Shown here: piece after piece, positions 1 to 55,649 of the stretch
Position numbering within the stretch: the first letter of the stretch is position 1
Layout of the letters: every line of letters begins with the position of its first letter
Assembly (NCBI GenBank): GCA_040905925.1
Contig: JBBDQO010000018.1
Location: 1 to 55,649 of the forward strand
Direction of reading: 5' to 3'
Length of the DNA: 55,649 nucleotides
Origin: Acidimicrobiia bacterium
GTDB lineage: Bacteria; Actinomycetota; Acidimicrobiia; Spongiisociales; ZC4RG35
Program-made: the position numbers and the translations under genes
Notes under the pieces: model-generated
The model's database searches: none
Told to the model about the DNA's origin: nothing
The model's input: only the letters and a program-made list of their open reading frames with translations

Positions 1-3000
1 GGGCTCGAAGGTCTGGAAGGTGAAGGTGTCGACGAACTCCTCCAACGGCACCCCGTATTGGAGACCCTTGGACACGGCGATGGCGAAACAGGAGAGGATC
101 CCTTTCAGGGTCGCCCCTTCCTTGGCGAGATCGATGAAGATCTCGCCAAGGGTGTGGTCTTCATACTCCCCGGTGCGGAGGAACACCTTGTGCCCGCCGA
201 TCCTCGCCTCCTGGTTGTACCCATTGCGCCGGGCTGGGAGCAGGAATCGGGGTGGCTTCATTCCCTGTTTGTAGGCCTCGGTTGGGGAGATACCCGGAGG
301 CAGGTTGCCCCAGTGGATCGCCTTCTCCGCTTCGACCGCCGCGGTGAGTGCCGGTGCCTCGTCCTCATCGGAGGTCGAGTTGAGCGGCTGTGCCGCCTTG
401 GAGCCATCCCGATAGATGGCCATCGCCTTGAGACCGAGTTCCCATGACATCCGGTAGGCCTCTTCGATGTCCTCGACCGTGATCTCGTTGGGCATGTTGA
501 TCGTGTTGTGGTTCACGATCCCATTGCCGACGAAAGCGTGGGTGGCGGGAACAGAGAGGTCGTAGACCTCGCGTGCCCCGGCATCGGCAACTTCCACGAC
601 CGGGCTGAAGTGCAGGTCATCGGAAAGGATCTCGAGCAGCCATTCAGGAAGCTCCGCTCCAGGAACCACTGCCACTCTTTCCAGGGTGCGCCGGCTGACG
701 CGATCGGTGCGAGGATCGTTCAGGAATGCGAACCGGAGCCGTTCGCTCCGACCGCCCTCGTCCAGCCTGTCCAGCGGCATCATCCGGTACAGCTCGGGTC
801 CGGTGATGCCGGGCACGACATCGCCCGTCGACTGAGAGAAGTCTCTCCGCAGGAGCTCAGTGGCACGGGCAGACTTGTCTGACTCGGCAAAAGGCACCAC
901 CCGAGCCAGTCGCTGCGCTTCGACACCGGCTGCGTACACCTCGTGATAGGTGGTGCCGTTGTCCTTGTTCAGCTTGGCCGTCCGCCCGTGAACGATGCCG
1001 AGATTGGTCAGAACTGCCTGCAAGTCGTCCATGAGGCCGACCGATGCCACGCAGATCGCCATCTTCGGGCTGCTCGACAGCGAGATATACCCATCGAGGA
1101 AGAGACCCGACAGGAACTCGAGAACCATGCTGCGAGGGGATCGCAGCATGGCGTCGGGGATCTTCTTCTCGAAGGCGTTGTGGCCCACTCCGAGGTGGTC
1201 CAGGAACTCGACTATCGACTTGGAAGCGACCTGAACGCTCGGGCATTGCCCGGCGTAGCGCCGGATCGGAGCAGCGACGCCGAACACGCGCTTCCACGTG
1301 TCTGAGACTCGCTGGAGCACACCCTCGTCTGCGTTGGTCACATGCACGGTCCAGTTGGATGGAGTGATATGACCCTCGGCGACGATGGCGCCGAGTAGGA
1401 ACGCCAGATCCTCTGTCATCTCGGCGGGTAGAGACACCGCCTTCTGACCGCCGTATGCCGGAGATGGCACGAAGTCGTCGAAGCGGGCCGGGAGGACCGA
1501 CCACATGTCGGCTCCGTACCGGGTGGCCACGTATTCGCCCGGCTTGATGTCCTCGAGGGTCCGCCACTCGAGCCCGCCGTCGACGGCGACCAGGAGCCGG
1601 TGATTCGGGGTTCCGGTTACCTCATGACCGGAGCGGAGAACCACCCGGCGGACCGGTCGCACGCCGCCGTAGTAGAAGGCGTCGGTCTTGCGGGTCCCGT
1701 TTCGGGAGGCCACCTCCATGACCTCGTCACGGAACGAGTCCGGCGCCTCGTCACGATGGAGGGAGGCGATACGGACCAGGCCGTCCTCCGTGGTGAGCAA
1801 TGTCTCTCCGGTGACGCACTTGGAGATCGCACCCGAGATGAACGGCTGGGCTGCCGCCATCATCTTGATGTGCCCATAGTGATGGATGAACCGGGTCCCG
1901 TACTTGCCGTTCTTGTTGGCGGTGTCGAAGACGACGAGATGCTCGTCCCTGATGTGAGGAGCGCCTTCGATGGTCTGACGGCCACAGATGTGGTTGTTGG
2001 CTTCGTTGATCTCGGACTGGGTGAACCCGAGCGCCTTGAGCAAGTTGAACTCCCAGCCCGTGTACTCATCGACGCCGAACCCGAGCCGCTGGAGGGTGGC
2101 TTCCCCGAAGGTGAACACATTGAACGCCTGTCTCAGTTCGAACACCGAGAGCAGAGCCTTCTCCAACTTGTCCAGGTCTTCGTCGTCGAAGCCCTTGGCG
2201 GCCAAGGTCTCCCGGTTGATATGAGGGGCGCCGTCCAACGAGCTCGTCCCCACGATGTACTCGACCACATCCTTGATCTGGGCGGCGTCGTAACCGAGAT
2301 GGGCCAGAGCGGGGGTAACCGACTGGTTGACGATCTTGAAGTAACCACCGCCGGCCAGCTTCTTGAACTTGACCAACGAGAAGTCGGGCTCGATGCCGGT
2401 CGTATCCGAGTCGAGGAGGAGCCCAATTGTGCCGGTAGGCGCGATCACACTTGACTGTGCGTTCCTGAAGCCATGTAGCTCGCCCCGTTCGAGCGCCAGA
2501 TCCCACGAAGCGTGGGCGGCTTCGAGCATGTCAGGCGGACACAAGGACGGATCGATTGCCATCACCTTGGTTGTCACACCCTCGTAGTCGTCGTGGCCAT
2601 AAGCGGCCCGCCGGTGGTTGCGGATCACCCGCAGCATCGACTCCCGGTTCTCGCTGAACTTGGGGAAGGGCCCGGTGACCTCAGCGATCTCAGCCGAAGT
2701 GGCGTAGGAGAACCCGGTGAGAATGGCGGTCATCGCCCCCGCGATGGCCCGGCCCTGATCGGAGTCATAAGCGATGCCCTGTCTCATCAACAGCGATCCA
2801 AGATTGGCGTAGCCCAGACCCAGGGTCCGATAGTCGTAAGAGCCCTGTGCGATCTCCCTGGATGGGAAGTGGGCCATGGCCACCGAGATCTCGAGCACGA
2901 TGGTCCAGAGCCGGATGGCGTGTTGGTATGCCTCAATGTCGAAGACACCCGTGTCGTCGTCATAGAACTGGACCAGGTTGATCGAGGCCAGGTTGCAAGC

Positions 3001-4218
3001 GGTGTCATCGAGGAAGACGTACTCGCTACAAGGGTTAGATGCCCGGATACGACCCCCGGCCGGGCTGGTGTGCCACTCGTTGATGGTGGTGTCGAACTGG
3101 AGTCCAGGATCGGCGCAGGCCCAGGCAGCCTCGGCGATCCGGTTCCATAGGTCCCGGGCCTTGACCGTCTTGCGGACGCTGCCGTCGGTGCGGTTGTACA
3201 AGTTCCAGTCGCCGTCATCGAGGACGGTTTGGATGAACTCGTTGGTGACACGAACCGAGTTGTTGGAGTTCTGGCCTGAAACGGTGGCATAGGCGTCGCC
3301 GTTGAAGTCGGCGGGGAGTCCACCGTGGTTGATCAGGACGCGTGCCTTGTCCTCCTCGACCTTCTTCCAGTCGATGAACTTCTCGATGTCGGGATGGTCG
3401 ACGTCGAGGATGACCATCTTGGCGGCGCGACGGGTTGTTCCTCCACTCTTGATCGCGCCCGCGGCCCGGTCACCGATTTTGAGGAAGGACATGACCCCGG
3501 AGGACTTGCCGCCGCCGGAGAGCCGCTCGTTCTCGCCTCGGATCATCGAGAAGTTGGAGCCGGCCCCAGAGCCGAACTTGAAGATGCGAGCTTCGCGGAC
3601 CCAGAGATCCATGATCCCACCCGGGTTCACCAGGTCGTCCTTCACGCTGAGTATGAAACAAGCGTGGGGTGAGGGACGGCTGTAGGAGTCGGGGGAGGCC
3701 TTCATCTCCCCGTCGGCACCGTCGACGTACCAGAAGCCCTGGGCGGGCCCGGTCAATCCGTAGGCCCAGTTGAGCCCGGTGTTGAACCACTGTGGGGAGT
3801 TGGGGGCAGCCATTTGGTTGGCGAGCATGTAGCGGAGCTCGTCCTCGAAGGCGACGGCGTCCTCGGTGGTGGCGAAGTAACCCTCCTTCTCTCCCCAGTG
3901 ACGCCAGGTGCCGGCGAGACGGTTGAACACCTGCTTGGCCGAGCGCTCCGGGCCGATGACCGGCTGGCCGGCCTCGTCGAAGATCTGGTTCCCCTCATCG
4001 TCGAACTGGGGGACACCGGCCTTGCGGAAATACTTCGAGACCATGATGTCGGCGGCGACCTGTGACCACCCCGAGGGGATCTCGGCATCGGTCATCTCGA
4101 AGACGATCGAGCCGTCGGGGTTGGTGATCCGGGAGTCACGACGGGACCATTCGATCTTGTCGTAGGCGTCCTTGCCGGCCTCGGTGAAGCGCCGATCGAT
4201 CCGTAGGCCTTTACTCAT
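1..4218 (-). CDS. nrdJ: Class II (adenosylcobalamin-dependent) ribonucleotide reductase NrdJ. C-terminus lies beyond the window edge. Interrupted in-frame by an intein.
   Basis: Uninterrupted minus-strand frame from ATG 4218-4216 (GAGGAGG RBS at 4233-4227) to position 1. It has no stop, so it is absent from the ORF track. Translation reads MSKGLRIDRRFTEAGKDAYDKIEW...SNPCSEY...TGIEPDF...FISGAISK[intein]TINMPNE...AIYRDGSK. Confidence 0.93.
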   Translation of the reverse strand, partial: MSKGLRIDRRFTEAGKDAYDKIEWSRRDSRITNPDGSIVFEMTDAEIPSGWSQVAADIMVSKYFRKAGVPQFDDEGNQIFDEAGQPVIGPERSAKQVFNRLAGTWRHWGEKEGYFATTEDAVAFEDELRYMLANQMAAPNSPQWFNTGLNWAYGLTGPAQGFWYVDGADGEMKASPDSYSRPSPHACFILSVKDDLVNPGGIMDLWVREARIFKFGSGAGSNFSMIRGENERLSGGGKSSGVMSFLKIGDRAAGAIKSGGTTRRAAKMVILDVDHPDIEKFIDWKKVEEDKARVLINHGGLPADFNGDAYATVSGQNSNNSVRVTNEFIQTVLDDGDWNLYNRTDGSVRKTVKARDLWNRIAEAAWACADPGLQFDTTINEWHTSPAGGRIRASNPCSEYVFLDDTACNLASINLVQFYDDDTGVFDIEAYQHAIRLWTIVLEISVAMAHFPSREIAQGSYDYRTLGLGYANLGSLLMRQGIAYDSDQGRAIAGAMTAILTGFSYATSAEIAEVTGPFPKFSENRESMLRVIRNHRRAAYGHDDYEGVTTKVMAIDPSLCPPDMLEAAHASWDLALERGELHGFRNAQSSVIAPTGTIGLLLDSDTTGIEPDFSLVKFKKLAGGGYFKIVNQSVTPALAHLGYDAAQIKDVVEYIVGTSSLDGAPHINRETLAAKGFDDEDLDKLEKALLSVFELRQAFNVFTFGEATLQRLGFGVDEYTGWEFNLLKALGFTQSEINEANNHICGRQTIEGAPHIRDEHLVVFDTANKNGKYGTRFIHHYGHIKMMAAAQPFISGAISKCVTGETLLTTEDGLVRIASLHRDEAPDSFRDEVMEVASRNGTRKTDAFYYGGVRPVRRVVLRSGHEVTGTPNHRLLVAVDGGLEWRTLEDIKPGEYVATRYGADMWSVLPARFDDFVPSPAYGGQKAVSLPAEMTEDLAFLLGAIVAEGHITPSNWTVHVTNADEGVLQRVSDTWKRVFGVAAPIRRYAGQCPSVQVASKSIVEFLDHLGVGHNAFEKKIPDAMLRSPRSMVLEFLSGLFLDGYISLSSSPKMAICVASVGLMDDLQAVLTNLGIVHGRTAKLNKDNGTTYHEVYAAGVEAQRLARVVPFAESDKSARATELLRRDFSQSTGDVVPGITGPELYRMMPLDRLDEGGRSERLRFAFLNDPRTDRVSRRTLERVAVVPGAELPEWLLEILSDDLHFSPVVEVADAGAREVYDLSVPATHAFVGNGIVNHNTINMPNEITVEDIEEAYRMSWELGLKAMAIYRDGSKAAQPLNSTSDEDEAPALTAAVEAEKAIHWGNLPPGISPTEAYKQGMKPPRFLLPARRNGYNQEARIGGHKVFLRTGEYEDHTLGEIFIDLAKEGATLKGILSCFAIAVSKGLQYGVPLEEFVDTFTFQTFEP
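505..1818 (-). mobile_element. Intein (438 codons) with a LAGLIDADG-type homing endonuclease domain, inserted in nrdJ
   Basis: Host motif ...GAISK is followed by CVTGETLLTTEDG (Cys1). Also present are GTPNHRLL (block B), two LAGLIDADG-like motifs LAFLLGAIVAEGHI and LEFLSGLFLDGYI, and VYDLSVPATHAFVGNGIVNHN followed by Thr+1 (TINMPNE). Confidence 0.9.
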
Positions 4219-4289
4219 GAATAGTGCCTCCTCGCACTTTTTCGTCCTCCCTCAATGGGACGAGGACGAGGTCCATAAATCAGCTCCTA

Positions 4290-4336
4290 CCACAAGATGT
4301 AGTGGTGTGATGGGAAGTGACCACGACATCTGGTAT
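4290..4336. promoter_or_regulatory. Tandem NrdR boxes (operator of nrdJ)
   Basis: CCACAAGATGTAGTGG (4290-4305) and CCACGACATCTGGTAT (4321-4336) both fit the NrdR-box pattern nnaCwAnATnTwGnnn. They start 31 bp apart and lie just downstream of the predicted -10. Confidence 0.7.
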
Positions 4337-4346
4337 GGACTTCATC

Positions 4347-4375
4347 ACTGTAATTACATCCGTGTCATGGGTCAA
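4347..4375 (-). promoter_or_regulatory. SigA-type promoter of nrdJ
   Basis: The minus strand reads TTGACC (4375-4370), a 17-nt spacer, then TACAGT (4352-4347). This sits about 130 nt upstream of the nrdJ ATG. Confidence 0.55.
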
Positions 4376-4628
4376 GCTTTGTTTTTCCACAACCCGGAAA
4401 CGCCTCCTTGAGCGCGAAAATCAACACTCTGATGGGGAAGTGAACGCCACGATCAGCGCTCAGGGGAAGTGGTGGGCACCCTAGATCCGAGGCTGTGCCG
4501 GGGTCCAGTTCCCTGGGTGGAGAGTTTTCGCGAGCGGTCCATGCCGGCGATTCTCAGAGAACCCACATCATTCGCGAGGCTCGCTCCGGCCAGAATCACC
4601 GGGATGCCCACCGTCCTCGTTGTCGACG

Positions 4629-4898
4629 ATGACCGATCGAATCGTTGCGCTCCCTTTGATCCTGCTCCTTGCGGCCTACGCCCGGGTAGGTGGGGTGTCC
4701 GACACCCCGCCCGCCCCAACCGAGACTGCAACGACTGTCGCCTCAACGACGCCCGACGTGACCGAGACCTCGGTTGTGACCTCGACCACTCTCGAGGAGG
4801 GCGCGATCACCGAGGCCGAGGTGGCCGAACTGGAAGCTCTGCTCGACGAAGTCGACGACACCGAGAGCTTGATCGAGGAGCCGTTGCCTGAGGCTTAG
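4629..4898 (+). CDS. Small hypothetical secreted acidic Thr/Glu-rich protein
   Basis: ATG at 4629 (alternative TTG at 4620). There is a hydrophobic N-terminus IVALPLILLLAAYA and high third-position GC. Its 3' end overlaps the dps stop by 4 nt, convergently. Confidence 0.4.
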   Translation: MTDRIVALPLILLLAAYARVGGVSDTPPAPTETATTVASTTPDVTETSVVTSTTLEEGAITEAEVAELEALLDEVDDTESLIEEPLPEA

Positions 4899-5386
4899 GC
4901 CTTGGACTGGACGTGTGCTTCCAGGAACCAGAGGTCCTTGTCAATCTGGCGGGACACTTCGGTGAACAGATCGTTGGTGCTGGTGTCGCCCAGGTCGTCC
5001 GACTCCTCCATGGCGCGCCGGGTGCTGGCCGCGTACTGGGCGATCCGGTCGGCGACCGCCTTGACCGCCTCCATCCCCTCCACCGCCGAGGTCGGGTACT
5101 CAGGGAGTGTCGAGGCTGACGCCGCCTGTCGCACCGTCCCGGTGGCGGTGCCTCCGAGTGTCGTGGCGCGCTCCGCGATCAGGTCCGTGAACTCGAGCAC
5201 GTGGGTCGCGATGTCGTCGAACAGCAGATGGAGCTGGATGAAGTCGGATCCCTTGACGTTCCAATGGGCGTATTTGACCTGGGTGAACAGATCTGTGGTG
5301 TCTGCGAGCTGGCGGTTCAACAGATCCACCAGCTTCATACGAGCACCTTCTGGAATGTCGATGCGGGTCTCGTGGAGTTCGGTCAT
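4895..5386 (-). CDS. dps: Dps-family DNA-binding ferritin-like protein
   Basis: 163 aa. Motifs KYAHWNVKGSDFIQLHLLFDD...DLIAERATTLGG...DLFTEVSRQIDKDLWFLEAH are typical of Dps. Confidence 0.9.
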   Translation of the reverse strand: MTELHETRIDIPEGARMKLVDLLNRQLADTTDLFTQVKYAHWNVKGSDFIQLHLLFDDIATHVLEFTDLIAERATTLGGTATGTVRQAASASTLPEYPTSAVEGMEAVKAVADRIAQYAASTRRAMEESDDLGDTSTNDLFTEVSRQIDKDLWFLEAHVQSKA

Positions 5387-5477
5387 GATGTCATCTCCCG
5401 TTCGCTAGGGGTCTCCCTCGAGGGTAGCTCGCGGTGGATCTTGGGTTTGTGTCGCGGCCGTACGATCGGTCGTCTCG

Positions 5478-5978
5478 TTGCTTTTAGCGGGTGAATGGTC
5501 GTCAGAGCAGATGTTGACCGATAGAGCCATCGGCGGTGCATTCGAGATCTTCTTCAAGGAGATCGAACCCCGTCTCCGTGAGGCGCTTTCCGCCTCCTTG
5601 GGGAGCGACCGGGGCCGGGAAGCCGCGGCCGACGCCCTCGCCTTTGCGTGGGAGCACTGGGACCGGATTCGGGAGATGGACAATCCGACGGGGTATCTCT
5701 ACGTCCTCGGTCGTGATCGGGGTCGGAAAGCTGCCCGACGTCGGGTGGTCACCCTCCTCCCCGTTGACCCGCAGAGGATGCCATGGGTCGAGCCCGGTTT
5801 GGTCGGCGCCCTGGAGCAACTCCCCGAGCGGCAACGGACCGTGGTGGTGTTGCTCTATTGCTTCGAGTGGACGATGGGTGAGACCGCCGCGCTCTTGGGC
5901 CTTTCCAAGTCAACCGTTCAGAGTTACGCCGAGCGCGGGCTTTCCAAGTTGCGAAACCGATTGGGAGTGGAGACATGA
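5478..5978 (+). CDS. ECF-type sigma-70 family RNA polymerase sigma factor
   Basis: Region 2-like AFAWEHWDRIREMDNPTGYLYVLGR and region 4 HTH ERQRTVVVLLYCFEWTMGETAALLGLSKSTVQSYAERGLSKLR. The start is uncertain (TTG 5478 or ATG 5511). Confidence 0.85.
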   Translation: MLLAGEWSSEQMLTDRAIGGAFEIFFKEIEPRLREALSASLGSDRGREAAADALAFAWEHWDRIREMDNPTGYLYVLGRDRGRKAARRRVVTLLPVDPQRMPWVEPGLVGALEQLPERQRTVVVLLYCFEWTMGETAALLGLSKSTVQSYAERGLSKLRNRLGVET

Positions 5979-7291
5979 GCACAGACCTGTTGACCCAACT
6001 CGCTGAGTACGGGCAGTACCACCGGGAGGCCCAGGATCCGATCCCGCCCACGGAGGCGGCACAAGGTGCGGTGACTCCGGTTCCGATGCCTTCGCCTCCT
6101 CGCTACGGGCTGCGACGTCTCGGTGCGGTGTTGATCGCGGCGACGTTGGTCATCCTCGTCATAGCGATCCCGGCTCTGCTCCGGGGTCCGGAAACCGAAG
6201 GTCCGGCCGACTCGGTGGTGGAGACCACACCCCTCGAGGAACCCAGCGCCCCCGTCACCACGGTTGCGCTCATCGAGAGTCCCGATGGCGACGGTTACAC
6301 GACGGTCCACACCCTCAACGACGGCTCCAGGGTGGCTCTCGTCCAAATGAACCTGTGGCGATCCGTGGACGACGGGGAGTCCTGGGAGGAGTGGTACGCC
6401 CTGGATCACGAGATCGATTTGTTCACCGTGGCTCCCGATGGGGCGGTCCTCGCCGTGCGTAGCCCCAACGACCCGATCGAAACTCCTGATTCCGGTTCCA
6501 TGGTCAACGGCACCTCCGAGGTCCATCGCTACGACTCGGCGACCGAAACCTGGAGTGTCATCAACCTGCCCCGACCGGAGCTACCTGACCCTGAGTTGGC
6601 GCCCGCCCCTGCCGACGGGAGTTGCGAGATCACCGGACTCCAGAGCTGGGTCGAAGGCATCGCCATTGTGGTCGGGGAGCAGATCGTGATCCTCGGCGAT
6701 CATCGGGTCGTCGCAGACGGGATCTGTGATCAGGACTTTCAGTTCCTTTGGACCTCCTCGGACGGGATCAATTGGAATCTGGTACCCGAGCTCGGCATCG
6801 ACGGGTATCTGCACGGGATCATATGGGCTGGAGACGGGTACGTCGGCTACGGCTCATCGGTGCCCTCCTATGTCGGCCCCCCAACTCCAGAGCCTCGGGT
6901 CTGGACCGCGACGGACCTGACCTCTTGGAGCGAGCCGACGATCGATCTGACGGCTCTGCCCGAAGACGGAATCGTCAACCCCTGGCTACGAGTCGAGACC
7001 ACGGCTCGCGGTCTCACCTTGACCTATGACGTCGAGCGGTATCGACCCGGACTCGATTCGTCGATCACCGATCTGGCGGATTTGCAGCACTGGGTGATCG
7101 ATGCCGGCTGGACCGAAGGCGATGCCGACGAGTTGGGAGAGATGCTTGAAGGAATGGGTGTGATCTTTCCCCTGGATGAGGCGGAGATCCAGGAGTTGAC
7201 TGGGGGTCTCGACATGAGAGAGCCGATCGGCATTCTCACCCTGACCAGTTCCGACGGAACCGACTGGGAGGCGACCTACACCTCCGACTGA
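5975..7291 (+). CDS. Single-pass membrane protein with an extracytoplasmic Asp-box (BNR-like) repeat domain. Candidate anti-sigma or sensor partner.
   Basis: ATGA overlap with the sigma gene. One TM segment (LGAVLIAATLVILVIAIPALL). SxDxGxxW-like motifs: RSVDDGESW, TSSDGINW, TSSDGTDW. Confidence 0.7.
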   Translation: MSTDLLTQLAEYGQYHREAQDPIPPTEAAQGAVTPVPMPSPPRYGLRRLGAVLIAATLVILVIAIPALLRGPETEGPADSVVETTPLEEPSAPVTTVALIESPDGDGYTTVHTLNDGSRVALVQMNLWRSVDDGESWEEWYALDHEIDLFTVAPDGAVLAVRSPNDPIETPDSGSMVNGTSEVHRYDSATETWSVINLPRPELPDPELAPAPADGSCEITGLQSWVEGIAIVVGEQIVILGDHRVVADGICDQDFQFLWTSSDGINWNLVPELGIDGYLHGIIWAGDGYVGYGSSVPSYVGPPTPEPRVWTATDLTSWSEPTIDLTALPEDGIVNPWLRVETTARGLTLTYDVERYRPGLDSSITDLADLQHWVIDAGWTEGDADELGEMLEGMGVIFPLDEAEIQELTGGLDMREPIGILTLTSSDGTDWEATYTSD

Positions 7292-7331
7292 TCCCCCCAG
7301 TAGCGGATCATGAGAGATGCTTCGGGACCGC

Positions 7332-7370
7332 GGAAGACCCCGGCCCGCGGAACCGGGGTCTTCCGTTTGT
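7332..7370. terminator. Intrinsic terminator hairpin between convergent genes
   Basis: Perfect 12-bp stem GGAAGACCCCGG (7332-7343) / CCGGGGTCTTCC (7353-7364) with a 9-nt loop, followed by GTTTGTG. Confidence 0.7.
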
Positions 7371-7375
7371 GGGAC

Positions 7376-7567
7376 TCAGGTCTGTTCGCCGGCTCGCCCT
7401 AGCGAACCGATGACGACCGCGAGTCCGAGGACCACGAGGGCCAGTGGGCCAACAACAGTCAGGTCCGAGATCCGGAGCGTCCACACCTCGAGTGCCTCGA
7501 GGAGAAAGCCGATCCCGATTCCCAGGTAGATCACTCCTGCGAACAGTGTGCCTTTGTGAAGTCTCAT
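7376..7567 (-). CDS. Small two-TM membrane protein (LiaI/LiaF-TM-like)
   Basis: 63 aa with two hydrophobic helices. Its start has a 4-nt overlap with the upstream LiaF-like gene. Confidence 0.6.
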   Translation of the reverse strand: MRLHKGTLFAGVIYLGIGIGFLLEALEVWTLRISDLTVVGPLALVVLGLAVVIGSLGRAGEQT

Positions 7568-8214
7568 CTCTCCACCTTGATGTTTCCTGCCGCGACGTCG
7601 AGTTCGAGCGTCAGCGTCACTGTGGCGGAATCGAATCCGTCACTGGTGTAGGTATCGCTCACCGAAATCCCGTTGTCGATCTCTCCGAACAGATCGATCT
7701 GGCCGGCGCCTGCTGACGCATCGATGTCCACAGGGACACCGGGTGGCAACATGATCGTGAGATCACCTGCGCCGACTGTGGCTTCGATCTCTGCCGGCTC
7801 GGTCATGGTGAGGTCACTCAAGTCGAGCGTCAACTCGCCCAACCCCACGTTGTATTGGTCTGCCAGGTTGGCCTGGTTGGTGACTCGGATGTTCCGCTCA
7901 CCGATCCCTCCATTGAATGCGTCGGGGGGTATCGCTGCAACCGCAACGACTGCGAGTGTCACGAAGACCCCGGCAACGATCAGACCCGTGTGCGGGCCGT
8001 CGAAGGAGCCGATGATCAGGGCCAGGCCAATAACCGCAAGCACTACCGGCAGCACCATCGCCGCCCGCAGCTCGATCACGTCGATGACGTCGAGCAGCCA
8101 AAGCCCGCCGACGACGATCAGAAGTGCCCCGGTGACAATCGCTCCGTAGCGACCGCGCTTGGGCGGGGGGACCATGGTGGTCTCGGGTCTCTCGAGTGTG
8201 TCAGTTGTGCTCAC
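7564..8214 (-). CDS. LiaF-like (cell-wall-active antibiotic response) membrane protein
   Basis: N-terminal TM helices plus a C-terminal beta-rich repeat, GELTLDLSDL...GAGDLTIMLP...GAGQIDLFG...AAGNIKV, as in the LiaF/DUF2154 C-terminal domain. Confidence 0.65.
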   Translation of the reverse strand: MSTTDTLERPETTMVPPPKRGRYGAIVTGALLIVVGGLWLLDVIDVIELRAAMVLPVVLAVIGLALIIGSFDGPHTGLIVAGVFVTLAVVAVAAIPPDAFNGGIGERNIRVTNQANLADQYNVGLGELTLDLSDLTMTEPAEIEATVGAGDLTIMLPPGVPVDIDASAGAGQIDLFGEIDNGISVSDTYTSDGFDSATVTLTLELDVAAGNIKVER

Positions 8215-8635
8215 GACGACTCCCTAGATAGAGCATCCCGGCGCCGGCGGCGATGACGGCCACGGGCCACATCACTCTGTCGAACCAGGGCACCAGGGTG
8301 TTGACCAAAAACACCAGCCCAATGCCGATCAGGGCGACTCCGGCCACTATTGGCCCCTGCGCCCCGCTTTCGGCATTTCGCACCGCCAGGGTCTCTCCCG
8401 GGCGGGCTTCAGGGATGATGAGCCACGAGATCAGGTAGATCAGGATGCCGGCCCCACCCGCAACGGTGACGACCACAAATCCCAACCTGAACCACAACGG
8501 ATCCGTGTTGAAATACCGGCCCAACCCGCCACAGACACCGGCGATCACTCGATCCTCGGTGCTCCGGCGAAGCCGCGCCTGCGGCTGGCCGGCCTGGACG
8601 ACGGGTGGGCCCGTTTCGAGCTGCGTCATACGCAA
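8201..8635 (-). CDS. PspC domain-containing membrane protein
   Basis: VIAGVCGGLGRYFNTDPLWFRLGFVVVTVAGGAGILIYLISWLIIPE is a canonical PspC domain. Confidence 0.85.
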   Translation of the reverse strand: MRMTQLETGPPVVQAGQPQARLRRSTEDRVIAGVCGGLGRYFNTDPLWFRLGFVVVTVAGGAGILIYLISWLIIPEARPGETLAVRNAESGAQGPIVAGVALIGIGLVFLVNTLVPWFDRVMWPVAVIAAGAGMLYLGSRREHN

Positions 8636-8817
8636 CCTCCTTTGGCCTGAACATGCCCCGAATCTGGGTCGGGTGGCCAGAGCCGAAAGTCACCGATGGC
8701 CAGGATTAGGACGGAAAAGTCGATCGCCGCTCGCTTAGGGTCCCGCCCAGGACTGTCTTGCGCCTCTATTCGCAATAGCCGTCCGGTGTTCCAATGAAAT
8801 GGGAAATAGGAGGTGAT

Positions 8818-9171
8818 ATGAGCTACTCAGGCCATATCGGCGGCGGGTTTGATCTGTCCAACGGGGCCCATTCGGTTCCTGACGCAGATCGGGCCAATCT
8901 GTTCGGTTGGGTCTCGCTCTCGGTGGTGGTTTTGATGTGGGCCGGGTTTGGGATCGCGATGTGGGCGGCTCCGGCCACCCTCACCGATATTTGGGAACGG
9001 GCCGGCGACTTGTCGATGGCCTTCAAGGTCATCGTCTGGGTCCTCGGGCTTCCGTGGATGATCGGGCTGGCTGTGTTGCAGGCGGGATGGTCCGAATCGG
9101 TTCGGGTCGCTTTGGTGGCGGGTCTGGCCCTGGTCAGCGTGTGGACCTTCTACCCGAACCGACAGCGCTGA
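8818..9171 (+). CDS. Hypothetical membrane protein
   Basis: ATG 8818 is preceded by an AGGAGG RBS (the track start 8794 is less likely). Three predicted TM helices. Confidence 0.55.
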   Translation: MSYSGHIGGGFDLSNGAHSVPDADRANLFGWVSLSVVVLMWAGFGIAMWAAPATLTDIWERAGDLSMAFKVIVWVLGLPWMIGLAVLQAGWSESVRVALVAGLALVSVWTFYPNRQR

Positions 9172-9177
9172 AGCGGT

Positions 9178-9828
9178 CTAACGGGCTTCGTAGCCCAAGG
9201 GGTCGGCCACGACAGCGGTCGAGGTGCTGAGTCGGGGGAGGAAGAAATGGACCAGGGGACCGATGAGCAGTGCGAAAAGGACGGTTCCCCAACCGAAGGT
9301 GCCACCCAGAGCCCAACCCGCGGCCAGGACCGCCACCTCCAACACGGTCCGGGTGAGCCGGATCGAGTGCCCCCGTTTGGCGATGCCGGTCATGAGACCG
9401 TCGCGGGGACCGGGCCCGAAGGCGGCTCCGATGTAGAGACCTGAGGCAAGCCCAATCAAGAGGATCCCGGCGAGCAGCATCAGCCAGGCGATGGGTGTGT
9501 TGTCCGCCTCGGGGATCACCGCCGAGGTGGCGTCGATCATCACGCCGATGATGATCGTGTTGGCCACAGTCCCGATCCCGATGCGCTCCTCAAGGGGGAT
9601 CCAGAACAGCAGGACGACAGCTGACACGATGATCGACCAGACGCCGACGGTGAGACCGAAACGGACGGCAAGACCCTGGTGCAGCACGTCCCACGGCGGC
9701 ACTCCCAGCCCCGACTCGAGCATGAGACCGATACCGACACCGAACAGAGTCAAACCGATCCCGAGTTGCACGAGCCGTCGCGCGATGGTGTTTCTCTTGT
9801 TCGGTAATGACCGGGCCGGTTGGGTCAC
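9178..9828 (-). CDS. YczE-like (DUF6198) polytopic membrane protein
   Basis: LVQLGIGLTLFGVGIGLMLESGLGVPPWDVLHQGL plus five or six TM helices. Confidence 0.6.
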   Translation of the reverse strand: MTQPARSLPNKRNTIARRLVQLGIGLTLFGVGIGLMLESGLGVPPWDVLHQGLAVRFGLTVGVWSIIVSAVVLLFWIPLEERIGIGTVANTIIIGVMIDATSAVIPEADNTPIAWLMLLAGILLIGLASGLYIGAAFGPGPRDGLMTGIAKRGHSIRLTRTVLEVAVLAAGWALGGTFGWGTVLFALLIGPLVHFFLPRLSTSTAVVADPLGYEAR

Positions 9829-9950
9829 GACTTGATTGTGCTGGAAGATGTCTCGGAAGAAGAACCACGGCCGTGTTCCCTCCGCCGATCGACACGGGGG
9901 ATGAGGAGCATTGACCCGCCCCGTGGGCGTCGCTGAATAACCTCGACATC

Positions 9951-10676
9951 ATGGAGGGGCCCACCGTCCAACTGGTTGTGACTTGCCTGGTCGACGCCCT
10001 GGCGCCGCAGGTGGGGCGGGCGACCGTCACCGTCCTGGAGCAGGCCGGCTGTCAGGTCGAGTTCGTCGAGGGCCAGACCTGTTGCGGGCAGCCGGCGTTC
10101 AATGTTGGGATGGTCACCGAAGCTCGCCGCATGGCTGGGCACACCCTCGATCTGCTGGATGTCACCAAGGGCCCGATCGTGGTTCCTTCCGGATCCTGCG
10201 CCGACATGATGACCCGCCATTACGAGGAGTTGTTCGCGGGAACCGACCGGGAACAGCAAGCCGAGAGGATCAGCTCACGGGTGAGGGAGCTGAGTCAGTT
10301 CCTGGTCGACGACTTGGCCACCGACCTGAAGGCGTCATGCGAGGGATGCTTGGTCGCCTACCACCATTCCTGTCACGGGCTGCGTGGTCTCGGGCTTGGT
10401 CACCAGGCCGCCAACCTCCTCTCAGAAGTCGACATGGCAGAGCTCGAAGGGGCCACGGACTGTTGTGGCTGCGGGGGCGCGTTCGCCATCGAGATGCCCG
10501 CGGTGTCTGCCGCGATCATGAACGAGAAGCTGGACCGGATCGAGGCCTCCGGCGCCGACACCCTGGTTGGTGGTGAAGTCTCATGCCTGATCCACCTCGA
10601 GGGCGGTCTTCGCCGGAGAGACTCGAAGATCGTGGTGAAGCACCTGGCAGAGATCCTGGCCGGCGACGACTCATGA
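9951..10676 (+). CDS. lutA: L-lactate utilization protein LutA ((Fe-S) oxidoreductase, CCG domains)
   Basis: VQLVVTCLVDALAPQVG...GQTCCGQPAFNVG...HHSCHGLRGL...DCCGCGG. Confidence 0.85.
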   Translation: MEGPTVQLVVTCLVDALAPQVGRATVTVLEQAGCQVEFVEGQTCCGQPAFNVGMVTEARRMAGHTLDLLDVTKGPIVVPSGSCADMMTRHYEELFAGTDREQQAERISSRVRELSQFLVDDLATDLKASCEGCLVAYHHSCHGLRGLGLGHQAANLLSEVDMAELEGATDCCGCGGAFAIEMPAVSAAIMNEKLDRIEASGADTLVGGEVSCLIHLEGGLRRRDSKIVVKHLAEILAGDDS

Positions 10677-12076
10677 GCCCCCAACCGGTGACCTTTCTCG
10701 GGCGGGCCGAGGCCCTGCTCGGCACCCGTGCCGCGGAGTCGGTCAACCAGGGGATGCTTCATCTGACCGCGATGCGCGACAACGCCGTCTCCGGGTTCCC
10801 CCTCATGGACGCCATGAGGGATCGGGCCCGGGTGATCCGACTTCACGCCCTGGCCAATCTCGACCGTTTGCTGTCCCATTTCGCCGATCAGGTCGTGGCG
10901 CAAGGGGGCGCGGTCCATTTTGCGGCTGACGCGGTTGAGGCCAACCAGATCGTGGCCCGCATCCTGAAAGAGACCGGTTCGCACCTGGTGGTGAAGTCGA
11001 AGTCGATGGTCTCCGAGGAGATCGATTTGAACCGATATCTGGAGGATCGGGGATTCGAGGTGGTGGAGACCGACCTTGGTGAGTTCATCGTTCAACTGGC
11101 CGGCGATACCCCGAGCCACATCGTGGCTCCGATCATCCATCTCGACCGTCACGACGTCGGGACCCTGTTCGCCCAAAAACTCGGGGTCGAGGAAACCTTC
11201 GACCCGACCAGGCTCAACCAAATCGCACGGGACCACTTGCGGGAGACCTTCCTCAAGGCCGACGCCGGGATCTCGGGGGTCAACATCGCGGTTGCCGAAT
11301 CCGGCTCGGTGATCACGGTGACCAACGAGGGGAATGGGCGTCTTTGCACCACCGCCCCCCGGGTTCATATCGCCTTGCTCGGGATGGAGCGTGTTGTCTC
11401 GAGATGGGAGGACGCCTCGGTGATCCTCGAGGTCCTTGCCCGGTCGGCAACCGGGCAGCGACTCACCTCATACACCAATGTCGTGACCGGGCCCCGTCGC
11501 GAATCCGACGAGGACGGTCCCGAGCAACTCCACGTGGTGGTTATCGACAACGGCCGCTCCGAGATCCTGGGCAGCGACACCGCCGAGATTCTCGCCTGCA
11601 TACGGTGTGGCGCTTGTCTCAATGTCTGCCCGGTGTTCCGTACCGTCGGTGGCCATGCCTATGGGTCGATCTACTCGGGCCCGGTTGGCTCGATCGTCAC
11701 CCCCGGGTTGCTAGGGATGGAGCCGTGGTGGGAATTGCCGTATGCCTCCACCCTCTGTGGCGCTTGTGAGGAGGTGTGCCCGATCCGGATCCAGATTCCG
11801 TCGATGTTGTTGAAGTTGAGGGCAAGGGCCGCGGAAGAGGGGAGGCTTCCGGGATGGCTCGAGCGTGGAATGCGTCGTTACACGAATATCGCCGACTCTT
11901 CGAGCAAGTGGGAGAGGGCGAAACGGCTGGTGCACACGCTCACCTGGCCGGTCTCCCGTGGGGGCTGGATCCGCCGTCTCCCGGGGCGGGGTCGGGGTTG
12001 GACCGCCTATCGTGACTTCCCACGCCCGGCCCGAGAATCATTCAGTGCATGGTGGAGGTCCAATCGTGGAGCGTGA
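10673..12076 (+). CDS. lutB: LutB iron-sulfur cluster-binding lactate utilization protein
   Basis: ATGA overlap with lutA. Two ferredoxin motifs, CIRCGACLNVCP and CGACEEVCP. The track's upstream extension to 10583 overlaps lutA. Confidence 0.85.
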   Translation: MSPQPVTFLGRAEALLGTRAAESVNQGMLHLTAMRDNAVSGFPLMDAMRDRARVIRLHALANLDRLLSHFADQVVAQGGAVHFAADAVEANQIVARILKETGSHLVVKSKSMVSEEIDLNRYLEDRGFEVVETDLGEFIVQLAGDTPSHIVAPIIHLDRHDVGTLFAQKLGVEETFDPTRLNQIARDHLRETFLKADAGISGVNIAVAESGSVITVTNEGNGRLCTTAPRVHIALLGMERVVSRWEDASVILEVLARSATGQRLTSYTNVVTGPRRESDEDGPEQLHVVVIDNGRSEILGSDTAEILACIRCGACLNVCPVFRTVGGHAYGSIYSGPVGSIVTPGLLGMEPWWELPYASTLCGACEEVCPIRIQIPSMLLKLRARAAEEGRLPGWLERGMRRYTNIADSSSKWERAKRLVHTLTWPVSRGGWIRRLPGRGRGWTAYRDFPRPARESFSAWWRSNRGA

Positions 12077-12719
12077 AGCGTTCTTGAAGCGAGTCTCCGC
12101 ATCGGCCATGGTGGCGACGCTTCCCCGGCCACCCGAGGTTTCCGAGCGCCTGCCAGACCTCGATCCGGTCGATCTCGTTGGCCTGTTCCGGGCCAGAGCG
12201 CACGAGGAGGCGGTCGTGATCCATGGCCCGGTCGGTCGTCACAGTGTCCCCCGGGCGGTGGAAGGGATCGCCGCCGGACATGCCTGTCAGACCTATATGG
12301 CCTGGGACGATCTCCCCGTTCCCGGTGTCACCGGGGCGCTGACGGGGGCAGGAGTGAACCGGGTCGAGCATCATGTCCCTGAGGAGGGACGAATCCCCCA
12401 CCAACTCGAGTACCAGACGCTCGATCTAGGGGTGACCGGCGCCGACGCCGGTCTTGCCGAGTCGGGGAGTCTGGTCCTATTCCATGGCGAAGGCCGGCCC
12501 CGGATGGCGAGTCTGATCCCTGACGTCCACGTCGCCCTTCTCGAGGTCACTCTGATCGAACGGACCCTCGTGCATTGGGCCCACCGGCACCCGGGAATCC
12601 TGTTCGAGTCGGCCAATGTGGTGGTGGTGACCGGGCCCAGCCGGACCGGGGACATCGAACAGCAATTGAAGTTAGGTGTCCACGGTCCCCGTCACGTTCA
12701 TGTGGTCATGTTCCGATGA
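12066..12719 (+). CDS. lutC: LutC (LUD domain) lactate utilization protein
   Basis: GTG 12066 overlaps the lutB stop. Contains GVTGADAGLAESGSLVL and the conserved lutABC gene order. Confidence 0.75.
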   Translation: MEREAFLKRVSASAMVATLPRPPEVSERLPDLDPVDLVGLFRARAHEEAVVIHGPVGRHSVPRAVEGIAAGHACQTYMAWDDLPVPGVTGALTGAGVNRVEHHVPEEGRIPHQLEYQTLDLGVTGADAGLAESGSLVLFHGEGRPRMASLIPDVHVALLEVTLIERTLVHWAHRHPGILFESANVVVVTGPSRTGDIEQQLKLGVHGPRHVHVVMFR

Positions 12720-13690
12720 GCGGGTTGCGACCACCGCCCAAGGCTGAGGGGCCGACCCGGGTCGCGGCTCGTTTCATCGGTTTGATACTCCTCTTGGCAC
12801 TGGCCGGGACTGCAATCTGGGCGGTCGTGACCAACCAACGGATCGATCTGATCGAAGTGATCACAACCGACGAGTTGGAGCGCACAGCGGTGGTCACCAG
12901 CGACGGGACAGCTCTCAACGTCGTCGAGGGAGGTTCAGGGCCCGTCCCGGTGATCCTGCTTCACGATGTCGACGTGGCCGGCAGCATTCTCTGGGATGGG
13001 GTTGTGACCGCCCTGGGTGCAGATGTCACGACACTCCGAATCGACCTCCCCGGGTTCGGCCTCAGCGACCGGGTGCCGGAGGAGGGAAGCAAACACACCG
13101 TGGCCCTGATGGCGGAAATGGTGAGCGAGGTGGTCGGAGCCCGATTCGAGGGGCCGGTCGTCTTCGCCGGTGTCGGTTTGGGCGGCCAGGTGGCAGCCGA
13201 GACCGCGGTGGCCCACCCTGAGTTGGTATCAGCGCTGGTAATGGTCGACGTCGATTACTACAAGAACGACGGGTGGATGGAATTCCTGGAGAAATCGCCC
13301 TTCTACGGCCGCCCGGTGACGTTTTCCTTTGAGGGCTCCGGCCGGTTTGCCGCCGAGCGGTGGGCCCCGAACTGTGAGGCGGGTGGATGGTGCCCCACGT
13401 TGAAGCAGGTCGAGGCCAGGGATCTTGCCGAAACCCTCCACAACACCTCGGAGTCGATGCGTGCCTTCCGGCGGACCCCGGCGGCGTCGGTGGTCCCGTC
13501 AAAACTCAACGAGATCACGGCACCGACCTACTTCGTCTGGAGTCAAGAGGGCGACGTCCCTCGGGAGTCCGTCGATCTCGTGCTGGAAGCACTCCCCGAA
13601 ATGCAGGTCGAGGTGGTCCCGGTGTGGAAGGCCCATCTCGAAGCTCCTGACGTGGTCGCCAACGCCATCCTCACCGTTGGCACGTCCTGA
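12716..13690 (+). CDS. Membrane-anchored alpha/beta-fold hydrolase
   Basis: ATGA overlap with lutC. N-terminal TM, VILLHDVDVAGS, and a nucleophile-elbow-like motif GVGLGGQ. Confidence 0.7.
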   Translation: MSGLRPPPKAEGPTRVAARFIGLILLLALAGTAIWAVVTNQRIDLIEVITTDELERTAVVTSDGTALNVVEGGSGPVPVILLHDVDVAGSILWDGVVTALGADVTTLRIDLPGFGLSDRVPEEGSKHTVALMAEMVSEVVGARFEGPVVFAGVGLGGQVAAETAVAHPELVSALVMVDVDYYKNDGWMEFLEKSPFYGRPVTFSFEGSGRFAAERWAPNCEAGGWCPTLKQVEARDLAETLHNTSESMRAFRRTPAASVVPSKLNEITAPTYFVWSQEGDVPRESVDLVLEALPEMQVEVVPVWKAHLEAPDVVANAILTVGTS

Positions 13691-13692
13691 GC

Positions 13693-14661
13693 TCAGGGGA
13701 GAAGGATCACCTTGCCGGTGGAGGACCGGCTCTCCAGAGCGCGGTGCGCGTCTGCCGCTTCGGCAAGTGGGAACTCGGCACCGATCCGGACCCGGAGCCG
13801 GTCATCCCCAATCCAACGAAACAGGTCGGAGGCGCGTCTCAACAACTCCGCTCGGTCACCTACGTAGTGACGCATGGTGGGCCGGGTAAGGTACAGCGAG
13901 CCCTTGGCGGCGAGGATCAACGGCGAGATATCGGGGGGCCGCCCCGAGGCGTTGCCGAAAGTAACCATCATCCCTCGGGGCCGGATCAGGTCCAGGCCCT
14001 GCTCGAAAGTGGCCGCACCAACCCCGTCGTAAACCACGTCCATGGCGTTTTGGCCGGCGATGGCCTCGACTGCCGTCTTGAAGTCGGTGTCGGTATAGAC
14101 GATCACATGGTCGGCCCCTGCTGCCCTACTCAGCTCAGCCTTCTCTTGGCTTCCGACTGTGGTGAACACCTCGGCGTCTCTGAGCTTGGCGATCTGAGTG
14201 AGCAGGAGCCCAACCCCACCCGCCCCGGCGTGGATCAGACATCGGTCCCCGGCGGATAGGGGGAAGGTGTCGGAGGCGAGGAAATGAGCGGTCAGCCCTT
14301 GGAGCAGGACCGCGGCGGCAGTCTTCGAGTCCACACCCTCCGGCAACGGGACGGCCCGCCCGGCGGGCAGCGCGATTCTCTCGGCATACGAGGCCCTCGC
14401 ATCAGCCCACCCAACCCGGCCACCGACATCGAAGCCATCGACGTTCGAGCCAACCGCGAGGACAATGCCTGCGCCCTCCAGGCCCGGGATCATGGGAAGC
14501 TCCAAGTCGTAGAAGCCGGAGCGGTGATAGATGTCGATGAAGTTGACCCCGGCTGCCTCCACCTCGACGACGAGATCATCGAGCCCTGGGCTGGGGTCGG
14601 CAACCTCGGAATACACGAGTTCCTCTGCTCCACCCACCTTCGAGACGACGATCGCCCGCAC
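13693..14661 (-). CDS. NADPH:quinone oxidoreductase (zeta-crystallin MDR family)
   Basis: AGVNFIDIYHRSGFY and IHAGAGGVGLLLTQIAK. The start is probably GTG 14661 (VRAIVV...). The track start TTG 14679 is an alternative. Confidence 0.85.
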   Translation of the reverse strand: MRAIVVSKVGGAEELVYSEVADPSPGLDDLVVEVEAAGVNFIDIYHRSGFYDLELPMIPGLEGAGIVLAVGSNVDGFDVGGRVGWADARASYAERIALPAGRAVPLPEGVDSKTAAAVLLQGLTAHFLASDTFPLSAGDRCLIHAGAGGVGLLLTQIAKLRDAEVFTTVGSQEKAELSRAAGADHVIVYTDTDFKTAVEAIAGQNAMDVVYDGVGAATFEQGLDLIRPRGMMVTFGNASGRPPDISPLILAAKGSLYLTRPTMRHYVGDRAELLRRASDLFRWIGDDRLRVRIGAEFPLAEAADAHRALESRSSTGKVILLP

Positions 14662-15077
14662 TATCTCTCCACTCTCCAACCTCGCGCCCTCAGCTCATCC
14701 ACGAGAAGGTCGTCGCTGAGGTGGGCCAAATCGAGGGGCTGCTTCTCGAGTCCAAGGCAACGCTCCACCGTGTCGCGAATAGTCCGGGCCCAGGCCTTTC
14801 CCTTTGCCTCGGTTTCCAAGCTTATCGTCGCGTCGGCATTGACAGTGAACACCCGGGCGGTGATCTGGGGGTTGGCCCGCGAGCCACGCTCGCCGTAGAC
14901 GAGGAGCACCGATCCTGCGGGGATGTCCTGGATCCCGCCGGTCGCCACGAAGGGACCGTCGAAGGCCCATCCGGACGACTTGCTGGTATCGACGGACTCG
15001 ACGATCTTGGCCCAGTTCTTGTGACGTTCGTCACCGAGGAGCGGAACATCGATCGCAACCAGCACCCTGTCGTCCAT
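14661..15077 (-). CDS. Hypothetical protein
   Basis: 138-aa ORF with coding-like GC3, abutting the oxidoreductase start. I recognise no family. Confidence 0.5.
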   Translation of the reverse strand: MDDRVLVAIDVPLLGDERHKNWAKIVESVDTSKSSGWAFDGPFVATGGIQDIPAGSVLLVYGERGSRANPQITARVFTVNADATISLETEAKGKAWARTIRDTVERCLGLEKQPLDLAHLSDDLLVDELRARGWRVER

Positions 15078-15142
15078 GCATTGAGGGTACGCAATCCGGA
15101 GTGAACCCGTCTCCGGCGACCGAGACGCTTTACCCTTTGCGC

Positions 15143-16141
15143 ATGGCCATGCTCCGTCTGTTCGCCAACCTCCGGGAGATCGCCGGCTCTGCCAGGGTGG
15201 AAGTGGGGTCCGGCACCGTAGGGGCAGCCATCGAAGAGGCCTCGGAGCGATTCGGGCCCGATTTCCGACGCACCGTCGAGACCTCGCGGGTCTGGATCAA
15301 CGGGGAGACTGCCGCTTATGACGATCCCGTAGGGGAGAGTGACGAGGTCGTCATCCTGCCACCGGTGTCCGGTGGGAACCGCTCGATGTCCGCTCCAGCC
15401 ACGGTCGATTTGATCGCCTTCCTTCCTCTCGCAGTGCTTGTGCTCGCGGTGTTCGCCAACCTCCGGAGCCAGGAGATCTGGGCTGCAGCCCTGGTGGCAA
15501 TCGTGGCGGCTTGGGCCCTCGACTTGGGATCCGTTCTTTCCTCAAGGGGACGGTTGTTTGGCTCCTTGGCCGTGGTGGTGACTTCTGCAGTTTCGGCCAT
15601 GGCGGCACACGTATTGGGTGGGACCGGCTATTCCCTGGCTCTGGTCGTCGCTGTGGCGGTCGGTCTCGGATGGGCGGTTGCCCTCCCGGCGTACCGCGAG
15701 GTCGACGTCTTCAGCCCTGTTCTCCTGGTGTCTCTGTTTGCCGGGCTGGGCACGGCGTCGCTGATATTGGCCCGGTCGGCCCACAGCCCTGACCCGAGGG
15801 CGGTCGATGTCTTCCTGGCGGCGGTGATCGCGGGGTTGGTCTTGGGCTCGATGGTCGAGCGCATGCCTTCCCTGCCGCTCGTGGACCCGTTTTCGGTGAC
15901 GGCGATCGGCGCAGTGCTCGGAGCCGTGGGAGCGGCGATGCTCTGGGATCTCGATGTGGTCGGCTACCTGCTCATAGGACTGGGAATCGCGGTGGCTCTG
16001 GTGGCGGGTCGGGGGTTCGCCTCGATGCTGCGAACGGGACGGGTGTCGCTGACGGAACGACCTCCGGGCTGGCTCAACTCCCTCGACGGGGTGGCCTTGG
16101 CTGCCGCCATCTATTTCCCATTGCTCACCGTCATCCTCTGA
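15143..16141 (+). CDS. MoaD/ThiS-like beta-grasp domain fused to a ~260-aa polytopic membrane domain
   Basis: MLRLFANLREIAGSARVEV...WINGE...DEVVILPPVSGG (Gly-Gly codons 15371-15376). The frame continues without a stop into about 8 TM helices. Start is ATG 15143 or 15149. Confidence 0.7.
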   Translation: MAMLRLFANLREIAGSARVEVGSGTVGAAIEEASERFGPDFRRTVETSRVWINGETAAYDDPVGESDEVVILPPVSGGNRSMSAPATVDLIAFLPLAVLVLAVFANLRSQEIWAAALVAIVAAWALDLGSVLSSRGRLFGSLAVVVTSAVSAMAAHVLGGTGYSLALVVAVAVGLGWAVALPAYREVDVFSPVLLVSLFAGLGTASLILARSAHSPDPRAVDVFLAAVIAGLVLGSMVERMPSLPLVDPFSVTAIGAVLGAVGAAMLWDLDVVGYLLIGLGIAVALVAGRGFASMLRTGRVSLTERPPGWLNSLDGVALAAAIYFPLLTVIL

Positions 16142-16163
16142 GCGAGGGGGAGGCCGTTCGTCC

Positions 16164-16502
16164 CTAGGGCTTGTTGGCGCGATACACGCGAACGTCGACG
16201 CGTTCGATAGTGACAAGCCCGTCTCCGATCATCTCATCGAGGACGGGAAGGATGGCTTCGATTCTGTCCGCGGTGTCGACGCATTCGATCACTATGGGCA
16301 GGTCTTCTGAGAGGCGGAGGATGTGGGAGGTGTGGAGACGGCTGGATTTCCCGAACCCTTCGATACCCCGCAGGACTGTGGCACCGGCGAGGCCCTCACG
16401 ACGAAGGGTCTCCACTATCGCCTGATAGAGGGGGCGCCCATCGTCAGCATCGGATTCACCGATGAAGATGCGAAGCAGGCGATTGTCGGCGTCGTTGTCC
16501 AT
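16164..16502 (-). CDS. DUF190 (PII-like) protein, commonly linked to crcB
   Basis: LLRIFIGESD...PLYQAIVETLRREGLAGATVLRGIEGFG. Confidence 0.8.
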   Translation of the reverse strand: MDNDADNRLLRIFIGESDADDGRPLYQAIVETLRREGLAGATVLRGIEGFGKSSRLHTSHILRLSEDLPIVIECVDTADRIEAILPVLDEMIGDGLVTIERVDVRVYRANKP

Positions 16503-16514
16503 GGTTGCCTCTCT

Positions 16515-16865
16515 TCAGTGGGTCAGGCTATAGCCCGCTGCGGTCAGGGCGACGCCGGCGATGAGAGTCAAGGTGAGATTGGCCATCGCTCTCGCCCTCA
16601 GAGTTGGCATGCCCAGCCGAATGGTCTCGATCATCCATGTCGAGAACGTAGTGAACCCGCCGAGGAACCCGACGGCTGCGATCGACGCGGCCGAGGCGAG
16701 GTGGGTGTCTCCGACGAGCAAGCCGATGAGGAGGGCGCCGGCCAGGTTGACGGCCAGAGTGCCGACCGGAAAGTCGGCCTGGCTTCGTTCCTGGACCACG
16801 CCCGATATCAGGTATCTGCACAGCGCGCCGAAAGCGCCAGCGAGCGCGGTGACAAGAAAGCTCAC
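16515..16865 (-). CDS. crcB: Fluoride channel CrcB/FluC, paralog 2
   Basis: GTGA overlap with the upstream crcB. Contains GALCRY, PVGTLAVNLAGALLIG and GFLGGFTTFSTW. Confidence 0.88.
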   Translation of the reverse strand: MSFLVTALAGAFGALCRYLISGVVQERSQADFPVGTLAVNLAGALLIGLLVGDTHLASAASIAAVGFLGGFTTFSTWMIETIRLGMPTLRARAMANLTLTLIAGVALTAAGYSLTH

Positions 16866-17287
16866 CCAACCACCCGGCCCACTCTTTGCCCCATCGCGGC
16901 GGCTAGAAGACCACCCACAAGAGAAGCCGCAACATAGCCAGCAAAGGTGAGCGGCCGGCCCTGTGTGAGGAGGCGAAACACATCCAGGCTGAAAGCCGAG
17001 AAGGTTGTGAACGATCCGAGTACGCCGATCGCCCAGAACTGAAGTGACCATCGGGATGTGATGGCCAGTTCCCGGCGAGCCAGAAACAGGCCAAGAATGA
17101 ACGACCCTGTGACGTTGATGACCAGGACCCCGATAGGGAAATGCCCGACGGGAGTTGGCAGCCACGATCCGATTCCGGCTCGTGCCGCGGATCCGACCAG
17201 CCCTCCTCCGAACACAGCCGCCAGTCCTGGCAGCTGACGACGGAGGGTGGTTCGGTTCAGGCGGTGGGTGATCGGTTGTGCTCGCAT
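16862..17287 (-). CDS. crcB: Fluoride channel CrcB/FluC, paralog 1
   Basis: [26 protein letters not shown] and [12 protein letters not shown]. Confidence 0.88.
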
Positions 17288-17299
17288 GGCCCGTCAAGT

Positions 17300-17356
17300 T
17301 CTGGTTATAGGAGCCATCAGCCGGTCAGGCGCTTGTGGCGAGCCCCATCGCCGCGG
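17300..17356 (-). promoter_or_regulatory. Fluoride riboswitch (crcB RNA motif)
   Basis: The minus strand reads GCGGCGAUGGGGCUCGCCACAAGCGCCUGACCGGCUGAUGGCUCCUAUAAC. This matches the crcB-motif pattern GGCGAUGnnGnnCGCC..A..GCC...GGCUGAUGnCUCCUA, with a pseudoknot between GGGGCU and GGCUCC. It ends about 18 nt upstream of the crcB ATG (17287). Confidence 0.8.
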
Positions 17357-17437
17357 GTGGCCATGGTAGCTATCGGCGGCATCCGCTCAACGAGATGGAC
17401 TAGAGCAAAGGACCGGCCCTGGTTACGCTTGCACCGC

Positions 17438-18529
17438 ATGGTTGCCGCGAGGACGCATCGTCGCGTCGTTCTGCTTGTCATCCTGACCGCCCTGGTGGCT
17501 TCTCTATTTCCACTTGCCTCCCTGGCGGTCAGCCAGGCCCAGGTCAATGAGGCGTGCGCCGACTCGCGCGAGCAGCTCGAGGAGTACCGGGCAGCGCAGG
17601 CCGAGTTCGAGGAGGCGGCGCTCGAATATGAGGGAGTCCTCAACGAGGTCGAGAGGGTCGAGCGCAAACAGGACCGAGTTGAAGGGTCAATGGCGGTTCA
17701 CACCGAGGAACGCGACCGCATCCAACAACAGATCGAAGAACAGGCAGTCGAGCTCTACATGCGGGGCGGTCTCTCCAGCCCGGGGATCATCCTGTCGGCT
17801 TCTTCGGTCGATCAGCTGATGACTACCTCCGAGTTTCTCACCGAGGCCGCCACTGGCGGCCAGAGCTCCATCGACGAGTTGATCGCCGCCCGGAGCGAGC
17901 TCAATAGGTTCGCCGGCGATCTCTCCGACACCCGCGACGAGTTGAAGTTGGTCGAGGCCGACAAACTCGATGCCAGGAACCGCCAGGAGACGGCCATGGA
18001 GGCCGAGCAGGCCGCATACGGCAAGCTGTCGGACCGCTGCAAGGCCCTGACCTCCAGATACGACACCGAGCGGCGTGCCGCGGCTGCAGCAGCCAGGTCC
18101 CGGGCGAGCGGGTCAGTCCAGGTGGGGTCGTTCATCTGCCCCTTCACACCGGGTCGGACCTCATTCATCGATTCCTGGGGTTTCCCGAGGTCCGGCGGAA
18201 GGAGTCACAAGGGGACCGACATGATGGCCGCCAGCGGCGAGGCGATGTACGCCGTGACCAGCGGGGTGGTCCGCATCTCGCACAGCTCTCTAGGGGGGAA
18301 TTCGATCTGGCTGTCGGGAGACAACGGAATCGCCTTCTACTACGCCCATCTTTCCGGGTTCAATGTCGGCTCGGGCGCAAGGGTGAGTCAGGGCCAGACC
18401 GTCGGCTTCAATGGTTCCTCGGGCAACGCATCCGGAGGGAGCCCTCACCTCCATTTCGAGATCCATCCGGGGGGGACAGGCTCACCGGCCGTCAATCCCT
18501 ATCCGACCGTTGCCGCGGCCTGCAGGTAA
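17438..18529 (+). CDS. Secreted coiled-coil M23 family metallopeptidase
   Basis: Signal/TM segment [25 protein letters not shown], a long coiled-coil region, then M23 motifs SHKGTDM (HxxxD) and PHLHFEIH (HxH). The track start 17141 overlaps crcB and the riboswitch. Confidence 0.85.
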
Positions 18530-18539
18530 CCTCTACACA

Positions 18540-19067
18540 GTGACCGGACAGCGCCGAATCGACACCGTCCTCCAGCCCGAGTACCTCGCCGACCTCGGGA
18601 CGCTCGACCTCGACGAGTTGAGGGCGCGGCGAGACACTGCAGAGGACGTTGAGACCCAAATCTCCTATTACCGCCGTCTGCTACATGGCCGTATGGACTT
18701 GTTGAACTTCGAGCTCCGTCGTCGCACCGGTGAGGAGGAACGGTCACTTCTCGACGCGCTTCCTGAGATCCTCGCCGCCGGGATGACTCTCGGCTCCGAG
18801 CCAAACCTCCGCTATATCGACGTGATGCCTCCGTTGCCGGCAACCACCGGCCGGCGTCTCATCGACAAGATCATGGACGACGGGATACTCACCCAGCTCC
18901 CCGAGTTGTCCGACGAAGAGGTTGACGAGTCCTTGGAGCGGCTCCGAGAAGTGGAAGCCGAGTTGTCGACACAGCGAAAGCAGCTGCACAGTGTCATCGA
19001 CGCACTCCAGGACGAGATCGTCGCCCGCTACCGGAGCCAACAGGGCCAGGCACAGGTCTCCGGATAG
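18540..19067 (+). CDS. RsiG-like coiled-coil protein with two ExxxSxxRxxxHxxxD motifs
   Basis: GTG 18540 lies 11 nt after the peptidase stop. Motif 1 is ETQISYYRRLLHGRMD (18651-18698). Motif 2 is EAELSTQRKQLHSVID (18954-19001). Confidence 0.6.
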   Translation: MTGQRRIDTVLQPEYLADLGTLDLDELRARRDTAEDVETQISYYRRLLHGRMDLLNFELRRRTGEEERSLLDALPEILAAGMTLGSEPNLRYIDVMPPLPATTGRRLIDKIMDDGILTQLPELSDEEVDESLERLREVEAELSTQRKQLHSVIDALQDEIVARYRSQQGQAQVSG

Positions 19068-19070
19068 GCC

Positions 19071-20018
19071 TTGTTAGCCGCAAAGACCCGCTCGGGTCTG
19101 GTCGAAACGCTCCACGACGGTGCGGTGGCGGTGGTGTCCGCGGATGGGGATTTGATCGCTTGGTCCGGGGACATCGACCGGCCTTACTACCTTCGATCGG
19201 CCGCCAAGCCGTTTCAGGCGGCGGTGGCCCAGCAAGCAGGCGCCCTGCTCCGCCCGGTCGAGTTGGCGGTCGCGGCCGGATCCCACGACGGTCATCCGGT
19301 CCACGTTGCCCTGGTTGAGTCGATGCTCCATACGGTCGGGCTCGACGCTTCGGATCTTCGTTGCCCGGCGAGCTGGCCGCTCTCCTCGGACGCCGAGCGA
19401 CGACTTGCCCGCGAAGGTCATGTCTCACCTCGCCCCCTCTGGCACAACTGCTCGGGCAAACATGCCGCCTGGTTGCGGGCGACCCGTGCCCAGGGCTGGT
19501 CAACCGAGAGCTATCTGGCGCCAGATCATCCGATCCAACAACTGATCACCGAAATGGTGAGCGACCTCGGGCAGCACAGAGCGGACCCGGTCGGCATCGA
19601 CGGATGCGGCGCTCCCGTGTTGCGGACGACAACTCGGGTGATGGCTCTCCTCTATGCGATGCTCTCTCATCACCCCGCTCTGCGGCCGGTCTTCATCTCC
19701 ATGCACCGCTATCCGGCGCTGGTCTCCGGGACGGGCCAGGGTGACACCACCATCGCCGTCACCATGAATGCCGTGGCCAAGAGGGGCGCGGAAGGTTGTA
19801 TGGGAGTTGCTCTCGAGCGGAGGCTCGGAATCGCGGTCAAGTCGTGGGACGGTCTGCAGACGGTCGCCACCGTAGGTGCGGCGGCTGCCCTCGACGCACT
19901 CGGAGAGCCCTCTGCCTACGTAGCCGATCAGATCGCCACGATCGGGCGGCCCAAGATCATGGGTGGCGACGTACAGGTCGGCGAGTTGGAGCCGAGGGTC
20001 GAGATGCGATGGGCGTGA
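19071..20018 (+). CDS. Asparaginase II family (PF06089-like) protein
   Basis: YYLRSAAKPFQA, HNCSGKHAAWL, DGCGAP and AKRGAEG. Confidence 0.75.
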   Translation: MLAAKTRSGLVETLHDGAVAVVSADGDLIAWSGDIDRPYYLRSAAKPFQAAVAQQAGALLRPVELAVAAGSHDGHPVHVALVESMLHTVGLDASDLRCPASWPLSSDAERRLAREGHVSPRPLWHNCSGKHAAWLRATRAQGWSTESYLAPDHPIQQLITEMVSDLGQHRADPVGIDGCGAPVLRTTTRVMALLYAMLSHHPALRPVFISMHRYPALVSGTGQGDTTIAVTMNAVAKRGAEGCMGVALERRLGIAVKSWDGLQTVATVGAAAALDALGEPSAYVADQIATIGRPKIMGGDVQVGELEPRVEMRWA

Positions 20019-20908
20019 GCGGAACTACCTCTCCTTGGCTGGCTCTGGAGGACGCCGGTCCTCCGGCCGACGAGTTCGTCGGCCCTTTTCCGCTGGCAGG
20101 GTTCATCGCGGCCTGGTGGTCTCATCTCGGCGGCGGGGAGCCGCTGATCGTCGAGAGTGGCAGGTCGAAGCTCCCCCTCACCGCTGATTCTCAGATGCTT
20201 CGTATCGCCGGTGACGCCGACCTCACCGACTACCACAGCCCGCTCGGCGACGAGGTCGAGCAACTTGGCACCCAGCTCGGAGCGATGGTGGCGGAGGGAT
20301 TTAGCGTCTCCCTGGATTCCCTACCCGAAGCCTCGGCTACGCGCTTGGTGTCCGGTCTTGCCGCCACCGGCCTGGACGTGACAGCCCGACCTGACGTAGT
20401 AGTCACGGTGATCGAATCGACTCCCGGCGTCGATTACCTGGCGACGCTCGGCAAGCGGCACCGACACGAGGTGAGGAGGAAGCGACGCCGCTACGAGGAA
20501 CAGATCGGGCCGGTCATCGTCGACACCGACCGCGATGGAGCCTTCGACAGGTTCGCCGAACTTCATCGAATGTCACCAGGTCGCAAAGGGCGGTTCATGA
20601 TCGATGAGCGCGAGGAGTTCTTTCGCTCTCTCTACAGCCAGCCCGGGTGGCGGGTCGACGAGTTGTTCGCCGGTGGGAGAGTTGTGGCCGCCCTCTTCGG
20701 ATTCTCAGAGGGGGCCACCTATTACCTGTACAACAGCGCCCACGACAGCGAGCTCGCCGAGGCGTCGCCCGGCATCGTCTTGCTCACTCACACCATCGAA
20801 CGCCTGGCTGGAGAAGGCGTCACCAGGTTCGACTTTCTCAAAGGTGACGAGGAATACAAGACTCGTCTCGGAGCTTCGCCTCGTCAGCTCTACCGGATCG
20901 AGGCCTGA
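20009..20908 (+). CDS. GNAT family acetyltransferase (Acetyltransf_6 / CelD-BioF2-like)
   Basis: ATG 20009 overlaps the upstream stop. Contains YYLYNSAHD...SPGIVLLTHTIE...FDFLKGDEEYKTRLGA. Confidence 0.7.
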   Translation: MGVSGTTSPWLALEDAGPPADEFVGPFPLAGFIAAWWSHLGGGEPLIVESGRSKLPLTADSQMLRIAGDADLTDYHSPLGDEVEQLGTQLGAMVAEGFSVSLDSLPEASATRLVSGLAATGLDVTARPDVVVTVIESTPGVDYLATLGKRHRHEVRRKRRRYEEQIGPVIVDTDRDGAFDRFAELHRMSPGRKGRFMIDEREEFFRSLYSQPGWRVDELFAGGRVVAALFGFSEGATYYLYNSAHDSELAEASPGIVLLTHTIERLAGEGVTRFDFLKGDEEYKTRLGASPRQLYRIEA

Positions 20909-22119
20909 TGGGCGATCATGTCGTCTTCCTATCACTGCACACCTGCCCCCTGGTGCAGCCCGGGCGGGGTTGGGCCGGTGGGATGAACGTCTACGTGGAC
21001 GAGCTGGCGCGGGCCATGGCCAGGGAGGGGATCGAGGTCGACGTATTCACGCGACGTCACGACCGTGAGGTGCCGGAGTCGATCACTGTCGAACCGGGCT
21101 TCTCCCTCCACCACGTGGAGGCAGGGCCGCCACGCGAGCTCGATCCCGGGCGCGCCCTCCGCTATCTAGGTATCTATGCCGACGCCGTGATCGACCGCAT
21201 GGGCTTCATGCGAGATGTCTGTCTGGTGCACAGCCACTACTGGCTTTCAGGCTGGGCAGGGTTGAGGATCAAGAGGCATTTCGGACTGCCCCACATTCAT
21301 TCGTCCCACACCCTGGGCCGGGTGAACGAGGCGCACCGGCGCGGAGACGAGACTCCGGAGCGTCTCATGAGAATCGCCGCCGAGCAGGAAGTGATCGAAG
21401 AGTCGGACGTCAACGTTGTCTCCGACACTTCGGAACGCGAGGACCTGATCACCCGGTATGGAGCCGATCCCAGCCGGATCTCGATCGTCGCCCCCGGGGT
21501 GGATCACGGTCTTTTCGTGCCCGGTGCCCGCGAGGCGGCGCGGATTCGTCTCGGATGGCCCGACGTCACCACCGTGCTCTATGTGGGGAGGATCCAACCT
21601 GTGAAAGGCCCCGATCTGGCGATCGAGGCCTTTGCGGAGATCACGAATCACATTGCGGACGCTCGCCTGGTGTTGGTGGGGGCCCCTTCAGGTGACGATG
21701 GCGCGCGGGAGATGGAACGGCTCCAGCGGATGGTGAAGCGATACGACCTGGGCCACCTGGTGACATTTGCCGAGCCGGTCCCTCATCGTGAGCTCGCTGA
21801 CGTCTATCGGGCCGCGGACGTGATCTTGGTCCCGTCGCGCAGCGAGTCGTTCGGGTTGGTCGCGGCCGAGGCGCAGGCATCGGGTGTGCCGGTGGTCGCC
21901 GCGTCGGTGGGCGGCCTCAGGACGGTGGTCGGTGAGGGGTCGGGCGGGGTCTTGGTCGGCGGTTGGGACCCCAACGTCTGGGCGGAGACGGCCCTCCAGG
22001 TGTTGATCGATCCAGTCTTGCGCTCGACGCTGGAGGACGCCGGTCCCCGATGGGCGGGACGTTTCTCGTGGGAGTCGACCGTGGCGGATCTCACCGCTAT
22101 CTATGGGGCCTTGACTTGA
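20908..22119 (+). CDS. mshA: GT4 glycosyltransferase, MshA-like (D-inositol-3-phosphate glycosyltransferase)
   Basis: LSLHTCPLVQPGRGWAGGMNVYVDELARAMAREGIEVDVFTRR and PSRSESFGLVAAEAQASGVPVVA. It is followed by a YbjN-like gene, as I recall for mycobacteria. Confidence 0.75.
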   Translation: MGDHVVFLSLHTCPLVQPGRGWAGGMNVYVDELARAMAREGIEVDVFTRRHDREVPESITVEPGFSLHHVEAGPPRELDPGRALRYLGIYADAVIDRMGFMRDVCLVHSHYWLSGWAGLRIKRHFGLPHIHSSHTLGRVNEAHRRGDETPERLMRIAAEQEVIEESDVNVVSDTSEREDLITRYGADPSRISIVAPGVDHGLFVPGAREAARIRLGWPDVTTVLYVGRIQPVKGPDLAIEAFAEITNHIADARLVLVGAPSGDDGAREMERLQRMVKRYDLGHLVTFAEPVPHRELADVYRAADVILVPSRSESFGLVAAEAQASGVPVVAASVGGLRTVVGEGSGGVLVGGWDPNVWAETALQVLIDPVLRSTLEDAGPRWAGRFSWESTVADLTAIYGALT

Positions 22120-22535
22120 GGGAGATCCTGGTGGCCCGGATCCGGCAATGGCTCGATGATCCGGACTCGAGTGTCGAGTACGCCGAGGAAGTGGAGGGTC
22201 GGTGGGCGGTCCGGATGCGGCAACAGGTTCGCGACACGACGACGGTCTGGTTCACGGTCCTGGAGCGAAGTCTGGATTATAAGGCCTATGTGATTCCGGT
22301 CCCGCCCCAGCCCGTGGAGGTCCTCCGCCAGGCGCTGATGCGCAACCAGCGGGCCTGGCGAGCGTTCTTCGCCATCGATGCGGAGGGGGATCTGCTGCTG
22401 CGAGGGCGGGTGCCCGCCGACCGGGTGACTCTGCTCGAGCTCGACCGTGTGCTTGGCGAGATCTACGAGACGATCGAGCTGTCGTTCCGCGCGATGGTGG
22501 GCGTCATCGTGGTGAGTCGCGAAAATTCTGGTTAG
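22116..22535 (+). CDS. YbjN-domain (putative chaperone-like) protein
   Basis: WAVRMRQQVRDTTTVWFTVLERSLDYKAYV...FFAIDAEGDLLLRGRVP. The start is uncertain (TTG 22116 or GTG 22131). Confidence 0.6.
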   Translation: MREILVARIRQWLDDPDSSVEYAEEVEGRWAVRMRQQVRDTTTVWFTVLERSLDYKAYVIPVPPQPVEVLRQALMRNQRAWRAFFAIDAEGDLLLRGRVPADRVTLLELDRVLGEIYETIELSFRAMVGVIVVSRENSG

Positions 22536-22810
22536 AAACTTGTGAACACTCGCTTGTTGACAAGCCCTGTGGATAACCCCGTTTGCTGTTGGTAACCGCC
22601 CCGGGACCACCCGTATTCACCCTGCTGACGATAGTCGGCGCTGTTTGATGATCTGTTGGGTCGTGGAGAGGGTTGTTGATCCGATGAGCTCGGATCCGTA
22701 GATTCGGGTCTGCGAACGCCCGAGAGGCAGTTCGGAGAAGCGTCCGTTCGGGGAAGTGCGGAGGAGGCTCCGAGAGGTCACTCGGGCGTCTCGCTGTTCC
22801 CCGCAACGGT

Positions 22811-23494
22811 TCAGTTATGGCAGAGCTGGCCGAAGCGACCGGCCTCGACACAGTTTCGACCGGGGACCACGGCCTTGTCCGGCCCCACGATCATCGTGGT
22901 CGTGGTTGTGGGGGCAACCGTGGTCGTAGTCGCAGCGGTGGTCGGCGTGTTGGTCGAGTCCGGCTTGGTGGTGTCGGGGCTCGAGGCTTCGGTGGTGCCC
23001 GGCGACTCGGAGACGGCGGTGGTGGTGGTGGTGGCGGGCGCCGGGGTCGATCCCTTCTTCATGAAGACGACCGTGACGTAGAGGTAACCGTCCTGGCTTC
23101 CGGTACCGATGCCGACGTAGTTGTAGTCACCCAGAATGTTGGCTTTGTGTCCCGGTGAGTTCATGAAGGCTTGGTGGAGGCTGCTCGCGCTCTGACCCTT
23201 GCCTACGTTCTCCCCCATCCTTTCCCATCCAGTTCCGCCGGCGGCACCGAGCTCGGCGCTGGACGAGTGGTAGATATCACCGGCGGCCATCATGTCGGCG
23301 GTGTGGTTTCTGGCGTGTGAGACGAGGCCGCCGTCGACAGAGAGGGGCCCCAGACCAGCGTCGGCCCGTGAGGCGTTGATCTGGGCGAGGAACTCGGCTT
23401 CGGTGCCCGAGTCGGCGCCCGCGGCCAGGCCGAGCCCGATGGTTGCCAGGGCGGCAACGAGCATAAGTGATGGCCAGCGCCTTTTCCCCGTCAT
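22811..23494 (-). CDS. Secreted CAP/SCP-domain protein with a Thr/Pro-rich tail
   Basis: Signal peptide, then NASRADAGLGPL...HARNHTADM...NVG...MNSPGHKANIL...YVGIG, followed by a TTTTAV...TTTT low-complexity tail. Confidence 0.8.
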   Translation of the reverse strand: MTGKRRWPSLMLVAALATIGLGLAAGADSGTEAEFLAQINASRADAGLGPLSVDGGLVSHARNHTADMMAAGDIYHSSSAELGAAGGTGWERMGENVGKGQSASSLHQAFMNSPGHKANILGDYNYVGIGTGSQDGYLYVTVVFMKKGSTPAPATTTTTAVSESPGTTEASSPDTTKPDSTNTPTTAATTTTVAPTTTTTMIVGPDKAVVPGRNCVEAGRFGQLCHN

Positions 23495-23556
23495 ATAGGG
23501 GTTATCGGCTCTCCCTCAGTGGGCTTTAACCACCGAGGGTGGGTGAGGAGGCGCCG

Positions 23557-24438
23557 TCAGATCCCGAACATCACCTCGCGGAGGCTGATCACACTCGATA
23601 CGAGGGTATCGGGGTCGAGCTTCATGGAACCCAGACGGAGGCCTTTCATCCCCTCGCCCCGGTTGGTCATGACCCGGAGCGCGTCCTCTTCGTGGATCAG
23701 GATCCCGAGCCCGAGACAGCCACCGCCCTCGTCCTGAACCCCGACCAGCACATGATGGAGACGCCCCAGGTTGAGACCCATCGGAAGCGTCGGCGCAAAC
23801 ACTGTGGGGCGGACCTTCCATCGTTCCAGGGGCGGGGCGAGTGCGGTAGCGAACAAGACAGTGCGCCGCTGGGCCCTCTCATCGGGTGAGACTGGGTTGA
23901 GATTGGGATCGCTGGGGGCGACCGTCACGTCGAGCCCGAGGAAACGGCGAAGCATCCCGACCACCGGTTCCATCTCTCCGCCTCTCTGCAGGGCGATCAC
24001 CTTGTCGGGTCGGCAAAGCTCGGCCTTGTGGTATTTGAGGGTCTCCCCGGCGACGCCGGACACCACTGCTGTCGTGTCGAGAATGACCAGGTCTGCCAGG
24101 CGTTTGGCGGCGTCGACCATCGCAGCAGTCGCCACCACCTGTTGCAGGACGAGCCGGGCCGGGGTGATCGTGCCCACGAAGTGCAGCTGGTCGGGGATGG
24201 CGACTTCGTCGATATCGCTCGGGGTCCGGATGATCTTGAGACCGACACACGCTGGCGGGCCTACCGTGGAGTTGCCGACATCGGCGTCGACCAGGGCAAC
24301 GGTTCTCCCGGCGGCCACAGCCAGCCGGGCCGCCTGGAGGGCCAGGGTCGTCTTTCCCGTGTCGACCCCGCCCATGAGCATCGCCACCTTGGCTCTCGAT
24401 ACTTCCCGGGCCAGTGTTTCGTTGCTCGGCTCGACCAT
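23557..24438 (-). CDS. Clp1/Grc3-like P-loop polynucleotide 5'-kinase family protein
   Basis: MLMGGVDTGKTTLA (Walker A) followed by VALVDADVGNSTVGPPACVGL, resembling the Clp1 DxDxGQ...PG block. Confidence 0.6.
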   Translation of the reverse strand: MVEPSNETLAREVSRAKVAMLMGGVDTGKTTLALQAARLAVAAGRTVALVDADVGNSTVGPPACVGLKIIRTPSDIDEVAIPDQLHFVGTITPARLVLQQVVATAAMVDAAKRLADLVILDTTAVVSGVAGETLKYHKAELCRPDKVIALQRGGEMEPVVGMLRRFLGLDVTVAPSDPNLNPVSPDERAQRRTVLFATALAPPLERWKVRPTVFAPTLPMGLNLGRLHHVLVGVQDEGGGCLGLGILIHEEDALRVMTNRGEGMKGLRLGSMKLDPDTLVSSVISLREVMFGI

Positions 24439-24516
24439 GACGCAATATACGCTGGTGCCGAGAACTCCCCGACCGCCCCACGGGGTCAGCGCGTCATTGG
24501 TCTAGCGTCAGTGCGA

Positions 24517-25341
24517 ATGTCGTTGCCGATCAGCTTTCTCTCCGACTACGGGCACAGCGACGAGTTCGTCGGAGTGGTCCACGGTGTGCTAGCGAAGCTG
24601 GCGCCCGATTCGCGGGTTATCGACATCACCCACAACACCCCTCGTGGTGACATCCGCTCCGGTGCGCTGCACCTGACGAGGGCCATCCAATACCTTCCCG
24701 AAGGAGTGGCGCTGGTGGTGGTCGACCCCGAGGTGGGCTCTGCCAGGAAGGCGCTGGCCGTTGCCACCGGTTGGGGGTTCTTCGTCGGTCCCGACAACGG
24801 GGTGCTGTCACCTGCCGTCGCCATGGTGGGCGGGGCCACCGAGATGGTGTCGATCGAGAACCCCGAAGCCATGATCCCGTCGCCCGGCGAGACGTTCCAT
24901 GGCCGGGACGTCTTCGCTCCGGCGGCGGCACTTCTCGCCTCGGGTGAGGCCGGTCTTGCCGACCTCGGGCCACCCATCACGCCAGACCAGGTGCGGCCAT
25001 TGCTGTTGCCTCTTCCCAAGGTGGATGGGTTGACCGTGTCCGGTGAGGCGTGGTGGGTGGACCATTTCGGCAACGTGCAAACCAATATCGGGCCTGACGA
25101 GTTGGCCTCGGTCGGCGTGCATCCTGGGACTGTTGTCACGCTCCGGATCGGGGCCGCGATTCATTCCATTCCCTGGGTGGGCGCCTATGCCGATGTGGCC
25201 AGTGGCGAGCCCCTGATCCATGTCGACTCCGCCGGTCTGATCGCCGTGGCTGTCCGCGAGGGTCGGGCCGACGAACTGCTCAACCTCGCCGACGGGGTGG
25301 CGGTCACGCTGGCGGGAAGAGGATCGCCCCCAATTGGATGA
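24517..25341 (+). CDS. SAM hydroxide adenosyltransferase family (DUF62, SalL/FlA-like fold)
   Basis: ISFLSDYGHSDEFVGVVHGVL...VIDITH...VVVDPEVGS...GPDNGVLS...FHGRDVFAP. Start is ATG 24517 (or GTG 24511). Confidence 0.8.
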   Translation: MSLPISFLSDYGHSDEFVGVVHGVLAKLAPDSRVIDITHNTPRGDIRSGALHLTRAIQYLPEGVALVVVDPEVGSARKALAVATGWGFFVGPDNGVLSPAVAMVGGATEMVSIENPEAMIPSPGETFHGRDVFAPAAALLASGEAGLADLGPPITPDQVRPLLLPLPKVDGLTVSGEAWWVDHFGNVQTNIGPDELASVGVHPGTVVTLRIGAAIHSIPWVGAYADVASGEPLIHVDSAGLIAVAVREGRADELLNLADGVAVTLAGRGSPPIG

Positions 25342-25472
25342 GGCCGGCGACCGCGAGCAGGACGAGCAGGATCACGATGATGATGGCGGTGGCGGGTCGC
25401 ACGAAGGGGCGAATCTACTGTTTCCTGAAGCACTCCCCTCCAGGGCTCGAGAGAAGAGTCACACAGAAAGAT

Positions 25473-25502
25473 GTCGGGGCCCCCATAAATGAGGGCCCCG
25501 AC
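25473..25502. other. Perfect 10-bp GC-rich hairpin in a 304-bp non-coding gap
   Basis: GTCGGGGCCC (25473-25482), a 10-nt loop, then GGGCCCCGAC (25493-25502). A T-rich run (ATCTTTCTGTGTG) follows only on the minus strand. Confidence 0.5.
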
Positions 25503-25645
25503 TACATGAAGAAGGGCTCCGTTACCGTGGGGCGGGCTGGGAGGCTATCCGTTCACACCTGGGACGAACGTGCCCTAGGCATGAGGGGAACGGTTTACCC
25601 TCCTTCCTGCATGCGCCCTCATTATCGACCACGGAGAGTGATATC

Positions 25646-25900
25646 TTGAGTCTTTTAGTGGTCAAGTTCCTCACCCGGCCCGGATGTCGTCTCTGCGATC
25701 AGGCCCGGCCCCTGCTGACCTCTGTAGCGCAAGGGTTGGGTGTGTCGGTCGAGGAGGTCGACATCGACTCCAGCCCCGCCCTGACCCGCGACTATGGGTT
25801 GAGGATCCCGGTGGTCCTCGGGCCCGACAATGAGGTTCTGGCCGAAGGCGAGATCAGGGATCGCAGGCTGCTGCGCTCGGCCCTGCGCAGACTGGCCTGA
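25646..25900 (+). CDS. Glutaredoxin-like (DUF836) thiol-disulfide protein
   Basis: 84 aa. VVKFLTRPGCRLCD (CxxC) with a thioredoxin-fold length. TTG start. Confidence 0.7.
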   Translation: MSLLVVKFLTRPGCRLCDQARPLLTSVAQGLGVSVEEVDIDSSPALTRDYGLRIPVVLGPDNEVLAEGEIRDRRLLRSALRRLA

Positions 25901-25902
25901 GC

Positions 25903-26907
25903 TCAGCCGGCCAGCGTCGTGGTCGTGACCGCCCCGTCTTCGGGGGGAGGGGCTCCTTCCTCCCCCTCGGGCCCCGGCTCCTCAGGGGCGACGCCACAAT
26001 CGACCAGGGCCTGATCAGGATCCTCCCCGCCAAAGCGCACTCTCTCGAAGGTGACCACTGCCGCCAGTTGCTCTTCGCTGAGAGAGGGGTGGGGAGGCAT
26101 GTCTGCGCCGCTGCCACGGAGCGGCTTGCCGGTGTCCCCATAGGTGGTCCGACCTGCCGCCTGGAAACCGCTCGTTCCGAGCCGCACCCACTCCATGTGA
26201 TCGGTGCAGGCCCCAAAGGTCGTCAGCACACCACTCAGAGCTGGTCCGACGCCTCCGCCACCGCTCGCGCCGTGACAAGCGGCGCAGGTGGCACCTTCCC
26301 CGTGGTAGATCCTGTCACCGAGTGCCACGTAGTCGATGCCACCACCACCTGCCCCCGAACCGGTGAACTCCGATCCGTCGCAGTTGACGATCTGCCCGCT
26401 CACGACGTCCGCCTGCAGCTCCGTGGCCTCGCCGCAGATGCCGGTTGCCGAGCCTCCGAGCGCGAATAGGGCAAACAGGGGGATGATCAACATCACCGCG
26501 GCCAGCCATCTGGGGAACACGAAATTCGTCCTCTCCCGGATCCCGGCGGTGGGCACAGTGACCACCTCGGGGAGATTGGCTGCTTCGGCCGCCGACACCT
26601 CCGCGGGAACCGGGGCTCGGGTAGTCACTCCGGGTGCAGCAGGCGGGACCTGAGGCGCCGGTGCCGTGGCCTCGGCCACCGGAGCCGCCGTCTCGGTGAC
26701 CGGTTCCGGTTCGGTTGGCGCCGCGGCTGCGGGCTCCTCGGTCGCGGGCAGAGGAGCTTCTCCGGCAACTGTCCCACCACCGGCCCAAGCAGTTAGGACT
26801 TCGTCGACGGTCATCTCGGTCGCGGTGGCGCGGGCGGCGGCCGAGCGTCGGACCAGGGCCTCGGGAACGCCCAGGGCGGCGGCTGCGGCGGCGACGAGAT
26901 CACTCAC
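25903..26907 (-). CDS. Membrane-anchored class I c-type cytochrome (CcoP-like, monoheme) with an N-terminal RSAxARA module
   Basis: CAACHGASGGG...GPAL...MPPHP. One TM segment (WLAAVMLIIPLFALFALGG). GTGA overlap with the upstream gene. Confidence 0.8.
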   Translation of the reverse strand: MSDLVAAAAAALGVPEALVRRSAAARATATEMTVDEVLTAWAGGGTVAGEAPLPATEEPAAAAPTEPEPVTETAAPVAEATAPAPQVPPAAPGVTTRAPVPAEVSAAEAANLPEVVTVPTAGIRERTNFVFPRWLAAVMLIIPLFALFALGGSATGICGEATELQADVVSGQIVNCDGSEFTGSGAGGGGIDYVALGDRIYHGEGATCAACHGASGGGGVGPALSGVLTTFGACTDHMEWVRLGTSGFQAAGRTTYGDTGKPLRGSGADMPPHPSLSEEQLAAVVTFERVRFGGEDPDQALVDCGVAPEEPGPEGEEGAPPPEDGAVTTTTLAG

Positions 26908-27746
26908 GGTTGAGTCCCGGCATCGGTTGTTTGGCCGGTGGTCTCCTCGGCTGGCGACGCCACCTGACCCGGAGCGGTGGTGGTCGACTCGAGGAGATAG
27001 GCCACCAGGTCGTCCAGGTCGGAACTGGAAAGGACCTCCCCGGGATGATCGCCGAGCCCGATGATGATGGCTTCGATCTGACTGTCGGTGAGACGGGTGC
27101 CGACATCGGAGAGATCAGGCCCGAAACGACGTGCGCCGAGCACCTGGTTGGAGTCGTTGAGAGTGACCGCGCCCAGGCCGACGTCAGAGACGACGGGACG
27201 GACCATCTGGGTGTGACAGGACCCGCACCCGAGGTTCTCATAGATGTCCTTCCCCTGCAGACCGGCTTCGCTGTAGCTGATCGCACTGGTCCGGGCCCCC
27301 GGATTCTCGCTTGCGATCGATGGGCCGACCAGACCGACCAGCAACACCGCAACGAAGAGCCCGACGACACCCGCCAGCACTGTCATCGGGCGGTCCGGTT
27401 CCCCGACCAGCACCGGTGGTTTGCCCGACCGGGCGGGTCCAGGTGGGGCGGGCGGCTGTGGAGTGGCCGGGGGCAGGATGTCCCCCTGCGTTGCGAGGGT
27501 CGGCGTCTCGTCGACCGCGGGGGGTGCAGGCGGAGGCTCACTCTCCACCTCTGCCGGGACGCCGTCGGCCTCGGCGGCACTCGCCGGAGCCGGAGCCGGG
27601 GCCTCGATCGACCCGCCGCCGGCCCAGGCGGCCAGGACCTCGTCCACCGTCATCCCGGAGGCGGAGGCCCGTGCCTCGGCCGATCTCTTGACCAGGGCCT
27701 CGGGGGTGCCCAGGGCGGCGGCGGCGGCGGCGAGCAGGTCACTCAT
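26904..27746 (-). CDS. CcoO/FixO-like monoheme cytochrome c subunit with an N-terminal RSAxARA module
   Basis: GKDIYENLGCGSCHTQMVRP...RRFGPDLSDVGTR...LDDLVAYL resembles cbb3 subunit II. The start is taken at ATG 27746 by homology to the paralogous N-terminus. Confidence 0.75.
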   Translation of the reverse strand: MSDLLAAAAAALGTPEALVKRSAEARASASGMTVDEVLAAWAGGGSIEAPAPAPASAAEADGVPAEVESEPPPAPPAVDETPTLATQGDILPPATPQPPAPPGPARSGKPPVLVGEPDRPMTVLAGVVGLFVAVLLVGLVGPSIASENPGARTSAISYSEAGLQGKDIYENLGCGSCHTQMVRPVVSDVGLGAVTLNDSNQVLGARRFGPDLSDVGTRLTDSQIEAIIIGLGDHPGEVLSSSDLDDLVAYLLESTTTAPGQVASPAEETTGQTTDAGTQP

Positions 27747-29214
27747 CGGAATCGCCACCTACGGTCACCTGCCAGGTCCCTTGACGACCTTGCTCGTCGT
27801 AGACCAGCACCTCCTGGGGCACGGCCCGACCCGAGGTGACGGTGCCGATCACCGCGGAGGCGTAGGCCAGTTGGCCCACGAAGGCGATGATCGCGAAAAC
27901 GAAGGCGATGAGGAGCAGGGGATCGGCAGCCGAGGCGCCGGCGGCCCAGCCGTCTCCGGCGTTGACATAGGCGGCGCTGTTGGATCCGGCCAACCAGGAG
28001 TAACCGCTGACGATCCCGGCTCCCCCCATCGTGACCAGCACCCCACCGACACCGATCACGGTCAGTCTCTGGAATGAGCGGGCCCGGTCGGTCGATTGCA
28101 TGGCACGCCCGGTCACCCGGGGCAGCGCGTCGAAACTCACCCCCGCGACCAGCAACGGGCCCACACCGAGCAGGCAGGAGTACTCGATGGCTTCCCAGAA
28201 GGAGGTCAAGGCGGTCACCGAGCCGATCGCCCGGAATGAGGCGAGACTGGCCATCGCTGCCACCACCACACCGAGGAAGGTGCCAACCACGCCGGAGGAG
28301 ACGCCGGGTCGGTCAGCCACCCGGTCCCAATGGCCCTGAAGGGTGAGGGACACATTCGATGCGTTGGCGAGCGCACCGATGGGGAAGGCCAGGCCGAGAG
28401 CCGCGGCGACCGCATCGACCCATCCGGGCCCGGGACCGAACACCAGTTGGGCGACACCCCACCACACCGCGGCAAATCCGAGCGACCAGAAGCCGGCCAC
28501 GGCGAGCTGGCGTGAAGCCAGAGCCACGTCGGCCTCCTTGACCAGGGTGTAATAGAAGAGACCGGTCCCAACGGTGAAGACCCACATCGTGACGAAGCCC
28601 GCCGAGAAGAAGAGACCCGAGTAGGTCTGGGTGAGGGAATCGGCGAAGGGGAGGGTTCCGACGATGTGGGCGGCGAAAAGGAGTGGAAGCCAAGTCACGC
28701 CACCCATCACGAACCAGAGGGTCACGTAGGTCCGCTTCTCCTCACGGCGGGTGATCGTCGCCACGGTGTTTAGCGCGGGCAACGACAGAGCGAGCAACAG
28801 CGGCACGTCCAGCCACCAGGGGAGGCCGAGCGGTTGCAGACCGTCGCCGAAACCGAGAGCGATTGCCCCCAGACCCGCCAGCACCAGCGCGACCAACAGC
28901 ACCAGCCCACCGCGGGCCATGGCGACGCTTCGCAGCGGGGCTCCGGTGAGACGGGGCAGGACGTAGTAGATCCCACCGAGCAGCGAGATCACCAGGAAGC
29001 CGATCATCAGGGTGAGGTTGGCCATCGGCTCCAATCGACCCAGACTCATCGGAGACAGGCCCCCGAAGCGCATCGCGAAGTGGGCAAGGACTTCGAGGAG
29101 ACCACCCAGGACCAGGAACATCGCGCCAACGAGGAAGTGGGCTGCCGCAATACGATCCTCGTCGGCCCCGCCCCCGAGGAACGCTCGAATGTCTGCTTGT
29201 TGCCTGGTCGCCAC
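27739..29214 (-). CDS. Heme-copper oxidase subunit I (cbb3 CcoN)-like 12-TM protein lacking all canonical His ligands
   Basis: GTG 29214 with an AAGGA RBS. Contains LGRLEPMANLTLMIGF..GGIYYVLPRLTG and LQGHWDRVADRP, alignable to CcoN blocks. Only 4 His in 491 aa, with no HH pair and no HxH. Confidence 0.65.
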   Translation of the reverse strand: MATRQQADIRAFLGGGADEDRIAAAHFLVGAMFLVLGGLLEVLAHFAMRFGGLSPMSLGRLEPMANLTLMIGFLVISLLGGIYYVLPRLTGAPLRSVAMARGGLVLLVALVLAGLGAIALGFGDGLQPLGLPWWLDVPLLLALSLPALNTVATITRREEKRTYVTLWFVMGGVTWLPLLFAAHIVGTLPFADSLTQTYSGLFFSAGFVTMWVFTVGTGLFYYTLVKEADVALASRQLAVAGFWSLGFAAVWWGVAQLVFGPGPGWVDAVAAALGLAFPIGALANASNVSLTLQGHWDRVADRPGVSSGVVGTFLGVVVAAMASLASFRAIGSVTALTSFWEAIEYSCLLGVGPLLVAGVSFDALPRVTGRAMQSTDRARSFQRLTVIGVGGVLVTMGGAGIVSGYSWLAGSNSAAYVNAGDGWAAGASAADPLLLIAFVFAIIAFVGQLAYASAVIGTVTSGRAVPQEVLVYDEQGRQGTWQVTVGGDSDE

Positions 29215-29379
29215 CGGATTCCTTGTTCAGGACAGGACGGCGGGAGCATAACTACTTCGCCGGCTCGTTCCGTCCTCGGACAAAACCAGGGGTGGGCCCG
29301 ATTCGGGTTCTCTAGGCCGAGCCCGGTTATGGTAGAAACGGGCCGACAGCCAGTTGATCCGCGCCCGAAACAACACCAG

Positions 29380-30012
29380 ATGTACCGACTCGCAGAACTG
29401 AGCGACAGCACCCGCAGGAAAGCAGGCTGGGGAATGCTCCTGCTCGGGACCGTGCTGTTGGCGGTGGGAGTGGTGTGGATCCACTTCTCGAGTCTGTCCG
29501 AGACGGTCATGGTGGACGGTGTGGCGGTTCCACTGGTCGTCGACTACTTCAACTGGTGGCCCCGGGGTGTTTTGTGGCAGGGCGCCGGCTATCTGGTGGT
29601 GTTCGCCGCTTCTCAAATGATGATTGGTGGCGCCGTCTTCCTCTGGGTGCTCAATCAGAGGATGACCTGGTCGCGTGCGGTGTTCACCGCCTACCTGACC
29701 TGGCTGGAGTTGGTGATCATCTTTGGCATGGTCCCCTCCGAATGGCTCAGCTTCGCCCAGACCGACCTCGATTGGTCTACCCAGAGGGTCGCTCTCGTGG
29801 TGCCGCCGATCCTGGTGCTGGGGAACTCGGTCGAGGTCAGTTACGGCATGCTCAAGGACTCGATCTCGATGGGCTACCACCTGGTCATGCTTGGTGCAGG
29901 AGCGGTCTTCACCCTCGAGGTGCAGAAGATGAGGAAGGGCCGCCCGGCTGCTGCGGAGAAGCCTGAGAAGAAGTCGCCTTACGGTCGTCCCCTGGTCAAG
30001 GGAGGCACCTGA
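29380..30012 (+). CDS. Hypothetical polytopic membrane protein, first gene of the Rieske/cytochrome b operon
   Basis: ATG 29380 (the track start 28834 is antisense to the CcoN-like gene). Four or five TM helices. TGATG junction with the ferredoxin gene. Confidence 0.6.
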   Translation: MYRLAELSDSTRRKAGWGMLLLGTVLLAVGVVWIHFSSLSETVMVDGVAVPLVVDYFNWWPRGVLWQGAGYLVVFAASQMMIGGAVFLWVLNQRMTWSRAVFTAYLTWLELVIIFGMVPSEWLSFAQTDLDWSTQRVALVVPPILVLGNSVEVSYGMLKDSISMGYHLVMLGAGAVFTLEVQKMRKGRPAAAEKPEKKSPYGRPLVKGGT

Positions 30013-30461
30013 TGGTGCGCGGCGTCGTCGACGAGACCCCGCCGATCCGGGATGACTACCAGCTCGCGGTGGTCGAGGGTGACTATTTCACCGACAAGCT
30101 CCGCCCCAAGCAGTTCCTCCACATCGACCAGTCGGAGTGCATCCTCTGTGAGGGCTGTGTCGACATCTGCCCCTGGAAGTGCATCCACTATCTCTCACTG
30201 GATGCCATCACCGAGGGGGTGAACGTGGACCACCCCGCCGACGACCCCCAGAACCTGGGGTTCTTCATCGTCGACGAGGACGAGTGCACCCGCTGCGCTT
30301 TGTGTGTCGATCGCTGTCCGACCAATGTGATCTCGCTCGGAAAGTTCGAAGGCTCCCTGGCCGACCAGGCCGTCGAGCTCGGGCTGGACCGCCGGCCCTG
30401 GGATTTCGACACCGGGCAACGTGACTTCAAGAATGGGTATGCGTACGGGATGCGCTGGTAG
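30012..30461 (+). CDS. 2x[4Fe-4S] ferredoxin-domain protein
   Basis: [12 protein letters not shown] and [12 protein letters not shown]. Confidence 0.8.
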
Positions 30462-30469
30462 GAGAGGTT

Positions 30470-31246
30470 TTGGCTAACGGCAACGGCAAAGTCGGTCTCA
30501 TCGACCGTATGAAGGAGGCGAACGAGAAGCTGTGGGGGTCCCAACTCGCCGAATCGATCCTCCGCCCCGGCTCCCCCTTCAAGAAGGGCTATTCGGACAG
30601 CCCGAGGAACCGCTCCTACGTGGTGATGAACAACGTCCTCTATCACCTGCATCCGGTCAAGGTGAAACGCCACGGGGTCAGGCTCTCCTACACGTTGTGC
30701 CTGGGCGGTCTCAGCTTCTTCCTCTTCATCCTGCTCACCATCACCGGCATCTTCCTCATGTTCTATTACACCCAATCGGCGGAAAGGGCCTATGCCGACA
30801 TCGAGGCGTTGTCGACCAATGTGGCCTTTGGTTCCCTGGTGCGGAACATGCACCGCTGGGGCGCCCATCTCATGGTGTTGACCGTGTTCCTCCACATGAG
30901 CCGGGTCTTCTATCACGGTGCCTACAAGCCGCCCCGTGAGTTCAACTGGGTGGTGGGTGTTGTCTTGCTCTTCCTCACCTTGCTCCTCTCCTTCTCCGGC
31001 TATCTGCTCCCCTGGGACCAGTTGGCGCTTTGGGCCGTCACTGTCGGCACCAACATGGCGGGGTTCGTCCCCGTCGTCGGAGCCCAGGTCAAGTTCGCTC
31101 TGTTGGGCGGGGTGGAGGTCTCCGCGGCCACTTTGCTCCGGTTCTACGTGCTCCACGTCCTGGCCCTGCCATTCATCCTCGTGATCTTCCTCGCCGTTCA
31201 TTTCTGGCGGGTGCGCAAGGACGGCGGGATCTCGGGCCCTCTTTAA
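30470..31246 (+). CDS. Cytochrome b6-type (N-terminal four-helix) cytochrome b
   Basis: GGAGAGG RBS then TTG 30470. Contains [38 protein letters not shown] and [23 protein letters not shown], giving two His pairs 13 residues apart. Confidence 0.88.
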
Positions 31247-31257
31247 GGACGATCGAA

Positions 31258-32361
31258 ATGACAGAGATACCAGAGAGTCTTCTCAGAAGGTCGGCAGAGG
31301 CCAAGGCCAAGGCCCTCGGCCTCTCGGTGGAGCAGGTGCTCGCCGAGATGAAGGGCGAGGCGCCTCCGGCCCTGCCCTCGGCCGCGGAACCCGAGCCGGA
31401 GGAGGCGGTCCTCGAAGAAGCTGTCGAGGAGGTTCCGCCTGCCGTCGGGCCCCCGGTCGAGAACCCGGTGGTTGAGGTCGCATCCGAGCCCGTGGTCACA
31501 CCCGAGGCGCCTCATGCTGCGCCCGCCGTGGCTTCGGAGCCCCCCGAGCCCGAACCGGACCAAGAGGCCGCTGAGGCCGCTGAGGTCTCCGAATCCGAGA
31601 TGGGGGAGACACCGGAACCCCAGGATGCGCCCGCTCCCGCGGTCGAGGCCGCGGAGGAACCGGCCGCGGTCGAGGACCTTCCCGCGGCCGCGGTCGAGGC
31701 CGCGGAGGAACCGGCCGCGGTGGCCGGGGTGATCGACGAATCGGCGCCGGCAGCCGAGGGGGACGGGGCCGGCAACGGGAAGGTCGCTGCCACCGTCAGC
31801 CCACGGCCAGTGGTGCCACCGGCCGGCACCCCGGAGGGCGTGCGCACCCAGCGACTGCTGACGGTGGTCAAGGCCCGGGCGATTCAAACCGTCAAGGCCG
31901 AGCCCACTGACAAGGTGAACACCTGGCCCCATCTGATGCTCATGGAGTTCGGGGCGCTGCTCGCGATCACAGGGTTCTTGGTGATCCTGGCGGTGATCAT
32001 CCATTCGCCACTGTTGGCGCCGGCCAACTTCAACTCCACTCCCAACCCTTCCAAGGCGCCCTGGTACTTCCTCGGCCTCCAGGAGTTGCTGTCCTATTTC
32101 GACCCCCAGATCGCAGGCGTGACCGTGCCCACGATCACCGGGATGATCGGGTTCATGATGGTCCCCTACGTTGACAAGAACCCGTCGACACGGCCCAGCG
32201 ACCGCAAGTTCGCCATAGCCCTCTATTCGACGTTCCTCGCCGGGGCGGCCACCCTCACCATCATCGGGGTGCTGTTCAGAGGACGGGGATTCAACTTCTC
32301 CTACCCCTGGAAGGACGGGGTCTTCTTCGACGACCTCAAGGACTGGGTGCAATTCGAATGA
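31258..32361 (+). CDS. Cytochrome b C-terminal / b6f subunit IV-like protein with a long N-terminal acidic extension
   Basis: ATG 31258. About 200 aa of E/P/A-rich sequence, then WPHLMLMEF...PNPSKAPWYFLGLQELL (PEWY-type motif) and three TM helices. Confidence 0.8.
   Translation: MTEIPESLLRRSAEAKAKALGLSVEQVLAEMKGEAPPALPSAAEPEPEEAVLEEAVEEVPPAVGPPVENPVVEVASEPVVTPEAPHAAPAVASEPPEPEPDQEAAEAAEVSESEMGETPEPQDAPAPAVEAAEEPAAVEDLPAAAVEAAEEPAAVAGVIDESAPAAEGDGAGNGKVAATVSPRPVVPPAGTPEGVRTQRLLTVVKARAIQTVKAEPTDKVNTWPHLMLMEFGALLAITGFLVILAVIIHSPLLAPANFNSTPNPSKAPWYFLGLQELLSYFDPQIAGVTVPTITGMIGFMMVPYVDKNPSTRPSDRKFAIALYSTFLAGAATLTIIGVLFRGRGFNFSYPWKDGVFFDDLKDWVQFE
31638..31721 (+). repeat. Direct 33-bp repeat with a 51-bp period inside the acidic linker
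   Basis: CGCGGTCGAGGCCGCGGAGGAACCGGCCGCGGT occurs at 31638-31670 and again at 31689-31721. It encodes AVEAAEEPAAV twice. Confidence 0.85.
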
Positions 32362-33236
32362 GTGCGACCAACCTCGCCCTGATCGGCGTCGCCGTGGTCG
32401 CGATATTTGGCGCTATCGGCGCCTTTGCCGTGGCCTTTCGCCGGTCACAGGGCGGAGTCCGCAAGCAGGCAGATCCCACCGCGGGTGTCTCGCCCGAGAC
32501 CAGGTCTGCCGATCGATCGATGGAAGGCGTTTCGGTGGCGCCGGTTGCGGTCGAGGAGGTGGAGCCGGAACCGGAACCGGAGCCGGAGCCGGAGGACGAG
32601 GCCGAAGTCGAGCATGCCGGGGTCCAGATAGTCCAGACCCAGCGGGTCGTCGAGGTTTCGCCCGAAGAAGGCGGGGTCACCAGACGTCAGTTCTTCAACC
32701 GTGCGATCACAGCCACCTTCGGGTCGTTTCTGGCATTGCAGGGCATCTACTACCTGGCCTTTTTCTGGCCCAAGCTGACCGGGGGCTTCGGCGCCGATAT
32801 CGACGCCGGTCTGATCACCGATCTCGAGACCCAGGTGCACACCTCGGACGGCGCCATCCTCCCCCTCTTCATCCCCGAGGCCAAGGCCTATGTGGTGCCG
32901 GCTCCGCCGTCGTTGTCCGAGCAGTTCGCCGACCAGCGGGTGGAGGCCGGAGGGCTGATGGCCCTTTTCCAACGTTGTGTCCATCTCGGTTGTCGGGTGC
33001 CGTGGTGTGGCCCCTCGCAGGGGTTCGAATGCCCTTGCCATGGCTCCAAGTACAACGCAGTCGGTGAGTACTTCGGGGGGCCGGCTCCTCGCAACCTCGA
33101 CCGGTTCGTGGTCGAGTTGGTGGACGACAGGTTCATCATCAAGACCGGCACTGTGATCCAGACTCCACGCGCCCCCACTCTCTCGCTCGACTACCCCCAG
33201 GGCCCGAGCTGTATCTCCATCGTCACTGAAGAATGA
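32358..33236 (+). CDS. Rieske [2Fe-2S] iron-sulfur subunit
   Basis: CVHLGCRV...CPCHGSKY. Tat-like TRRQFFNRA. N-terminal extra TM and an EPEPEPEPEPEDE linker. ATGA overlap with the upstream gene. Confidence 0.9.
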   Translation: MSATNLALIGVAVVAIFGAIGAFAVAFRRSQGGVRKQADPTAGVSPETRSADRSMEGVSVAPVAVEEVEPEPEPEPEPEDEAEVEHAGVQIVQTQRVVEVSPEEGGVTRRQFFNRAITATFGSFLALQGIYYLAFFWPKLTGGFGADIDAGLITDLETQVHTSDGAILPLFIPEAKAYVVPAPPSLSEQFADQRVEAGGLMALFQRCVHLGCRVPWCGPSQGFECPCHGSKYNAVGEYFGGPAPRNLDRFVVELVDDRFIIKTGTVIQTPRAPTLSLDYPQGPSCISIVTEE

Positions 33237-35137
33237 CCGCGAACCTGATAACGGTGTTTGCGCTGGTGGTCGGGATCGTGTGGCTCGGCGTGCTCTTCGC
33301 TTCGGCGATCCGCAACCGGGGTGGGGAAGAGGTCGCCCCCAATCTCAAACCAGGGATCACCGACCAGGAGATGGAGACCCGGCGACTCGAGGGTGGGCAG
33401 AAGGCGGCGATCGCCTTCTCGGCTTTTCTCGCCATCTCGCTTCCCCTCTATTTCCTCGGTGAGACGGGTCGGCAGGAGAACTTCGTCGACGAGTTCGAGG
33501 TGGCGGCGCAAGAGCGCGGGGCCCTAATCGTCGAGGAGTTCCGGTGTTTCGACTGCCACGGCCCGGAGGGGGTGGGGGGGACTGCCCGCTATGTGGAGAA
33601 ACGCTCCGGAGTGACCGTCTCCTGGGCAGCGCCCTCTCTCAACGACATCCTCTTCCGGTATGAGGAGGCCGAGGTCAACTTCTGGGTTACCTACGGTCGA
33701 GGCAATACACCGATGCCGGCCTGGGGCCTTCCTGGCGGCGGCCCTCTGACCGAGGCCCAGGTGTCGGATGTCGTCAGCTATCTGACAACCATCCAGGTGC
33801 CCCAGAACGATGCTCTGGCCGAGTTGGAGCCGGGAATCGAGGTCCAGCTCGACCGGCTCGAGACGGCGGAGGCGACGGTGACCACGGCCATCATCAATCA
33901 GGCCCAGGTTGTCGCCAACATCGTTGCCGCCCCCGCGAGATTGGTGATCGTGGACCCACTCGCCAAGCGAGCCGGTGACCTCCTCGATGACGCCGGCGAA
34001 GGCCTGGACACCGACGATGACGGTCTGTCCGATGTCGCCGAGGAGGAGCTGTCGGCGATTTCGGTCGAGGCTCTCGAAGCACTGACGGTGGTGCAGCCGA
34101 TCGCACTCGATCCAGAGACGCCAGATGCCGAGCTGGCTGAGGAGGCAGTGTTCTCGTTGGAGGAGTCGCTCGAGATCGCCCCCGTTCTCGAGATCTACCT
34201 CGATGCGATCCAATTGGCGATCGTGGAAGGGACGGTCGACCCCGCGGTTGGGATCAGCGAAGGGGCGATCACCGAGTTGGAGCCGATTGCCGCCGCAGCC
34301 GCCGATCTGGGCGTGACGGTGCCGCCGGCGATTCAGGACCTGGCCGACGCCGAGGATTTGGTCGCAGCCCTCGACGAGGCCGCCGCCGCCGAGACACCTG
34401 TTGAGGGTGCAGCGGCTCTCGCCGCACAGGCTGGCGCCTCGGTGACCGCCGGGTCCGACTCCGATGGGGACGGGCTCTCGACCGCCGCCGAAGAAGACAT
34501 CAGCAACCAGATGACCGAGGCCAACGTGTCCACGATCCCTGGTGGTCTGAGTGCGATCAGCCTCGACCCCACCAACCCGGCTTCGGTGGGCGGGGAGCCG
34601 GACAGCGCGACGGCTGCCACGATGGTGGGCAGGCTGGAGTCGCTCCACACCTCTCTGCAGGTCACCTCCGACAACATCGACAAGCTCCGGGAACAGGAGG
34701 TCGGTGGTCTCGAGTTCCTCGAGGCCGCCCAAGACACCGGCGCCTGGGAGATCGACTTCGAAGGCGTAGCCGAGGCGATGGGCGCCGAAGTCGAAACGGC
34801 GCAACGCGCGGCGGGGTTGTTCAACTCCAACTGCGCCCGGTGCCACACCGCCGGGTTCAGTGCCGGGGTGCCCTTCACCCAGGAGGCCGGGTCCGGCGGC
34901 TTTGGACCTGCCCTCTGGGATGGTCGTCCGACCGTGCAATTCGGCGAGGTGAGCGAGAATCCGGAAGACGACCTGTTGGTCAGGTTCTTGACCCGCGGAT
35001 CGGAAGCCCAGACTCCTTACGGGCTCAACGGCTTTGGCTCGGGTCGAATGCCGGCGTTTGGCGCCATTCTCAGCGAGGCGGACATCGAGCTTCTCGCCGC
35101 CTATCTACGTGGGGGCAATATGGACGGGAAGGGTTGA
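33233..35137 (+). CDS. Membrane-anchored diheme c-type cytochrome with a ~330-aa acidic insertion
   Basis: CFDCHG (33545-) and CARCHT (34832-). The domains are separated by D/E/A-rich sequence carrying DTDDDGLSD (34007-34033) and DSDGDGLST (34457-34483). Confidence 0.85.
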   Translation: MTANLITVFALVVGIVWLGVLFASAIRNRGGEEVAPNLKPGITDQEMETRRLEGGQKAAIAFSAFLAISLPLYFLGETGRQENFVDEFEVAAQERGALIVEEFRCFDCHGPEGVGGTARYVEKRSGVTVSWAAPSLNDILFRYEEAEVNFWVTYGRGNTPMPAWGLPGGGPLTEAQVSDVVSYLTTIQVPQNDALAELEPGIEVQLDRLETAEATVTTAIINQAQVVANIVAAPARLVIVDPLAKRAGDLLDDAGEGLDTDDDGLSDVAEEELSAISVEALEALTVVQPIALDPETPDAELAEEAVFSLEESLEIAPVLEIYLDAIQLAIVEGTVDPAVGISEGAITELEPIAAAAADLGVTVPPAIQDLADAEDLVAALDEAAAAETPVEGAAALAAQAGASVTAGSDSDGDGLSTAAEEDISNQMTEANVSTIPGGLSAISLDPTNPASVGGEPDSATAATMVGRLESLHTSLQVTSDNIDKLREQEVGGLEFLEAAQDTGAWEIDFEGVAEAMGAEVETAQRAAGLFNSNCARCHTAGFSAGVPFTQEAGSGGFGPALWDGRPTVQFGEVSENPEDDLLVRFLTRGSEAQTPYGLNGFGSGRMPAFGAILSEADIELLAAYLRGGNMDGKG

Positions 35138-35139
35138 CG

Positions 35140-35529
35140 ATGTCCGTGGTCATGGCACAGGGCGATTTCTTCCGGGAGTTCTTCCGCTCCCTCTTCTCCG
35201 CCAACCTGTTCGTCACGGGCGTGATCCTGACGATCGGGGCGGTTCTTCTTTTCTATGGCTCGATCTACCTGTTCAACGCCACCAACCTCGGGAAGAGGCT
35301 CGGGTTCCTGGTGACCGGGGCCGCCTTGTTCGGATGGCTGACCATCACCTCGATGCTCTTTGTGATCTACGCCCCACGGGGACCGAAGCCGGACAACATC
35401 GAAGGGCTCAACGCGGTCGAGATCCGCATCATCCCGGTCACCTATCTGCTGGTGTCCCTGGTGCTCTTCCTGGTGTTCCTGGTGGCCCTACACCAATACG
35501 AAGAGCTCCAGGAGAAGTCGAGCCGATGA
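35140..35529 (+). CDS. Small three-to-four-TM membrane protein, last gene of the Rieske/cytochrome b operon
   Basis: ATG 35140 lies 3 nt after the cytochrome c stop. 129 aa, hydrophobic. Confidence 0.6.
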   Translation: MSVVMAQGDFFREFFRSLFSANLFVTGVILTIGAVLLFYGSIYLFNATNLGKRLGFLVTGAALFGWLTITSMLFVIYAPRGPKPDNIEGLNAVEIRIIPVTYLLVSLVLFLVFLVALHQYEELQEKSSR

Positions 35530-35657
35530 ATACCGGCCGACTTCGCCCCTCGGCAACCCTCAGTCCGGGCGTCGCGACGGCTTCAACTGCCTAACAGACC
35601 TCGGGGCGAACAGACGCCGGTCGGCCGGAGCTTCCGCCGCGTGTGGCGTCGGCCCCT

Positions 35658-36269
35658 TCACCTATTCCCGTAGTAGCTCAATACCTGGAGCTCCATCGAC
35701 AGGTCCACCTGACGCACCGTGACGTTGTCAGGGACGTTGACCAGGACCGGTGCGAAATTGAGGATGGAATTGATCCCAAGGGCCACCAGACGGTCGGTCA
35801 CCTGTTGGGCTGCGACCGCGGGCACGGCGAGGATCGCCATGTCGAAACATCCGCCCCGACAATCGCTATCCATGTCGTGGAGGTTCCGCACCTCCACCCG
35901 GCCCGCCCGGGAGCCGACTTTTCGGGTGTCGGTGTCGTAGACCGCAGCCACGTCGAAGCCCCGCCGGCTCAACCCAGCGTATGCCGCCAGTGCCCTTCCC
36001 AGGTTCCCGGCACCGATGATGGCGACCTGGCGGCGGTCGGCGATCCCCAGCTCCTGACGAATCCGGTGCCTCAGGTCGGCCACCGAGTATCCGACACCCC
36101 GGACCCCGTGAAAGTCGAGATGGGAGAGGTCACGCCGGACGTTGGCAGCATTGGCGCCGGCCGCCTCGGCCAACTCCTCGGAACTGACGGTCTCCTTGGA
36201 TTGGAAGTCCTCGAGCAATCGAAGGTACCGGGGGAGTCGGACCACGGTCGCCTTGGGAAGCTCACTCAT
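35658..36269 (-). CDS. rex: Redox-sensing transcriptional repressor Rex
   Basis: TVVRLPRYLRLLE...SSEELA...VRRDLS and Rossmann motif VAIIGAGNLGRALA. Start taken at MSELPK (36269). Confidence 0.9.
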   Translation of the reverse strand: MSELPKATVVRLPRYLRLLEDFQSKETVSSEELAEAAGANAANVRRDLSHLDFHGVRGVGYSVADLRHRIRQELGIADRRQVAIIGAGNLGRALAAYAGLSRRGFDVAAVYDTDTRKVGSRAGRVEVRNLHDMDSDCRGGCFDMAILAVPAVAAQQVTDRLVALGINSILNFAPVLVNVPDNVTVRQVDLSMELQVLSYYGNR

Positions 36270-36349
36270 CGCGGGCGACGTTAGACCTTCTGCCTCGATT
36301 CCCAGCTCGAAGGGTTCTTGCTCGATGCCAACCTCTAACCTGACCACCT

Positions 36350-37588
36350 ATGCCTTCTCCCTCGGTGCTCGTCATAGGTGGTGGCCCCGCCGGGTCGGCG
36401 GCCGCCTACTGGTTGGCACGGGAGGGACACGACGTCACCCTGGTCGAGAAGAAGGAATACCCCCGTGACAAGACCTGTGGCGATGGCCTGACCCCGCGGG
36501 CGGTCCTTCAACTCCAGGAGATGGGATTCGACTTCGAAGTGCCCCAGTTCCACACCATCACCGGGCTTCGCTCCTACGCCGGCGACGATCTGATGCTCGA
36601 ATTGCCCTGGCCCGAGCATTCCCGGTTCCCCAACTGGGGCGGAGTGATCCGGCGCAGCGACCTCGACTCACAGGTGGCAACGCTCGCCGCCAAACAGGGT
36701 GTCTCAATCCTGGAGAAGACCGAGGGATTCCCAACCATCGAGGGCGGCTTCCTCACCGGCGTTACCTTGAAGCACAACGGGTCGATCGATATGGTGACGC
36801 CCAGGGTGACCGTGATCGCAGACGGGTCCATGAACCGTTTCGGGCGGGAATTGGGCACCGAGCGACGCCGGGACTACCCGATGGGACTCGCCGCCCGGGG
36901 CTACTACTCGTCACCGCGTTCCACCGACCCCTTCCTGGAGAGCCAACTCGACCTGCGCGACTCCTCGGGAGCGACCATGCCCGGTTACGGCTGGGTGTTC
37001 CCTCTCGGTGACGGGACGGTCAACGTCGGTGTGGGCCTGCTCTCCACCTTCACGCGGTGGAAGCACGTCAACACCACGCACATGATGGCCCACTACGCCG
37101 CCACCGCCCCCTCCTACTGGGGGTTCAGCGAGGAATCCAAGCTGAGCAACCCGGTCGGGGGCAAGCTCACCATGTCGTTTTCGAAGGGGCCACTGGTCGG
37201 CTCCAACTGGATCACGGTCGGGGATGCCGCAGGGGCGATCAACCCCTGGAACGGCGAGGGGATCTCATACGCCTACGAGACGGGCCGGATGGCTGCCGAG
37301 CACATCGGAGAGGCTCTGACCCGGGACGACCTCGGGTTGCTCCGTCGCTATCCGCAGCATCTCGACGACGAGTACGGGCTCTACTACAAGACGGCGCGGG
37401 TCTTCGTGAAGCTGATCGGCCACCCCTCGGTGATGCGGACTCTGGCCCACACCGGCCTCCACAATCGCACGCTGATGGAGTGGACCCTCAAGGTGATGTC
37501 CAATCTCCTCGACGAGGACGACAAGCACATGGGGGAAGGGGTCTACGACGCCTTGGCCGGTGTGGTTCGGACTCTGCCGACCGCGTGA
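36350..37588 (+). CDS. Geranylgeranyl reductase family FAD-dependent oxidoreductase
   Basis: VLVIGGGPAGSAAAYWLAREGHDVTLVEKK, CGDGLTPR and GDAAGAINPWNGEGI. Confidence 0.85.
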   Translation: MPSPSVLVIGGGPAGSAAAYWLAREGHDVTLVEKKEYPRDKTCGDGLTPRAVLQLQEMGFDFEVPQFHTITGLRSYAGDDLMLELPWPEHSRFPNWGGVIRRSDLDSQVATLAAKQGVSILEKTEGFPTIEGGFLTGVTLKHNGSIDMVTPRVTVIADGSMNRFGRELGTERRRDYPMGLAARGYYSSPRSTDPFLESQLDLRDSSGATMPGYGWVFPLGDGTVNVGVGLLSTFTRWKHVNTTHMMAHYAATAPSYWGFSEESKLSNPVGGKLTMSFSKGPLVGSNWITVGDAAGAINPWNGEGISYAYETGRMAAEHIGEALTRDDLGLLRRYPQHLDDEYGLYYKTARVFVKLIGHPSVMRTLAHTGLHNRTLMEWTLKVMSNLLDEDDKHMGEGVYDALAGVVRTLPTA

Positions 37589-38250
37589 AACCCAAGCTTC
37601 TCGTCCTTGACGTCAACGAGACGCTTCTCGACCTTTCTCCATTGAGACTCGACTTCGAGGCAGTCTTTGGGAGCTCGGATCCGATGGGTGAGTGGTTCGC
37701 GCGATTGCTGCACGGTTCCCTGGTCGCCAACCACCTCGACGACTATCGAGCGTTCGGCGTGATCGGGGTTGAGGCGTTGCATGTCGTCGCGAAAAGGCGC
37801 CAAGTCGACCTCGACGGAGTCATCGCAACCCGGATCGTCTCCCATCTCGCCAGCCTGCCCGCGCACCGCGACGTGGTTCCCGCCCTGGAGCGACTCGTTG
37901 ATGCTGGTTTCGCCCTGGCAGTCCTCACCAACGGCAGCACCGAGACAGCCAATGCCCAAATCGAGAACGCAGGTCTGACGGCGTTTATCCAGCGGGTGAT
38001 CTCGGTCGAGGAGGTGGGGCGGTTCAAGCCCGACCCGGCCACCTATCGCCACGCTGCCCAGGTCATGGATGTGAGCGTCTCTGAGTCGATGCTGGTGGCG
38101 GCCCATGACTGGGACGTGGCAGGGGCGATGAAAACCGGCGCTCAGGGTGCCTTTGTCCAACGCCCTGGTTCGTTCTGGAGCCTGCCGACGCCGATGCCGG
38201 CAGTGGTAGGCGAGAACCTCGAGGAGATCGCCGACCAATTGGCCGTCTGA
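37585..38250 (+). CDS. HAD-superfamily hydrolase (haloacid dehalogenase type II-like)
   Basis: GTGA overlap with the upstream gene. Contains LVLDVNETLLD, LAVLTNGS and KPDPATY. Confidence 0.75.
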   Translation: MKPKLLVLDVNETLLDLSPLRLDFEAVFGSSDPMGEWFARLLHGSLVANHLDDYRAFGVIGVEALHVVAKRRQVDLDGVIATRIVSHLASLPAHRDVVPALERLVDAGFALAVLTNGSTETANAQIENAGLTAFIQRVISVEEVGRFKPDPATYRHAAQVMDVSVSESMLVAAHDWDVAGAMKTGAQGAFVQRPGSFWSLPTPMPAVVGENLEEIADQLAV

Positions 38251-38275
38251 TGTCATTGGGTTCTGGCCGTGTCGC

Positions 38276-39292
38276 TTAGAGGTGGGGCGCCACTTCTTCC
38301 GCCAGTTGTTGCATCAACGCGACCTGGTCCTCGTATTCCAGCGTTGCGAAATAGCTGCGAGCCACGAACTCGATAGACATCGAAGCCTGCTCCCGGACTC
38401 CGAGCAGAGTCGACACGATCTCGTCGCTCGAGCCGGCCACCGTAAAACGGTCCTGGAGACGCTTTCGGCGGTCCTCGGTCAACTCAGGTGCGGCCCGTGG
38501 GGGCCCTGATCGGGACGCCGATCCCTCCATGTCGGAGTACTTCCAGGTCATGTGCCACACATGATTGACATAGCGGGCCCAGGCGGCTTCTGGAGAGGTG
38601 CCAGGCAGAATCACCGAATAGTGGATGATCCGAAGCTCCGAAGGGTCACGTCCGATTCGCTCACATTCGTCCTCGATCCATCGGATCTGCTGGGTCAGCT
38701 TGTCCGGGGCGACATTGGAGAAGATCCCGTCGGCGAGCCGGGCCGCCCGCCGGATGGCCGCTTCGGCCCCGCCTCCGATGAGGATCGGGATCGAGACTGA
38801 CGGAACGGGACGCACCGCGACTTCGGGGAACTCGTACACCGAGCCCCGATGATGGAACGGCTCCCCCGCCCACGACTTTCGGAGCAAGGTCAGGATCTCC
38901 TCCATTGCCGCCCCCCGCCGGGTCATATCGGCCCCTAGGGCTGCGAATTCGACCTCGCTCCATCCGAGGCCAAGACCAAGTGTGAAGCGCCCACCACTGA
39001 GAAGGCTGACGGTGGCGGCGTCCTCAGCGAGCCGGAGCGGGTGATGTAATGGGGCGAGGATGACACCGGTGGCAATCTCGATGCTCGAGGTGGCGGCGGC
39101 GATCGCTGCACTGACCACCGCCAAGGAGGGCATGTACCCGTCATCGACGAAATGGTGCTCTGTGGTCCAGATCGAGGTGAGGCCCAGCAGCTCGGCCTCT
39201 GTGGCCAGGCGGATCGTTTCTTCGTAAGCACGCGACCAATCCCGTTCTCCCGGGCGCAACTGGGCACTGAGCAATCCGAATCCGAGGCTCAT
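38276..39292 (-). CDS. Luciferase-like (LLM class) flavin/F420-dependent oxidoreductase
   Basis: SIWTTEHHF..., LGLGLGW and IGGGAEAAIRRAARLADG. Start taken at MSLGFGLL (39292). Confidence 0.8.
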   Translation of the reverse strand: MSLGFGLLSAQLRPGERDWSRAYEETIRLATEAELLGLTSIWTTEHHFVDDGYMPSLAVVSAAIAAATSSIEIATGVILAPLHHPLRLAEDAATVSLLSGGRFTLGLGLGWSEVEFAALGADMTRRGAAMEEILTLLRKSWAGEPFHHRGSVYEFPEVAVRPVPSVSIPILIGGGAEAAIRRAARLADGIFSNVAPDKLTQQIRWIEDECERIGRDPSELRIIHYSVILPGTSPEAAWARYVNHVWHMTWKYSDMEGSASRSGPPRAAPELTEDRRKRLQDRFTVAGSSDEIVSTLLGVREQASMSIEFVARSYFATLEYEDQVALMQQLAEEVAPHL

Positions 39293-39415
39293 CTGGTCCT
39301 TTCGTTTGACAACTGCGCAGCCTATGGGCGTCGCCAGAGATAGGGCAGGCAGGCTGCGAGGTCGCAACCTGTGCCTGATTTACCGCACCAACCGGCCGGT
39401 TCTAAGCTCAGATCC

Positions 39416-39826
39416 GTGACACTCGCCGACTATCTGCCCATCGGCCTGATGCTGCTTCTGGCCGGGGCGTTCGTTGCGGTGTCGCTCAATGTCTCCCGAT
39501 TCTTCCGTCCGCACAACCCGACGCCGGAGAAGCTCGACCCGTACGAGAGCGGCATCGTCCCTGAGGTCGAGCCGGTACAACGATTCCCGGTGAAGTTCTA
39601 TCTGGTGGCGATGCTCTTTGTGATCTTCGACGTCGAGATCATCTTCCTGTTTGCTTGGGCGTCGATCTGGGACCGGCTGGGCTGGTACGGGGTGGCCGCC
39701 GTGTTCATCTTCACCTTCTTCGTGGCCGAGACCCTCGCCTACGTCTGGAAGCGGGGCGCCCTCGATTGGAACGTGCACCGGCGGACCCGCTACCTGCCCT
39801 CCGACTCGTCGGAGGAGGCGGCCTAG
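39416..39826 (+). CDS. nuoA: NADH-quinone oxidoreductase subunit A
   Basis: PYESGI...RFPVKFYLVAMLFVIFDVEIIFLFAW. The start is uncertain (GTG 39416 or GTG 39371). Confidence 0.85.
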   Translation: MTLADYLPIGLMLLLAGAFVAVSLNVSRFFRPHNPTPEKLDPYESGIVPEVEPVQRFPVKFYLVAMLFVIFDVEIIFLFAWASIWDRLGWYGVAAVFIFTFFVAETLAYVWKRGALDWNVHRRTRYLPSDSSEEAA

Positions 39827-40294
39827 ATGGCCACCACCGCTCCGGGCAACCTGATGATGACCACCGTCGACAAGGCGGCGCGTTGGGCCCGGACCCGGTC
39901 GATGTTCCCCGCCACCTTCGGGCTGGCCTGCTGTGCCATCGAGATGATGGCCACCGGCGCCGCCCACTACGACCTGGCTCGCTTCGGGATGGAGGTCTTC
40001 CGCGCCTCACCGCGGCAGGCGGACCTCATGATCGTTGCCGGCCGGGTGAGCCAGAAGATGGCTCCCGTCCTGCGCCAGGTCTACGACCAGATGCCAGACC
40101 CCAAGTGGGTGATCTCGATGGGAGCCTGTGCCTCGACCGGCGGCATGTTCAACAACTACGCCCTGGTCCAGGGTGTCGACCAGGTGGTCCCGGTGGATAT
40201 CTACGTGCCCGGGTGCCCGCCCGGCCCGCAAAGCCTGATGCACGGCATCCTCACCCTTCACGACAAGATCATGAACGGCGAGATCAACAATTGA
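39827..40294 (+). CDS. nuoB: NADH-quinone oxidoreductase subunit B
   Basis: [18 protein letters not shown] and PGCPP. GGAGGAGG RBS. Confidence 0.95.
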
Positions 40295-40827
40295 GCGACG
40301 AGACGACGACCCTCGAGGGGACGCCGCCGGCTGAACCCACACGACCGCTTCCCGAGAATCCAGTGCTTCGGACCTTGTTCGAGGGCTTTGAAGCGGTGGG
40401 ATGGGAGAGCTCGCTCGGTCAGGACGTGGCACGGGTTCCCAACGAGACATGGGCCGAGTTCGCACATGCCGCCAAGGAAGCCGGTTTCGAGGTCTGTGTC
40501 GACGTGACCGTCGTCGACTGGATGCGGGAGCGCCCCGAGCGGTTCGAGATCGTGGCCAACCTGCTTTCGATGTCCCACAAGCTTCGGCTCCGGATGATGA
40601 CCACCGCGGGGCGGATCGATCCGTCGGTCGCGTCCCTGGTCCCGATCTGGCCCGGGGCCAACTTCGCCGAGCGCGAGGCTTACGACATGTTCGGCGTGGA
40701 TTTTGAGGGACACCCCGATCTGACCCGCATCCTGATGCCCGACGAGTGGGAGGGTCACCCGTTACGCAAGGACTTCGCGGTCGGATCGGTCCCGGTGCAG
40801 TTCAAGGAAAGCCATCAGGTGACTTGA
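40291..40827 (+). CDS. nuoC: NADH-quinone oxidoreductase subunit C
   Basis: TTGA overlap with nuoB. Contains [24 protein letters not shown]. Confidence 0.9.
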
Positions 40828-40828
40828 G

Positions 40829-42190
40829 ATGAGCGAGCCAACCTCCGAAAGCCCCGAGATCACCGAGACCCTGGAACTCTGGGTCGCCGGAACCGAGGAG
40901 CCCGAGTTCAGCCCCACCGACGAGGGCGAACAGGAGATCTCTGACCACGAGTCGGAGGTTCGTCTCGATGAGCAATTCGGCCGGGTGGTGGAGGACGATT
41001 ACGTGTTCGACGACGGGATCGACGAGGGGGAGCGGATGATCCTGAACATGGGCCCCCAGCATCCTTCGACCCACGGCGTGCTCAGGCTCCAGATCGAGCT
41101 CGAGGGCGAGATCATCCGGCGTACCAAGCCGATCATCGGTTATCTCCACACCGGGATGGAGAAGACGGGGGAGCAGCTCAACTTCTCCCAGGGTGGGACC
41201 AATGTGACCCGAATGGACTATCTGGCTCCGTTCCACAACGAGCTGGCCTATTCCCTTGCAGTGGAGCGGTTGCTCGGGATCGAGGTTCCTCCCCGGGCGG
41301 CCGCGATCAGAGTCCTTCTCACCGAGTTGAACCGGTGCTCTTCCCACCTGGTGGCCCTGGCCACCAACGGAATGGACATCGGCGCCGTCTCCATGATGAT
41401 CTATGGGTTCAGGGAGAGGGAGCAGATCCTCGCCTTCTTCGAGAAGACCACCGGGCTACGGATGAACCACAACTTCATCCGTCCCGGTGGGGTGGCCGCA
41501 GACCTGGCGCCGGGTTGGAAGGACGATGTGGCAGCGATCCTGGTTGAGCTGCCGAAACGTGTGCACCAGTACGACGACCTGCTGAAGGACAACCCGATCT
41601 GGCAGGCTCGGACCCGTGGTGTCGGGGTCATCACCGCAGAGGAGGCGATTGCCTACGGGATCACCGGGCCGCCGCTACGGGCAACAGGGGTCTCCTGGGA
41701 CCTGCGCAAGGCATTCCCCTACTCCGGGATAGAGAACTACGAGTTCGAGGTGGCTGTCGGAGAGCACGGCGACGTCTACGACCGCTACCGGATCCGGATC
41801 GACGAGATCCACGAGTCGTTGAAGATCGTGGAGCAGGTGATGGACTCGATGCCCAAGGGTGACTTCCGGGTGGACGACCGCAAGGTGACACCACCGCCCC
41901 GGGCCCGCATCGATGAGTCGATGGAGGCCCTGATCCATCACTTCAAGCTGTTCACGGAGGGGTTCAAGGTGCCGCCCGGCGAGACATACGTGGCGGTGGA
42001 GTCACCGAGAGGGGAACTGGGCTGTTATCTGGTCTCCGACGGAGAGGCCCGCCCCTACCGGATGCACACCCGGGCGCCTTCGTTCACCAACCTCCAGGCG
42101 TTGCCTATCGCCATGGCCGACTCGCTTATGGCCGACACCGTGGCCACCATCGCCTCTATGGACCCGGTGATGGGGGACGTCGACCGCTAG
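40829..42190 (+). CDS. nuoD: NADH-quinone oxidoreductase subunit D
   Basis: MILNMGPQHPSTHGVLRL, GYLHTGMEK and DPVMGDVDR at the C-terminus. Confidence 0.95.
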   Translation: MSEPTSESPEITETLELWVAGTEEPEFSPTDEGEQEISDHESEVRLDEQFGRVVEDDYVFDDGIDEGERMILNMGPQHPSTHGVLRLQIELEGEIIRRTKPIIGYLHTGMEKTGEQLNFSQGGTNVTRMDYLAPFHNELAYSLAVERLLGIEVPPRAAAIRVLLTELNRCSSHLVALATNGMDIGAVSMMIYGFREREQILAFFEKTTGLRMNHNFIRPGGVAADLAPGWKDDVAAILVELPKRVHQYDDLLKDNPIWQARTRGVGVITAEEAIAYGITGPPLRATGVSWDLRKAFPYSGIENYEFEVAVGEHGDVYDRYRIRIDEIHESLKIVEQVMDSMPKGDFRVDDRKVTPPPRARIDESMEALIHHFKLFTEGFKVPPGETYVAVESPRGELGCYLVSDGEARPYRMHTRAPSFTNLQALPIAMADSLMADTVATIASMDPVMGDVDR

Positions 42191-42193
42191 CAC

Positions 42194-42229
42194 CGCTTAC
42201 CTGAGGTACCTGGCGCCATATATGGCGCC
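42194..42229. repeat. Left 36-bp inverted repeat bounding the nuoD-nuoE cassette
   Basis: CGCTTACCTGAGGTACCTGGCGCCATATATGGCGCC is the reverse complement of 46502-46537 at 34 of 36 positions. It contains the palindrome GGCGCCATATATGGCGCC. Confidence 0.9.
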
Positions 42230-42253
42230 ACCTCGACATGGTTGCCCAGGAAC

Positions 42254-42673
42254 TCAGGATGTGAGAGCGAGCTGCCTCAACATCGCCGCGGTGTCCCAAT
42301 ACGACAGGATGGAGTCGATCTGGCCGTCGACGAAATCGATACGGAACGCTCCGTTGGTCCGGTATTCCTTGCCCGTTGGGTCGTGGGGTCCCATCGATCC
42401 AAGCATCGTCCCTCCATGTGAGATCTCGGCGAAGATGGTCGTGGCGTCGGACACTGTGTCGAGCTCTTCCATGCGCATGTCGGGAAAGGTCGTGAAGATG
42501 GTCTGCCAGTGCTTTCTCGCCTCTTCCTTGCCTTTCGCTGGCGGCATGGCGGCCCCAGCTGCACTCTGGATGGTGATGCTCTCACTGACCATCGTCAGCA
42601 TCTGGTCGATGTCGTGGGCGCGGTGAGCCGCTATCCAGCGACTGAAAACTTCGAGATTCTGTCTGTCGGACAT
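42254..42673 (-). CDS. SnoaL-like / NTF2-fold (ester cyclase-like) protein
   Basis: 139 aa. NLEVFSRWIAAHRAHDIDQMLTMVSE...FAEISHGGT...FRIDFVDGQI. Confidence 0.65.
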   Translation of the reverse strand: MSDRQNLEVFSRWIAAHRAHDIDQMLTMVSESITIQSAAGAAMPPAKGKEEARKHWQTIFTTFPDMRMEELDTVSDATTIFAEISHGGTMLGSMGPHDPTGKEYRTNGAFRIDFVDGQIDSILSYWDTAAMLRQLALTS

Positions 42674-42734
42674 TGTTCCTCCTTGGCTTCGTCCTCAAAG
42701 GGAACATACGACCAGATTCCTGACGTGTCAACTA

Positions 42735-42763
42735 CTGTTCTGGCAATTACTGATGCGGAACAG
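42735..42763. promoter_or_regulatory. Candidate MarR operator (inverted repeat) in the divergent intergenic region
   Basis: CTGTTC (42735-42740), 17 nt, then GAACAG (42758-42763), between the SnoaL-like and MarR genes. Confidence 0.3.
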
Positions 42764-42782
42764 AGCTGCGTAGGATGACGGG

Positions 42783-43238
42783 ATGAAGTCGCCACTGACC
42801 GCCGAAGCCCTCGACGCATGGCGCGCGATGCTGTTCGCCAGTTCGCATGTGGTTCAGGCCCTCGGCGCCGACATGGAGGAAGACCACGGTCTGCCCATCA
42901 CCTGGTTCGATGTCCTGGGCAGGCTGCGCCAGGCCCCTGAAGGTCGGCTTCGCATGCACGAGCTGGAGGAGCAGTCAGTCTTCACCAGGAGCGGTATCAC
43001 CAGGCTCGCTGATCGCATCGAGAATGCAGGCTTGATCGAAAGGGTGAGGTCCTCGTCTGACCGGCGTGGGGTCTACCTCAGGATCACCAACGCCGGGATC
43101 GAGAAGCTCGATGAGATCTGGCCGGATCACCAGCGGAGTATCTGGCAGCACTTCGCCCGCCACCTCGACGCCTCCGACCTTAGGGCGTTGCAACGCGCTG
43201 CAGAGAAGATCAAGGCAGCCCGAGAGGAATCACGGTAG
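42783..43238 (+). CDS. MarR family transcriptional regulator
   Basis: Winged-helix segment FDVLGRL...MHELEEQSVFTRSGITRLADRIENAGLIERVRSSSDRRGVYLRITNAG. Confidence 0.85.
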   Translation: MKSPLTAEALDAWRAMLFASSHVVQALGADMEEDHGLPITWFDVLGRLRQAPEGRLRMHELEEQSVFTRSGITRLADRIENAGLIERVRSSSDRRGVYLRITNAGIEKLDEIWPDHQRSIWQHFARHLDASDLRALQRAAEKIKAAREESR

Positions 43239-43288
43239 AGCTGGGATCGATCAGAGCCAGCCTTGACGATCGAGACGGAAGTCGACTG

Positions 43289-43636
43289 CTAGAGGTCAGG
43301 CGGCAGCGCGGCGAGGCCGGCGGCCGTCATTTGTCCCTCGTCAACCATCCGGCGGGCGATCTTGCGATTCGGTTCCGACCAATTCGAGCCAGGACGTCGC
43401 GGGGCGAAGCGGATTGCCCAGCGCTCGTCATCGATCCGTTGGCCATGAAAGTCGACCCAGCCGTGACGGAGCGCCGTTTCCTGCAACTCGGCCAGGGTGA
43501 CCGTCTGTTTGCCAGATCCCTTCTTGTATAGGGCGACCACGATCTCCCGCGCGCTTTCTCCATGAGCGTCAAGCCATTGGTCGAACTCGGCCTGGCTGGT
43601 GATGAGGATGGACTGTGAGGTGTCTCTAGGGCTCAT
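43289..43636 (-). CDS. YdeI/OmpD-associated family protein
   Basis: VALYKKGSGKQTVTLAELQETALRHGWVD...RFAPRRPGSNWSEPNRKIARRMVDEGQMTAAG. Start taken at MSPRD (43636). Confidence 0.7.
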   Translation of the reverse strand: MSPRDTSQSILITSQAEFDQWLDAHGESAREIVVALYKKGSGKQTVTLAELQETALRHGWVDFHGQRIDDERWAIRFAPRRPGSNWSEPNRKIARRMVDEGQMTAAGLAALPPDL

Positions 43637-43649
43637 GGCGATTCCGGCC

Positions 43650-44612
43650 TCACTCGACGGCTGGGACCGTGGAGTTCGGCACCGACTCCTCATCGGCCAG
43701 ACTCGGGAATCCAAGCGAAGGGGGCGGCATCGGATTCAGACCCCCCGCCCCGTCGTACACCGAAAGATCGAGCGGATACAGGTTGGGAATGATCTGCCCG
43801 TATATGTCGCGTTCGAACAAAACGGTTCCTTCGCCGAAGTCATACGGGGTGTCGACAGGGAGGTAGTCGACCTCCTCATAGGCGTATGTGGGCAACGTGA
43901 GCAACGGCCGCCCTTCGCTGTCGAACAGAAGCACCTCAACCGGATTGCCATCCATGTCGTACGCATAGACGTTGTTGATCGAGTTTCCCTCGGCAGTGGT
44001 CAAGCGATCGAAATACGGGTAAGGATCGACGACTTCCGTGTCTGTATACACCGGGTTGAGGAGGGTGCCCACCAGTGCCCACCCGGCGATGAACGAGAAC
44101 GTCATCGACCCGAGCCTGCGGAGCGGGACCTCGGGTCCCTGGTCGAGCCAGATCGAGAGGGCTGTTGCCATTACGACGAGGATCAGACCGGTCAATGAGC
44201 TGGAGCCGATGGCAGGGACGGGGAAGCGCCGGAAGATCTGACCCGTATCGGCCAAAGCCCAGGCGCAGATCACCAGCCAGCCTCGGGCCCAGATCCAGAC
44301 CGGGCGCACGGTGGACCAGTGTGTAAATCGGGCGAGTCTCTGTGCCCTGTCGTCCAGTCGGTCCCGGAGCCGACGGACGGCGTCCCATCTCGGGAGGGGA
44401 GTCGGTTCCTCCAATCCGGCGCTGCTCCGGAATTCGGCTGCGAAGGCCTCGGGATCGCCCAACTCGGCCTCGATTCGACCGTCATCCAGTTCAGCCAGGT
44501 GTGCCTCCAGGTCTTGAACGATCTCCTCCCGCTCCTCCTCTGGCAGGTCGGAGAGCTGGTCTCGAACCTGTTCCAGATAGCGAGCCTTGGCGGCGGACAA
44601 CGTGATGCTCAT
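43650..44612 (-). CDS. HAAS/DUF1700-type membrane protein (PadR partner) with a C-terminal extracytoplasmic domain
   Basis: ARYLEQVRDQLSDLPEEEREEIVQDLEAHLAE, followed by TM helices. 4-nt overlap with the PadR gene. Confidence 0.65.
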   Translation of the reverse strand: MSITLSAAKARYLEQVRDQLSDLPEEEREEIVQDLEAHLAELDDGRIEAELGDPEAFAAEFRSSAGLEEPTPLPRWDAVRRLRDRLDDRAQRLARFTHWSTVRPVWIWARGWLVICAWALADTGQIFRRFPVPAIGSSSLTGLILVVMATALSIWLDQGPEVPLRRLGSMTFSFIAGWALVGTLLNPVYTDTEVVDPYPYFDRLTTAEGNSINNVYAYDMDGNPVEVLLFDSEGRPLLTLPTYAYEEVDYLPVDTPYDFGEGTVLFERDIYGQIIPNLYPLDLSVYDGAGGLNPMPPPSLGFPSLADEESVPNSTVPAVE

Positions 44613-44938
44613 TCCTCCTCCTCTCCCTGCAGCAGACCATTCATGGTGTCGGCAAACCCAATCCAGGACTTGGTCGACTGCTCCAGCATGTCGATTCCGG
44701 CGCCGTTCAGCCCGTAGTACTTGCGGGCCGGCCCCTCCTCCGAGGGGACGATCTCGGATGTCAGGTACCCACCACCGAACAAACGGCGGAGTGTTCCGTA
44801 TACAGAGGCGTCGCCGACCCCCTCGAAGCCCGACTCACGAAGCTGCCGGACGAGGTCGTAGCCGTAGGTGCGACCACGGCGCAGGACTGCCAGGACGGCC
44901 GTGTCCAACACTCCTTTGAGCAGCTGGGTCTGATCCAT
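44609..44938 (-). CDS. PadR family transcriptional regulator
   Basis: LLKGVLDTAVLAVLRRGRTYGYDLVRQL...ASVYGTLRRL...RKYYGLN. Start taken at MDQTQ (44938). Confidence 0.88.
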   Translation of the reverse strand: MDQTQLLKGVLDTAVLAVLRRGRTYGYDLVRQLRESGFEGVGDASVYGTLRRLFGGGYLTSEIVPSEEGPARKYYGLNGAGIDMLEQSTKSWIGFADTMNGLLQGEEEE

Positions 44939-44952
44939 ATGGAACCTCCTTA

Positions 44953-44995
44953 GGTAGTGCGCTCCAGACACTACCACGCAATGCGGAGTAGTGCG
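44953..44995. promoter_or_regulatory. Candidate PadR operator
   Basis: Perfect inverted repeat GGTAGTG (44953-44959) / CACTACC (44969-44975), plus a third GTAGTGCG half-site (44988-44995) directly upstream of the PadR start. Confidence 0.4.
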
Positions 44996-44997
44996 TT

Positions 44998-46305
44998 TTA
45001 CGGCCAGCCCTGGTGGTGGAGCCGGAACTCACGCACCTCGTCGGTAGTCGACGGGCCCCAGGTCATGGTGGGCACCGGGTGCTCGACCCGGGCCGCCTCC
45101 AACTCGTCAGCGGTGAAGCCGACCGGCTTCCGGATCGGGTCGATCCCGTACAGGTTCGCCGCATTCCAGCCGAGGATCTTGGCCTTGATCGCCCGGGTCA
45201 GCTCTGGATAGCCGTATCGCTCACGGAGGTCGGCCGGAATCTGGAACGCCCGAAAGGCGTCGATCTGGCCCTGGGGCGAGCCGTAGAAGATGGAGTCGGT
45301 CCCCCAGAGCACATTGTCCTCCCCGAAGGCGACCAGAAGCTTGCCCAGGACGTGGGCGGCCTCATCGGGCCGCCGGAGCAGATGCCACCAGGTGGAGCCG
45401 ATCTCGGCATAGACGTTCTCCCCGGGGCCGATCCCCGCGCCGCGCACCGAGGCCACCAGACGATTGACGCCGACGCCGGCATTGCCTTCGGTGAACGGGC
45501 CCTCACGTTGCGCCACCTCGAACCCGGAGTGATAGACCACGAACTTGACGTTGGGATGGGCTCGTGCCGCCGGGCCGATGTCCTCGGGTGACCCATACCG
45601 GGCCCGGTCCGAAAGCCCCTTATGCACGAAGAGCAAAGGGTTGCCGAGAGCCTCGACCTGGTCGAGGAAGAGATTGCCCACCTGGGGTAGGTCGGGGTTG
45701 TGGTCGTCGAGCCACCAATGGATCCCCGACGGGAAATGGGTGAAGGTCTTCCAACCTGCGATCTCATTCTCGGCGACGGTGCGTTCCATCTCCTCGAGGA
45801 CCGACTCGATCGATGCAATCTGGGGAAGAGCGAGTGCGTTGACCACCACTCGGTCGTCGCCGGAGAGGTTTTGGACCAGGCGTCTGGTCTCCTCCATCAC
45901 CTGGGGCGAGAGCGGGCTTCCCTCGGGGAGGATGGGGAGACCGGAGAGGGCGACCATCGTGGTGTCGGAGCGGACGAAGACTTCTTCCAGGAAATGATTC
46001 ATAGAGAAGCAGGCCCGTGGGTCGTCCTCGTCCTGGCATTGGGCCTGGGGGAATTGCCGGCCCCAGAACCAGTCGCCACGGGTGGAAGGATCGAGGTCAT
46101 ACTCGAGAAGGTGGCCCTGGACGTCGAACACGAACTGTGAGGGGCCGAGCACCGCCCGTGCCGCGTCGGTGTCATGACGGGAGATGGGATCGAACGGATA
46201 CCAGAGACCTGCCGGCACTCCGGCTGCTCTGGCCACTGCGGCGTCGATTGCGGCAAGCGACACCGCCAAGGCACAGGCCGACCGCAGGAACTGACGTCGG
46301 CTCAT
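44998..46305 (-). CDS. Tat-exported amidohydrolase-2 (TIM-barrel metal hydrolase) family protein
   Basis: MSRRQFLRSACALAVSLAA (twin-arginine signal), FDVQGH and VLWGTDS. The ORF stays open up to GTG 46521, which lies inside the right repeat, so the true start is uncertain. Confidence 0.75.
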   Translation of the reverse strand: MSRRQFLRSACALAVSLAAIDAAVARAAGVPAGLWYPFDPISRHDTDAARAVLGPSQFVFDVQGHLLEYDLDPSTRGDWFWGRQFPQAQCQDEDDPRACFSMNHFLEEVFVRSDTTMVALSGLPILPEGSPLSPQVMEETRRLVQNLSGDDRVVVNALALPQIASIESVLEEMERTVAENEIAGWKTFTHFPSGIHWWLDDHNPDLPQVGNLFLDQVEALGNPLLFVHKGLSDRARYGSPEDIGPAARAHPNVKFVVYHSGFEVAQREGPFTEGNAGVGVNRLVASVRGAGIGPGENVYAEIGSTWWHLLRRPDEAAHVLGKLLVAFGEDNVLWGTDSIFYGSPQGQIDAFRAFQIPADLRERYGYPELTRAIKAKILGWNAANLYGIDPIRKPVGFTADELEAARVEHPVPTMTWGPSTTDEVREFRLHHQGWP

Positions 46306-46501
46306 CCCGGTCCGGACGATGGCTTCCTCGACCCCTGAACGAGCCAGGTTCTCCGCCTCTCGCCGGACCGGCGTGATCGGCTCGGGCTCGTACTCACCGT
46401 TGGAGCACTGTCCAAAGGCGATAGGGAGACCAGGGTCTTCGTCGCGCCACGATCCGGCCATCGCCTTGATTCTGCCCGGGTTCTGCGTTCTGTGTTCGAG
46501 G

Positions 46502-46537
46502 GGCGCCACATATGGCGCCACGTACCTCAGGTAAGCG
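46502..46537. repeat. Right 36-bp inverted repeat bounding the nuoD-nuoE cassette
   Basis: GGCGCCACATATGGCGCCACGTACCTCAGGTAAGCG, the reverse complement of 42194-42229 with 2 mismatches. Confidence 0.9.
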
Positions 46538-46585
46538 TTTGTGGGTTTCGCTACGCCATCAGGGGCTACCTATTCTCCGGCACCG

Positions 46586-47209
46586 ATGAGCCATTGGTCG
46601 GAGGCCACCCAGGACCGCGCCCGAGAGATCATCTCCCGTTATCCGATGAAGAGGTCGGCCGTCATGCCTCTTCTCTACCTGGCGATGGGCGAGGAGGGAC
46701 ATCTCAGCAACGAGGGGATGGAGGAGGTGGCTCGCTGGGTGGACATCACCCCGGCCCAGGTCCAAGCCGTTGCCAGCTTCTACACGATGTACAAGAGGGA
46801 GCGAACCGGGCGATATCTGATCTCGTGCTGCACCTCCATCTCCTGCATGCTGCTCGGCGCCGACGACGTGCTCCACGCCATCGAGGACGAGTCGGGGGTG
46901 CCTCATGGAGAGACCGATGACAAGGGCCTGCTCTCGGTGGAGCACGTGGAGTGCATCGGGGCCTGCGGTGGGGCACCCGCGGTCCAGGTCAACTACGAGC
47001 TGATCGAGGGAGTGACCCCGGATCGAGCCCGCGACCTCGTGCGCTGGCTGAGCGGAGCGAGACCGGCTGTGGTCAACACCGAAGAGATGCAAGAGCTGTT
47101 CGGCGGTGTCAAGAGCTTCGACTGGGGAGTGAAGGAGGAAGTCGGGGCTATCGGCCCCTACCCGGCGTTCCAGCACTTTGGAACCGTTGGAAGGGAGGAT
47201 CTTCCTTGA
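46586..47209 (+). CDS. nuoE: NADH-quinone oxidoreductase subunit E
   Basis: YPMKRSAVMPLLYLA, ASFYTMY, CTSISCML and ECIGACGGAP. Alternative start GTG 46541. Confidence 0.9.
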   Translation: MSHWSEATQDRAREIISRYPMKRSAVMPLLYLAMGEEGHLSNEGMEEVARWVDITPAQVQAVASFYTMYKRERTGRYLISCCTSISCMLLGADDVLHAIEDESGVPHGETDDKGLLSVEHVECIGACGGAPAVQVNYELIEGVTPDRARDLVRWLSGARPAVVNTEEMQELFGGVKSFDWGVKEEVGAIGPYPAFQHFGTVGREDLP

Positions 47210-48519
47210 CGACAGCCCTGGTAGTCACCCGGCGGATGACCGAGCATCCCACGGACTCGCACACCATCGAGCGCTACGAGGCCACCGGCGGCTACCAGCA
47301 AGCTCCTCGCGCCCTGGGAATGACCAGAGACGAGCTGGTGGCGATGGTCAAGAGCTCGGGTCTCCTCGGTCGAGGTGGAGCCGCCTTCTCCACCGGTCTC
47401 AAATGGAGCCTTCTTGCCCCGGACCGCCCGGCCTATCTGGTGATCAATGCCGACGAGTCCGAACCCGGCACCTTCAAGGACCGTCAGCTCCTGGAGCGTG
47501 ACCCCCATCAGATGCTGGAGGGCGCAATCATCGCCGCCGTGGCCAATGAGGTCCACCACGCCTTCATCTACATCCGGGGCGAGTACCCAAAGCCTGCCCG
47601 ACGGGTGCAGGCCGCGATAGATGCCGCCTACGCCAAGGGCTACCTGGGCAGGGGAATCTTCGGCACCGAATACGACCTGGAGGTCACCGTTCATATCGGC
47701 GCCGGCGCCTACATCTGCGGGGAGGAGACGGCGCTGATCAACAGCCTCGAGGGTCTCCGCGGCGAGCCCAGGCTCAAACCCCCCTACTTCCCGGCGGTGA
47801 AAGGGCTCTACATGCAGCCCACCATCGTCAACAACGTCGAAACGGTGTCCGACCTGCCCTACATCCTCGAGATGGGCGCCGAGGCATATGCCGGGTTGGG
47901 TCACCCTCTCGACACCGGGACCTTCATGATGTCGATCTCGGGTCACGTCAACCGACCCGGCAACTACGAGCTCCCCCACGGGATTCCCTGGGGGGAGCTG
48001 ATCTACGAGGTAGCCGGCGGGATCCGGGGTGACCGGGAGCTCAAGGCATGGATCCCCGGCGGTGCCTCGGCGCCCTGGTTCGTGCCTGGCGTCCATCTCG
48101 ATCAGCAGATCACGAGGGACGTCTGTGTCGAGGCCGGGTCGATGCTGGGCTCGGGGGCGGTGATCGTCATGGACGAGACCACCTGCATGATCCGGGCAGC
48201 GGAACGGATCCTTCGCTTCTTCGCCCACGAGTCCTGTGGCCAATGCACCCCCTGTAGGGAGGGGACCACCTGGCTGGAGATGGTCTTGCACCGGATCGAG
48301 ACCGGTCAGGGACGCCAAATCGACCTGGACCTGATGCTCGATGTCTCCGACGGGATCAGCATCGGGCTCGCCTGGCCGCCAAGGATGACGACGATCTGCC
48401 CTCTGGGGCCATCGGCGGTGTCGCCCATCATCTCCTTGCGCGACTACTTCAGGGATGAGGTCATGGAGCATGTGGCGCTGGGCGCCTGTCCTCTGGAGAA
48501 GGCGGAGGCGGTGGCATGA
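47206..48519 (+). CDS. nuoF: NADH-quinone oxidoreductase subunit F
   Basis: AAGGGAGGA RBS with a TTGA overlap. Contains GRGGAAFSTGLKW, ADESEPGTFKDR and ESCGQCTPCREG. Confidence 0.93.
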   Translation: MTTALVVTRRMTEHPTDSHTIERYEATGGYQQAPRALGMTRDELVAMVKSSGLLGRGGAAFSTGLKWSLLAPDRPAYLVINADESEPGTFKDRQLLERDPHQMLEGAIIAAVANEVHHAFIYIRGEYPKPARRVQAAIDAAYAKGYLGRGIFGTEYDLEVTVHIGAGAYICGEETALINSLEGLRGEPRLKPPYFPAVKGLYMQPTIVNNVETVSDLPYILEMGAEAYAGLGHPLDTGTFMMSISGHVNRPGNYELPHGIPWGELIYEVAGGIRGDRELKAWIPGGASAPWFVPGVHLDQQITRDVCVEAGSMLGSGAVIVMDETTCMIRAAERILRFFAHESCGQCTPCREGTTWLEMVLHRIETGQGRQIDLDLMLDVSDGISIGLAWPPRMTTICPLGPSAVSPIISLRDYFRDEVMEHVALGACPLEKAEAVA

Positions 48520-48539
48520 TGGAGCCGTTCCTCGTCCAG

Positions 48540-48677
48540 GGCGCCCCCCTCCCCGCCTCCGGCGGTGCTCCTCCCTCGCCTTCGGCGCCCCCCTCCCCGG
48601 CTACGCCAGTACTCCCCCCAACGCTCACTCCGTTCGCTGGGGGGAGAAATGCTCGCTTCGCTCTCTGGGGGGAGAGA
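48540..48677. repeat. REP-like cluster of C-run/G-run repeats and a hairpin in the nuoF-nuoG gap
   Basis: GGCGCCCCCCTCCCCG occurs twice (48540-, 48584-). Hairpin CTCCCCCCA (48612-48620) / TGGGGGGAG (48638-48646). A second TGGGGGGAG sits at 48666-48674. Confidence 0.8.
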
Positions 48678-48679
48678 GC

Positions 48680-51106
48680 GTGACCGACCCGGTCAAGATC
48701 ACCGTCGACGGCAAGCCGATGGAGGCCACTGCCGGCGAGATGCTGATAAAGGCCGCCGAGGACGGTGGCACCTACATCCCCCGTTTTTGCTGGCACGAGC
48801 GGATGAACCCGGTGGGAATGTGCCGAATGTGCCTGGTCGAGGTCGACACCCCCAGGGGGCCGATGATCATCACCGCATGCACCAACCCGGTGGCGGAGGG
48901 GATGGTGGTCGACACCCAGAGCGACACGGTGAAGAAGGCCCAGGAGGCAATCCTCGAGTTCCTCCTCGCCAACCATCCCCTCGATTGCCCGATCTGTGAC
49001 AAGGGAGGGGAGTGCCCGCTACAGGATCAGGCCATGTCCCACGGGCCGGGGGAGAGCAGGTTCGTGGAGATCAAGCGCAACTTCGAGAAGCCGATCCCCG
49101 TGTCCGACCTGGTCCTCCTCGATCGTGAGCGGTGCATCCTCTGTGCCCGATGCACACGGTTCTCGGACGAGATCAGCGGTGATCCGCTGATCGAGTTCAT
49201 GGAGCGAGGGAATGTGACCGAGGTCAATACCTTCCCCGATCACCCTTTCTCCTCCTATTTCTCGGGAAACACCGTCCAGATCTGCCCGGTGGGGGCGCTC
49301 ACCGCCAAGCCCTATCGATTCCGGGCCCGTCCCTGGGACCTGACCATGGTTGAGAGCTCCTCCCTCCACGACACCGCCCATCCCCGGATCTCGATCCATG
49401 CCAGCCAGAACCAGATCCTCCGCTTTCTCGGTGTCGACAACGATGCCACCAACCACGGATGGCTGTCGGACAAGGATCGGTTCGGCTTCCAGTACATCGA
49501 GTCCGAGGAGCGACTCACCTCACCCCTGGTCAATCGGGGCGGTGAGCTGGTCGAGGTCACCTGGAACGAGGCTCAGGACATCGTGGCCAACCGGATCGAG
49601 TTGATCCGCGATGAGGACGGCGGCGGCGCCTTTGGGGTGATCGGCGGAGCCAGAGGCACCAACGAGGACGCTTATGCGCTGTCCAAGTTCGCCCGAGTGG
49701 TGCTGGAGACCAACAATGTCGACGCCCGGGTCGGTGACGACCTTGCTTCTCATTTCCTGGCCGCCACAGTCGATCGGGCCCGAATCTCGGATCTCGACGA
49801 CGCCGACACCATCCTGGTTTGGGGCCCGGACCTCAAAGAGGAGCACCCGACGCTCTATCTCCGCGCCCGGCGTGCCGCCCAAGAGCTCGGGGTGACCCTG
49901 ATCGTGGTTCACCCGAGGGCAACCGGGCTCGACGACCGTGCCACTCACAAACTCACCTATCGCCCTGGCGGCGGCTTCGCCCTCCTCGATGACATCGCCA
50001 AAGGTGAGCACCCCGAGGTGAGCCAAGCCCTCGCCGCCGGGAAAGTCGTCGCCATCGTCGGTCAGGCGTGTCACGCCGACGGCCCCAAGCTCGCCGAGTC
50101 GGTGGCGGCCCTGGCCCGGAACAAGGCCTCCTCGGTGAGGATCTTGCCACTGGCGCGACGGGGCAACATCTACGGTGCCCTCGACATGGGCCTGGCCCCC
50201 GATCTGCTCCCGGGACGGGTGGCGATCGACGCGGTGGGATGCGCCAATCTGTCCCAATCATGGGGCGAAATCAGCCGGACTCCCGGCCGGGACACCCGGC
50301 GGATTCTGGAAGGTGTCGAGGCCGGGGAGGTTCGCTGTCTCTTCCTCGTCGGAGCGGACCCGGTACGGGACCTTCCCAACCCAAAGGTCGCGGTCGAGGG
50401 CCTGGAAGTGGCCGAGTACGTGGTGGCCATCGACCTGTTCCTCAATGACTCCAACCGCGGAGCCGACCTGATCCTCCCCGCTTCGGCCTTTGCCGAGAAG
50501 GAGGGGACCGTGACCAACCTCGAGGGCCGGGTACAGAAGGTGAATGCGATCCGTCCCGGGCCGGGCCAGAGCCGTCCCGATTGGTCGATCTTGGCCGACA
50601 TCGCCGAACGAGCCGGTCGTCCCCTGGGCCTGGCGGCGCCCGAGACCATCGCCAAGGAGATCTCCGAGGTGGCCCCGGCCTACACCGGTATCACCTGGGA
50701 TCATCTCGAGTGGGAGCAACGCGACGGCGCGGTCGTCCCTCTGTCAGGGTCGCAGTCGATCCGTCACATACCGGTCGCATTGGCCGGGCCACGTGCCCCT
50801 CGGGCCGCCTTGACGCTCCATGTCGCCCGGACCATGTACGACGATGGGGTGCTCATGAGGCAGAGCCCTTCGCTCCATCCCCTGGCGCCGGGGGCAGTTG
50901 CCCACCTCAATCCGGTCGATGCTCGCAAGCTGGGGGCCCAACACGGCAACCCGGTGCACGTCGTGACCAAGCAGGGTGAGGGAGAGTTCTCAGTCGTGAT
51001 CGACGAACAGACCCCGGCGGGCGTGGTCTATGTCCCCTTCAACCAGCCGGGTGGGGCCTCTCTCGGCACCGATCCGGTGGTTCGGGTGAAGGCGGTTGGC
51101 AAATGA
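48680..51106 (+). CDS. nuoG: NADH-quinone oxidoreductase subunit G
   Basis: GTG 48680 follows a GGGGGGAGAGAG RBS. Contains VKITVDGKPMEA, CWHERMNPVGMCRMCLVEV and CPICDKGGECPLQD, plus a molybdopterin-like domain. Confidence 0.93.
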   Translation: MTDPVKITVDGKPMEATAGEMLIKAAEDGGTYIPRFCWHERMNPVGMCRMCLVEVDTPRGPMIITACTNPVAEGMVVDTQSDTVKKAQEAILEFLLANHPLDCPICDKGGECPLQDQAMSHGPGESRFVEIKRNFEKPIPVSDLVLLDRERCILCARCTRFSDEISGDPLIEFMERGNVTEVNTFPDHPFSSYFSGNTVQICPVGALTAKPYRFRARPWDLTMVESSSLHDTAHPRISIHASQNQILRFLGVDNDATNHGWLSDKDRFGFQYIESEERLTSPLVNRGGELVEVTWNEAQDIVANRIELIRDEDGGGAFGVIGGARGTNEDAYALSKFARVVLETNNVDARVGDDLASHFLAATVDRARISDLDDADTILVWGPDLKEEHPTLYLRARRAAQELGVTLIVVHPRATGLDDRATHKLTYRPGGGFALLDDIAKGEHPEVSQALAAGKVVAIVGQACHADGPKLAESVAALARNKASSVRILPLARRGNIYGALDMGLAPDLLPGRVAIDAVGCANLSQSWGEISRTPGRDTRRILEGVEAGEVRCLFLVGADPVRDLPNPKVAVEGLEVAEYVVAIDLFLNDSNRGADLILPASAFAEKEGTVTNLEGRVQKVNAIRPGPGQSRPDWSILADIAERAGRPLGLAAPETIAKEISEVAPAYTGITWDHLEWEQRDGAVVPLSGSQSIRHIPVALAGPRAPRAALTLHVARTMYDDGVLMRQSPSLHPLAPGAVAHLNPVDARKLGAQHGNPVHVVTKQGEGEFSVVIDEQTPAGVVYVPFNQPGGASLGTDPVVRVKAVGK

Positions 51107-52209
51107 GCTGGCCCGAGTTCTGGATCGTGCTTCTCCGGGTGGTGCTCACCTTTGGGCTGCTCCTCGTGGCGACCATCATCAATGTCTGGGCCGAGCGCAA
51201 GATCCTTGCCGACATGCAAAGTCGGATCGGCCCCAACCGGGCCGGGCCCTACGGGATCCTGCAGACGGTGGCCGACGGCCTCAAGCTCTTCTTCAAGGAG
51301 GCGGTCACGCCGCGCAAGGTGGAGTTGGGGATGTACATCCTCGCCCCGTTTTTGGCCGTGATCCCGGCATTCCTCATCTTCATGATGGTGCCCTGGGGCA
51401 AGCCGTTCATGATCGGCGACCACGAGGTGGCGCTCCAAGGAGCCGATCTCAATGTCGGGCTGCTCTTCATCCTGGCGATGTCCTCACTGGCGGTTTACGC
51501 GGTGGTCCTCGCCGGATGGTCGTCCGGGTCCAAATACCCGTTGTTGGGAGGGGTGCGCGCCACGGCCCAGGCGATCTCCTATGAGGCGGCGATGGGCCTG
51601 GCCATGGTGTCTGTCGTGTTGTTCAGCGCGACCCAGGGCGACGGAGGGACTCTCTCGCTGGGCGAGATCGTCGAGCGGCAGTCGGGGACATGGGGCGACC
51701 TCATACCGGCCTTGGAGCCGGTCCTCCGTTTCGTTCCCCGCTGGAATGTGATCCCCCAGATCGTGGCGTTTGTGATCTTCTTCGTTGCCATCGTGGCCGA
51801 GACCAATCGGGCGCCGTTCGACTTGGTGGAGGCGGAGCAGGAGATCGTCGGCGGGTTCCACACCGAATACTCCGGAATAAGATTCGCCATGTTCTTCCTC
51901 GCCGAGTACGTGAACATCTTCTCCATGTCCGCGATCGCGGCCACCCTGTTCCTTGGTGGTTGGAACGGGCCCACCTTCGAGCAGGCCCTCCCGGGATTCG
52001 TCTCCGCCCTGCTCCCGACGGTCTATTTCCTGCTCAAGACCTACGTTGTGGTGTTTCTCTTCTTCTGGATCCGGGCCACCCTTCCCCGGTTGCGCTATGA
52101 CCAACTCATGCAGCTCGGCTGGAAGCGTCTCATCCCTGGTGCTCTCGGCTGGCTCGTTCTTTCAACCTTTGTGATCGCGTTTCGCCAATTCGGGGCTCCC
52201 TGGAGCTAG
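51103..52209 (+). CDS. nuoH: NADH-quinone oxidoreductase subunit H
   Basis: [45 protein letters not shown]. Confidence 0.95.
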
Positions 52210-52211
52210 CC

Positions 52212-52868
52212 ATGGGGTTGTTGAGCGAGCTGATCAAGGGGCTTCGGGTGACCGGCGGGACGATGCTGCGCACCATCAGCGGCAAGGAGTTGGTCACCAC
52301 CGAGTACCCCAAGGAGATGCGGGGCAAGCCGCAGCGGTTCCACGGCCGCCACGTGCTCAACCGCTACCCGGACGGGATGGAGAAGTGCATCGGTTGTGAG
52401 CTTTGTGCCGGCGCCTGCCCGGCGAAGTGCATCTATGTCCGCGGGATGGACAACGACCCGGCCCACCCGACCTCTCCCGGTGAGCGCTACGGCTACGTCT
52501 ACGAGATCAACATGCTGCGTTGCATCTTCTGTGGTTTATGCGTGGAGGCCTGTCCCACCGAGGCAATCACGATGACGTCACTTTTCGAGTTCTCGACCAC
52601 GAACCGTCAGGACGCCATCTACACCCGTGACACCCTCCTCATGGACGAGAGGGGAAACGTCCCCCACATGTTCCCCGACGACGAGCTGGCCGACATGGAT
52701 GAGCTCAACACCGCCGACGGATGGCTGCGTGCCACCGCACCGGCCGGGGTGGCCGCCTACGAGGGCATCCAGATGTGGCAGTCGACTCCGGGCCCCGCCG
52801 ATTGGGCGCCCGAGCCCACACAGGAAGAGCGGGACCTACGGTCCAAAAAGGATGAGCCAGATGGTTGA
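52212..52868 (+). CDS. nuoI: NADH-quinone oxidoreductase subunit I
   Basis: [12 protein letters not shown] and [12 protein letters not shown]. Confidence 0.95.
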
Positions 52869-53385
52869 AGCCTTGCTCTTCGTCCTGATGGCCCTTGGTG
52901 CCCTGGCGGGCGCGGTGACCGTGGTAGTGGCGCGCAACTCGGTTTATTCGGCGATGGGTCTGCTGGCGACTTTGTTCTCGGTGGCGGTGCTCTATGTGGT
53001 CCAACTGGCACATCTGGTGGCTGCGGTGCAGGTGATTGTCTATGCCGGTGCGGTGATGACCCTATTCCTGTTCGTGATCATGCTCATCGGCGTCGATCTG
53101 AGCGAGGCAATCGACGAGCGTCTTCCTCGCCAGCGTCTCTGGGTTGGCGGGCTCGCCGGGCTCGTCATCATCCTCGCCGGGGTGGTCACCGTGTCGGGTG
53201 AGTTCGAATGGGTCCCGGCGGCCGCTCCGGAGACGATCGTGGAGAGCACCAACGGCACGGTCCAGGCAGTCGCCGTGCCTCTCTTCACCGAGTGGGTCCT
53301 TGCCTTCGAAGCCACCGCCCTGCTGTTGACCATTGCCGCGGCCGGGGCAATCGCGCTGGCCCATTTCCGCAGGGTGCGGGTGTAA
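52861..53385 (+). CDS. nuoJ: NADH-quinone oxidoreductase subunit J
   Basis: ATG 52861 overlaps the nuoI stop. Contains [21 protein letters not shown]...[20 protein letters not shown]. Confidence 0.88.
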
Positions 53386-53687
53386 TGGTTGCCTCCGGCT
53401 GGTACATGGGGCTCGCCGCGGCCCTGTTCACGATCGGCGCCCTAGGCATCCTGCTTCGGCGAAACGCCCTCGTGATGTTCATGTGCATCGAGCTGATGCT
53501 CAACGCGGTCAACCTGACCCTGATCTCGGCCGGTCGGGTGATGAACGATCTCAACGGCCAGGTTGCGGTGTTCTTCATCCTGGTGGTGGCCGCCGCCGAG
53601 GTGGTGGTGGGCCTGGCGATCATCGTCGCCATCTTCCGGCGAAGGGCAACCGCCTCGGTCGACGAGCTGAGCGAGCTGCATGGTTGA
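53385..53687 (+). CDS. nuoK: NADH-quinone oxidoreductase subunit K
   Basis: TAATG junction. Contains [20 protein letters not shown]...[13 protein letters not shown]. Confidence 0.92.
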
Positions 53688-55566
53688 CTTCCTCTGGCTG
53701 GTTATCGCCCTCCCGCTGGCCGGGGCGGTTTTGCTCCATTTCTTCGGGCGCCACCTGAAGGAGCCGCTGAGCGGCTGGCTCGCCTCCATTGCTATCGGTG
53801 GGGCGTTCGTGATCGCGGTGATCGGCGCCATTCCCTTCTTCCAAGGTGGAGAGCACGGCACCGTGATCCTGCTCTGGCAATGGATGCCGGCGATCGGAGC
53901 CAACCTCGAGATCCTGTGGGATCCGCTGGCGGCGCTGATGACCCTGGTGGTGACCGGCGTTGGGGCATTGATCCACGTCTTTGCGATCGGGTACATGCAC
54001 GGTGACGAGCGGTTCCCACGGTTCTTCACCTATCTCAACTTGTTCGCCGCATCGATGCTGACTTTGGTCCTCGCCGGCAACTACGCCATGTTGTTCGTGG
54101 GGTGGGAGTTGGTCGGACTCTGCTCCTACCTGCTCATCGGCTATTGGTTCACCAGAAAGACCGCCGCCGCCGCGGCGAAAAAGGCATTCGTGGTCAATCG
54201 GATCGGCGACTTCGGGTTCATGATCGCCCTGATGCTGGTGTTCACCACTTTCGGCACCCTCTCCTACTCAGGGATCTTCGAGAGGGCAGGGGCAGAGTTG
54301 AGCACCGGTCTGGCGACCGCGATCGGGCTGCTGATCCTGGTCGGAGCGGCGGGTAAATCGGCCCAGATCCCGCTCTATGTTTGGTTGCCCGACGCCATGG
54401 AGGGACCCACTCCGGTGTCGGCCCTGATCCATGCCGCCACCATGGTCACTGCCGGCGTGTACGTGATCGCCCGCTCGGCGGCGATCTACGACCTCTCACC
54501 GGTGGCTCAGACCACCGTTGCCACCATCGGAGCCCTCACCGCGGTTTGGGCAGCCTCGATTGCGATTGCGCAAAGGGACATCAAGAGAGTCCTCGCCTAT
54601 TCGACGATCTCCCAACTCGGGTACATGTTCCTGGCGGTGGGCACCACGGCGTATATCGCCGGGATCTTCCATCTGATGACCCACGCCTTCTTCAAGGCTC
54701 TCCTCTTCCTCGGAGCCGGATCTGTGATCCACGCCATGAGCGACGAGCAGGACATGCACAAGATGGGCGGGCTCTTCAAGAAGATGCCGACCACGGCGGT
54801 CACCATGGGGCTGGCGACCCTGGCGATTGCCGGGATTCCGCCCCTCGCCGGGTTCTGGTCCAAGGATGAGATCCTGGCGTCGGTCTATGCCCGGGGTGGA
54901 TGGTTCTCGTTCCTCTGGATCCTCGGTCTGGTCACCGCCCTCATCACTGCCTTCTACATGACCCGGCAGTGGGTCCTGGTGTTCCTCGGCGAGCCGCGCT
55001 GGGACGAGGACAAGCACCCCCACGAATCGCCACGGGTGATGACCATCCCCTTGATTGCCCTGGCGCTGCTCGCGGTGGTAGGTGGGTTGATCAACACCCC
55101 CTTCTTCACCACGCTCGAGCGTTTCCTCGATCCCAGCTTCGAATTGGTGGACATCCAGCACCCGCCCGAAGACGGGTTGTTGGTGTTGATCCTCGCCGGG
55201 CTCTCCGTGTTGGCAGCGGTTGGTGGGATTGCTGCCGCCTTCCTCTCCTACCGACGCCCCCGGGAGCGCTGGCTCGACTTCGAACATGGTTTCGGGCCTT
55301 TATGGGGAACCTGGGAAGCGGCCTACCGGGTAGATGATCTCTACGGAGCGACATTGGTCGGACCGGGGAAGAAGGCGGCCGAGCTCACCGCCTTCGGACT
55401 CGACCTGAAGGTCATCGATGGTGCGGTCAACGGTGTCGCCAGGCTGGTGCGGGACGCCGGTGCCTGGACCCGGACCCTGCAGACCGGCTACGTCCGCAAT
55501 TACGGGGTCTTGTTCCTCGGGGGGGCGCTGATCGTCGTGATCTGGCTGGTTGCGGGGGGTATGTGA
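53680..55566 (+). CDS. nuoL: NADH-quinone oxidoreductase subunit L
   Basis: [53 protein letters not shown]. Confidence 0.95.
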
Positions 55567-55593
55567 TGTTTGGCCAGCCGACCATTTCCTCCC

Positions 55594-55649
55594 TCAGGAG
55601 CGGCAGCTGTTTCTCCCCCCAGGAGCGGCAGCGACGTTGGGGGGAGTGG
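55594..55649. repeat. REP-like element after nuoL, related in inverted orientation to the nuoF-nuoG hairpin. Runs to the window edge.
   Basis: CAGGAGCGGCAGC occurs twice (55594-, 55620-). Hairpin CTCCCCCCA (55613-55621) / TGGGGGGAG (55638-55646). The reverse complement ACTCCCCCCAACG-N12-CTGGGGGGAGAA matches 48611-48648, which has N13. Confidence 0.75.

Follow-up and report, generated by a model that had tools for sequence, protein, structure and literature searches.

Subunit I of heme-copper oxidases (HCOs) is defined by six histidine ligands, which in canonical CcoN, the C-family (cbb3-type) subunit I, are divided among heme b (two), heme b3 (one) and CuB (three). Enzyme folds that persist as structural parts are known elsewhere in respiration: Core 1 and Core 2 of the mitochondrial bc1 complex are inactive relatives of the MPP peptidase whose fold has been kept in structural subunits. 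A survey of HCO diversity described six new HCO families, all of them with metal sites and none cofactor-less (bioRxiv 10.1101/2021.10.15.464467). The CcoN-like protein described here carries none of the ligands and appears to be undescribed, to judge from an incomplete literature check.

The window analysed here is the whole 55,649-nucleotide stretch of Acidimicrobiia DNA, and positions 25903-29214 of its minus strand hold three translationally coupled genes, A, B and C, identified from the list of open reading frames with their junctions read directly. Gene A (27739..29214) encodes the ligand-less CcoN-like protein (491 aa, 12 predicted transmembrane helices, HCO subunit I fold). Gene B (26904..27746) encodes a CcoO/FixO-like mono-heme cytochrome c of 280 aa, counted from ATG 27746 (MSDLL...), which was taken in place of the GTG at 27758 that begins the listed frame (26904..27758, minus strand). 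Gene C (25903..26907) encodes a membrane-anchored mono-heme class I cytochrome c of 334 aa. The A/B junction reads ...GATGAGTGA, where B, starting from its ATG, overlaps the TGA of A by 8 nt; the junction noted for B is ATGAGTGA, and the B/C junction is GTGA, with a 4-nt overlap. A divergent intergenic region (29215..29379, read directly), the presumed promoter region, lies between A and an operon for a Rieske/cytochrome b6 complex on the plus strand.

Profile matches and modelling show A to be a relative of the C-family subunit I with a predicted CcoN fold. It scores 70.8 bits against Pfam COX1 (PF00115, cut-off 34.8) and 96.6 bits against NCBIfam TIGR00780 (ccoN), far below the equivalog cut-off of 583.15. 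The AF2 model (pTM 0.83) agrees with CcoN along its entire length, although residues 233-271, which surround the former CuB site, are modelled poorly. A Foldseek search with this model gives TM scores of 0.83-0.87 to CcoN (best matches 9g83_t and 3mk7_A, also 6xkw_n). The second-ranked structural match is the cNOR NorBC (e.g. 3O0R), in which a subunit I of the heme-copper type is likewise accompanied by a cytochrome c subunit with one heme, but NorB retains all six histidines and the glutamate ligands for FeB, of which A has none.

The first-pass annotation had described the three genes as coupled, counted only four histidines in A and placed none of them at the six invariant ligand positions; the coordinates, the junctions and a repeated count all agree with it. 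In the phmmer alignment of A with R. capsulatus CcoN (6xkw_n), a heme b histidine aligns with A65, GPHH with G-V-A255-Q256 and GHVH with A-I343-E-Y345, while WWYGHN falls in a gap. In a MAFFT alignment of A with 101 full-length cluster representatives, H207 aligns with A205 and Y251 with A249. The six positions are thus occupied by A65, A205 (or a gap), A255, Q256, I343 and Y345, and the absence of ligands is consistent across three independent alignments (phmmer, MAFFT and the match of the AF2 model to CcoN). No histidine lies within ~20 residues of any expected ligand site of A, and none of 120 orthologues has a histidine at these positions. The sole histidine conserved among the 120, H26, is at the N-terminal end of the first helix. 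The loss is not due to chance: in 22 canonical representatives five of the six columns are 100% His and the remaining one, H347, is 86% His, whereas in 70 ligand-less representatives the share of His is 0-1% and the columns hold A, G, S, V, L, F, W, R or Q with no common substitute ligand.

Other catalytic residues have been lost as well. The cross-linked active-site tyrosine of helix VII, which we take to be Y251 in P. stutzeri numbering, is Tyr in 95% of canonical sequences, A249 in A and W, A, G or S in the ligand-less representatives. The proton-uptake channel presumably corresponds to the equivalents of T215, S240, Y317 and E323 (with the numbering offset assumed from 3MK7); the T, S, Y and Q/E of canonical sequences at these columns are replaced in A by F213, A238, G315 and M321, and the clade is apolar there. 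The glutamate of the Ca site is also missing in the orthogroup of A (G130). The ligand-less set retains 31 of the 63 columns that canonical sequences conserve, mostly Gly, Pro, Trp, Tyr and Arg; those lost include the equivalents of T215, S240, Y251, Y317 and E323, two arginines and four glycines that have become bulkier, which suggests that the heme pockets of A may have been filled. Together with the ligand loss, the sequence predicts that A binds neither heme b, heme b3 nor CuB, has no binuclear heme/CuB or heme/FeB centre and, since every heme- and copper-binding residue is gone, could not respire oxygen.

The two partner proteins are recognizable cytochromes. B consists of an N-terminal motif, a Pro/Ala-rich linker, a transmembrane helix and a heme c domain; residues 131-226 match positions 12-116 of the 219 in Pfam FixO (PF02433, 42.4 bits, cut-off 29.6), and its score against TIGR00781 is 37, below the cut-off of 200.65. 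C has its own transmembrane anchor, as B does, scores 26.8 bits against Pfam Cytochrom_C, falls short of PF13442 (22.6 bits, cut-off 27) and returned no match to TIGR00782 in the NCBIfam scan. All motifs quoted earlier, LGCGSCHTQMVRP and GPDLSDVG for B as well as CAACHG and MPPHP for C, are present and conserved. The CXXCH of B is invariant in 72 orthologues, and orthologues of C conserve CAACH and MP together with four further cysteines. The statement that the partners keep their heme sites is nevertheless only partly right. The distal-Met loop 'WSxMPxY' (~17 residues) is deleted in each of the 93 CcoO-like proteins examined that are not fused to CcoN, that of the window included, and a conserved histidine ('xHPx', 'GDHPG' in the B of the window) takes its place; the loop is retained in all 19 fused CcoN-CcoO proteins. 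The description of the third gene as CcoP-like has to be dropped: C has a single CXXCH, not the two hemes of CcoP, and is a generic class I mono-heme cytochrome.

The first-pass annotation treated the Rieske/cytochrome b neighbours as an afterthought. They are the key. The association holds without exception whichever operon is taken as the starting point, and a protein motif is common to both. The divergent operon (all plus strand) begins with a small conserved membrane protein (29380..30012) of about 204-210 aa, which was detected by tblastn in 77 of 80 loci and has no Pfam or NCBIfam family. It is followed by a 2[4Fe-4S] ferredoxin subunit (30012..30461, 149 aa, Pfam Fer4 families), a cytochrome b6-type protein (30470..31246, 258 aa, Pfam Cytochrome_B 164 bits, NCBIfam ExtP 301 bits with a cut-off of 290), a subunit IV (PetD)-like protein with the N-terminal motif and an acidic linker (31258..32361, Pfam Cytochrom_B_C 27.4 bits) and a Rieske [2Fe-2S] subunit (32358..33236, Pfam Rieske, below cut-off for the NCBIfam b6f-type Rieske families). 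The next gene encodes a membrane-anchored di-heme cytochrome c (33233..35137, 634 aa) with a long acidic insert, two Cytochrome_CBB3/Cytochrom_C domains and conserved CXXCH and MP motifs. The last gene encodes another small conserved membrane protein (35140..35529, 129 aa), found in 59 of the 80 loci, which are all that extend that far. A gene for a Rex-like redox-sensing regulator (35658..36347, minus strand) is a conserved neighbour, syntenic in 56 loci, and the Pfam pair Put_DNA-bind_N and CoA_binding also occurs at its position in two loci with fused genes (L081, L083). The analysis gave no support for regulation of the divergent promoter by Rex: no Rex-box-like site (TTGTGAAN6TTCACAA, up to 3 mismatches) occurs anywhere in the window.

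The gene order of the two operons is identical in 80 species loci. In every locus long enough to judge, A is divergent from the operon for the membrane protein, ferredoxin, cytochrome b6, subunit IV, Rieske protein and di-heme cytochrome c, and this order is retained in relatives whose A is only 29-39% identical. The ferredoxin is the most conserved protein of the cluster (86-99% identity in orthologous loci, dN/dS 0.01-0.03) and is still 73% identical where the identity of A is just 29%. With the ferredoxin as bait, all 53 metagenome loci with long matches contain a divergent COX1-like gene with an intact frame and no histidine at the seven catalytic columns. No bona fide oxidase is encoded nearby, neither in the window nor in the 1.45 Mb that the window and related loci make up together.

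The two operons also share a protein motif. An N-terminal segment of ~35 aa is common to B (27612..27746, minus strand, about residues 1-45, HMM 98 bits, conserved in orthologues), C (26773..26907, minus strand, 92.7 bits, conserved) and subunit IV (31258..31365, plus strand, 68 bits) in all lineages examined, and these three are the only matches of the motif HMM in a six-frame translation of the window. In the fused CcoN-CcoO loci L081-L083, subunit IV has three to four tandem copies; such compensation in copy number is not a rule, as it is absent from L085. Comparison of the motif profile with PDB sequences returned nothing convincing, and no ribbon-helix-helix fold is claimed, the tandem copies of L081 having matched antitoxins of that type in Pfam only weakly and below threshold (VAPB_antitox E 8e-4, FitA-like 0.019).

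The ligand loss, the fold of A and the selection on it described below support the earlier suggestion of a repurposed HCO scaffold with cytochrome c partners in place of an oxidase. A would be a cofactor-less descendant of the C-family subunit I, retained as a 12-helix membrane scaffold, and A, B and C would form a cbb3-shaped module without an O2-reducing centre. This module could belong to the divergent ferredoxin-Rieske-cytochrome b6 complex as a set of its subunits, or else be its constant partner. It would keep its two c-type hemes, both anchored in the membrane, at the outer surface, where they could relay electrons between the di-heme cytochrome c of the complex and a terminal acceptor encoded elsewhere. 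The N-terminal motif, presumably cytoplasmic, may tie the two subunit sets together or to a common partner. On balance, A has probably lost all catalysis and serves as a scaffold by which c-type cytochromes are attached to the Rieske/b6 complex. The likely history starts from a Rieske/b-cbb3 supercomplex, in which the oxidase half ceased to be catalytic and was kept as a structural component. Natural CcoN-CcoO fusions inside the ligand-less clade point to a tight pairing of A and B. A bolder and more tentative version is that quinol oxidation in Acidimicrobiia may proceed via a supercomplex, not recognised so far, in which the ferredoxin-bearing Rieske/b6 complex is permanently joined to the heme-less, copper-less cbb3 module, with the dead subunit as an obligatory adaptor and the motif stapling the halves together or to the ferredoxin.

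Several observations sit uneasily with a scaffold. The distal Met is missing from B in the lineage of the window; if its heme were His/His-ligated and of low potential, it would make a poor relay in a high-potential chain. The terminal acceptor is not encoded nearby in the window or related loci. The number of near-invariant columns in A (118) seems more than a passive anchor requires, and the poorly modelled segment of A lies at the former CuB site.

Synteny and the common motif could instead reflect co-regulation or a shared assembly route. On a rather unlikely reading, A, B and C form an independent module for electron transfer in the membrane, which shares its regulation with the Rieske/b6 operon but is physically separate from the complex; A would be a mere anchor and platform, and the hemes of B and C would shuttle electrons in the heme-c-poor actinobacterial envelope. 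The two operons are indeed separate and divergently transcribed, B and C each have an anchor, and in most bacteria the cbb3 oxidase is a complex of its own. Against such a module, the pairing is invariant both ways down to 29% identity of A, and B, C and subunit IV share a motif, of which subunit IV has three to four tandem copies in two fused lineages.

A gain of a new, His-independent activity by A seems unlikelier still. E62, N66, Q256, E344 and Y345 would supply a site that binds quinone or metal, a heme with Tyr, Glu or Gln as ligands, or a path for ions or protons that is gated by redox state, with the Met-less heme of B possibly a reactive or sensing centre. The near-invariant columns of A do include E62, E159, E227, Q256, E344 and Y345, of which Q256, E344 and Y345 are at or beside former ligand positions and (nearly) invariant in the orthogroup; many further columns are conserved, and so is the histidine that replaces the distal-Met loop of B. 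Across the wider ligand-less clade, however, the same columns hold A, R, V, L, F or W, the polar residues of the proton channel have given way to apolar ones and conservation is confined to structural residues shared with canonical enzymes.

Selection on the operon speaks against a decaying cbb3 remnant, which is very improbable. All catalytic residues are gone and one locus (L059) has A broken into two open reading frames, but dN/dS is 0.08-0.2 for A (about 0.2 for B and 0.1-0.15 for C), 118 columns are at least 97% conserved among the 120 orthologues, frames are intact in ~100 Acidimicrobiia species and in the metagenome loci, and coupled starts and stops are preserved. These data refute the pseudogene reading and bear out the earlier view that the operon is intact; it is under purifying selection. 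The ligand-less clade, natural fusions included, is largely monophyletic; genome scans and protein searches returned no named isolate among the carriers, all named matches being metagenome-assembled genomes (MAGs). That the operon encodes a functional cbb3 oxidase whose ligands only seem lost because of misalignment, as the PGAP and IMG label 'cbb3-type cytochrome c oxidase subunit I' for A-type proteins would have it, is refuted by direct reading of A, with its four ill-placed histidines, concordant alignments and low TIGR00780 score, and is practically untenable.

A class-wide, strongly selected, ligand-free family implies that the HCO fold can persist for a non-catalytic job, and A, if the proposal is correct, would be one of the rare pseudo-enzymes embedded in the membrane as part of a respiratory chain. 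That it is always paired with a Rieske/b6 operon that includes a ferredoxin gene suggests a variant of complex III, or a supercomplex, that has yet to be described. The idea is testable, since the partner genes are named. Acidimicrobiia are widespread in soil, sediment, freshwater and marine habitats, and reconstructions from their MAGs that read A as high-affinity, micro-oxic respiration would be wrong.

The closest described relative of the module is the cbb3 oxidase CcoNOP (P. stutzeri 3MK7, R. capsulatus 6XKW). A shares its 12-helix fold and many structural Gly, Pro, Trp and Tyr residues; the gene order (N, an O-like gene, a further cytochrome c), the translational coupling, the match of B to FixO/CcoO and the N-O fusions, which some canonical enzymes also have, are similar. 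In contrast to CcoNOP, the ligands for heme b, heme b3 and CuB are missing from A, as is the cross-linked Tyr, and its proton-channel positions are apolar; B has no distal-Met loop, C has one heme where CcoP has two, no CcoQ or ccoGHIS genes are near, and the module is predicted to be unable to reduce O2. The divergent operon resembles the ExtM/O/P/Q-type complexes of Geobacter (NCBIfam NF040969, NF040970) in that its b6 protein passes the ExtP cut-off and ferredoxin, Rieske and subunit IV-like proteins are present, but the last scores only 53.7 bits against ExtQ (cut-off 150). We know of no CcoN-like partner of the Ext cluster. Core 1 and Core 2, an analogy only, have also exchanged catalysis for a structural role in a respiratory complex, as is proposed for A, but they have a different fold, are soluble and not membrane-embedded, and their physical role has been shown experimentally. 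The architecture proposed for A, B and C is that of the bc1-cbb3 supercomplexes (R. capsulatus CIII2CIV 6XKW, P. aeruginosa 8SMR, alphaproteobacterial 9G83), in which anchored c-type cytochromes bridge Rieske/cytochrome b and a cbb3 module. In these supercomplexes the cbb3 half is active and the halves are encoded at unlinked loci, whereas here the half that contains A is predicted to be dead, cytochrome b is split into b6 and subunit IV and accompanied by a ferredoxin, and the two operons are always adjacent.

A, a CcoN-like gene, lies at 27739–29214 (minus strand; 491 residues) and is followed by two mono-heme cytochrome c genes, the CcoO-like B (ORF as listed, 26904–27758, minus) and C (25903–26907, minus; 334 residues). 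The ORF listing places all three at 25903–29214 exactly as the first-pass annotation had claimed. The likely start of B is ATG 27746, from which its product begins MSDLL..., parallel to MSDLV... of C. Read directly from the sequence, the A/B junction is ATGAGTGA and the B/C junction is GTGA. GC3 is 0.74–0.81 across the three frames, typical for genes of this window (64% G+C).

A passes the Pfam COX1 model (70.8 bits, cut-off 34.8) but, at 96.6 bits, falls far short of the ccoN equivalog TIGR00780 (cut-off 583). Its closest solved structures by sequence are cbb3 CcoN chains (6xkw_n, E 1e-13). The AF2 model (pLDDT 77.5, pTM 0.83), which is weak in residues 233–271, around the former CuB site, and 408–423, superimposes on CcoN of 3MK7, 9G83 and 6XKW with TM scores of 0.83–0.87, with cNOR NorB ranking next and A/B-family subunit I after it.

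The proposal that this subunit I has lost every heme and CuB histidine holds in both phmmer and MAFFT alignments. Against R. capsulatus CcoN (phmmer), the heme b His of GRLRPLH is replaced by A65, GPHH by G253-V-A255-Q256 and GHVH by A-I343-E-Y345, while the WWYGHN stretch stands opposite a gap. In the MAFFT alignment of 101 full-length cluster representatives, the CuB ligand H207 corresponds to A205 and the cross-linked Tyr to A249. A has four His in total, as originally counted, none within ~20 residues of any ligand site; the only one kept across 120 orthologues is H26, at the N-terminal end of the first helix. Over positions 205–345 we take P. stutzeri numbering (3MK7) to run 2 ahead of that of A; in this mapping, the equivalents of T215, S240, Y317 and E323 are F213, A238, G315 and M321. 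A has likewise lost two conserved Arg of the canonical sequences, and the Ca-site Glu is missing in its orthogroup (G130 in A). As judged from its sequence, A has no means of ligating heme b, heme b3 or CuB in the manner of any known heme-copper oxidase (HCO) and lacks the polar channel residues; A-B-C is very probably not an oxidase.

The ligand-less state is not confined to A. Of 1.84 billion cluster representatives searched exhaustively with HMMER, 652 match at E ≤ 1e-3, and ligands were counted on the 101 full-length representatives within the best 150 of these, at five His columns (equivalents of H60, H257, H258, H345 and H347), the H207 column being examined separately. No His occurs at the five columns in 70 of the 101 and one His in eight; 22 are canonical. 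The H207 column of the 70 is about 1% His. A neighbour-joining tree, a rough method, puts 68 of the 78 ligand-poor sequences in a single clade without a canonical member. The ligand columns of the 70 hold A, G, S, V, L, F, W, R or Q with no common substitute, 31 of the 63 canonical-conserved columns are kept (mostly Gly, Pro, Trp, Tyr and Arg), and four canonical Gly are replaced by bulkier residues. This column pattern is the one expected if the fold was kept and the chemistry discarded. In some ligand-less members (P0155, P0167, P0180, P0210) a FixO/CcoO domain is naturally fused on; A pairs with a CcoO-like heme c protein. In P0157 a C-terminal cupredoxin domain takes the place of the CcoO domain, a hint that the dead scaffold has acquired different redox partners. 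All ligand-less members bearing an organism name are from Acidimicrobiia or Actinomycetota; the single nearest named canonical relative is from Anaerolineae.

In B, CXXCH is invariant and the N-terminal half of FixO is retained. The distal-Met loop (WSxMPxY) is missing from all 93 separate B-type proteins examined, where a conserved His (xHPx) stands in its place, and is retained in 19/19 fused forms. Since the loop is deleted and a His is conserved there, the B heme in the window is probably His/His or five-coordinate. C combines CXXCH with a conserved MP, i.e. a His/Met class I cytochrome, and has four further conserved Cys. The claim that both partners keep their c-type heme sites therefore stands for CXXCH of B and C and MP of C and falls for the distal-Met loop of B. 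An identity of C as CcoP, also suggested earlier, was considered and rejected.

Gene order is identical in 80/80 species loci, as far as the contigs reach. On the left it runs Rex, small membrane protein, di-heme cytochrome c, Rieske, subunit IV, cytochrome b6, 2[4Fe-4S] ferredoxin and small membrane protein; on the right come A, B and C, divergent from that operon, and beyond them a glutaredoxin-like protein of 84 residues. The order is maintained around P0424, only 39% identical to A, and around the fused relatives P0155, P0309 and P0330 (about 29%); Rex lies near all four and nuo genes near three of them. In a reverse test, metagenome contigs baited with the ferredoxin (60–100% identical) carried a divergent COX1-like gene wherever they extended far enough upstream, and all 53 long-match loci lacked His at each of seven catalytic columns; no liganded intermediate appeared among the baited loci. 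A-B-C is genomically inseparable from one type of Rieske/b6–ferredoxin operon. There is no terminal oxidase in the window and no second COX1-like gene in 1.45 Mb comprising the window and related loci.

Just downstream of the cluster come an FAD-dependent oxidoreductase (36350–37588, plus) and the nuo (complex I) operon (39371–55566, plus), which together with it form a conserved respiratory gene island. The FAD oxidoreductase, a large GDH and nuo also adjoin the cluster in the distant fused lineages L081 and L083. The Rex-like redox-sensing regulator (35658–36347, minus) is a conserved neighbour in all lineages; no canonical Rex operator (≤3 mismatches) occurs at the divergent promoter (29215–29379) or elsewhere in the window. 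The glutaredoxin-like CxxC protein (RPGCRLC; 25646–25900, plus) is encoded tail to tail with C, the two stop codons being separated by 2 nt, and is syntenic in 64/80 loci; the equivalent gene at locus L085 matches the Glrx-like Pfam family. The protein may be connected with cytochrome maturation or with the four extra Cys of C. At the window start, a class II (B12-dependent) ribonucleotide reductase (1–4218, minus), whose ORF runs past the edge, is split by an intein that carries a LAGLIDADG homing-endonuclease domain.

Within the Rieske/b6 operon, the ferredoxin (30012–30461, plus) and cytochrome b6 (30470–31246, plus) are far more conserved than the remainder of the cluster, the ferredoxin being 73% identical where A is 29% (dN/dS 0.01–0.03). 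It is unusual in itself for a Rieske/b6 complex to have a ferredoxin subunit. Cytochrome b6 carries a Cys motif, TLCLGG, which resembles the site where b6f-type cytochromes attach heme ci/cn. At 301 bits it also clears the cut-off (290) of the NCBIfam equivalog ExtP ('selenite/tellurite reduction operon'), so PGAP would probably label it as such. In the membrane-anchored di-heme cytochrome c (33233–35137, plus; 634 residues), an acidic insert of roughly 330 residues separates the heme domains; its two conserved DxDxDGxxD motifs (DTDDDGLSD, DSDGDGLS) look like Ca-binding TSP3 repeats, and the orthologue at locus L084 has a faint TSP3_bac match.

B, C and the subunit IV-like protein start with a shared motif of roughly 35 residues (GIPEaLvrRSAEARAxxxGxSVDEVLA), followed by a Pro/Ala/Glu-rich linker and a TM helix. 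In six-frame translation of the window it matches only these three copies, and all three are kept in 61/61 loci having the genes. The fused lineages L081–L083 have 3–4 tandem copies in subunit IV and one in the cytochrome c; L085 has one in each. The topology of CcoO and PetD would place the motif on the cytoplasmic side. Comparison with Pfam gave sub-threshold matches only, and PDB sequences offered no convincing one, so that no fold is assigned to it.

The earlier idea of an intact, non-oxidase HCO scaffold with c-type cytochrome partners is borne out by ligand loss, selection and the pairing with B. We somewhat favour a reading in which A would be a scaffold or adaptor holding B and C at the outer face of the membrane, A-B-C would belong to, or dock onto, the Rieske/b6 complex, and A would be a relic of an ancestral Rieske/b–cbb3 supercomplex. 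That A-B-C is instead a physically independent relay module seems unlikely, and a new His-independent activity or sensing role, via E62, Q256, E344, Y345 and the Met-less heme of B, a little more so.

A pseudogene is highly improbable: A is under selection, with 118 columns conserved at ≥97% over 120 orthologues (60–96% identity), ligand-less state included, and pairwise dN/dS, an estimate called for at the outset, is 0.08–0.2 (B about 0.2, C 0.1–0.15; cytochrome b6 0.02–0.06, Rieske 0.06–0.16). An alignment artefact behind the ligand loss can practically be dismissed. With one genome scanned for each GTDB species, A turned up in 100 species; the 80 best matches all come from Acidimicrobiia MAGs, a few of them labelled otherwise. 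Many cluster-bearing MAGs are titled 'uncultured Acidobacteriota bacterium' (MFD series; L002, L007–L009, L011 and others) and a few 'Gammaproteobacteria' or 'Boseongicola'; these labels are probably wrong. In one long-read MAG (L059, 10001–11474), the sole such case among 86 loci, A is broken into two overlapping ORFs, either by an assembly-error frameshift or by a real disruption.

To our knowledge, which covers the literature incompletely and leaves room for an earlier description, no cofactor-less HCO subunit I family has been described. A broad HCO survey found six new families, with metal centres in all (bioRxiv 10.1101/2021.10.15.464467). In fold, partner and gene order A-B-C is like cbb3, but it does not pass the tests that define CcoN, a full CcoO and CcoP. 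It should not be classed with the cbb3 oxidases.

Follow-up and report, generated by a model that had tools for sequence, protein, structure and literature searches.

A small helical module at the N-termini of respiratory membrane proteins in Acidimicrobiia, with a possible role in protein docking

Within the window, a 55,649-nucleotide stretch of an uncultured Acidimicrobiia bacterium, two adjacent operons of respiratory membrane proteins are transcribed divergently (Table 1). Three of the encoded proteins (P1 and P2 on the minus strand, P3 on the plus strand) begin with copies of a short module at the coordinates given in the original prediction, and in each the module is followed by a Pro/Ala/Glu-rich linker and then by the first transmembrane (TM) helix, as that prediction also had it. 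The linkers run to 73-180 residues, with 19-28% Ala and 17-29% Pro, before the first hydrophobic helix is reached.

Table 1. Genes, modules and linkers of the two operons (positions counted from the first letter of the window).
Feature	Position	Strand	Basis
P1 gene: module, linker, one TM helix (aa 135-153), single-CxxCH cytochrome c domain	25903..26907	-	Pfam Cytochrom_C 26.8 bits, hydropathy
P1 linker: acidic, Pro/Ala/Glu/Thr-rich (aa 46-125, net charge -9)	26533..26772	-	composition
P1 module: W-type (45 aa, three helices), N-terminus	26773..26907	-	HMM 69 bits
P2 gene: module, linker, TM helix (aa 123-141), FixO-type monohaem domain; CcoO/FixO-like	26904..27746	-	Pfam FixO
P2 linker: acidic, Pro/Ala-rich (aa 46-118, net charge -9)	27393..27611	-	composition
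P2 module: W-type (45 aa), N-terminus	27612..27746	-	HMM 71 bits; AlphaFold2 three-helix bundle
CcoN-like gene: 12-TM protein that lacks ligands for haem and CuB, no module; first gene of the minus-strand operon	27739..29214	-	Pfam COX1, TIGR ccoN
Plus-strand operon housing P3: membrane protein, 2x[4Fe-4S] ferredoxin, cytochrome b6, subunit IV, Rieske, dihaem cytochrome c, small 3-TM protein	29371..35529	+	
P3 gene: module, linker, PetD-type membrane domain; PetD/subunit IV-like	31258..32361	+	Pfam Cytochrom_B_C, NCBIfam ExtQ-like
P3 module: M-type (35 aa, two-helix version without helix 0), N-terminus	31258..31362	+	HMM 67 bits
P3 linker: acidic, Ala/Glu/Pro/Val-rich (aa 36-215, net charge -31), with 27-bp tandem repeat	31363..31902	+	composition, repeat
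Small 3-TM protein: last of the plus-strand operon; without module here	35140-35529	+	

The N-terminal segments are translated from well-defined starts. P1 begins at the GTG at 26907, which forms a GTGA overlap with the stop of P2 and is the earliest start codon downstream of the preceding in-frame stop; P2 begins at the ATG at 27746, with an 8-nt overlap onto the 3' end of the CcoN-like gene; and the ATG of P3 lies 8 nt downstream of an AAGGA and 12 nt downstream of the cytochrome b6 stop. These overlapping stops and the ribosome-binding site rule out that the true starts lie downstream of the module. Public gene callers often place the starts of module-carrying genes downstream, or split such genes.

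Downstream of the linkers, the proteins were assigned through Pfam and NCBIfam scans. P2 is CcoO/FixO-like: FixO (PF02433) matches at 42.4 bits (cutoff 29.6), and one CxxCH follows the N-terminal TM anchor, as it does in 65/65 orthologues; against the NCBIfam ccoO equivalog, P2 reaches 37 bits (cutoff 200.65) and is not an equivalog. P3 carries the PetD-type C-terminal domain of cytochrome b (Cytochrom_B_C, PF00032; 28 bits, cutoff 20.7) and is encoded directly 3' of a split cytochrome b6 (30470-31246). Because the two models align only from residue 127 of P2 and residue 255 of P3, the heads lie outside the canonical families, and canonical CcoO and PetD models lack such a head, as the original prediction had it. 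Canonical CcoO, CcoP and PetD start near the TM helix, whereas the window proteins have 120-250 additional residues at the front. P1 had been called CcoP-like and has to be reassigned. Canonical CcoP is dihaem, whereas P1 is a membrane-anchored, monohaem class I cytochrome c with one CxxCH, likewise single in 68/68 orthologues, and the NCBIfam scan gave no match of P1 to ccoP (TIGR00782).

The CcoN-like protein matches Pfam COX1 and TIGR ccoN far under the cutoffs. Aligned to 6xkw_n, it has no His in the five alignable ligand columns, the sixth falling within a deletion, and His was found at the ligand columns in 0/62 orthologues. A functional cbb3 oxidase, with its six His ligands to haem b, haem b3 and CuB, was therefore rejected for this gene: the canonical partner CcoN bears the metal ligands, whereas the partner here has lost all of them.

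The three-gene arrangement of module carriers recurs in ~55/79 loci with the two operons adjacent and divergent, and the recurring loci are labelled nearly all Acidimicrobiia or Actinomycetota. A check of co-occurrence, proposed with the original prediction, placed a ligand-less CcoN-like gene beside the module genes in every locus examined. Homologues elsewhere of the small 3-TM protein carry 3-7 modules. A Rex operator (TGTGA-N6-TCACA) was not found in the divergent promoter region, and the one match elsewhere in the window is at chance level.

The three heads are related to one another beyond composition. With the 35-residue P3 head as sole query against 1118 six-frame segments of the window, phmmer returned P2 (E 3.8e-6) and P1 (E 5e-4), and the next match had an E-value >1; composition-corrected blastp of the P3 head against P2 gave an E-value of 8e-7. 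The module local alignment score was 13.9 sd above shuffles (n=5000). An HMM built from the three copies found no fourth copy in the window, and a profile search of 1.84 billion proteins returned 425 clusters at E<=1e-3. From 439 unique module copies we derived a conservation profile, in which P14, R20, S21, A22, A24, A26, G30, L37 and G42 are near-invariant (R20 and S21 at 96-97%) within a core motif of G-x-P-E-x-L-V-x-R-S-A-x-A-[RK]-A-x-x-x-G-x-x-V-[DE]-x-[VI]-L-x-x-[WM]-x-G-G. The modules of P1 and P2 share 37/45 residues, 15 of them with different codons; conservation therefore acts at the protein level. An RNA-level or translation-initiation element was ruled out, since synonymous sites vary freely and internal copies of the module exist. 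A Tat signal was also rejected: an RR is present with no hydrophobic region after it, P2 has KR, and the TM helix is ~100 residues away.

These observations bear on the possibility that the likeness is chance Ala/Arg-rich low complexity, or an untranslated segment produced by miscalled starts. The segment is indeed Ala-rich, and public gene calls would agree with starts further downstream. However, the shuffles, the composition-corrected E-values, the 425 clusters, the amino acids held constant while synonymous sites vary, and the starts fixed by overlapping stops and the ribosome-binding site all refute it. Furthermore, in a search with the PetD domain only, the proteins apparently 'without' module among the matches listed (at least 80% identity) are N-terminal fragments. 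We regard an artefact as practically excluded, and the module as a genuine translated domain under selection.

Conservation was then compared along each protein as median identity of 55-67 orthologue sequences to the window copy. In P3 (55 orthologues), identity was 91% for the module, 85% for the TM and redox domain and 47% for the linker; the corresponding values were 73%, 65% and 55% for P1 and 71%, 63% and 41% for P2. The module is thus conserved at least equally to the membrane and redox domains and far above the linker.

AlphaFold2, run on the P2 module with a 13-sequence alignment, returned a three-helix bundle (H2-12, H16-30 and H34-41; pLDDT 94), completing the fold check that had been suggested. 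For a natural two-module protein modelled from its single sequence, both modules adopted the same three-helix fold and the linker between them had a pLDDT of <50. No entry covered the module when the full proteins were scanned against Pfam and NCBIfam, no Pfam family could be assigned to 42 isolated modules at E<=10, and PDB sequence and profile searches with the module gave nothing significant. Foldseek of the AlphaFold2 module model against PDB matched only designed helical repeats (E >0.7). Full-text literature searches turned up neither the module nor a ligand-less CcoN-like complex. We take the module to be a previously unannotated domain of ~42 residues that is predicted to fold independently.

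Known docking domains showed no homology to the module in the Pfam, PDB, Foldseek and hhalign comparisons, and the likenesses that exist are of other kinds. UBA and TS-N bundles resemble it in size and in having three short helices, a generic feature that is not diagnostic. The UBA loop 'LGFPESLV' resembles the junction of module helices 1 and 2 ('A-L-G-x-P-E-x-L-V'), but the middle helix of the module is longer (15 residues); hhalign against a UBA sequence gave 38.7% probability over 13 columns, UBA (PF00627) matched none of the 42 modules at E<=10, and no UBA appeared in the Foldseek search of PDB. The PSBD of 2-oxo-acid dehydrogenase E2 (Pfam E3_binding) is likewise a 35-45-residue helical mini-domain strung like a bead between long flexible Ala/Pro-rich linkers, a kind of flank that the module shares, and its first long helix also carries conserved arginines. 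PSBD recruits further proteins to a large assembly by docking, a role that is proposed for the module. PSBD is built from two helices and a structured loop and is present once in each chain of a soluble enzyme core, whereas the module, tethered to membrane subunits, has three helices and is present in 1-7 copies; hhalign against a PSBD sequence gave 0.5% probability, and E3_binding (PF02817) matched none of the 42 modules, with no match in PDB.

A DNA- or RNA-binding role, in which the HTH-like segment 'A-x-x-x-G-x-S-V-x-x-V' would tether nucleic acid or the nucleoid to the membrane, is suggested by weak Pfam HTH_23 matches in 2/42 modules (best E 0.008) and by a designed CAP-repeat in PDB that matches 'AExxAxxLGxSVDE'. 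However, no HTH profile match was significant, the third helix is ~8 residues long, acidic and hydrophobic (VDEVLAAW) rather than a basic recognition helix, and the tethers are strongly acidic, which makes this role very improbable.

Further carriers, for which an HMM search had been proposed, were found outside the window. All classifiable carriers among the best 150 belong to five classes, namely subunit IV, the small bc-operon subunit, CcoO-like proteins, anchored cytochrome c and a polytopic family (F5), and the module is limited to respiratory membrane proteins among these classifiable carriers. The F5 gene adjoins caa3 oxidase operons in three loci (L080, L009 and L011). Carriers have 1-7 tandem modules with Pro/Ala linkers between them, and in one protein (P0026) the units of module plus linker are repeated nearly exactly. 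Tandem arrays did not feature in the original prediction. Arrays of up to seven copies argue for a multivalent tethered binding module over a fixed structural contact. In small folded repeats of variable number, disordered linkers and fast copy-number change by tandem duplication (as in P0026), they resemble sticker-and-spacer scaffolds such as the SSUL repeats of carboxysomal CcmM and scaffoldin cohesin arrays; the fold and context differ, the module array being anchored to energy-transducing membrane complexes.

Modules are interchangeable between subunits of one complex. At locus L081, a fusion of the CcoN-like with the CcoO-like protein has no module, and the adjacent cytochrome c has four. 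Identity between P1 and P2 modules is higher within a genome than between genomes (80.3% versus 68.5%; permutation p<0.0005), and with P1/P2 codon identity >80% in 6-7 genomes gene conversion accounts for at least part of this similarity. Both the redistribution in L081 and the within-genome likeness were counted as support for action at the level of the complex.

These patterns also bear on a role confined to biogenesis, by which the module would act in cis as a folding, solubility or targeting cap, helping nascent chains with very long acidic tails to arrive at or orient in the membrane, and have no role in the mature complex. Its invariable position at the very start of N-in membrane proteins, where it is made first, fits such a cap. 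Up to seven internal tandem copies, however, cannot all be N-terminal signals; the L081 fusion inserts into the membrane with no module, the small subunit of the window lacks the module although its homologues carry 3-7 copies, and the module is conserved above the catalytic domains. We consider this explanation unlikely.

The module is predicted by topology to be cytoplasmic, as had been proposed: N-termini in the CcoO and PetD families are cytoplasmic, and basic residues flank the first TM helix on its N-side. We propose, with a confidence that is about even, that it functions as a tethered, multivalent protein-docking module. On the cytoplasmic side it would cap the long Pro/Ala/Glu tether, acidic and disordered, by which membrane-anchored respiratory-chain subunits in Acidimicrobiia are extended at their N-termini, so that one to several identical 'hooks' per complex would hang into the cytoplasm and capture a common soluble partner or one another. 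Assembly, clustering or regulation could then act on one handle shared by the Rieske/cytochrome b6 complex, the ligand-less cbb3-like complex and the caa3-associated membrane protein.

A special case of docking, in which modules zip to modules (W-type to M-type, or each to itself) and form supercomplexes or patches with no soluble partner, was weighed against the distribution of the two sequence types. W-type modules occur on c-type cytochromes and the caa3-adjacent protein, and M/L-type modules mainly on subunit IV and on the small subunit, so that the flavours split largely by complex. Tandem arrays would supply multivalency, the N-terminal M-type copy without helix 0 could take a helix in trans, and the adjacent, divergent operons of ~55/79 loci also fit. 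On the other side, W-type copies occur on some subunit-IV relatives, and no within-genome co-variation of M-type with W-type was detected (p 0.21 and 0.09), a test low in power because M-type barely varies. The natural two-module protein showed no confident packing of its adjacent modules in AlphaFold2 (pTM 0.39), which is weak as evidence against self-association because the model was built from a single sequence. We regard a zipper as possible but doubtful. The original suggestion of a docking, assembly or regulatory tie between the oxidase-like and Rieske/cytochrome b complexes is partly supported, in that both gene clusters share the module; neither co-variation nor packing favours a physical link between the complexes.

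Regulation through modification was considered as an alternative to docking. Ser/Thr kinases or FHA-type readers would here tune the respiratory chain by way of R20-S21, which would be phosphorylated or modified in another manner. The near-invariance of both residues is in keeping with this, as is the stromal N-terminus of chloroplast PetD, a known kinase-interaction region. However, S21 lies within a helix where the neighbouring A22, A24 and A26 look structural, and no conserved kinase or FHA gene was found in the neighbourhood of the module loci; we therefore consider such a receiver improbable.

Acidimicrobiia abound in soils, oceans, sponges and wastewater, and to our knowledge their respiratory chain has had no biochemical study. 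The module family merits a Pfam/InterPro entry; once it is recognised, many gene calls that are truncated or split in public metagenomes would be put right. For the organisms, the module is a molecular tag of chain membership that links the bc-type complex, the ligand-less cbb3-like complex and the polytopic protein beside caa3 oxidase. If its function is docking, coordination of respiratory complexes would run through flexible multivalent tethers on the cytoplasmic side, an arrangement not known to us from any respiratory chain. More tentatively, and we consider this doubtful, the whole aerobic chain (Rieske/cytochrome b6, a catalytically dead cbb3-derived cytochrome scaffold and caa3) might be organised by these tethers, with hooks binding each other or a common hub protein to form a respirasome or membrane patch in which the copy number of 1-7 would set valency; if so, respiratory supercomplexes would be organised on a new principle, at work outside the plane of the membrane.

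We searched the 35-residue head of the PetD/subunit IV-like protein (P3) alone against 1118 six-frame segments of the window, which retrieved the CcoO/FixO-like protein (P2; phmmer, 3.8e-6; composition-corrected blastp, 8e-7) and the anchored monohaem cytochrome c (P1; 5e-4), with no other match at E < 1. The local alignment of P3 with P2 scored 13.9 sd higher than 5000 shuffles. An accident of Ala/Arg-rich low complexity, against which the original prediction had warned, was rejected as the source of the similarity on these E-values and the shuffling result, and an artefact is among the less likely readings. An HMM of the three copies found no fourth copy in the window.

The modules lie at the N-termini of the three subunits, exactly as originally placed, and the starts are fixed by gene packing and not by similarity alone: P1 opens at the earliest possible start downstream of an in-frame stop, and true starts further downstream are contradicted by the overlapping stops (P1 and P2) and by the AAGGA and its spacing (P3). 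In all three proteins an acidic linker of 73-180 residues, rich in Pro, Ala and Glu (P1, P2 and P3 linkers with net charges of -9, -9 and -31), separates the head from the first hydrophobic helix. Pfam models align only from residue 127 (FixO, P2) and residue 255 (PetD, P3), so heads and linkers fall outside the canonical families, in agreement with the earlier view that canonical CcoO and PetD lack such a head. In-frame tandem repeats in linkers suggest that linker lengths evolve rapidly.

Coordinates of the features in the window and in relative loci (L) of other genomes
Feature	Sequence	Coordinates	Strand	Remark
P1	window	25903-26907	minus	GTG start, overlaps P2 stop as GTGA
P2	window	26904-27746	minus	ATG start, overlaps final 8 nt of CcoN-like gene
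CcoN-like gene	window	27739-29214	minus	subunit I-like, adjoins two c-type cytochromes
Divergent promoter region	window	29215-29370		no Rex-box-like palindrome found
Operon gene 1, membrane protein	window		plus	
Operon gene 2, 2x[4Fe-4S] ferredoxin	window	30012-30461	plus	86% identity among orthologues
Operon gene 3, split cytochrome b6	window	30470-31246	plus	directly after ferredoxin; 87% identity
Operon gene 4, subunit IV (P3)	window	31258-32361	plus	start 12 nt past cytochrome b6 stop; AAGGA 8 nt upstream
Tandem repeat, subunit IV linker	window	31637-31721		in-frame, 27-bp unit, 3.3 copies
Operon gene 5, Rieske protein	window		plus	
Tandem repeat, Rieske protein	window	32561-32594		in-frame, (GGAGCC)5.7, encodes (EP)n run
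Operon gene 6, dihaem cytochrome c	window	33233-35137	plus	
Operon gene 7, small 3-TM subunit	window	35140-35529	plus	last gene
Rex-type redox-sensing repressor	window	35658-36347	minus	directly past bc-type operon
F5 gene	L080	8001-9206		
F5 gene	L009	9866-11161		
F5 gene	L011	9875-11161		
Multicopper/cupredoxin (NirK-like), 534 residues	L081	4636-6240	plus	between two operons, with an Rrf2 regulator
Fused CcoN-like + CcoO-like	L081	7075-8997	plus	640 residues
Rex-type repressor	L082	3837-4460		adjoins five-module membrane protein

The heads had no Pfam-A or NCBIfam match when the full proteins were scanned, and 42 varied modules scanned in isolation had none either at E ≤ 10. PDB sequences searched by profile gave no match, and Foldseek of the module model returned designed helical repeats only (all E > 0.7). 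With hhalign, the module gave 0.5% probability against a PSBD sequence and 38.7% against a UBA sequence over 13 columns (the 'ALGxPExLV' junction), both comparisons being leads only. Carriers are publicly named only 'mono/diheme cytochrome c family protein' or 'hypothetical', and a literature search found no description of the module.

The fold prediction that had been proposed (AlphaFold2, 13-sequence alignment) yielded a three-helix bundle for the P2 head (residues 2-12, 16-30 and 34-41; mean pLDDT 94), and a natural protein with two modules, modelled from its own sequence alone, gave the identical three helices twice, with linker pLDDT < 50. Conservation across 439 unique public copies is 92-99% at P14, R20, S21, A22, A24, A26, G30, L37 and G42. 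When orthologues at 55-67 other loci were compared with the window proteins, median identity was 91%, 85% and 47% for the module, TM plus redox domain and linker of P3, respectively, 73%, 65% and 55% for P1, and 71%, 63% and 41% for P2. The P1 and P2 modules share 37 of 45 residues, 15 of them with differing codons, so conservation acts on protein and not on DNA or RNA. The module is thus a real domain under strong selection. Helical periodicity points to S21/A24/A28 and A22/A26, all small and invariant, as the packing residues of the bundle; R20, E23, R/K25 and K27 would then face outwards and could form a binding surface; a phospho-regulatory site and nucleic-acid binding are less likely functions.

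In the CcoN-like protein, His is missing from every alignable position for the ligands of haem b, haem b3 and CuB, the sixth position falling inside a deletion, and the ligand His are absent from 62/62 orthologues at other loci, whereas P1 and P2 orthologues each retain one CxxCH. The 'oxidase-like' complex is therefore derived from cbb3 and conserved, but catalytically dead, and it keeps two c-type haems. In the plus-strand operon, cytochrome b6 scores 301 bits (cutoff 290) against NCBIfam ExtP, the cytochrome b of the Geobacter selenite/tellurite cluster. The dihaem cytochrome c carries, between its haem domains (about residues 94-187 and 522-625), a ~330-residue insert with a high content of Ala, Leu and acidic residues.

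Further carriers, for which a public HMM search had been suggested, proved abundant: a profile of 13 modules matched 425 clusters at E ≤ 1e-3 (260 at E ≤ 1e-10) among 1.84 billion representative proteins. All classifiable carriers among the best 150 belong to five membrane-protein families: cytochrome b subunit IV (1-5 copies), homologues of the small 3-TM protein (3-7 copies, unlike the window's own, which has zero), CcoO-like proteins (1), anchored monohaem cytochrome c (1-5), and F5, a polytopic family (~400 residues, module at the N-terminus, no Pfam domain; e.g. P0091). The others are contig-end or frameshifted fragments of the same families. In many carriers the module stands in tandem, with 2-7 copies joined by Pro/Ala-rich linkers (seven in P0025), and P0026 shows recent duplications of unit plus linker. 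Public gene calls often truncate or split carriers within these linkers (P0001-P0024, P0195-P0314), so many 46-74-residue 'orphan' peptides are the module alone and many subunit IV entries begin inside the linker. The three F5 genes listed lie convergent beside a caa3-type oxidase operon (COX2-cytochrome c, COX1, COX3, COX4_pro, CtaG, haem O synthase), and F5 member P0109 has a C-terminal sulfocyanin-like cupredoxin.

Scanning species-representative genomes gave at least 340 confirmed stretches, the best 79 loci being labelled almost all Acidimicrobiia or Actinomycetota MAGs; L001 (Acidimicrobiia bacterium SMAG_U7928) is 100% identical to the window. In ~55 of these 79, subunit IV lies on one strand and CcoO-like protein and cytochrome c on the opposite, each with a module. 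The observation is confirmed and reaches well beyond the window, as an unannotated domain family present on no fewer than five families of respiratory membrane protein in Acidimicrobiia, sometimes in arrays of up to seven.

The module occurs in two flavours. All cytochrome c, CcoO-like and F5 modules are W-type, with helix 0 and Trp at profile position 40 (73/73), and subunit IV and small-subunit modules mostly have Met or Leu there (M-type), their N-terminal copy lacking helix 0. P1 and P2 modules are 80.3% identical within genomes versus 68.5% between genomes (0/2000 permutations reached the observed value), exceeding ortholog-to-ortholog identity (67-72%); where their residues are identical, the codons match in 55% of cases within genomes (baseline 44-46%) and in > 80% in six or seven genomes. 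The two W-type modules of one complex thus stay equivalent, and gene conversion contributes to this. In one lineage (L081), the fused CcoN-CcoO chain has no module and the adjacent cytochrome c carries four; it seems to matter only that modules are displayed on the complex, whichever subunit bears them. No W-type/M-type coupling was seen within genomes (p = 0.21, 0.09), the M-type scarcely varying (93% between orthologues), and direct module-module zippering, a sub-case of docking, is unlikely.

CcoO and PetD have an established N-in membrane topology, which with the positive charges ahead of the first TM helix makes the module cytoplasmic. The original interpretation is partly supported: the module is shared, cytoplasmic and specific to the respiratory chain, the physical tie between complexes being a proposal. 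The module is a folded, strongly selected domain on long disordered acidic leashes, confined to respiratory membrane subunits, variable in copy number and interchangeable inside a complex. By analogy with PSBD, which shares the logic of a docking domain on Ala/Pro linkers, and with multivalent sticker-and-spacer scaffolds, which share that of tethered docking modules, we infer with middling confidence a tethered docking module, which would bring a shared partner from the cytoplasm, or further modules, to several of the respiratory complexes; a biogenesis cap is less likely. The complexes are of known kinds, and the shared tethered module is a new feature on them. It matters for bioenergetics and for domain annotation, and a tether-organised respirasome, if true, would raise its significance considerably.

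Follow-up and report, generated by a model that had tools for sequence, protein, structure and literature searches.

A dispersed palindromic repeat flanks an apparently long-lived gene slot between nuoD and nuoE in Acidimicrobiia

In the window, by which we mean the whole 55,649-nucleotide stretch of Acidimicrobiia DNA analyzed here, nuoD and nuoE are separated by six non-respiratory genes that lie between inverted repeats, which raises the question of whether a mobile cassette has recently entered the complex I genes or whether the arrangement has a longer history. In this study, we have shown that the two inverted repeats are copies, in opposite orientations, of an approximately 55-nt REP/MITE-like palindromic repeat that is dispersed across an Acidimicrobiia clade; comparison of the sequences suggests, furthermore, that the 4.3-kb content is an old, stepwise-remodelled native gene set rather than a recent mobile cassette. 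The features of the junction, with the gene content of the slot assigned by use of Pfam and NCBIfam, are as follows:

40829..42190, plus strand: nuoD, 453 aa (TIGR01962 NuoD, E=2e-164)
42193..42241, plus strand: left repeat arm (nhmmer with the family profile, E=2e-15)
42254..42673, minus strand: SnoaL-like gene (Pfam SnoaL, E=7.5e-17)
42783..43238, plus strand: MarR-family regulator gene (Pfam)
43289..43714, minus strand: small gene without a family assignment (open reading frame)
43650..44612, minus strand: HAAS-domain membrane protein gene (Pfam HAAS)
44609..44977, minus strand: PadR-family regulator gene (Pfam PadR)
44998..46461, minus strand: Amidohydro_2 amidohydrolase gene, 487 aa (Pfam)
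46482..46538, minus strand: right arm of the repeat, inverted orientation (family profile, nhmmer, E=8e-17)
46544..46579, plus strand: promoter-like motif before nuoE (invariance in 20 loci; putative function)
46586..47209, plus strand: nuoE, 207 aa (NCBIfam NuoE and Pfam 2Fe-2S_thioredx)

The nuoE start is most likely the ATG at 46586, because the gene calls in relatives give a 207-aa product.

The inverted repeats described in the first-pass annotation of this DNA, together with the six genes between them, were readily recovered: CGCTTACCTGAGGTACCTGGCGCCATATATGGCGCC occupies 42194-42229, and its reverse complement occupies 46502-46537, with 34 of 36 positions matching (two mismatches). This 36-nt repeat is present in two copies in the whole 55-kb window and in none of 100 shuffles, and the core GGCGCC-AYATAT-GGCGCC is found in both copies. 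As had been proposed, the two halves of a palindromic element mark the ends of the segment; however, the matches to the family profile extend over 42193-42241 and 46482-46538, and the repeats are therefore approximately 50 to 57 nt each, not 36. The left arm begins 3 nt downstream of the nuoD stop codon (TAG, 42188-42190) and consists of box A (CGCTTACCTGAGGTAC, 42194-42209), hairpin H (GGCGCCATATATGGCGCC, 42212-42229), and a degenerate B' tail, while the right arm consists of B (~46486-46501), H (46502-46519), and A' (46522-46537). When folded as RNA, both of the window's arms form hairpin H.

Members of the family share the layout CGCT-TACCTGAGGTA-C-NN-(GGCGCC-N6-GGCGCC hairpin)-N5-ACAGAGAA. 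In an alignment of 150 arms, the 11-nt palindromic TACCTGAGGTA box was nearly invariant, and H, which has a 6-6-6 layout, had 86% of its cells paired, with changes on both sides at 8 of its 9 pairs; these pairing values were reached by none of 500 shuffles, and slid registers paired at 23 to 49%. When a single genome from each species was scanned for the arm pattern, the arm was found in at least 115 stretches, a lower bound, nearly all in Acidimicrobiia-type MAGs. Among the matches listed, SMAG_U14487, which carries locus L085, accounted for 23 stretches, and 13 were in SMAG_U7928, the nearest relative, whose amidohydrolase is 97% identical to that of the window. The first-pass annotation had taken the palindrome to be private to this junction and had named a genome-wide repeat as the finding that would speak against this; such a repeat is what the relatives contain. 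Since the window holds just two arms in 55 kb, dispersal is therefore shown in the relatives and not in the genome of the window itself.

The family profile identified 188 arms in 121 loci. Sixty convergent pairs were found, 44 of them 97 to 139 bp long, with two H cores per pair, and 68 of the 188 arms were solo. The usual form is a convergent pair of approximately 117 to 129 bp with two hairpin cores inside; back-to-back forms occur in L163, L196, and L197. The copies are extragenic and are often located a few nucleotides past a stop codon, and many adjoin terminator-like hairpins that have ACAGAGAA and TTCTCTGT on their flanks.

The window arms represent a kind of arrangement that is already known, in which a gene slot that splits an operon carries a REP/MITE-like repeat. 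Like the REP/BIME sequences of Enterobacteria and Pseudomonas and like REPtrons, they are short imperfect palindromes with a GC-rich stem-loop; REP/BIME sequences likewise have tens or more extragenic copies per genome, often just past stop codons, occur solo, in inverted pairs with variable linkers, or back to back, and keep their structure through compensatory changes. Unlike REP sequences, the arms are longer (~55 nt) and have, beyond the hairpin, a further palindromic box of 11 nt that is invariant. No RAYT (Y1 transposase), as is associated with REPtrons, was seen near the arms in approximately 115 stretches, and the sole enzyme-like gene found between arms, which encodes an AbiEi_4-DUF559 nuclease, belongs to a single conserved locus.

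Genes have indeed been inserted between nuoD and nuoE, as the first-pass annotation had concluded: in the more distant relatives the two genes overlap at ATGA, and in most relatives with NuoD identities of 62 to 86% they overlap or abut. The same annotation had proposed a single 4.3-kb insertion; however, relatives hold subsets of the window's genes, or alternatives to them, between the same arms. The window's six genes are present at L005, the amidohydrolase and a SnoaL remnant at L002, a HAAS-PadR-amidohydrolase set at L085, and the amidohydrolase alone at L011 and L016; the sole gene between the arms at L185 is a homologue 62% identical to the small unnamed gene, and at L003 an FTHFS gene, on its own, takes the place of the amidohydrolase, with the inner B/B' segments retained on both sides. 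The alternative contents range from 0.5 to 3.2 kb. Inversion of the segment had also been envisaged; no inverted version was found, and the amidohydrolase gene is antisense to nuo in all 13 loci of relatives that have both it and a nuo gene on the contig.

The age of the individual slot genes can be judged from their distribution. The amidohydrolase (81 to 99% identity) is found at the nuoD-nuoE junction wherever its context is readable, and its identities of 94, 93, and 82% compare with 94, 93, and 87 to 91% for NuoD and 96, 92, and 83 to 85% for NuoE. Its divergence keeps pace with that of both Nuo proteins; therefore, it is vertically inherited and old, which again argues against one 4.3-kb event, and it appears to be the oldest resident of the slot. 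The most likely start is the ATG at 46461, which gives the 487-aa length common to approximately 100 homologues, and the gene therefore stops short of the repeat; a twin-arginine motif lies at residues 53 to 60. The PadR-HAAS pair is also present in relatives with NuoD identities of 88 to 96%. Outside the window, the SnoaL gene is confined to L005 and L063, L002 and L148 retaining 3' remnants of it, and the MarR gene has the same distribution among relatives, minus the remnants; both would thus be late arrivals. The small gene at 43289-43714 probably starts at ATG 43636, giving 115 aa, and had no Pfam or NCBIfam match even at an E value of ≤10, so that its earlier label, YdeI-like, finds no support there.

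The same amidohydrolase at 67 to 77% identity is found at unrelated loci without arms, and the FTHFS gene at its other locus, in L118, is followed by arms; both are apparently native genes that occupy other loci in other lineages. The slot genes do not look foreign: the contrast in GC and codon usage that the first-pass annotation had suggested computing is small, with GC3 values of 0.74 to 0.81 for the cassette genes and 0.81 to 0.90 for the nuo genes. As had been noted, none of the slot genes encodes a recombinase, transposase, or integrase according to Pfam and NCBIfam, and no target duplication was found at the segment.

Taken together, we consider it reasonably probable that the arms are a dispersed REP/MITE-like repeat, that the slot is an old, stepwise mosaic bookended by these arms, and that its cargo has turned over by ordinary recombination. 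Comparison of the relatives indicates that the junction began as an ATGA overlap and became a short spacer with the nuoE promoter-like element, and that it gained an arm pair with the amidohydrolase inside in the common ancestor of the clade whose NuoD identities are at least 87%. No relative was found with a plain short arm unit at nuoD-nuoE, and the amidohydrolase may have arrived along with the arms; alternatively, given that so many arms are solo, the two arms could have been independent insertions. The PadR-HAAS pair would then have entered the slot, with the small unnamed gene joining it then or later, followed by the SnoaL and MarR genes, while in other lineages slot genes would have been deleted or FTHFS moved in. 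On such a history, the window would be the fullest version of a vertically inherited mosaic rather than a single recent insertion of 4.3 kb. The arms, which code for nothing, may have been kept as bookends beside essential genes, and the interior of the pair would act as a permissive gene slot, a neutral, break-prone palindrome centre where genes could be gained and lost through ordinary recombination of the illegitimate or ectopic kind. A general tendency of the arms to bracket cargo is weakly supported: away from nuo, genes lie between convergent arms at approximately four independent loci, compared with three close pairs in other orientations.

What appeared to be a mobile cassette in complex I would thus become a case of a dispersed palindromic repeat marking a long-lived gene slot, into which native genes (the amidohydrolase, FTHFS, and the PadR-HAAS pair) have been reshuffled over time. 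Variable gene slots between core genes (genomic islets) and mycobacterial MIRU repeats inside operons are familiar, and the nuoD-nuoE slot resembles them in its fixed position, differing genes in related strains, small repeats, and turnover by gain and loss; unlike them, it interrupts an otherwise compact nuo operon and has a dedicated nuoE promoter-like element. Integron attC cassettes are reminiscent of the arms in that they are imperfect palindromes of 60 to 140 bp with a variable centre and accompany single, varied genes without a recombinase of their own. Unlike in an integron, the genes of the slot lie between palindrome halves and not beside them, there is no one-orientation cassette array, and no integron integrase is present in the slot. 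The interruption lies precisely where nuoA-D meets nuoEFG, the genes of the N-module, whose modular origin has been described (PMC3144371), so that a tightly packed operon has been split there and has gained a second promoter-like element.

In this element, GGTTTCGC (46544-46551) is followed after 17 nt by CCTATTCTCCG (46569-46579), and the nuoE ATG lies 6 nt past its end. Motif and spacing are unchanged in 20 loci with differing surroundings, cassette-free loci included, which suggests that nuoE-N has its own transcript; the separate transcription of nuoE-N raised in the first-pass annotation is therefore plausible. TATTCT (46571-46576) agrees with a TANNNT-type -10 element and would imply a nearly leaderless nuoE mRNA. 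The motif is regarded as a putative promoter on grounds of conservation, and it was not picked up by a simple sigma-70 scan. We predict that nuoA-D and nuoE-N are separate transcripts across the clade, and H may mark the transcript boundaries.

It is possible, if doubtful, that regulation is the reason for the arms and the repeat family is secondary, the arms being kept because the TACCTGAGGTA box serves as a protein-binding operator or because their RNA hairpins terminate and insulate the nuoA-D transcript and the divergent amidohydrolase and nuoE promoters. The invariance of the box and the compensatory changes in the hairpin would fit such a role, as would the fixed positions of the arms (3 nt after the nuoD stop and 6 nt before the nuoE motif in all relatives) and the many other arms that lie just past stop codons beside terminator-like hairpins. 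In addition, another palindrome family often replaces missing arms: in L053, L007, and L063 it occupies both arm positions, which is suggestive of selection for a hairpin there, or of targeted replacement, and weighs against the mosaic reading. However, L012 and L013 have neither cassette nor palindrome at the junction and still keep the nuoE motif; H has no U-tract, and a terminator scan found nothing; the arm had no Rfam match; and the excess of G-T over A-C in the H stem is modest (120 versus 75).

We judge it unlikely that the arms are the terminal inverted repeats of a nonautonomous transposable element, moved in trans, that brought the amidohydrolase, and further passengers at a later stage, into the nuoD-nuoE spacer as a unit. 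The concept is established: MICs such as MIC231 and qnrS2-MIC have insertion-sequence-like ends around passenger genes (PMC3129680, PMC5444012). Like MITEs and MICs, the arm units are approximately 120 bp long and noncoding with inverted ends, and, as with MICs, larger versions have unrelated passengers between the same ends, no transposase among them, and units are present or absent between genomes. At sites other than nuoD-nuoE, arm units behave as insertions, which fits the dispersed-repeat reading as well. Comparisons between distant genomes revealed a 225-bp arm unit in L124 against 9 bp in L050 and arms with a hydrolase gene in L204 against approximately 106 bp without arms in L202, the one case in which arms and cargo are jointly absent. 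An invariant box would be expected of an enzyme recognition site, and FTHFS adjoins arms at one locus and lies between them at another. However, target-site duplications were absent at more than 20 short units and at the two filled/empty sites, and the centres of short units are unrelated between copies, unlike those of MITE copies. Neither a parent insertion sequence nor a transposase gene between or beside arms was found, and no transposase-like open reading frame or enzyme family recurred within 1.5 kb of the arms in approximately 115 stretches. The three arm-flanked AbiEi_4-DUF559 genes all represent one orthologous locus, and the turnover of cargo at nuoD-nuoE takes place within B/B' segments that are themselves conserved. 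Unlike MIC passengers, this cargo appears to be vertically inherited and not to move; it was never found with arms at any other locus, the amidohydrolase included.

It seems quite improbable that the arms are the ends of an undescribed gene-relocating element without its own transposase, in which an enzyme encoded elsewhere recognizes the invariant TACCTGAGGTA box and hairpin and moves native single genes. The AbiEi_4-DUF559 nuclease found between arms would be the candidate enzyme for such an element, and the amidohydrolase, FTHFS, and hydrolases would be genes moved in and out of palindrome centres, even in the middle of an essential respiratory operon.

Site-specific recombination, with the palindromes as att-like sites at whose hairpin centres circular cassettes recombine to leave hybrid sites under the action of an integron- or Xer-like recombinase encoded elsewhere, is very unlikely. 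The 6-6-6 layout of H would suit it, as would an element of approximately 50 nt placed exactly in the loop of H in L086 to L089 and the type 2 palindromes of L053, in which the outer halves are perfect and the inner halves share variants of their own, like attL and attR. However, the FTHFS replacement in L003 kept the inner B/B' segments on both sides, and the exchange was therefore not at H; moreover, no integrase or recombinase gene is present in the slot, no enzyme gene recurs near other arms, and the palindrome encloses the cargo, which in integron cassettes would lie next to it. The model of the first-pass annotation, a unique nuoD-nuoE hairpin split by one insertion that duplicated the palindrome core, is hardly credible, since the near-complementary ends with their shared self-complementary core and two copies in the window, which had recommended it, are set against an arm that related genomes carry at over 100 further sites, an ordinary unit of 117 to 129 bp that already has two cores and needs no duplication, the alternative contents between the same arms, and the finding of a single-hairpin empty site in no relative, the cassette-free L012 and L013 being palindrome free.

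The arm family, a previously undescribed repeat of uncultured Acidimicrobiia, also breaks metagenome assemblies and can mislead annotation.

The gene-filled gap between nuoD and nuoE is real, and it is better explained as a remodelled slot bounded by REP/MITE-like repeats than as a novel mobile cassette. The nuoD stop codon (TAG) occupies 42188-42190, and the left repeat, CGCTTACCTGAGGTACCTGGCGCCATATATGGCGCC, begins three bases past it (42194-42229); the right repeat (46502-46537) is its reverse complement with 2 mismatches, and both copies carry the self-complementary core GGCGCC-AYATAT-GGCGCC. This 36-nt repeat had 2 matches in the whole 55.6-kb window and 0 in 100 shuffles. The inverted repeats and six-gene gap described in the first-pass annotation were confirmed in sequence, repeat position and gene content; its YdeI-like label found no support in Pfam or NCBIfam, even at E<=10.

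Genes between the two repeats in the window
42254-42673, minus strand, SnoaL-like protein
42783-43238, plus strand, MarR
43289-43714, minus strand, small gene with no family hit
43650-44612, minus strand, HAAS
44609-44977, minus strand, PadR
44998-46461, minus strand, Amidohydro_2 (amidohydrolase), start most likely at 46461

The amidohydrolase start at 46461 is the most likely one, since it gives a product of 487 aa, the length of approximately 100 homologues. The twin-arginine motif of this protein, SRRQFLRS, is found at residues 53-60 only (window 46305-46461, minus strand), and the 52 N-terminal residues that precede it show protein-level conservation among relatives, which is atypical of Tat signals (TAT_signal E=0.13). 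The window NuoD has an acidic N-terminal extension of ~67 residues (40829-41030) that lies outside the NuoD family models; the TIGR01962 match begins at residue 68, and the extension is retained in close relatives. No Rfam match was obtained across 41900-46900 at E<=1, and consensus scans of 42000-46800 detected no terminators and a sole sigma-70-like site, on the minus strand at 42731-42703, which is unconnected to the repeats.

The palindrome had been regarded as a feature of this junction, but it is not private to it. Scanning one genome per species with the pattern TACCTGAGGTANNNNGCGCCNNAT returned at least 115 stretches, nearly all in Acidimicrobiia-type MAGs; among the matches listed, 23 were in SMAG_U14487 (the genome of locus L085), 18 in M3-S_maxbin2.bin.379 and 13 in SMAG_U7928 (97% identity between its amidohydrolase and that of the window). 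At the level of sequence, these matches demonstrate that the window repeats are members of a dispersed family, which we found undescribed in Rfam and in the literature searched (REP elements in Acidimicrobiia; DUF559 with inverted repeats), where nothing relevant was retrieved. The profile made from the repeat copies, or arms (box A, hairpin H and tail B; consensus cgCtTACCTGAGGTACgTaGCGCCAtATaTGGCGCta.g..gaCA.AGAA), covered 188 arms in 121 loci, with 60 pairs in convergent orientation (97-139 bp in 44 cases), 68 solo arms and a few back-to-back pairs sharing a box. The ordinary unit reads A-H-B', variable centre, B-H-A'. The earlier interpretation of a split palindrome therefore holds in part: each of the two window repeats is exactly one half of such a unit, but an ordinary unit already contains two hairpin cores.

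Over 150 arms, hairpin H was 86% paired, with both-side changes in 8 of 9 pairs, a result that 0 of 500 shuffles reached; in the relative L011, both arms carry GGGCCC instead of GGCGCC. Almost no variation is seen in the 11-nt box TACCTGAGGTA. G-T pairs outnumber A-C pairs (120 versus 75), a strand bias that is insufficient to decide for an RNA or a DNA role. Many units lie 4-15 nt past a stop codon, and their centres are often GC-rich hairpins between ACAGAGAA and TTCTCTGT, a layout that may be likened to a two-way terminator; the arms would act at transcript boundaries. Five MAGs (L141, L171, L183, L189 and L200) also share an orthologous locus in which a solo arm immediately precedes a tRNA gene with its TACAAT-like element.

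Judged from filled and empty orthologous sites, the units behave as insertions. At L124:893-1117, two convergent genes are separated by a unit of 225 bp, and the orthologous genes at L050:7340-7372 are 9 bp apart; similarly, L204 carries arms and an alpha/beta-hydrolase gene where the orthologous site in L202 has ~106 bp and no arms. In L124, the downstream gene seems to have gained a new stop codon from the unit, namely the TGA within the TACCTGAGGTA box. No target-site duplication was seen by eye at unit ends or at these two filled-versus-empty sites. When the ORFs located up to 1.5 kb from arms were clustered all against all, no recurrent enzyme gene emerged, only housekeeping paralogues such as ABC transporters. 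A gene encoding a 305-aa AbiEi_4 winged-helix and DUF559/MTES_1575 nuclease protein fits precisely between two arms (1.04 kb; L095:1-1044, L119:6791-7837 and L128:4881-5926), and it was considered as a possible autonomous copy of the element and rejected because the copies have common flanking genes; they represent one conserved orthologous locus in three MAGs and provide no evidence of mobility.

By its NuoD homologues, the window belongs to uncultured Acidimicrobiia. The nuoD-to-nuoE distance was measured in 80 metagenome loci around NuoD relatives and in contigs of selected homologues; no exact copy of the window NuoD was found in public assemblies. The top-scoring homologue, P0001 (locus L001), was dropped as a close relative, since it comes from an AT-rich contig and has only 64% identity, its rank being an artefact of a fused 683-aa product. 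At 62-86% NuoD identity, nuoD and nuoE mostly overlap or abut (typical sequence, GACCGATGAGC), and on this distribution the overlap is the ancestral state. The clade with at least 87% NuoD identity has the same two arms with different contents between them.

Contents between the arms at the nuoD-nuoE junction of relatives
L005, NuoD ~100%, the same six genes as the window
L002, NuoD 94%, amidohydrolase and a 25-codon SnoaL remnant
L007, NuoD 93%, FTHFS (formate-tetrahydrofolate ligase) and amidohydrolase
L003 and L004, NuoD 92%, FTHFS, plus strand
L085-L088, NuoD 90-91%, HAAS-PadR-amidohydrolase
L011 and L016, NuoD 87-89%, amidohydrolase alone, 1.6 kb
L185, homologue of the small unnamed gene alone, 484 bp

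L185 was considered as an independent single-gene cassette and rejected, as it is the same junction in another MAG. Its nuoD end has ~96% protein identity to the Acidimicrobiia-type locus L003. The same arms were found in MAGs recorded as "uncultured Acidobacteriota" (L093, L098, L103, L185 and others; CAVVCY01, CAWENM01 and CAVRWT01), and this label is probably wrong for the arm-bearing records.

The comparison replaces a single 4.3-kb insertion with a stepwise mosaic, of which the window is the fullest version. Amidohydrolase identities of 94, 93 and ~82% accompany NuoD identities of 94, 93 and 87-91% and NuoE identities of 96, 92 and 83-85%, so that the amidohydrolase diverged along with its neighbours. 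These gene contents and identities demonstrate a mosaic, vertically inherited slot. Amidohydrolase homologues at 67-77% identity occupy unrelated loci that lack arms. FTHFS is in the slot in two lineages (L003:11530-13281 and L007:~11500-13250) and in SMAG_U14487 it is at another locus (L118:~3700-5560), where arms begin 12 nt past its stop codon, a hint of arm involvement in gene relocation. The slot therefore holds native relocated genes and not obviously foreign DNA; the GC and codon-usage contrast proposed as a check was almost absent (GC3 of 0.74-0.81 inside and 0.81-0.90 in nuo genes). The order of acquisition was the amidohydrolase, then PadR-HAAS and then SnoaL-MarR, with deletions in other lineages. 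Between the window and L005, the small unnamed gene and HAAS are 93-94% identical and their neighbours 98-100%, which indicates either faster evolution of the central part of the slot or recombination within it; the left arms differ in the 2-nt box-hairpin linker (CC at 42210-42211 versus GG at L005:2092-2093).

We propose that the palindrome centre of a resident arm pair would be prone to breakage and that genes would enter there through illegitimate or ectopic recombination. Two other origins are possible, namely, that arms and cargo arrived together in the manner of a mobile insertion cassette (MIC) or that the two arms are a pair of independent arms: no plain unit was found at nuoD-nuoE in any relative examined, solo arms are common, and genes lie between convergent arms at only ~4 independent loci outside the junction (the DUF559 locus, L118, L172 and L204), compared with three close arm pairs in other orientations. 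The family resembles MITEs and mobile insertion cassettes; however, it is without target duplication, a homologous centre or a parent insertion sequence. It behaves like REP/BIME repeats, except that no RAYT was seen. The segment is neither an integron cassette nor an integrase island, nor is it invertible; the suggested inversion was not seen, and the amidohydrolase is opposite to nuo in 13 of 13 loci with both on the contig.

The motif GGTTTCRC-N17-CCTAWTCTCCG-N6-ATG is invariant, with fixed spacing, in 20 loci whose intergenic sequences otherwise differ, among them the cassette-free spacer junctions L012, L013 and L034. Its TAWTCT, which we take to fit the actinobacterial -10 element of the TANNNT type, is 9 nt before the nuoE start codon, implying a nearly leaderless mRNA; nuoA is preceded similarly by TAAGCT, 7 nt and GTG. 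The conserved motif and the ancestral overlap are established by sequence comparison, and we infer that nuoE-N has its own promoter, which would make the spacer tolerant of insertions. The operon is broken where nuoA-D meets the N-module genes nuoEFG (PMC3144371).

Other small elements occur at the junction. In the sister clade (83-85% NuoD identity), tandem small hairpins, e.g., CCGATGAGATCGG and GAAGAGCGATGNAATCGCTCTTC, directly follow the nuoD stop (L026, L031, L032, L021, L024, L020, L045, L040 and L028); their apparent origin is the former overlap of the nuoD stop with the nuoE start, GACCGATGAG. In L053, both arm positions, the one directly following nuoD and the one directly preceding the nuoE motif (L053:11356-11401 and 14330-14372), are taken by a second palindrome family, a near-perfect hairpin of 46 nt (TTCCTAATGCAGGGCGTCACG-TAYA-CGTGACGCCCTGCATTAGGAA). 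This family takes arm positions in part in L007 (11371-11415), L063 (963-1008 and ~4085) and L014, where the copy is degenerate; it is also found between PadR and the amidohydrolase. The outer halves of the L053 copies are perfect, and the inner halves carry common variants of their own. Finally, the loop of the left hairpin H in L086 (~11385-11450), and likewise in L087-L089, is the exact insertion point of a GC-rich mini-element of ~50 nt that forms a double hairpin, TTCTCCCTCCGAAGGGGGAGTACCGGCGTAGCCGGGGAGGGGGGACCTCCT, with L085 representing the uninterrupted state; the contigs of L008, L009 and L019 end inside it, and it is therefore probably also repeated.
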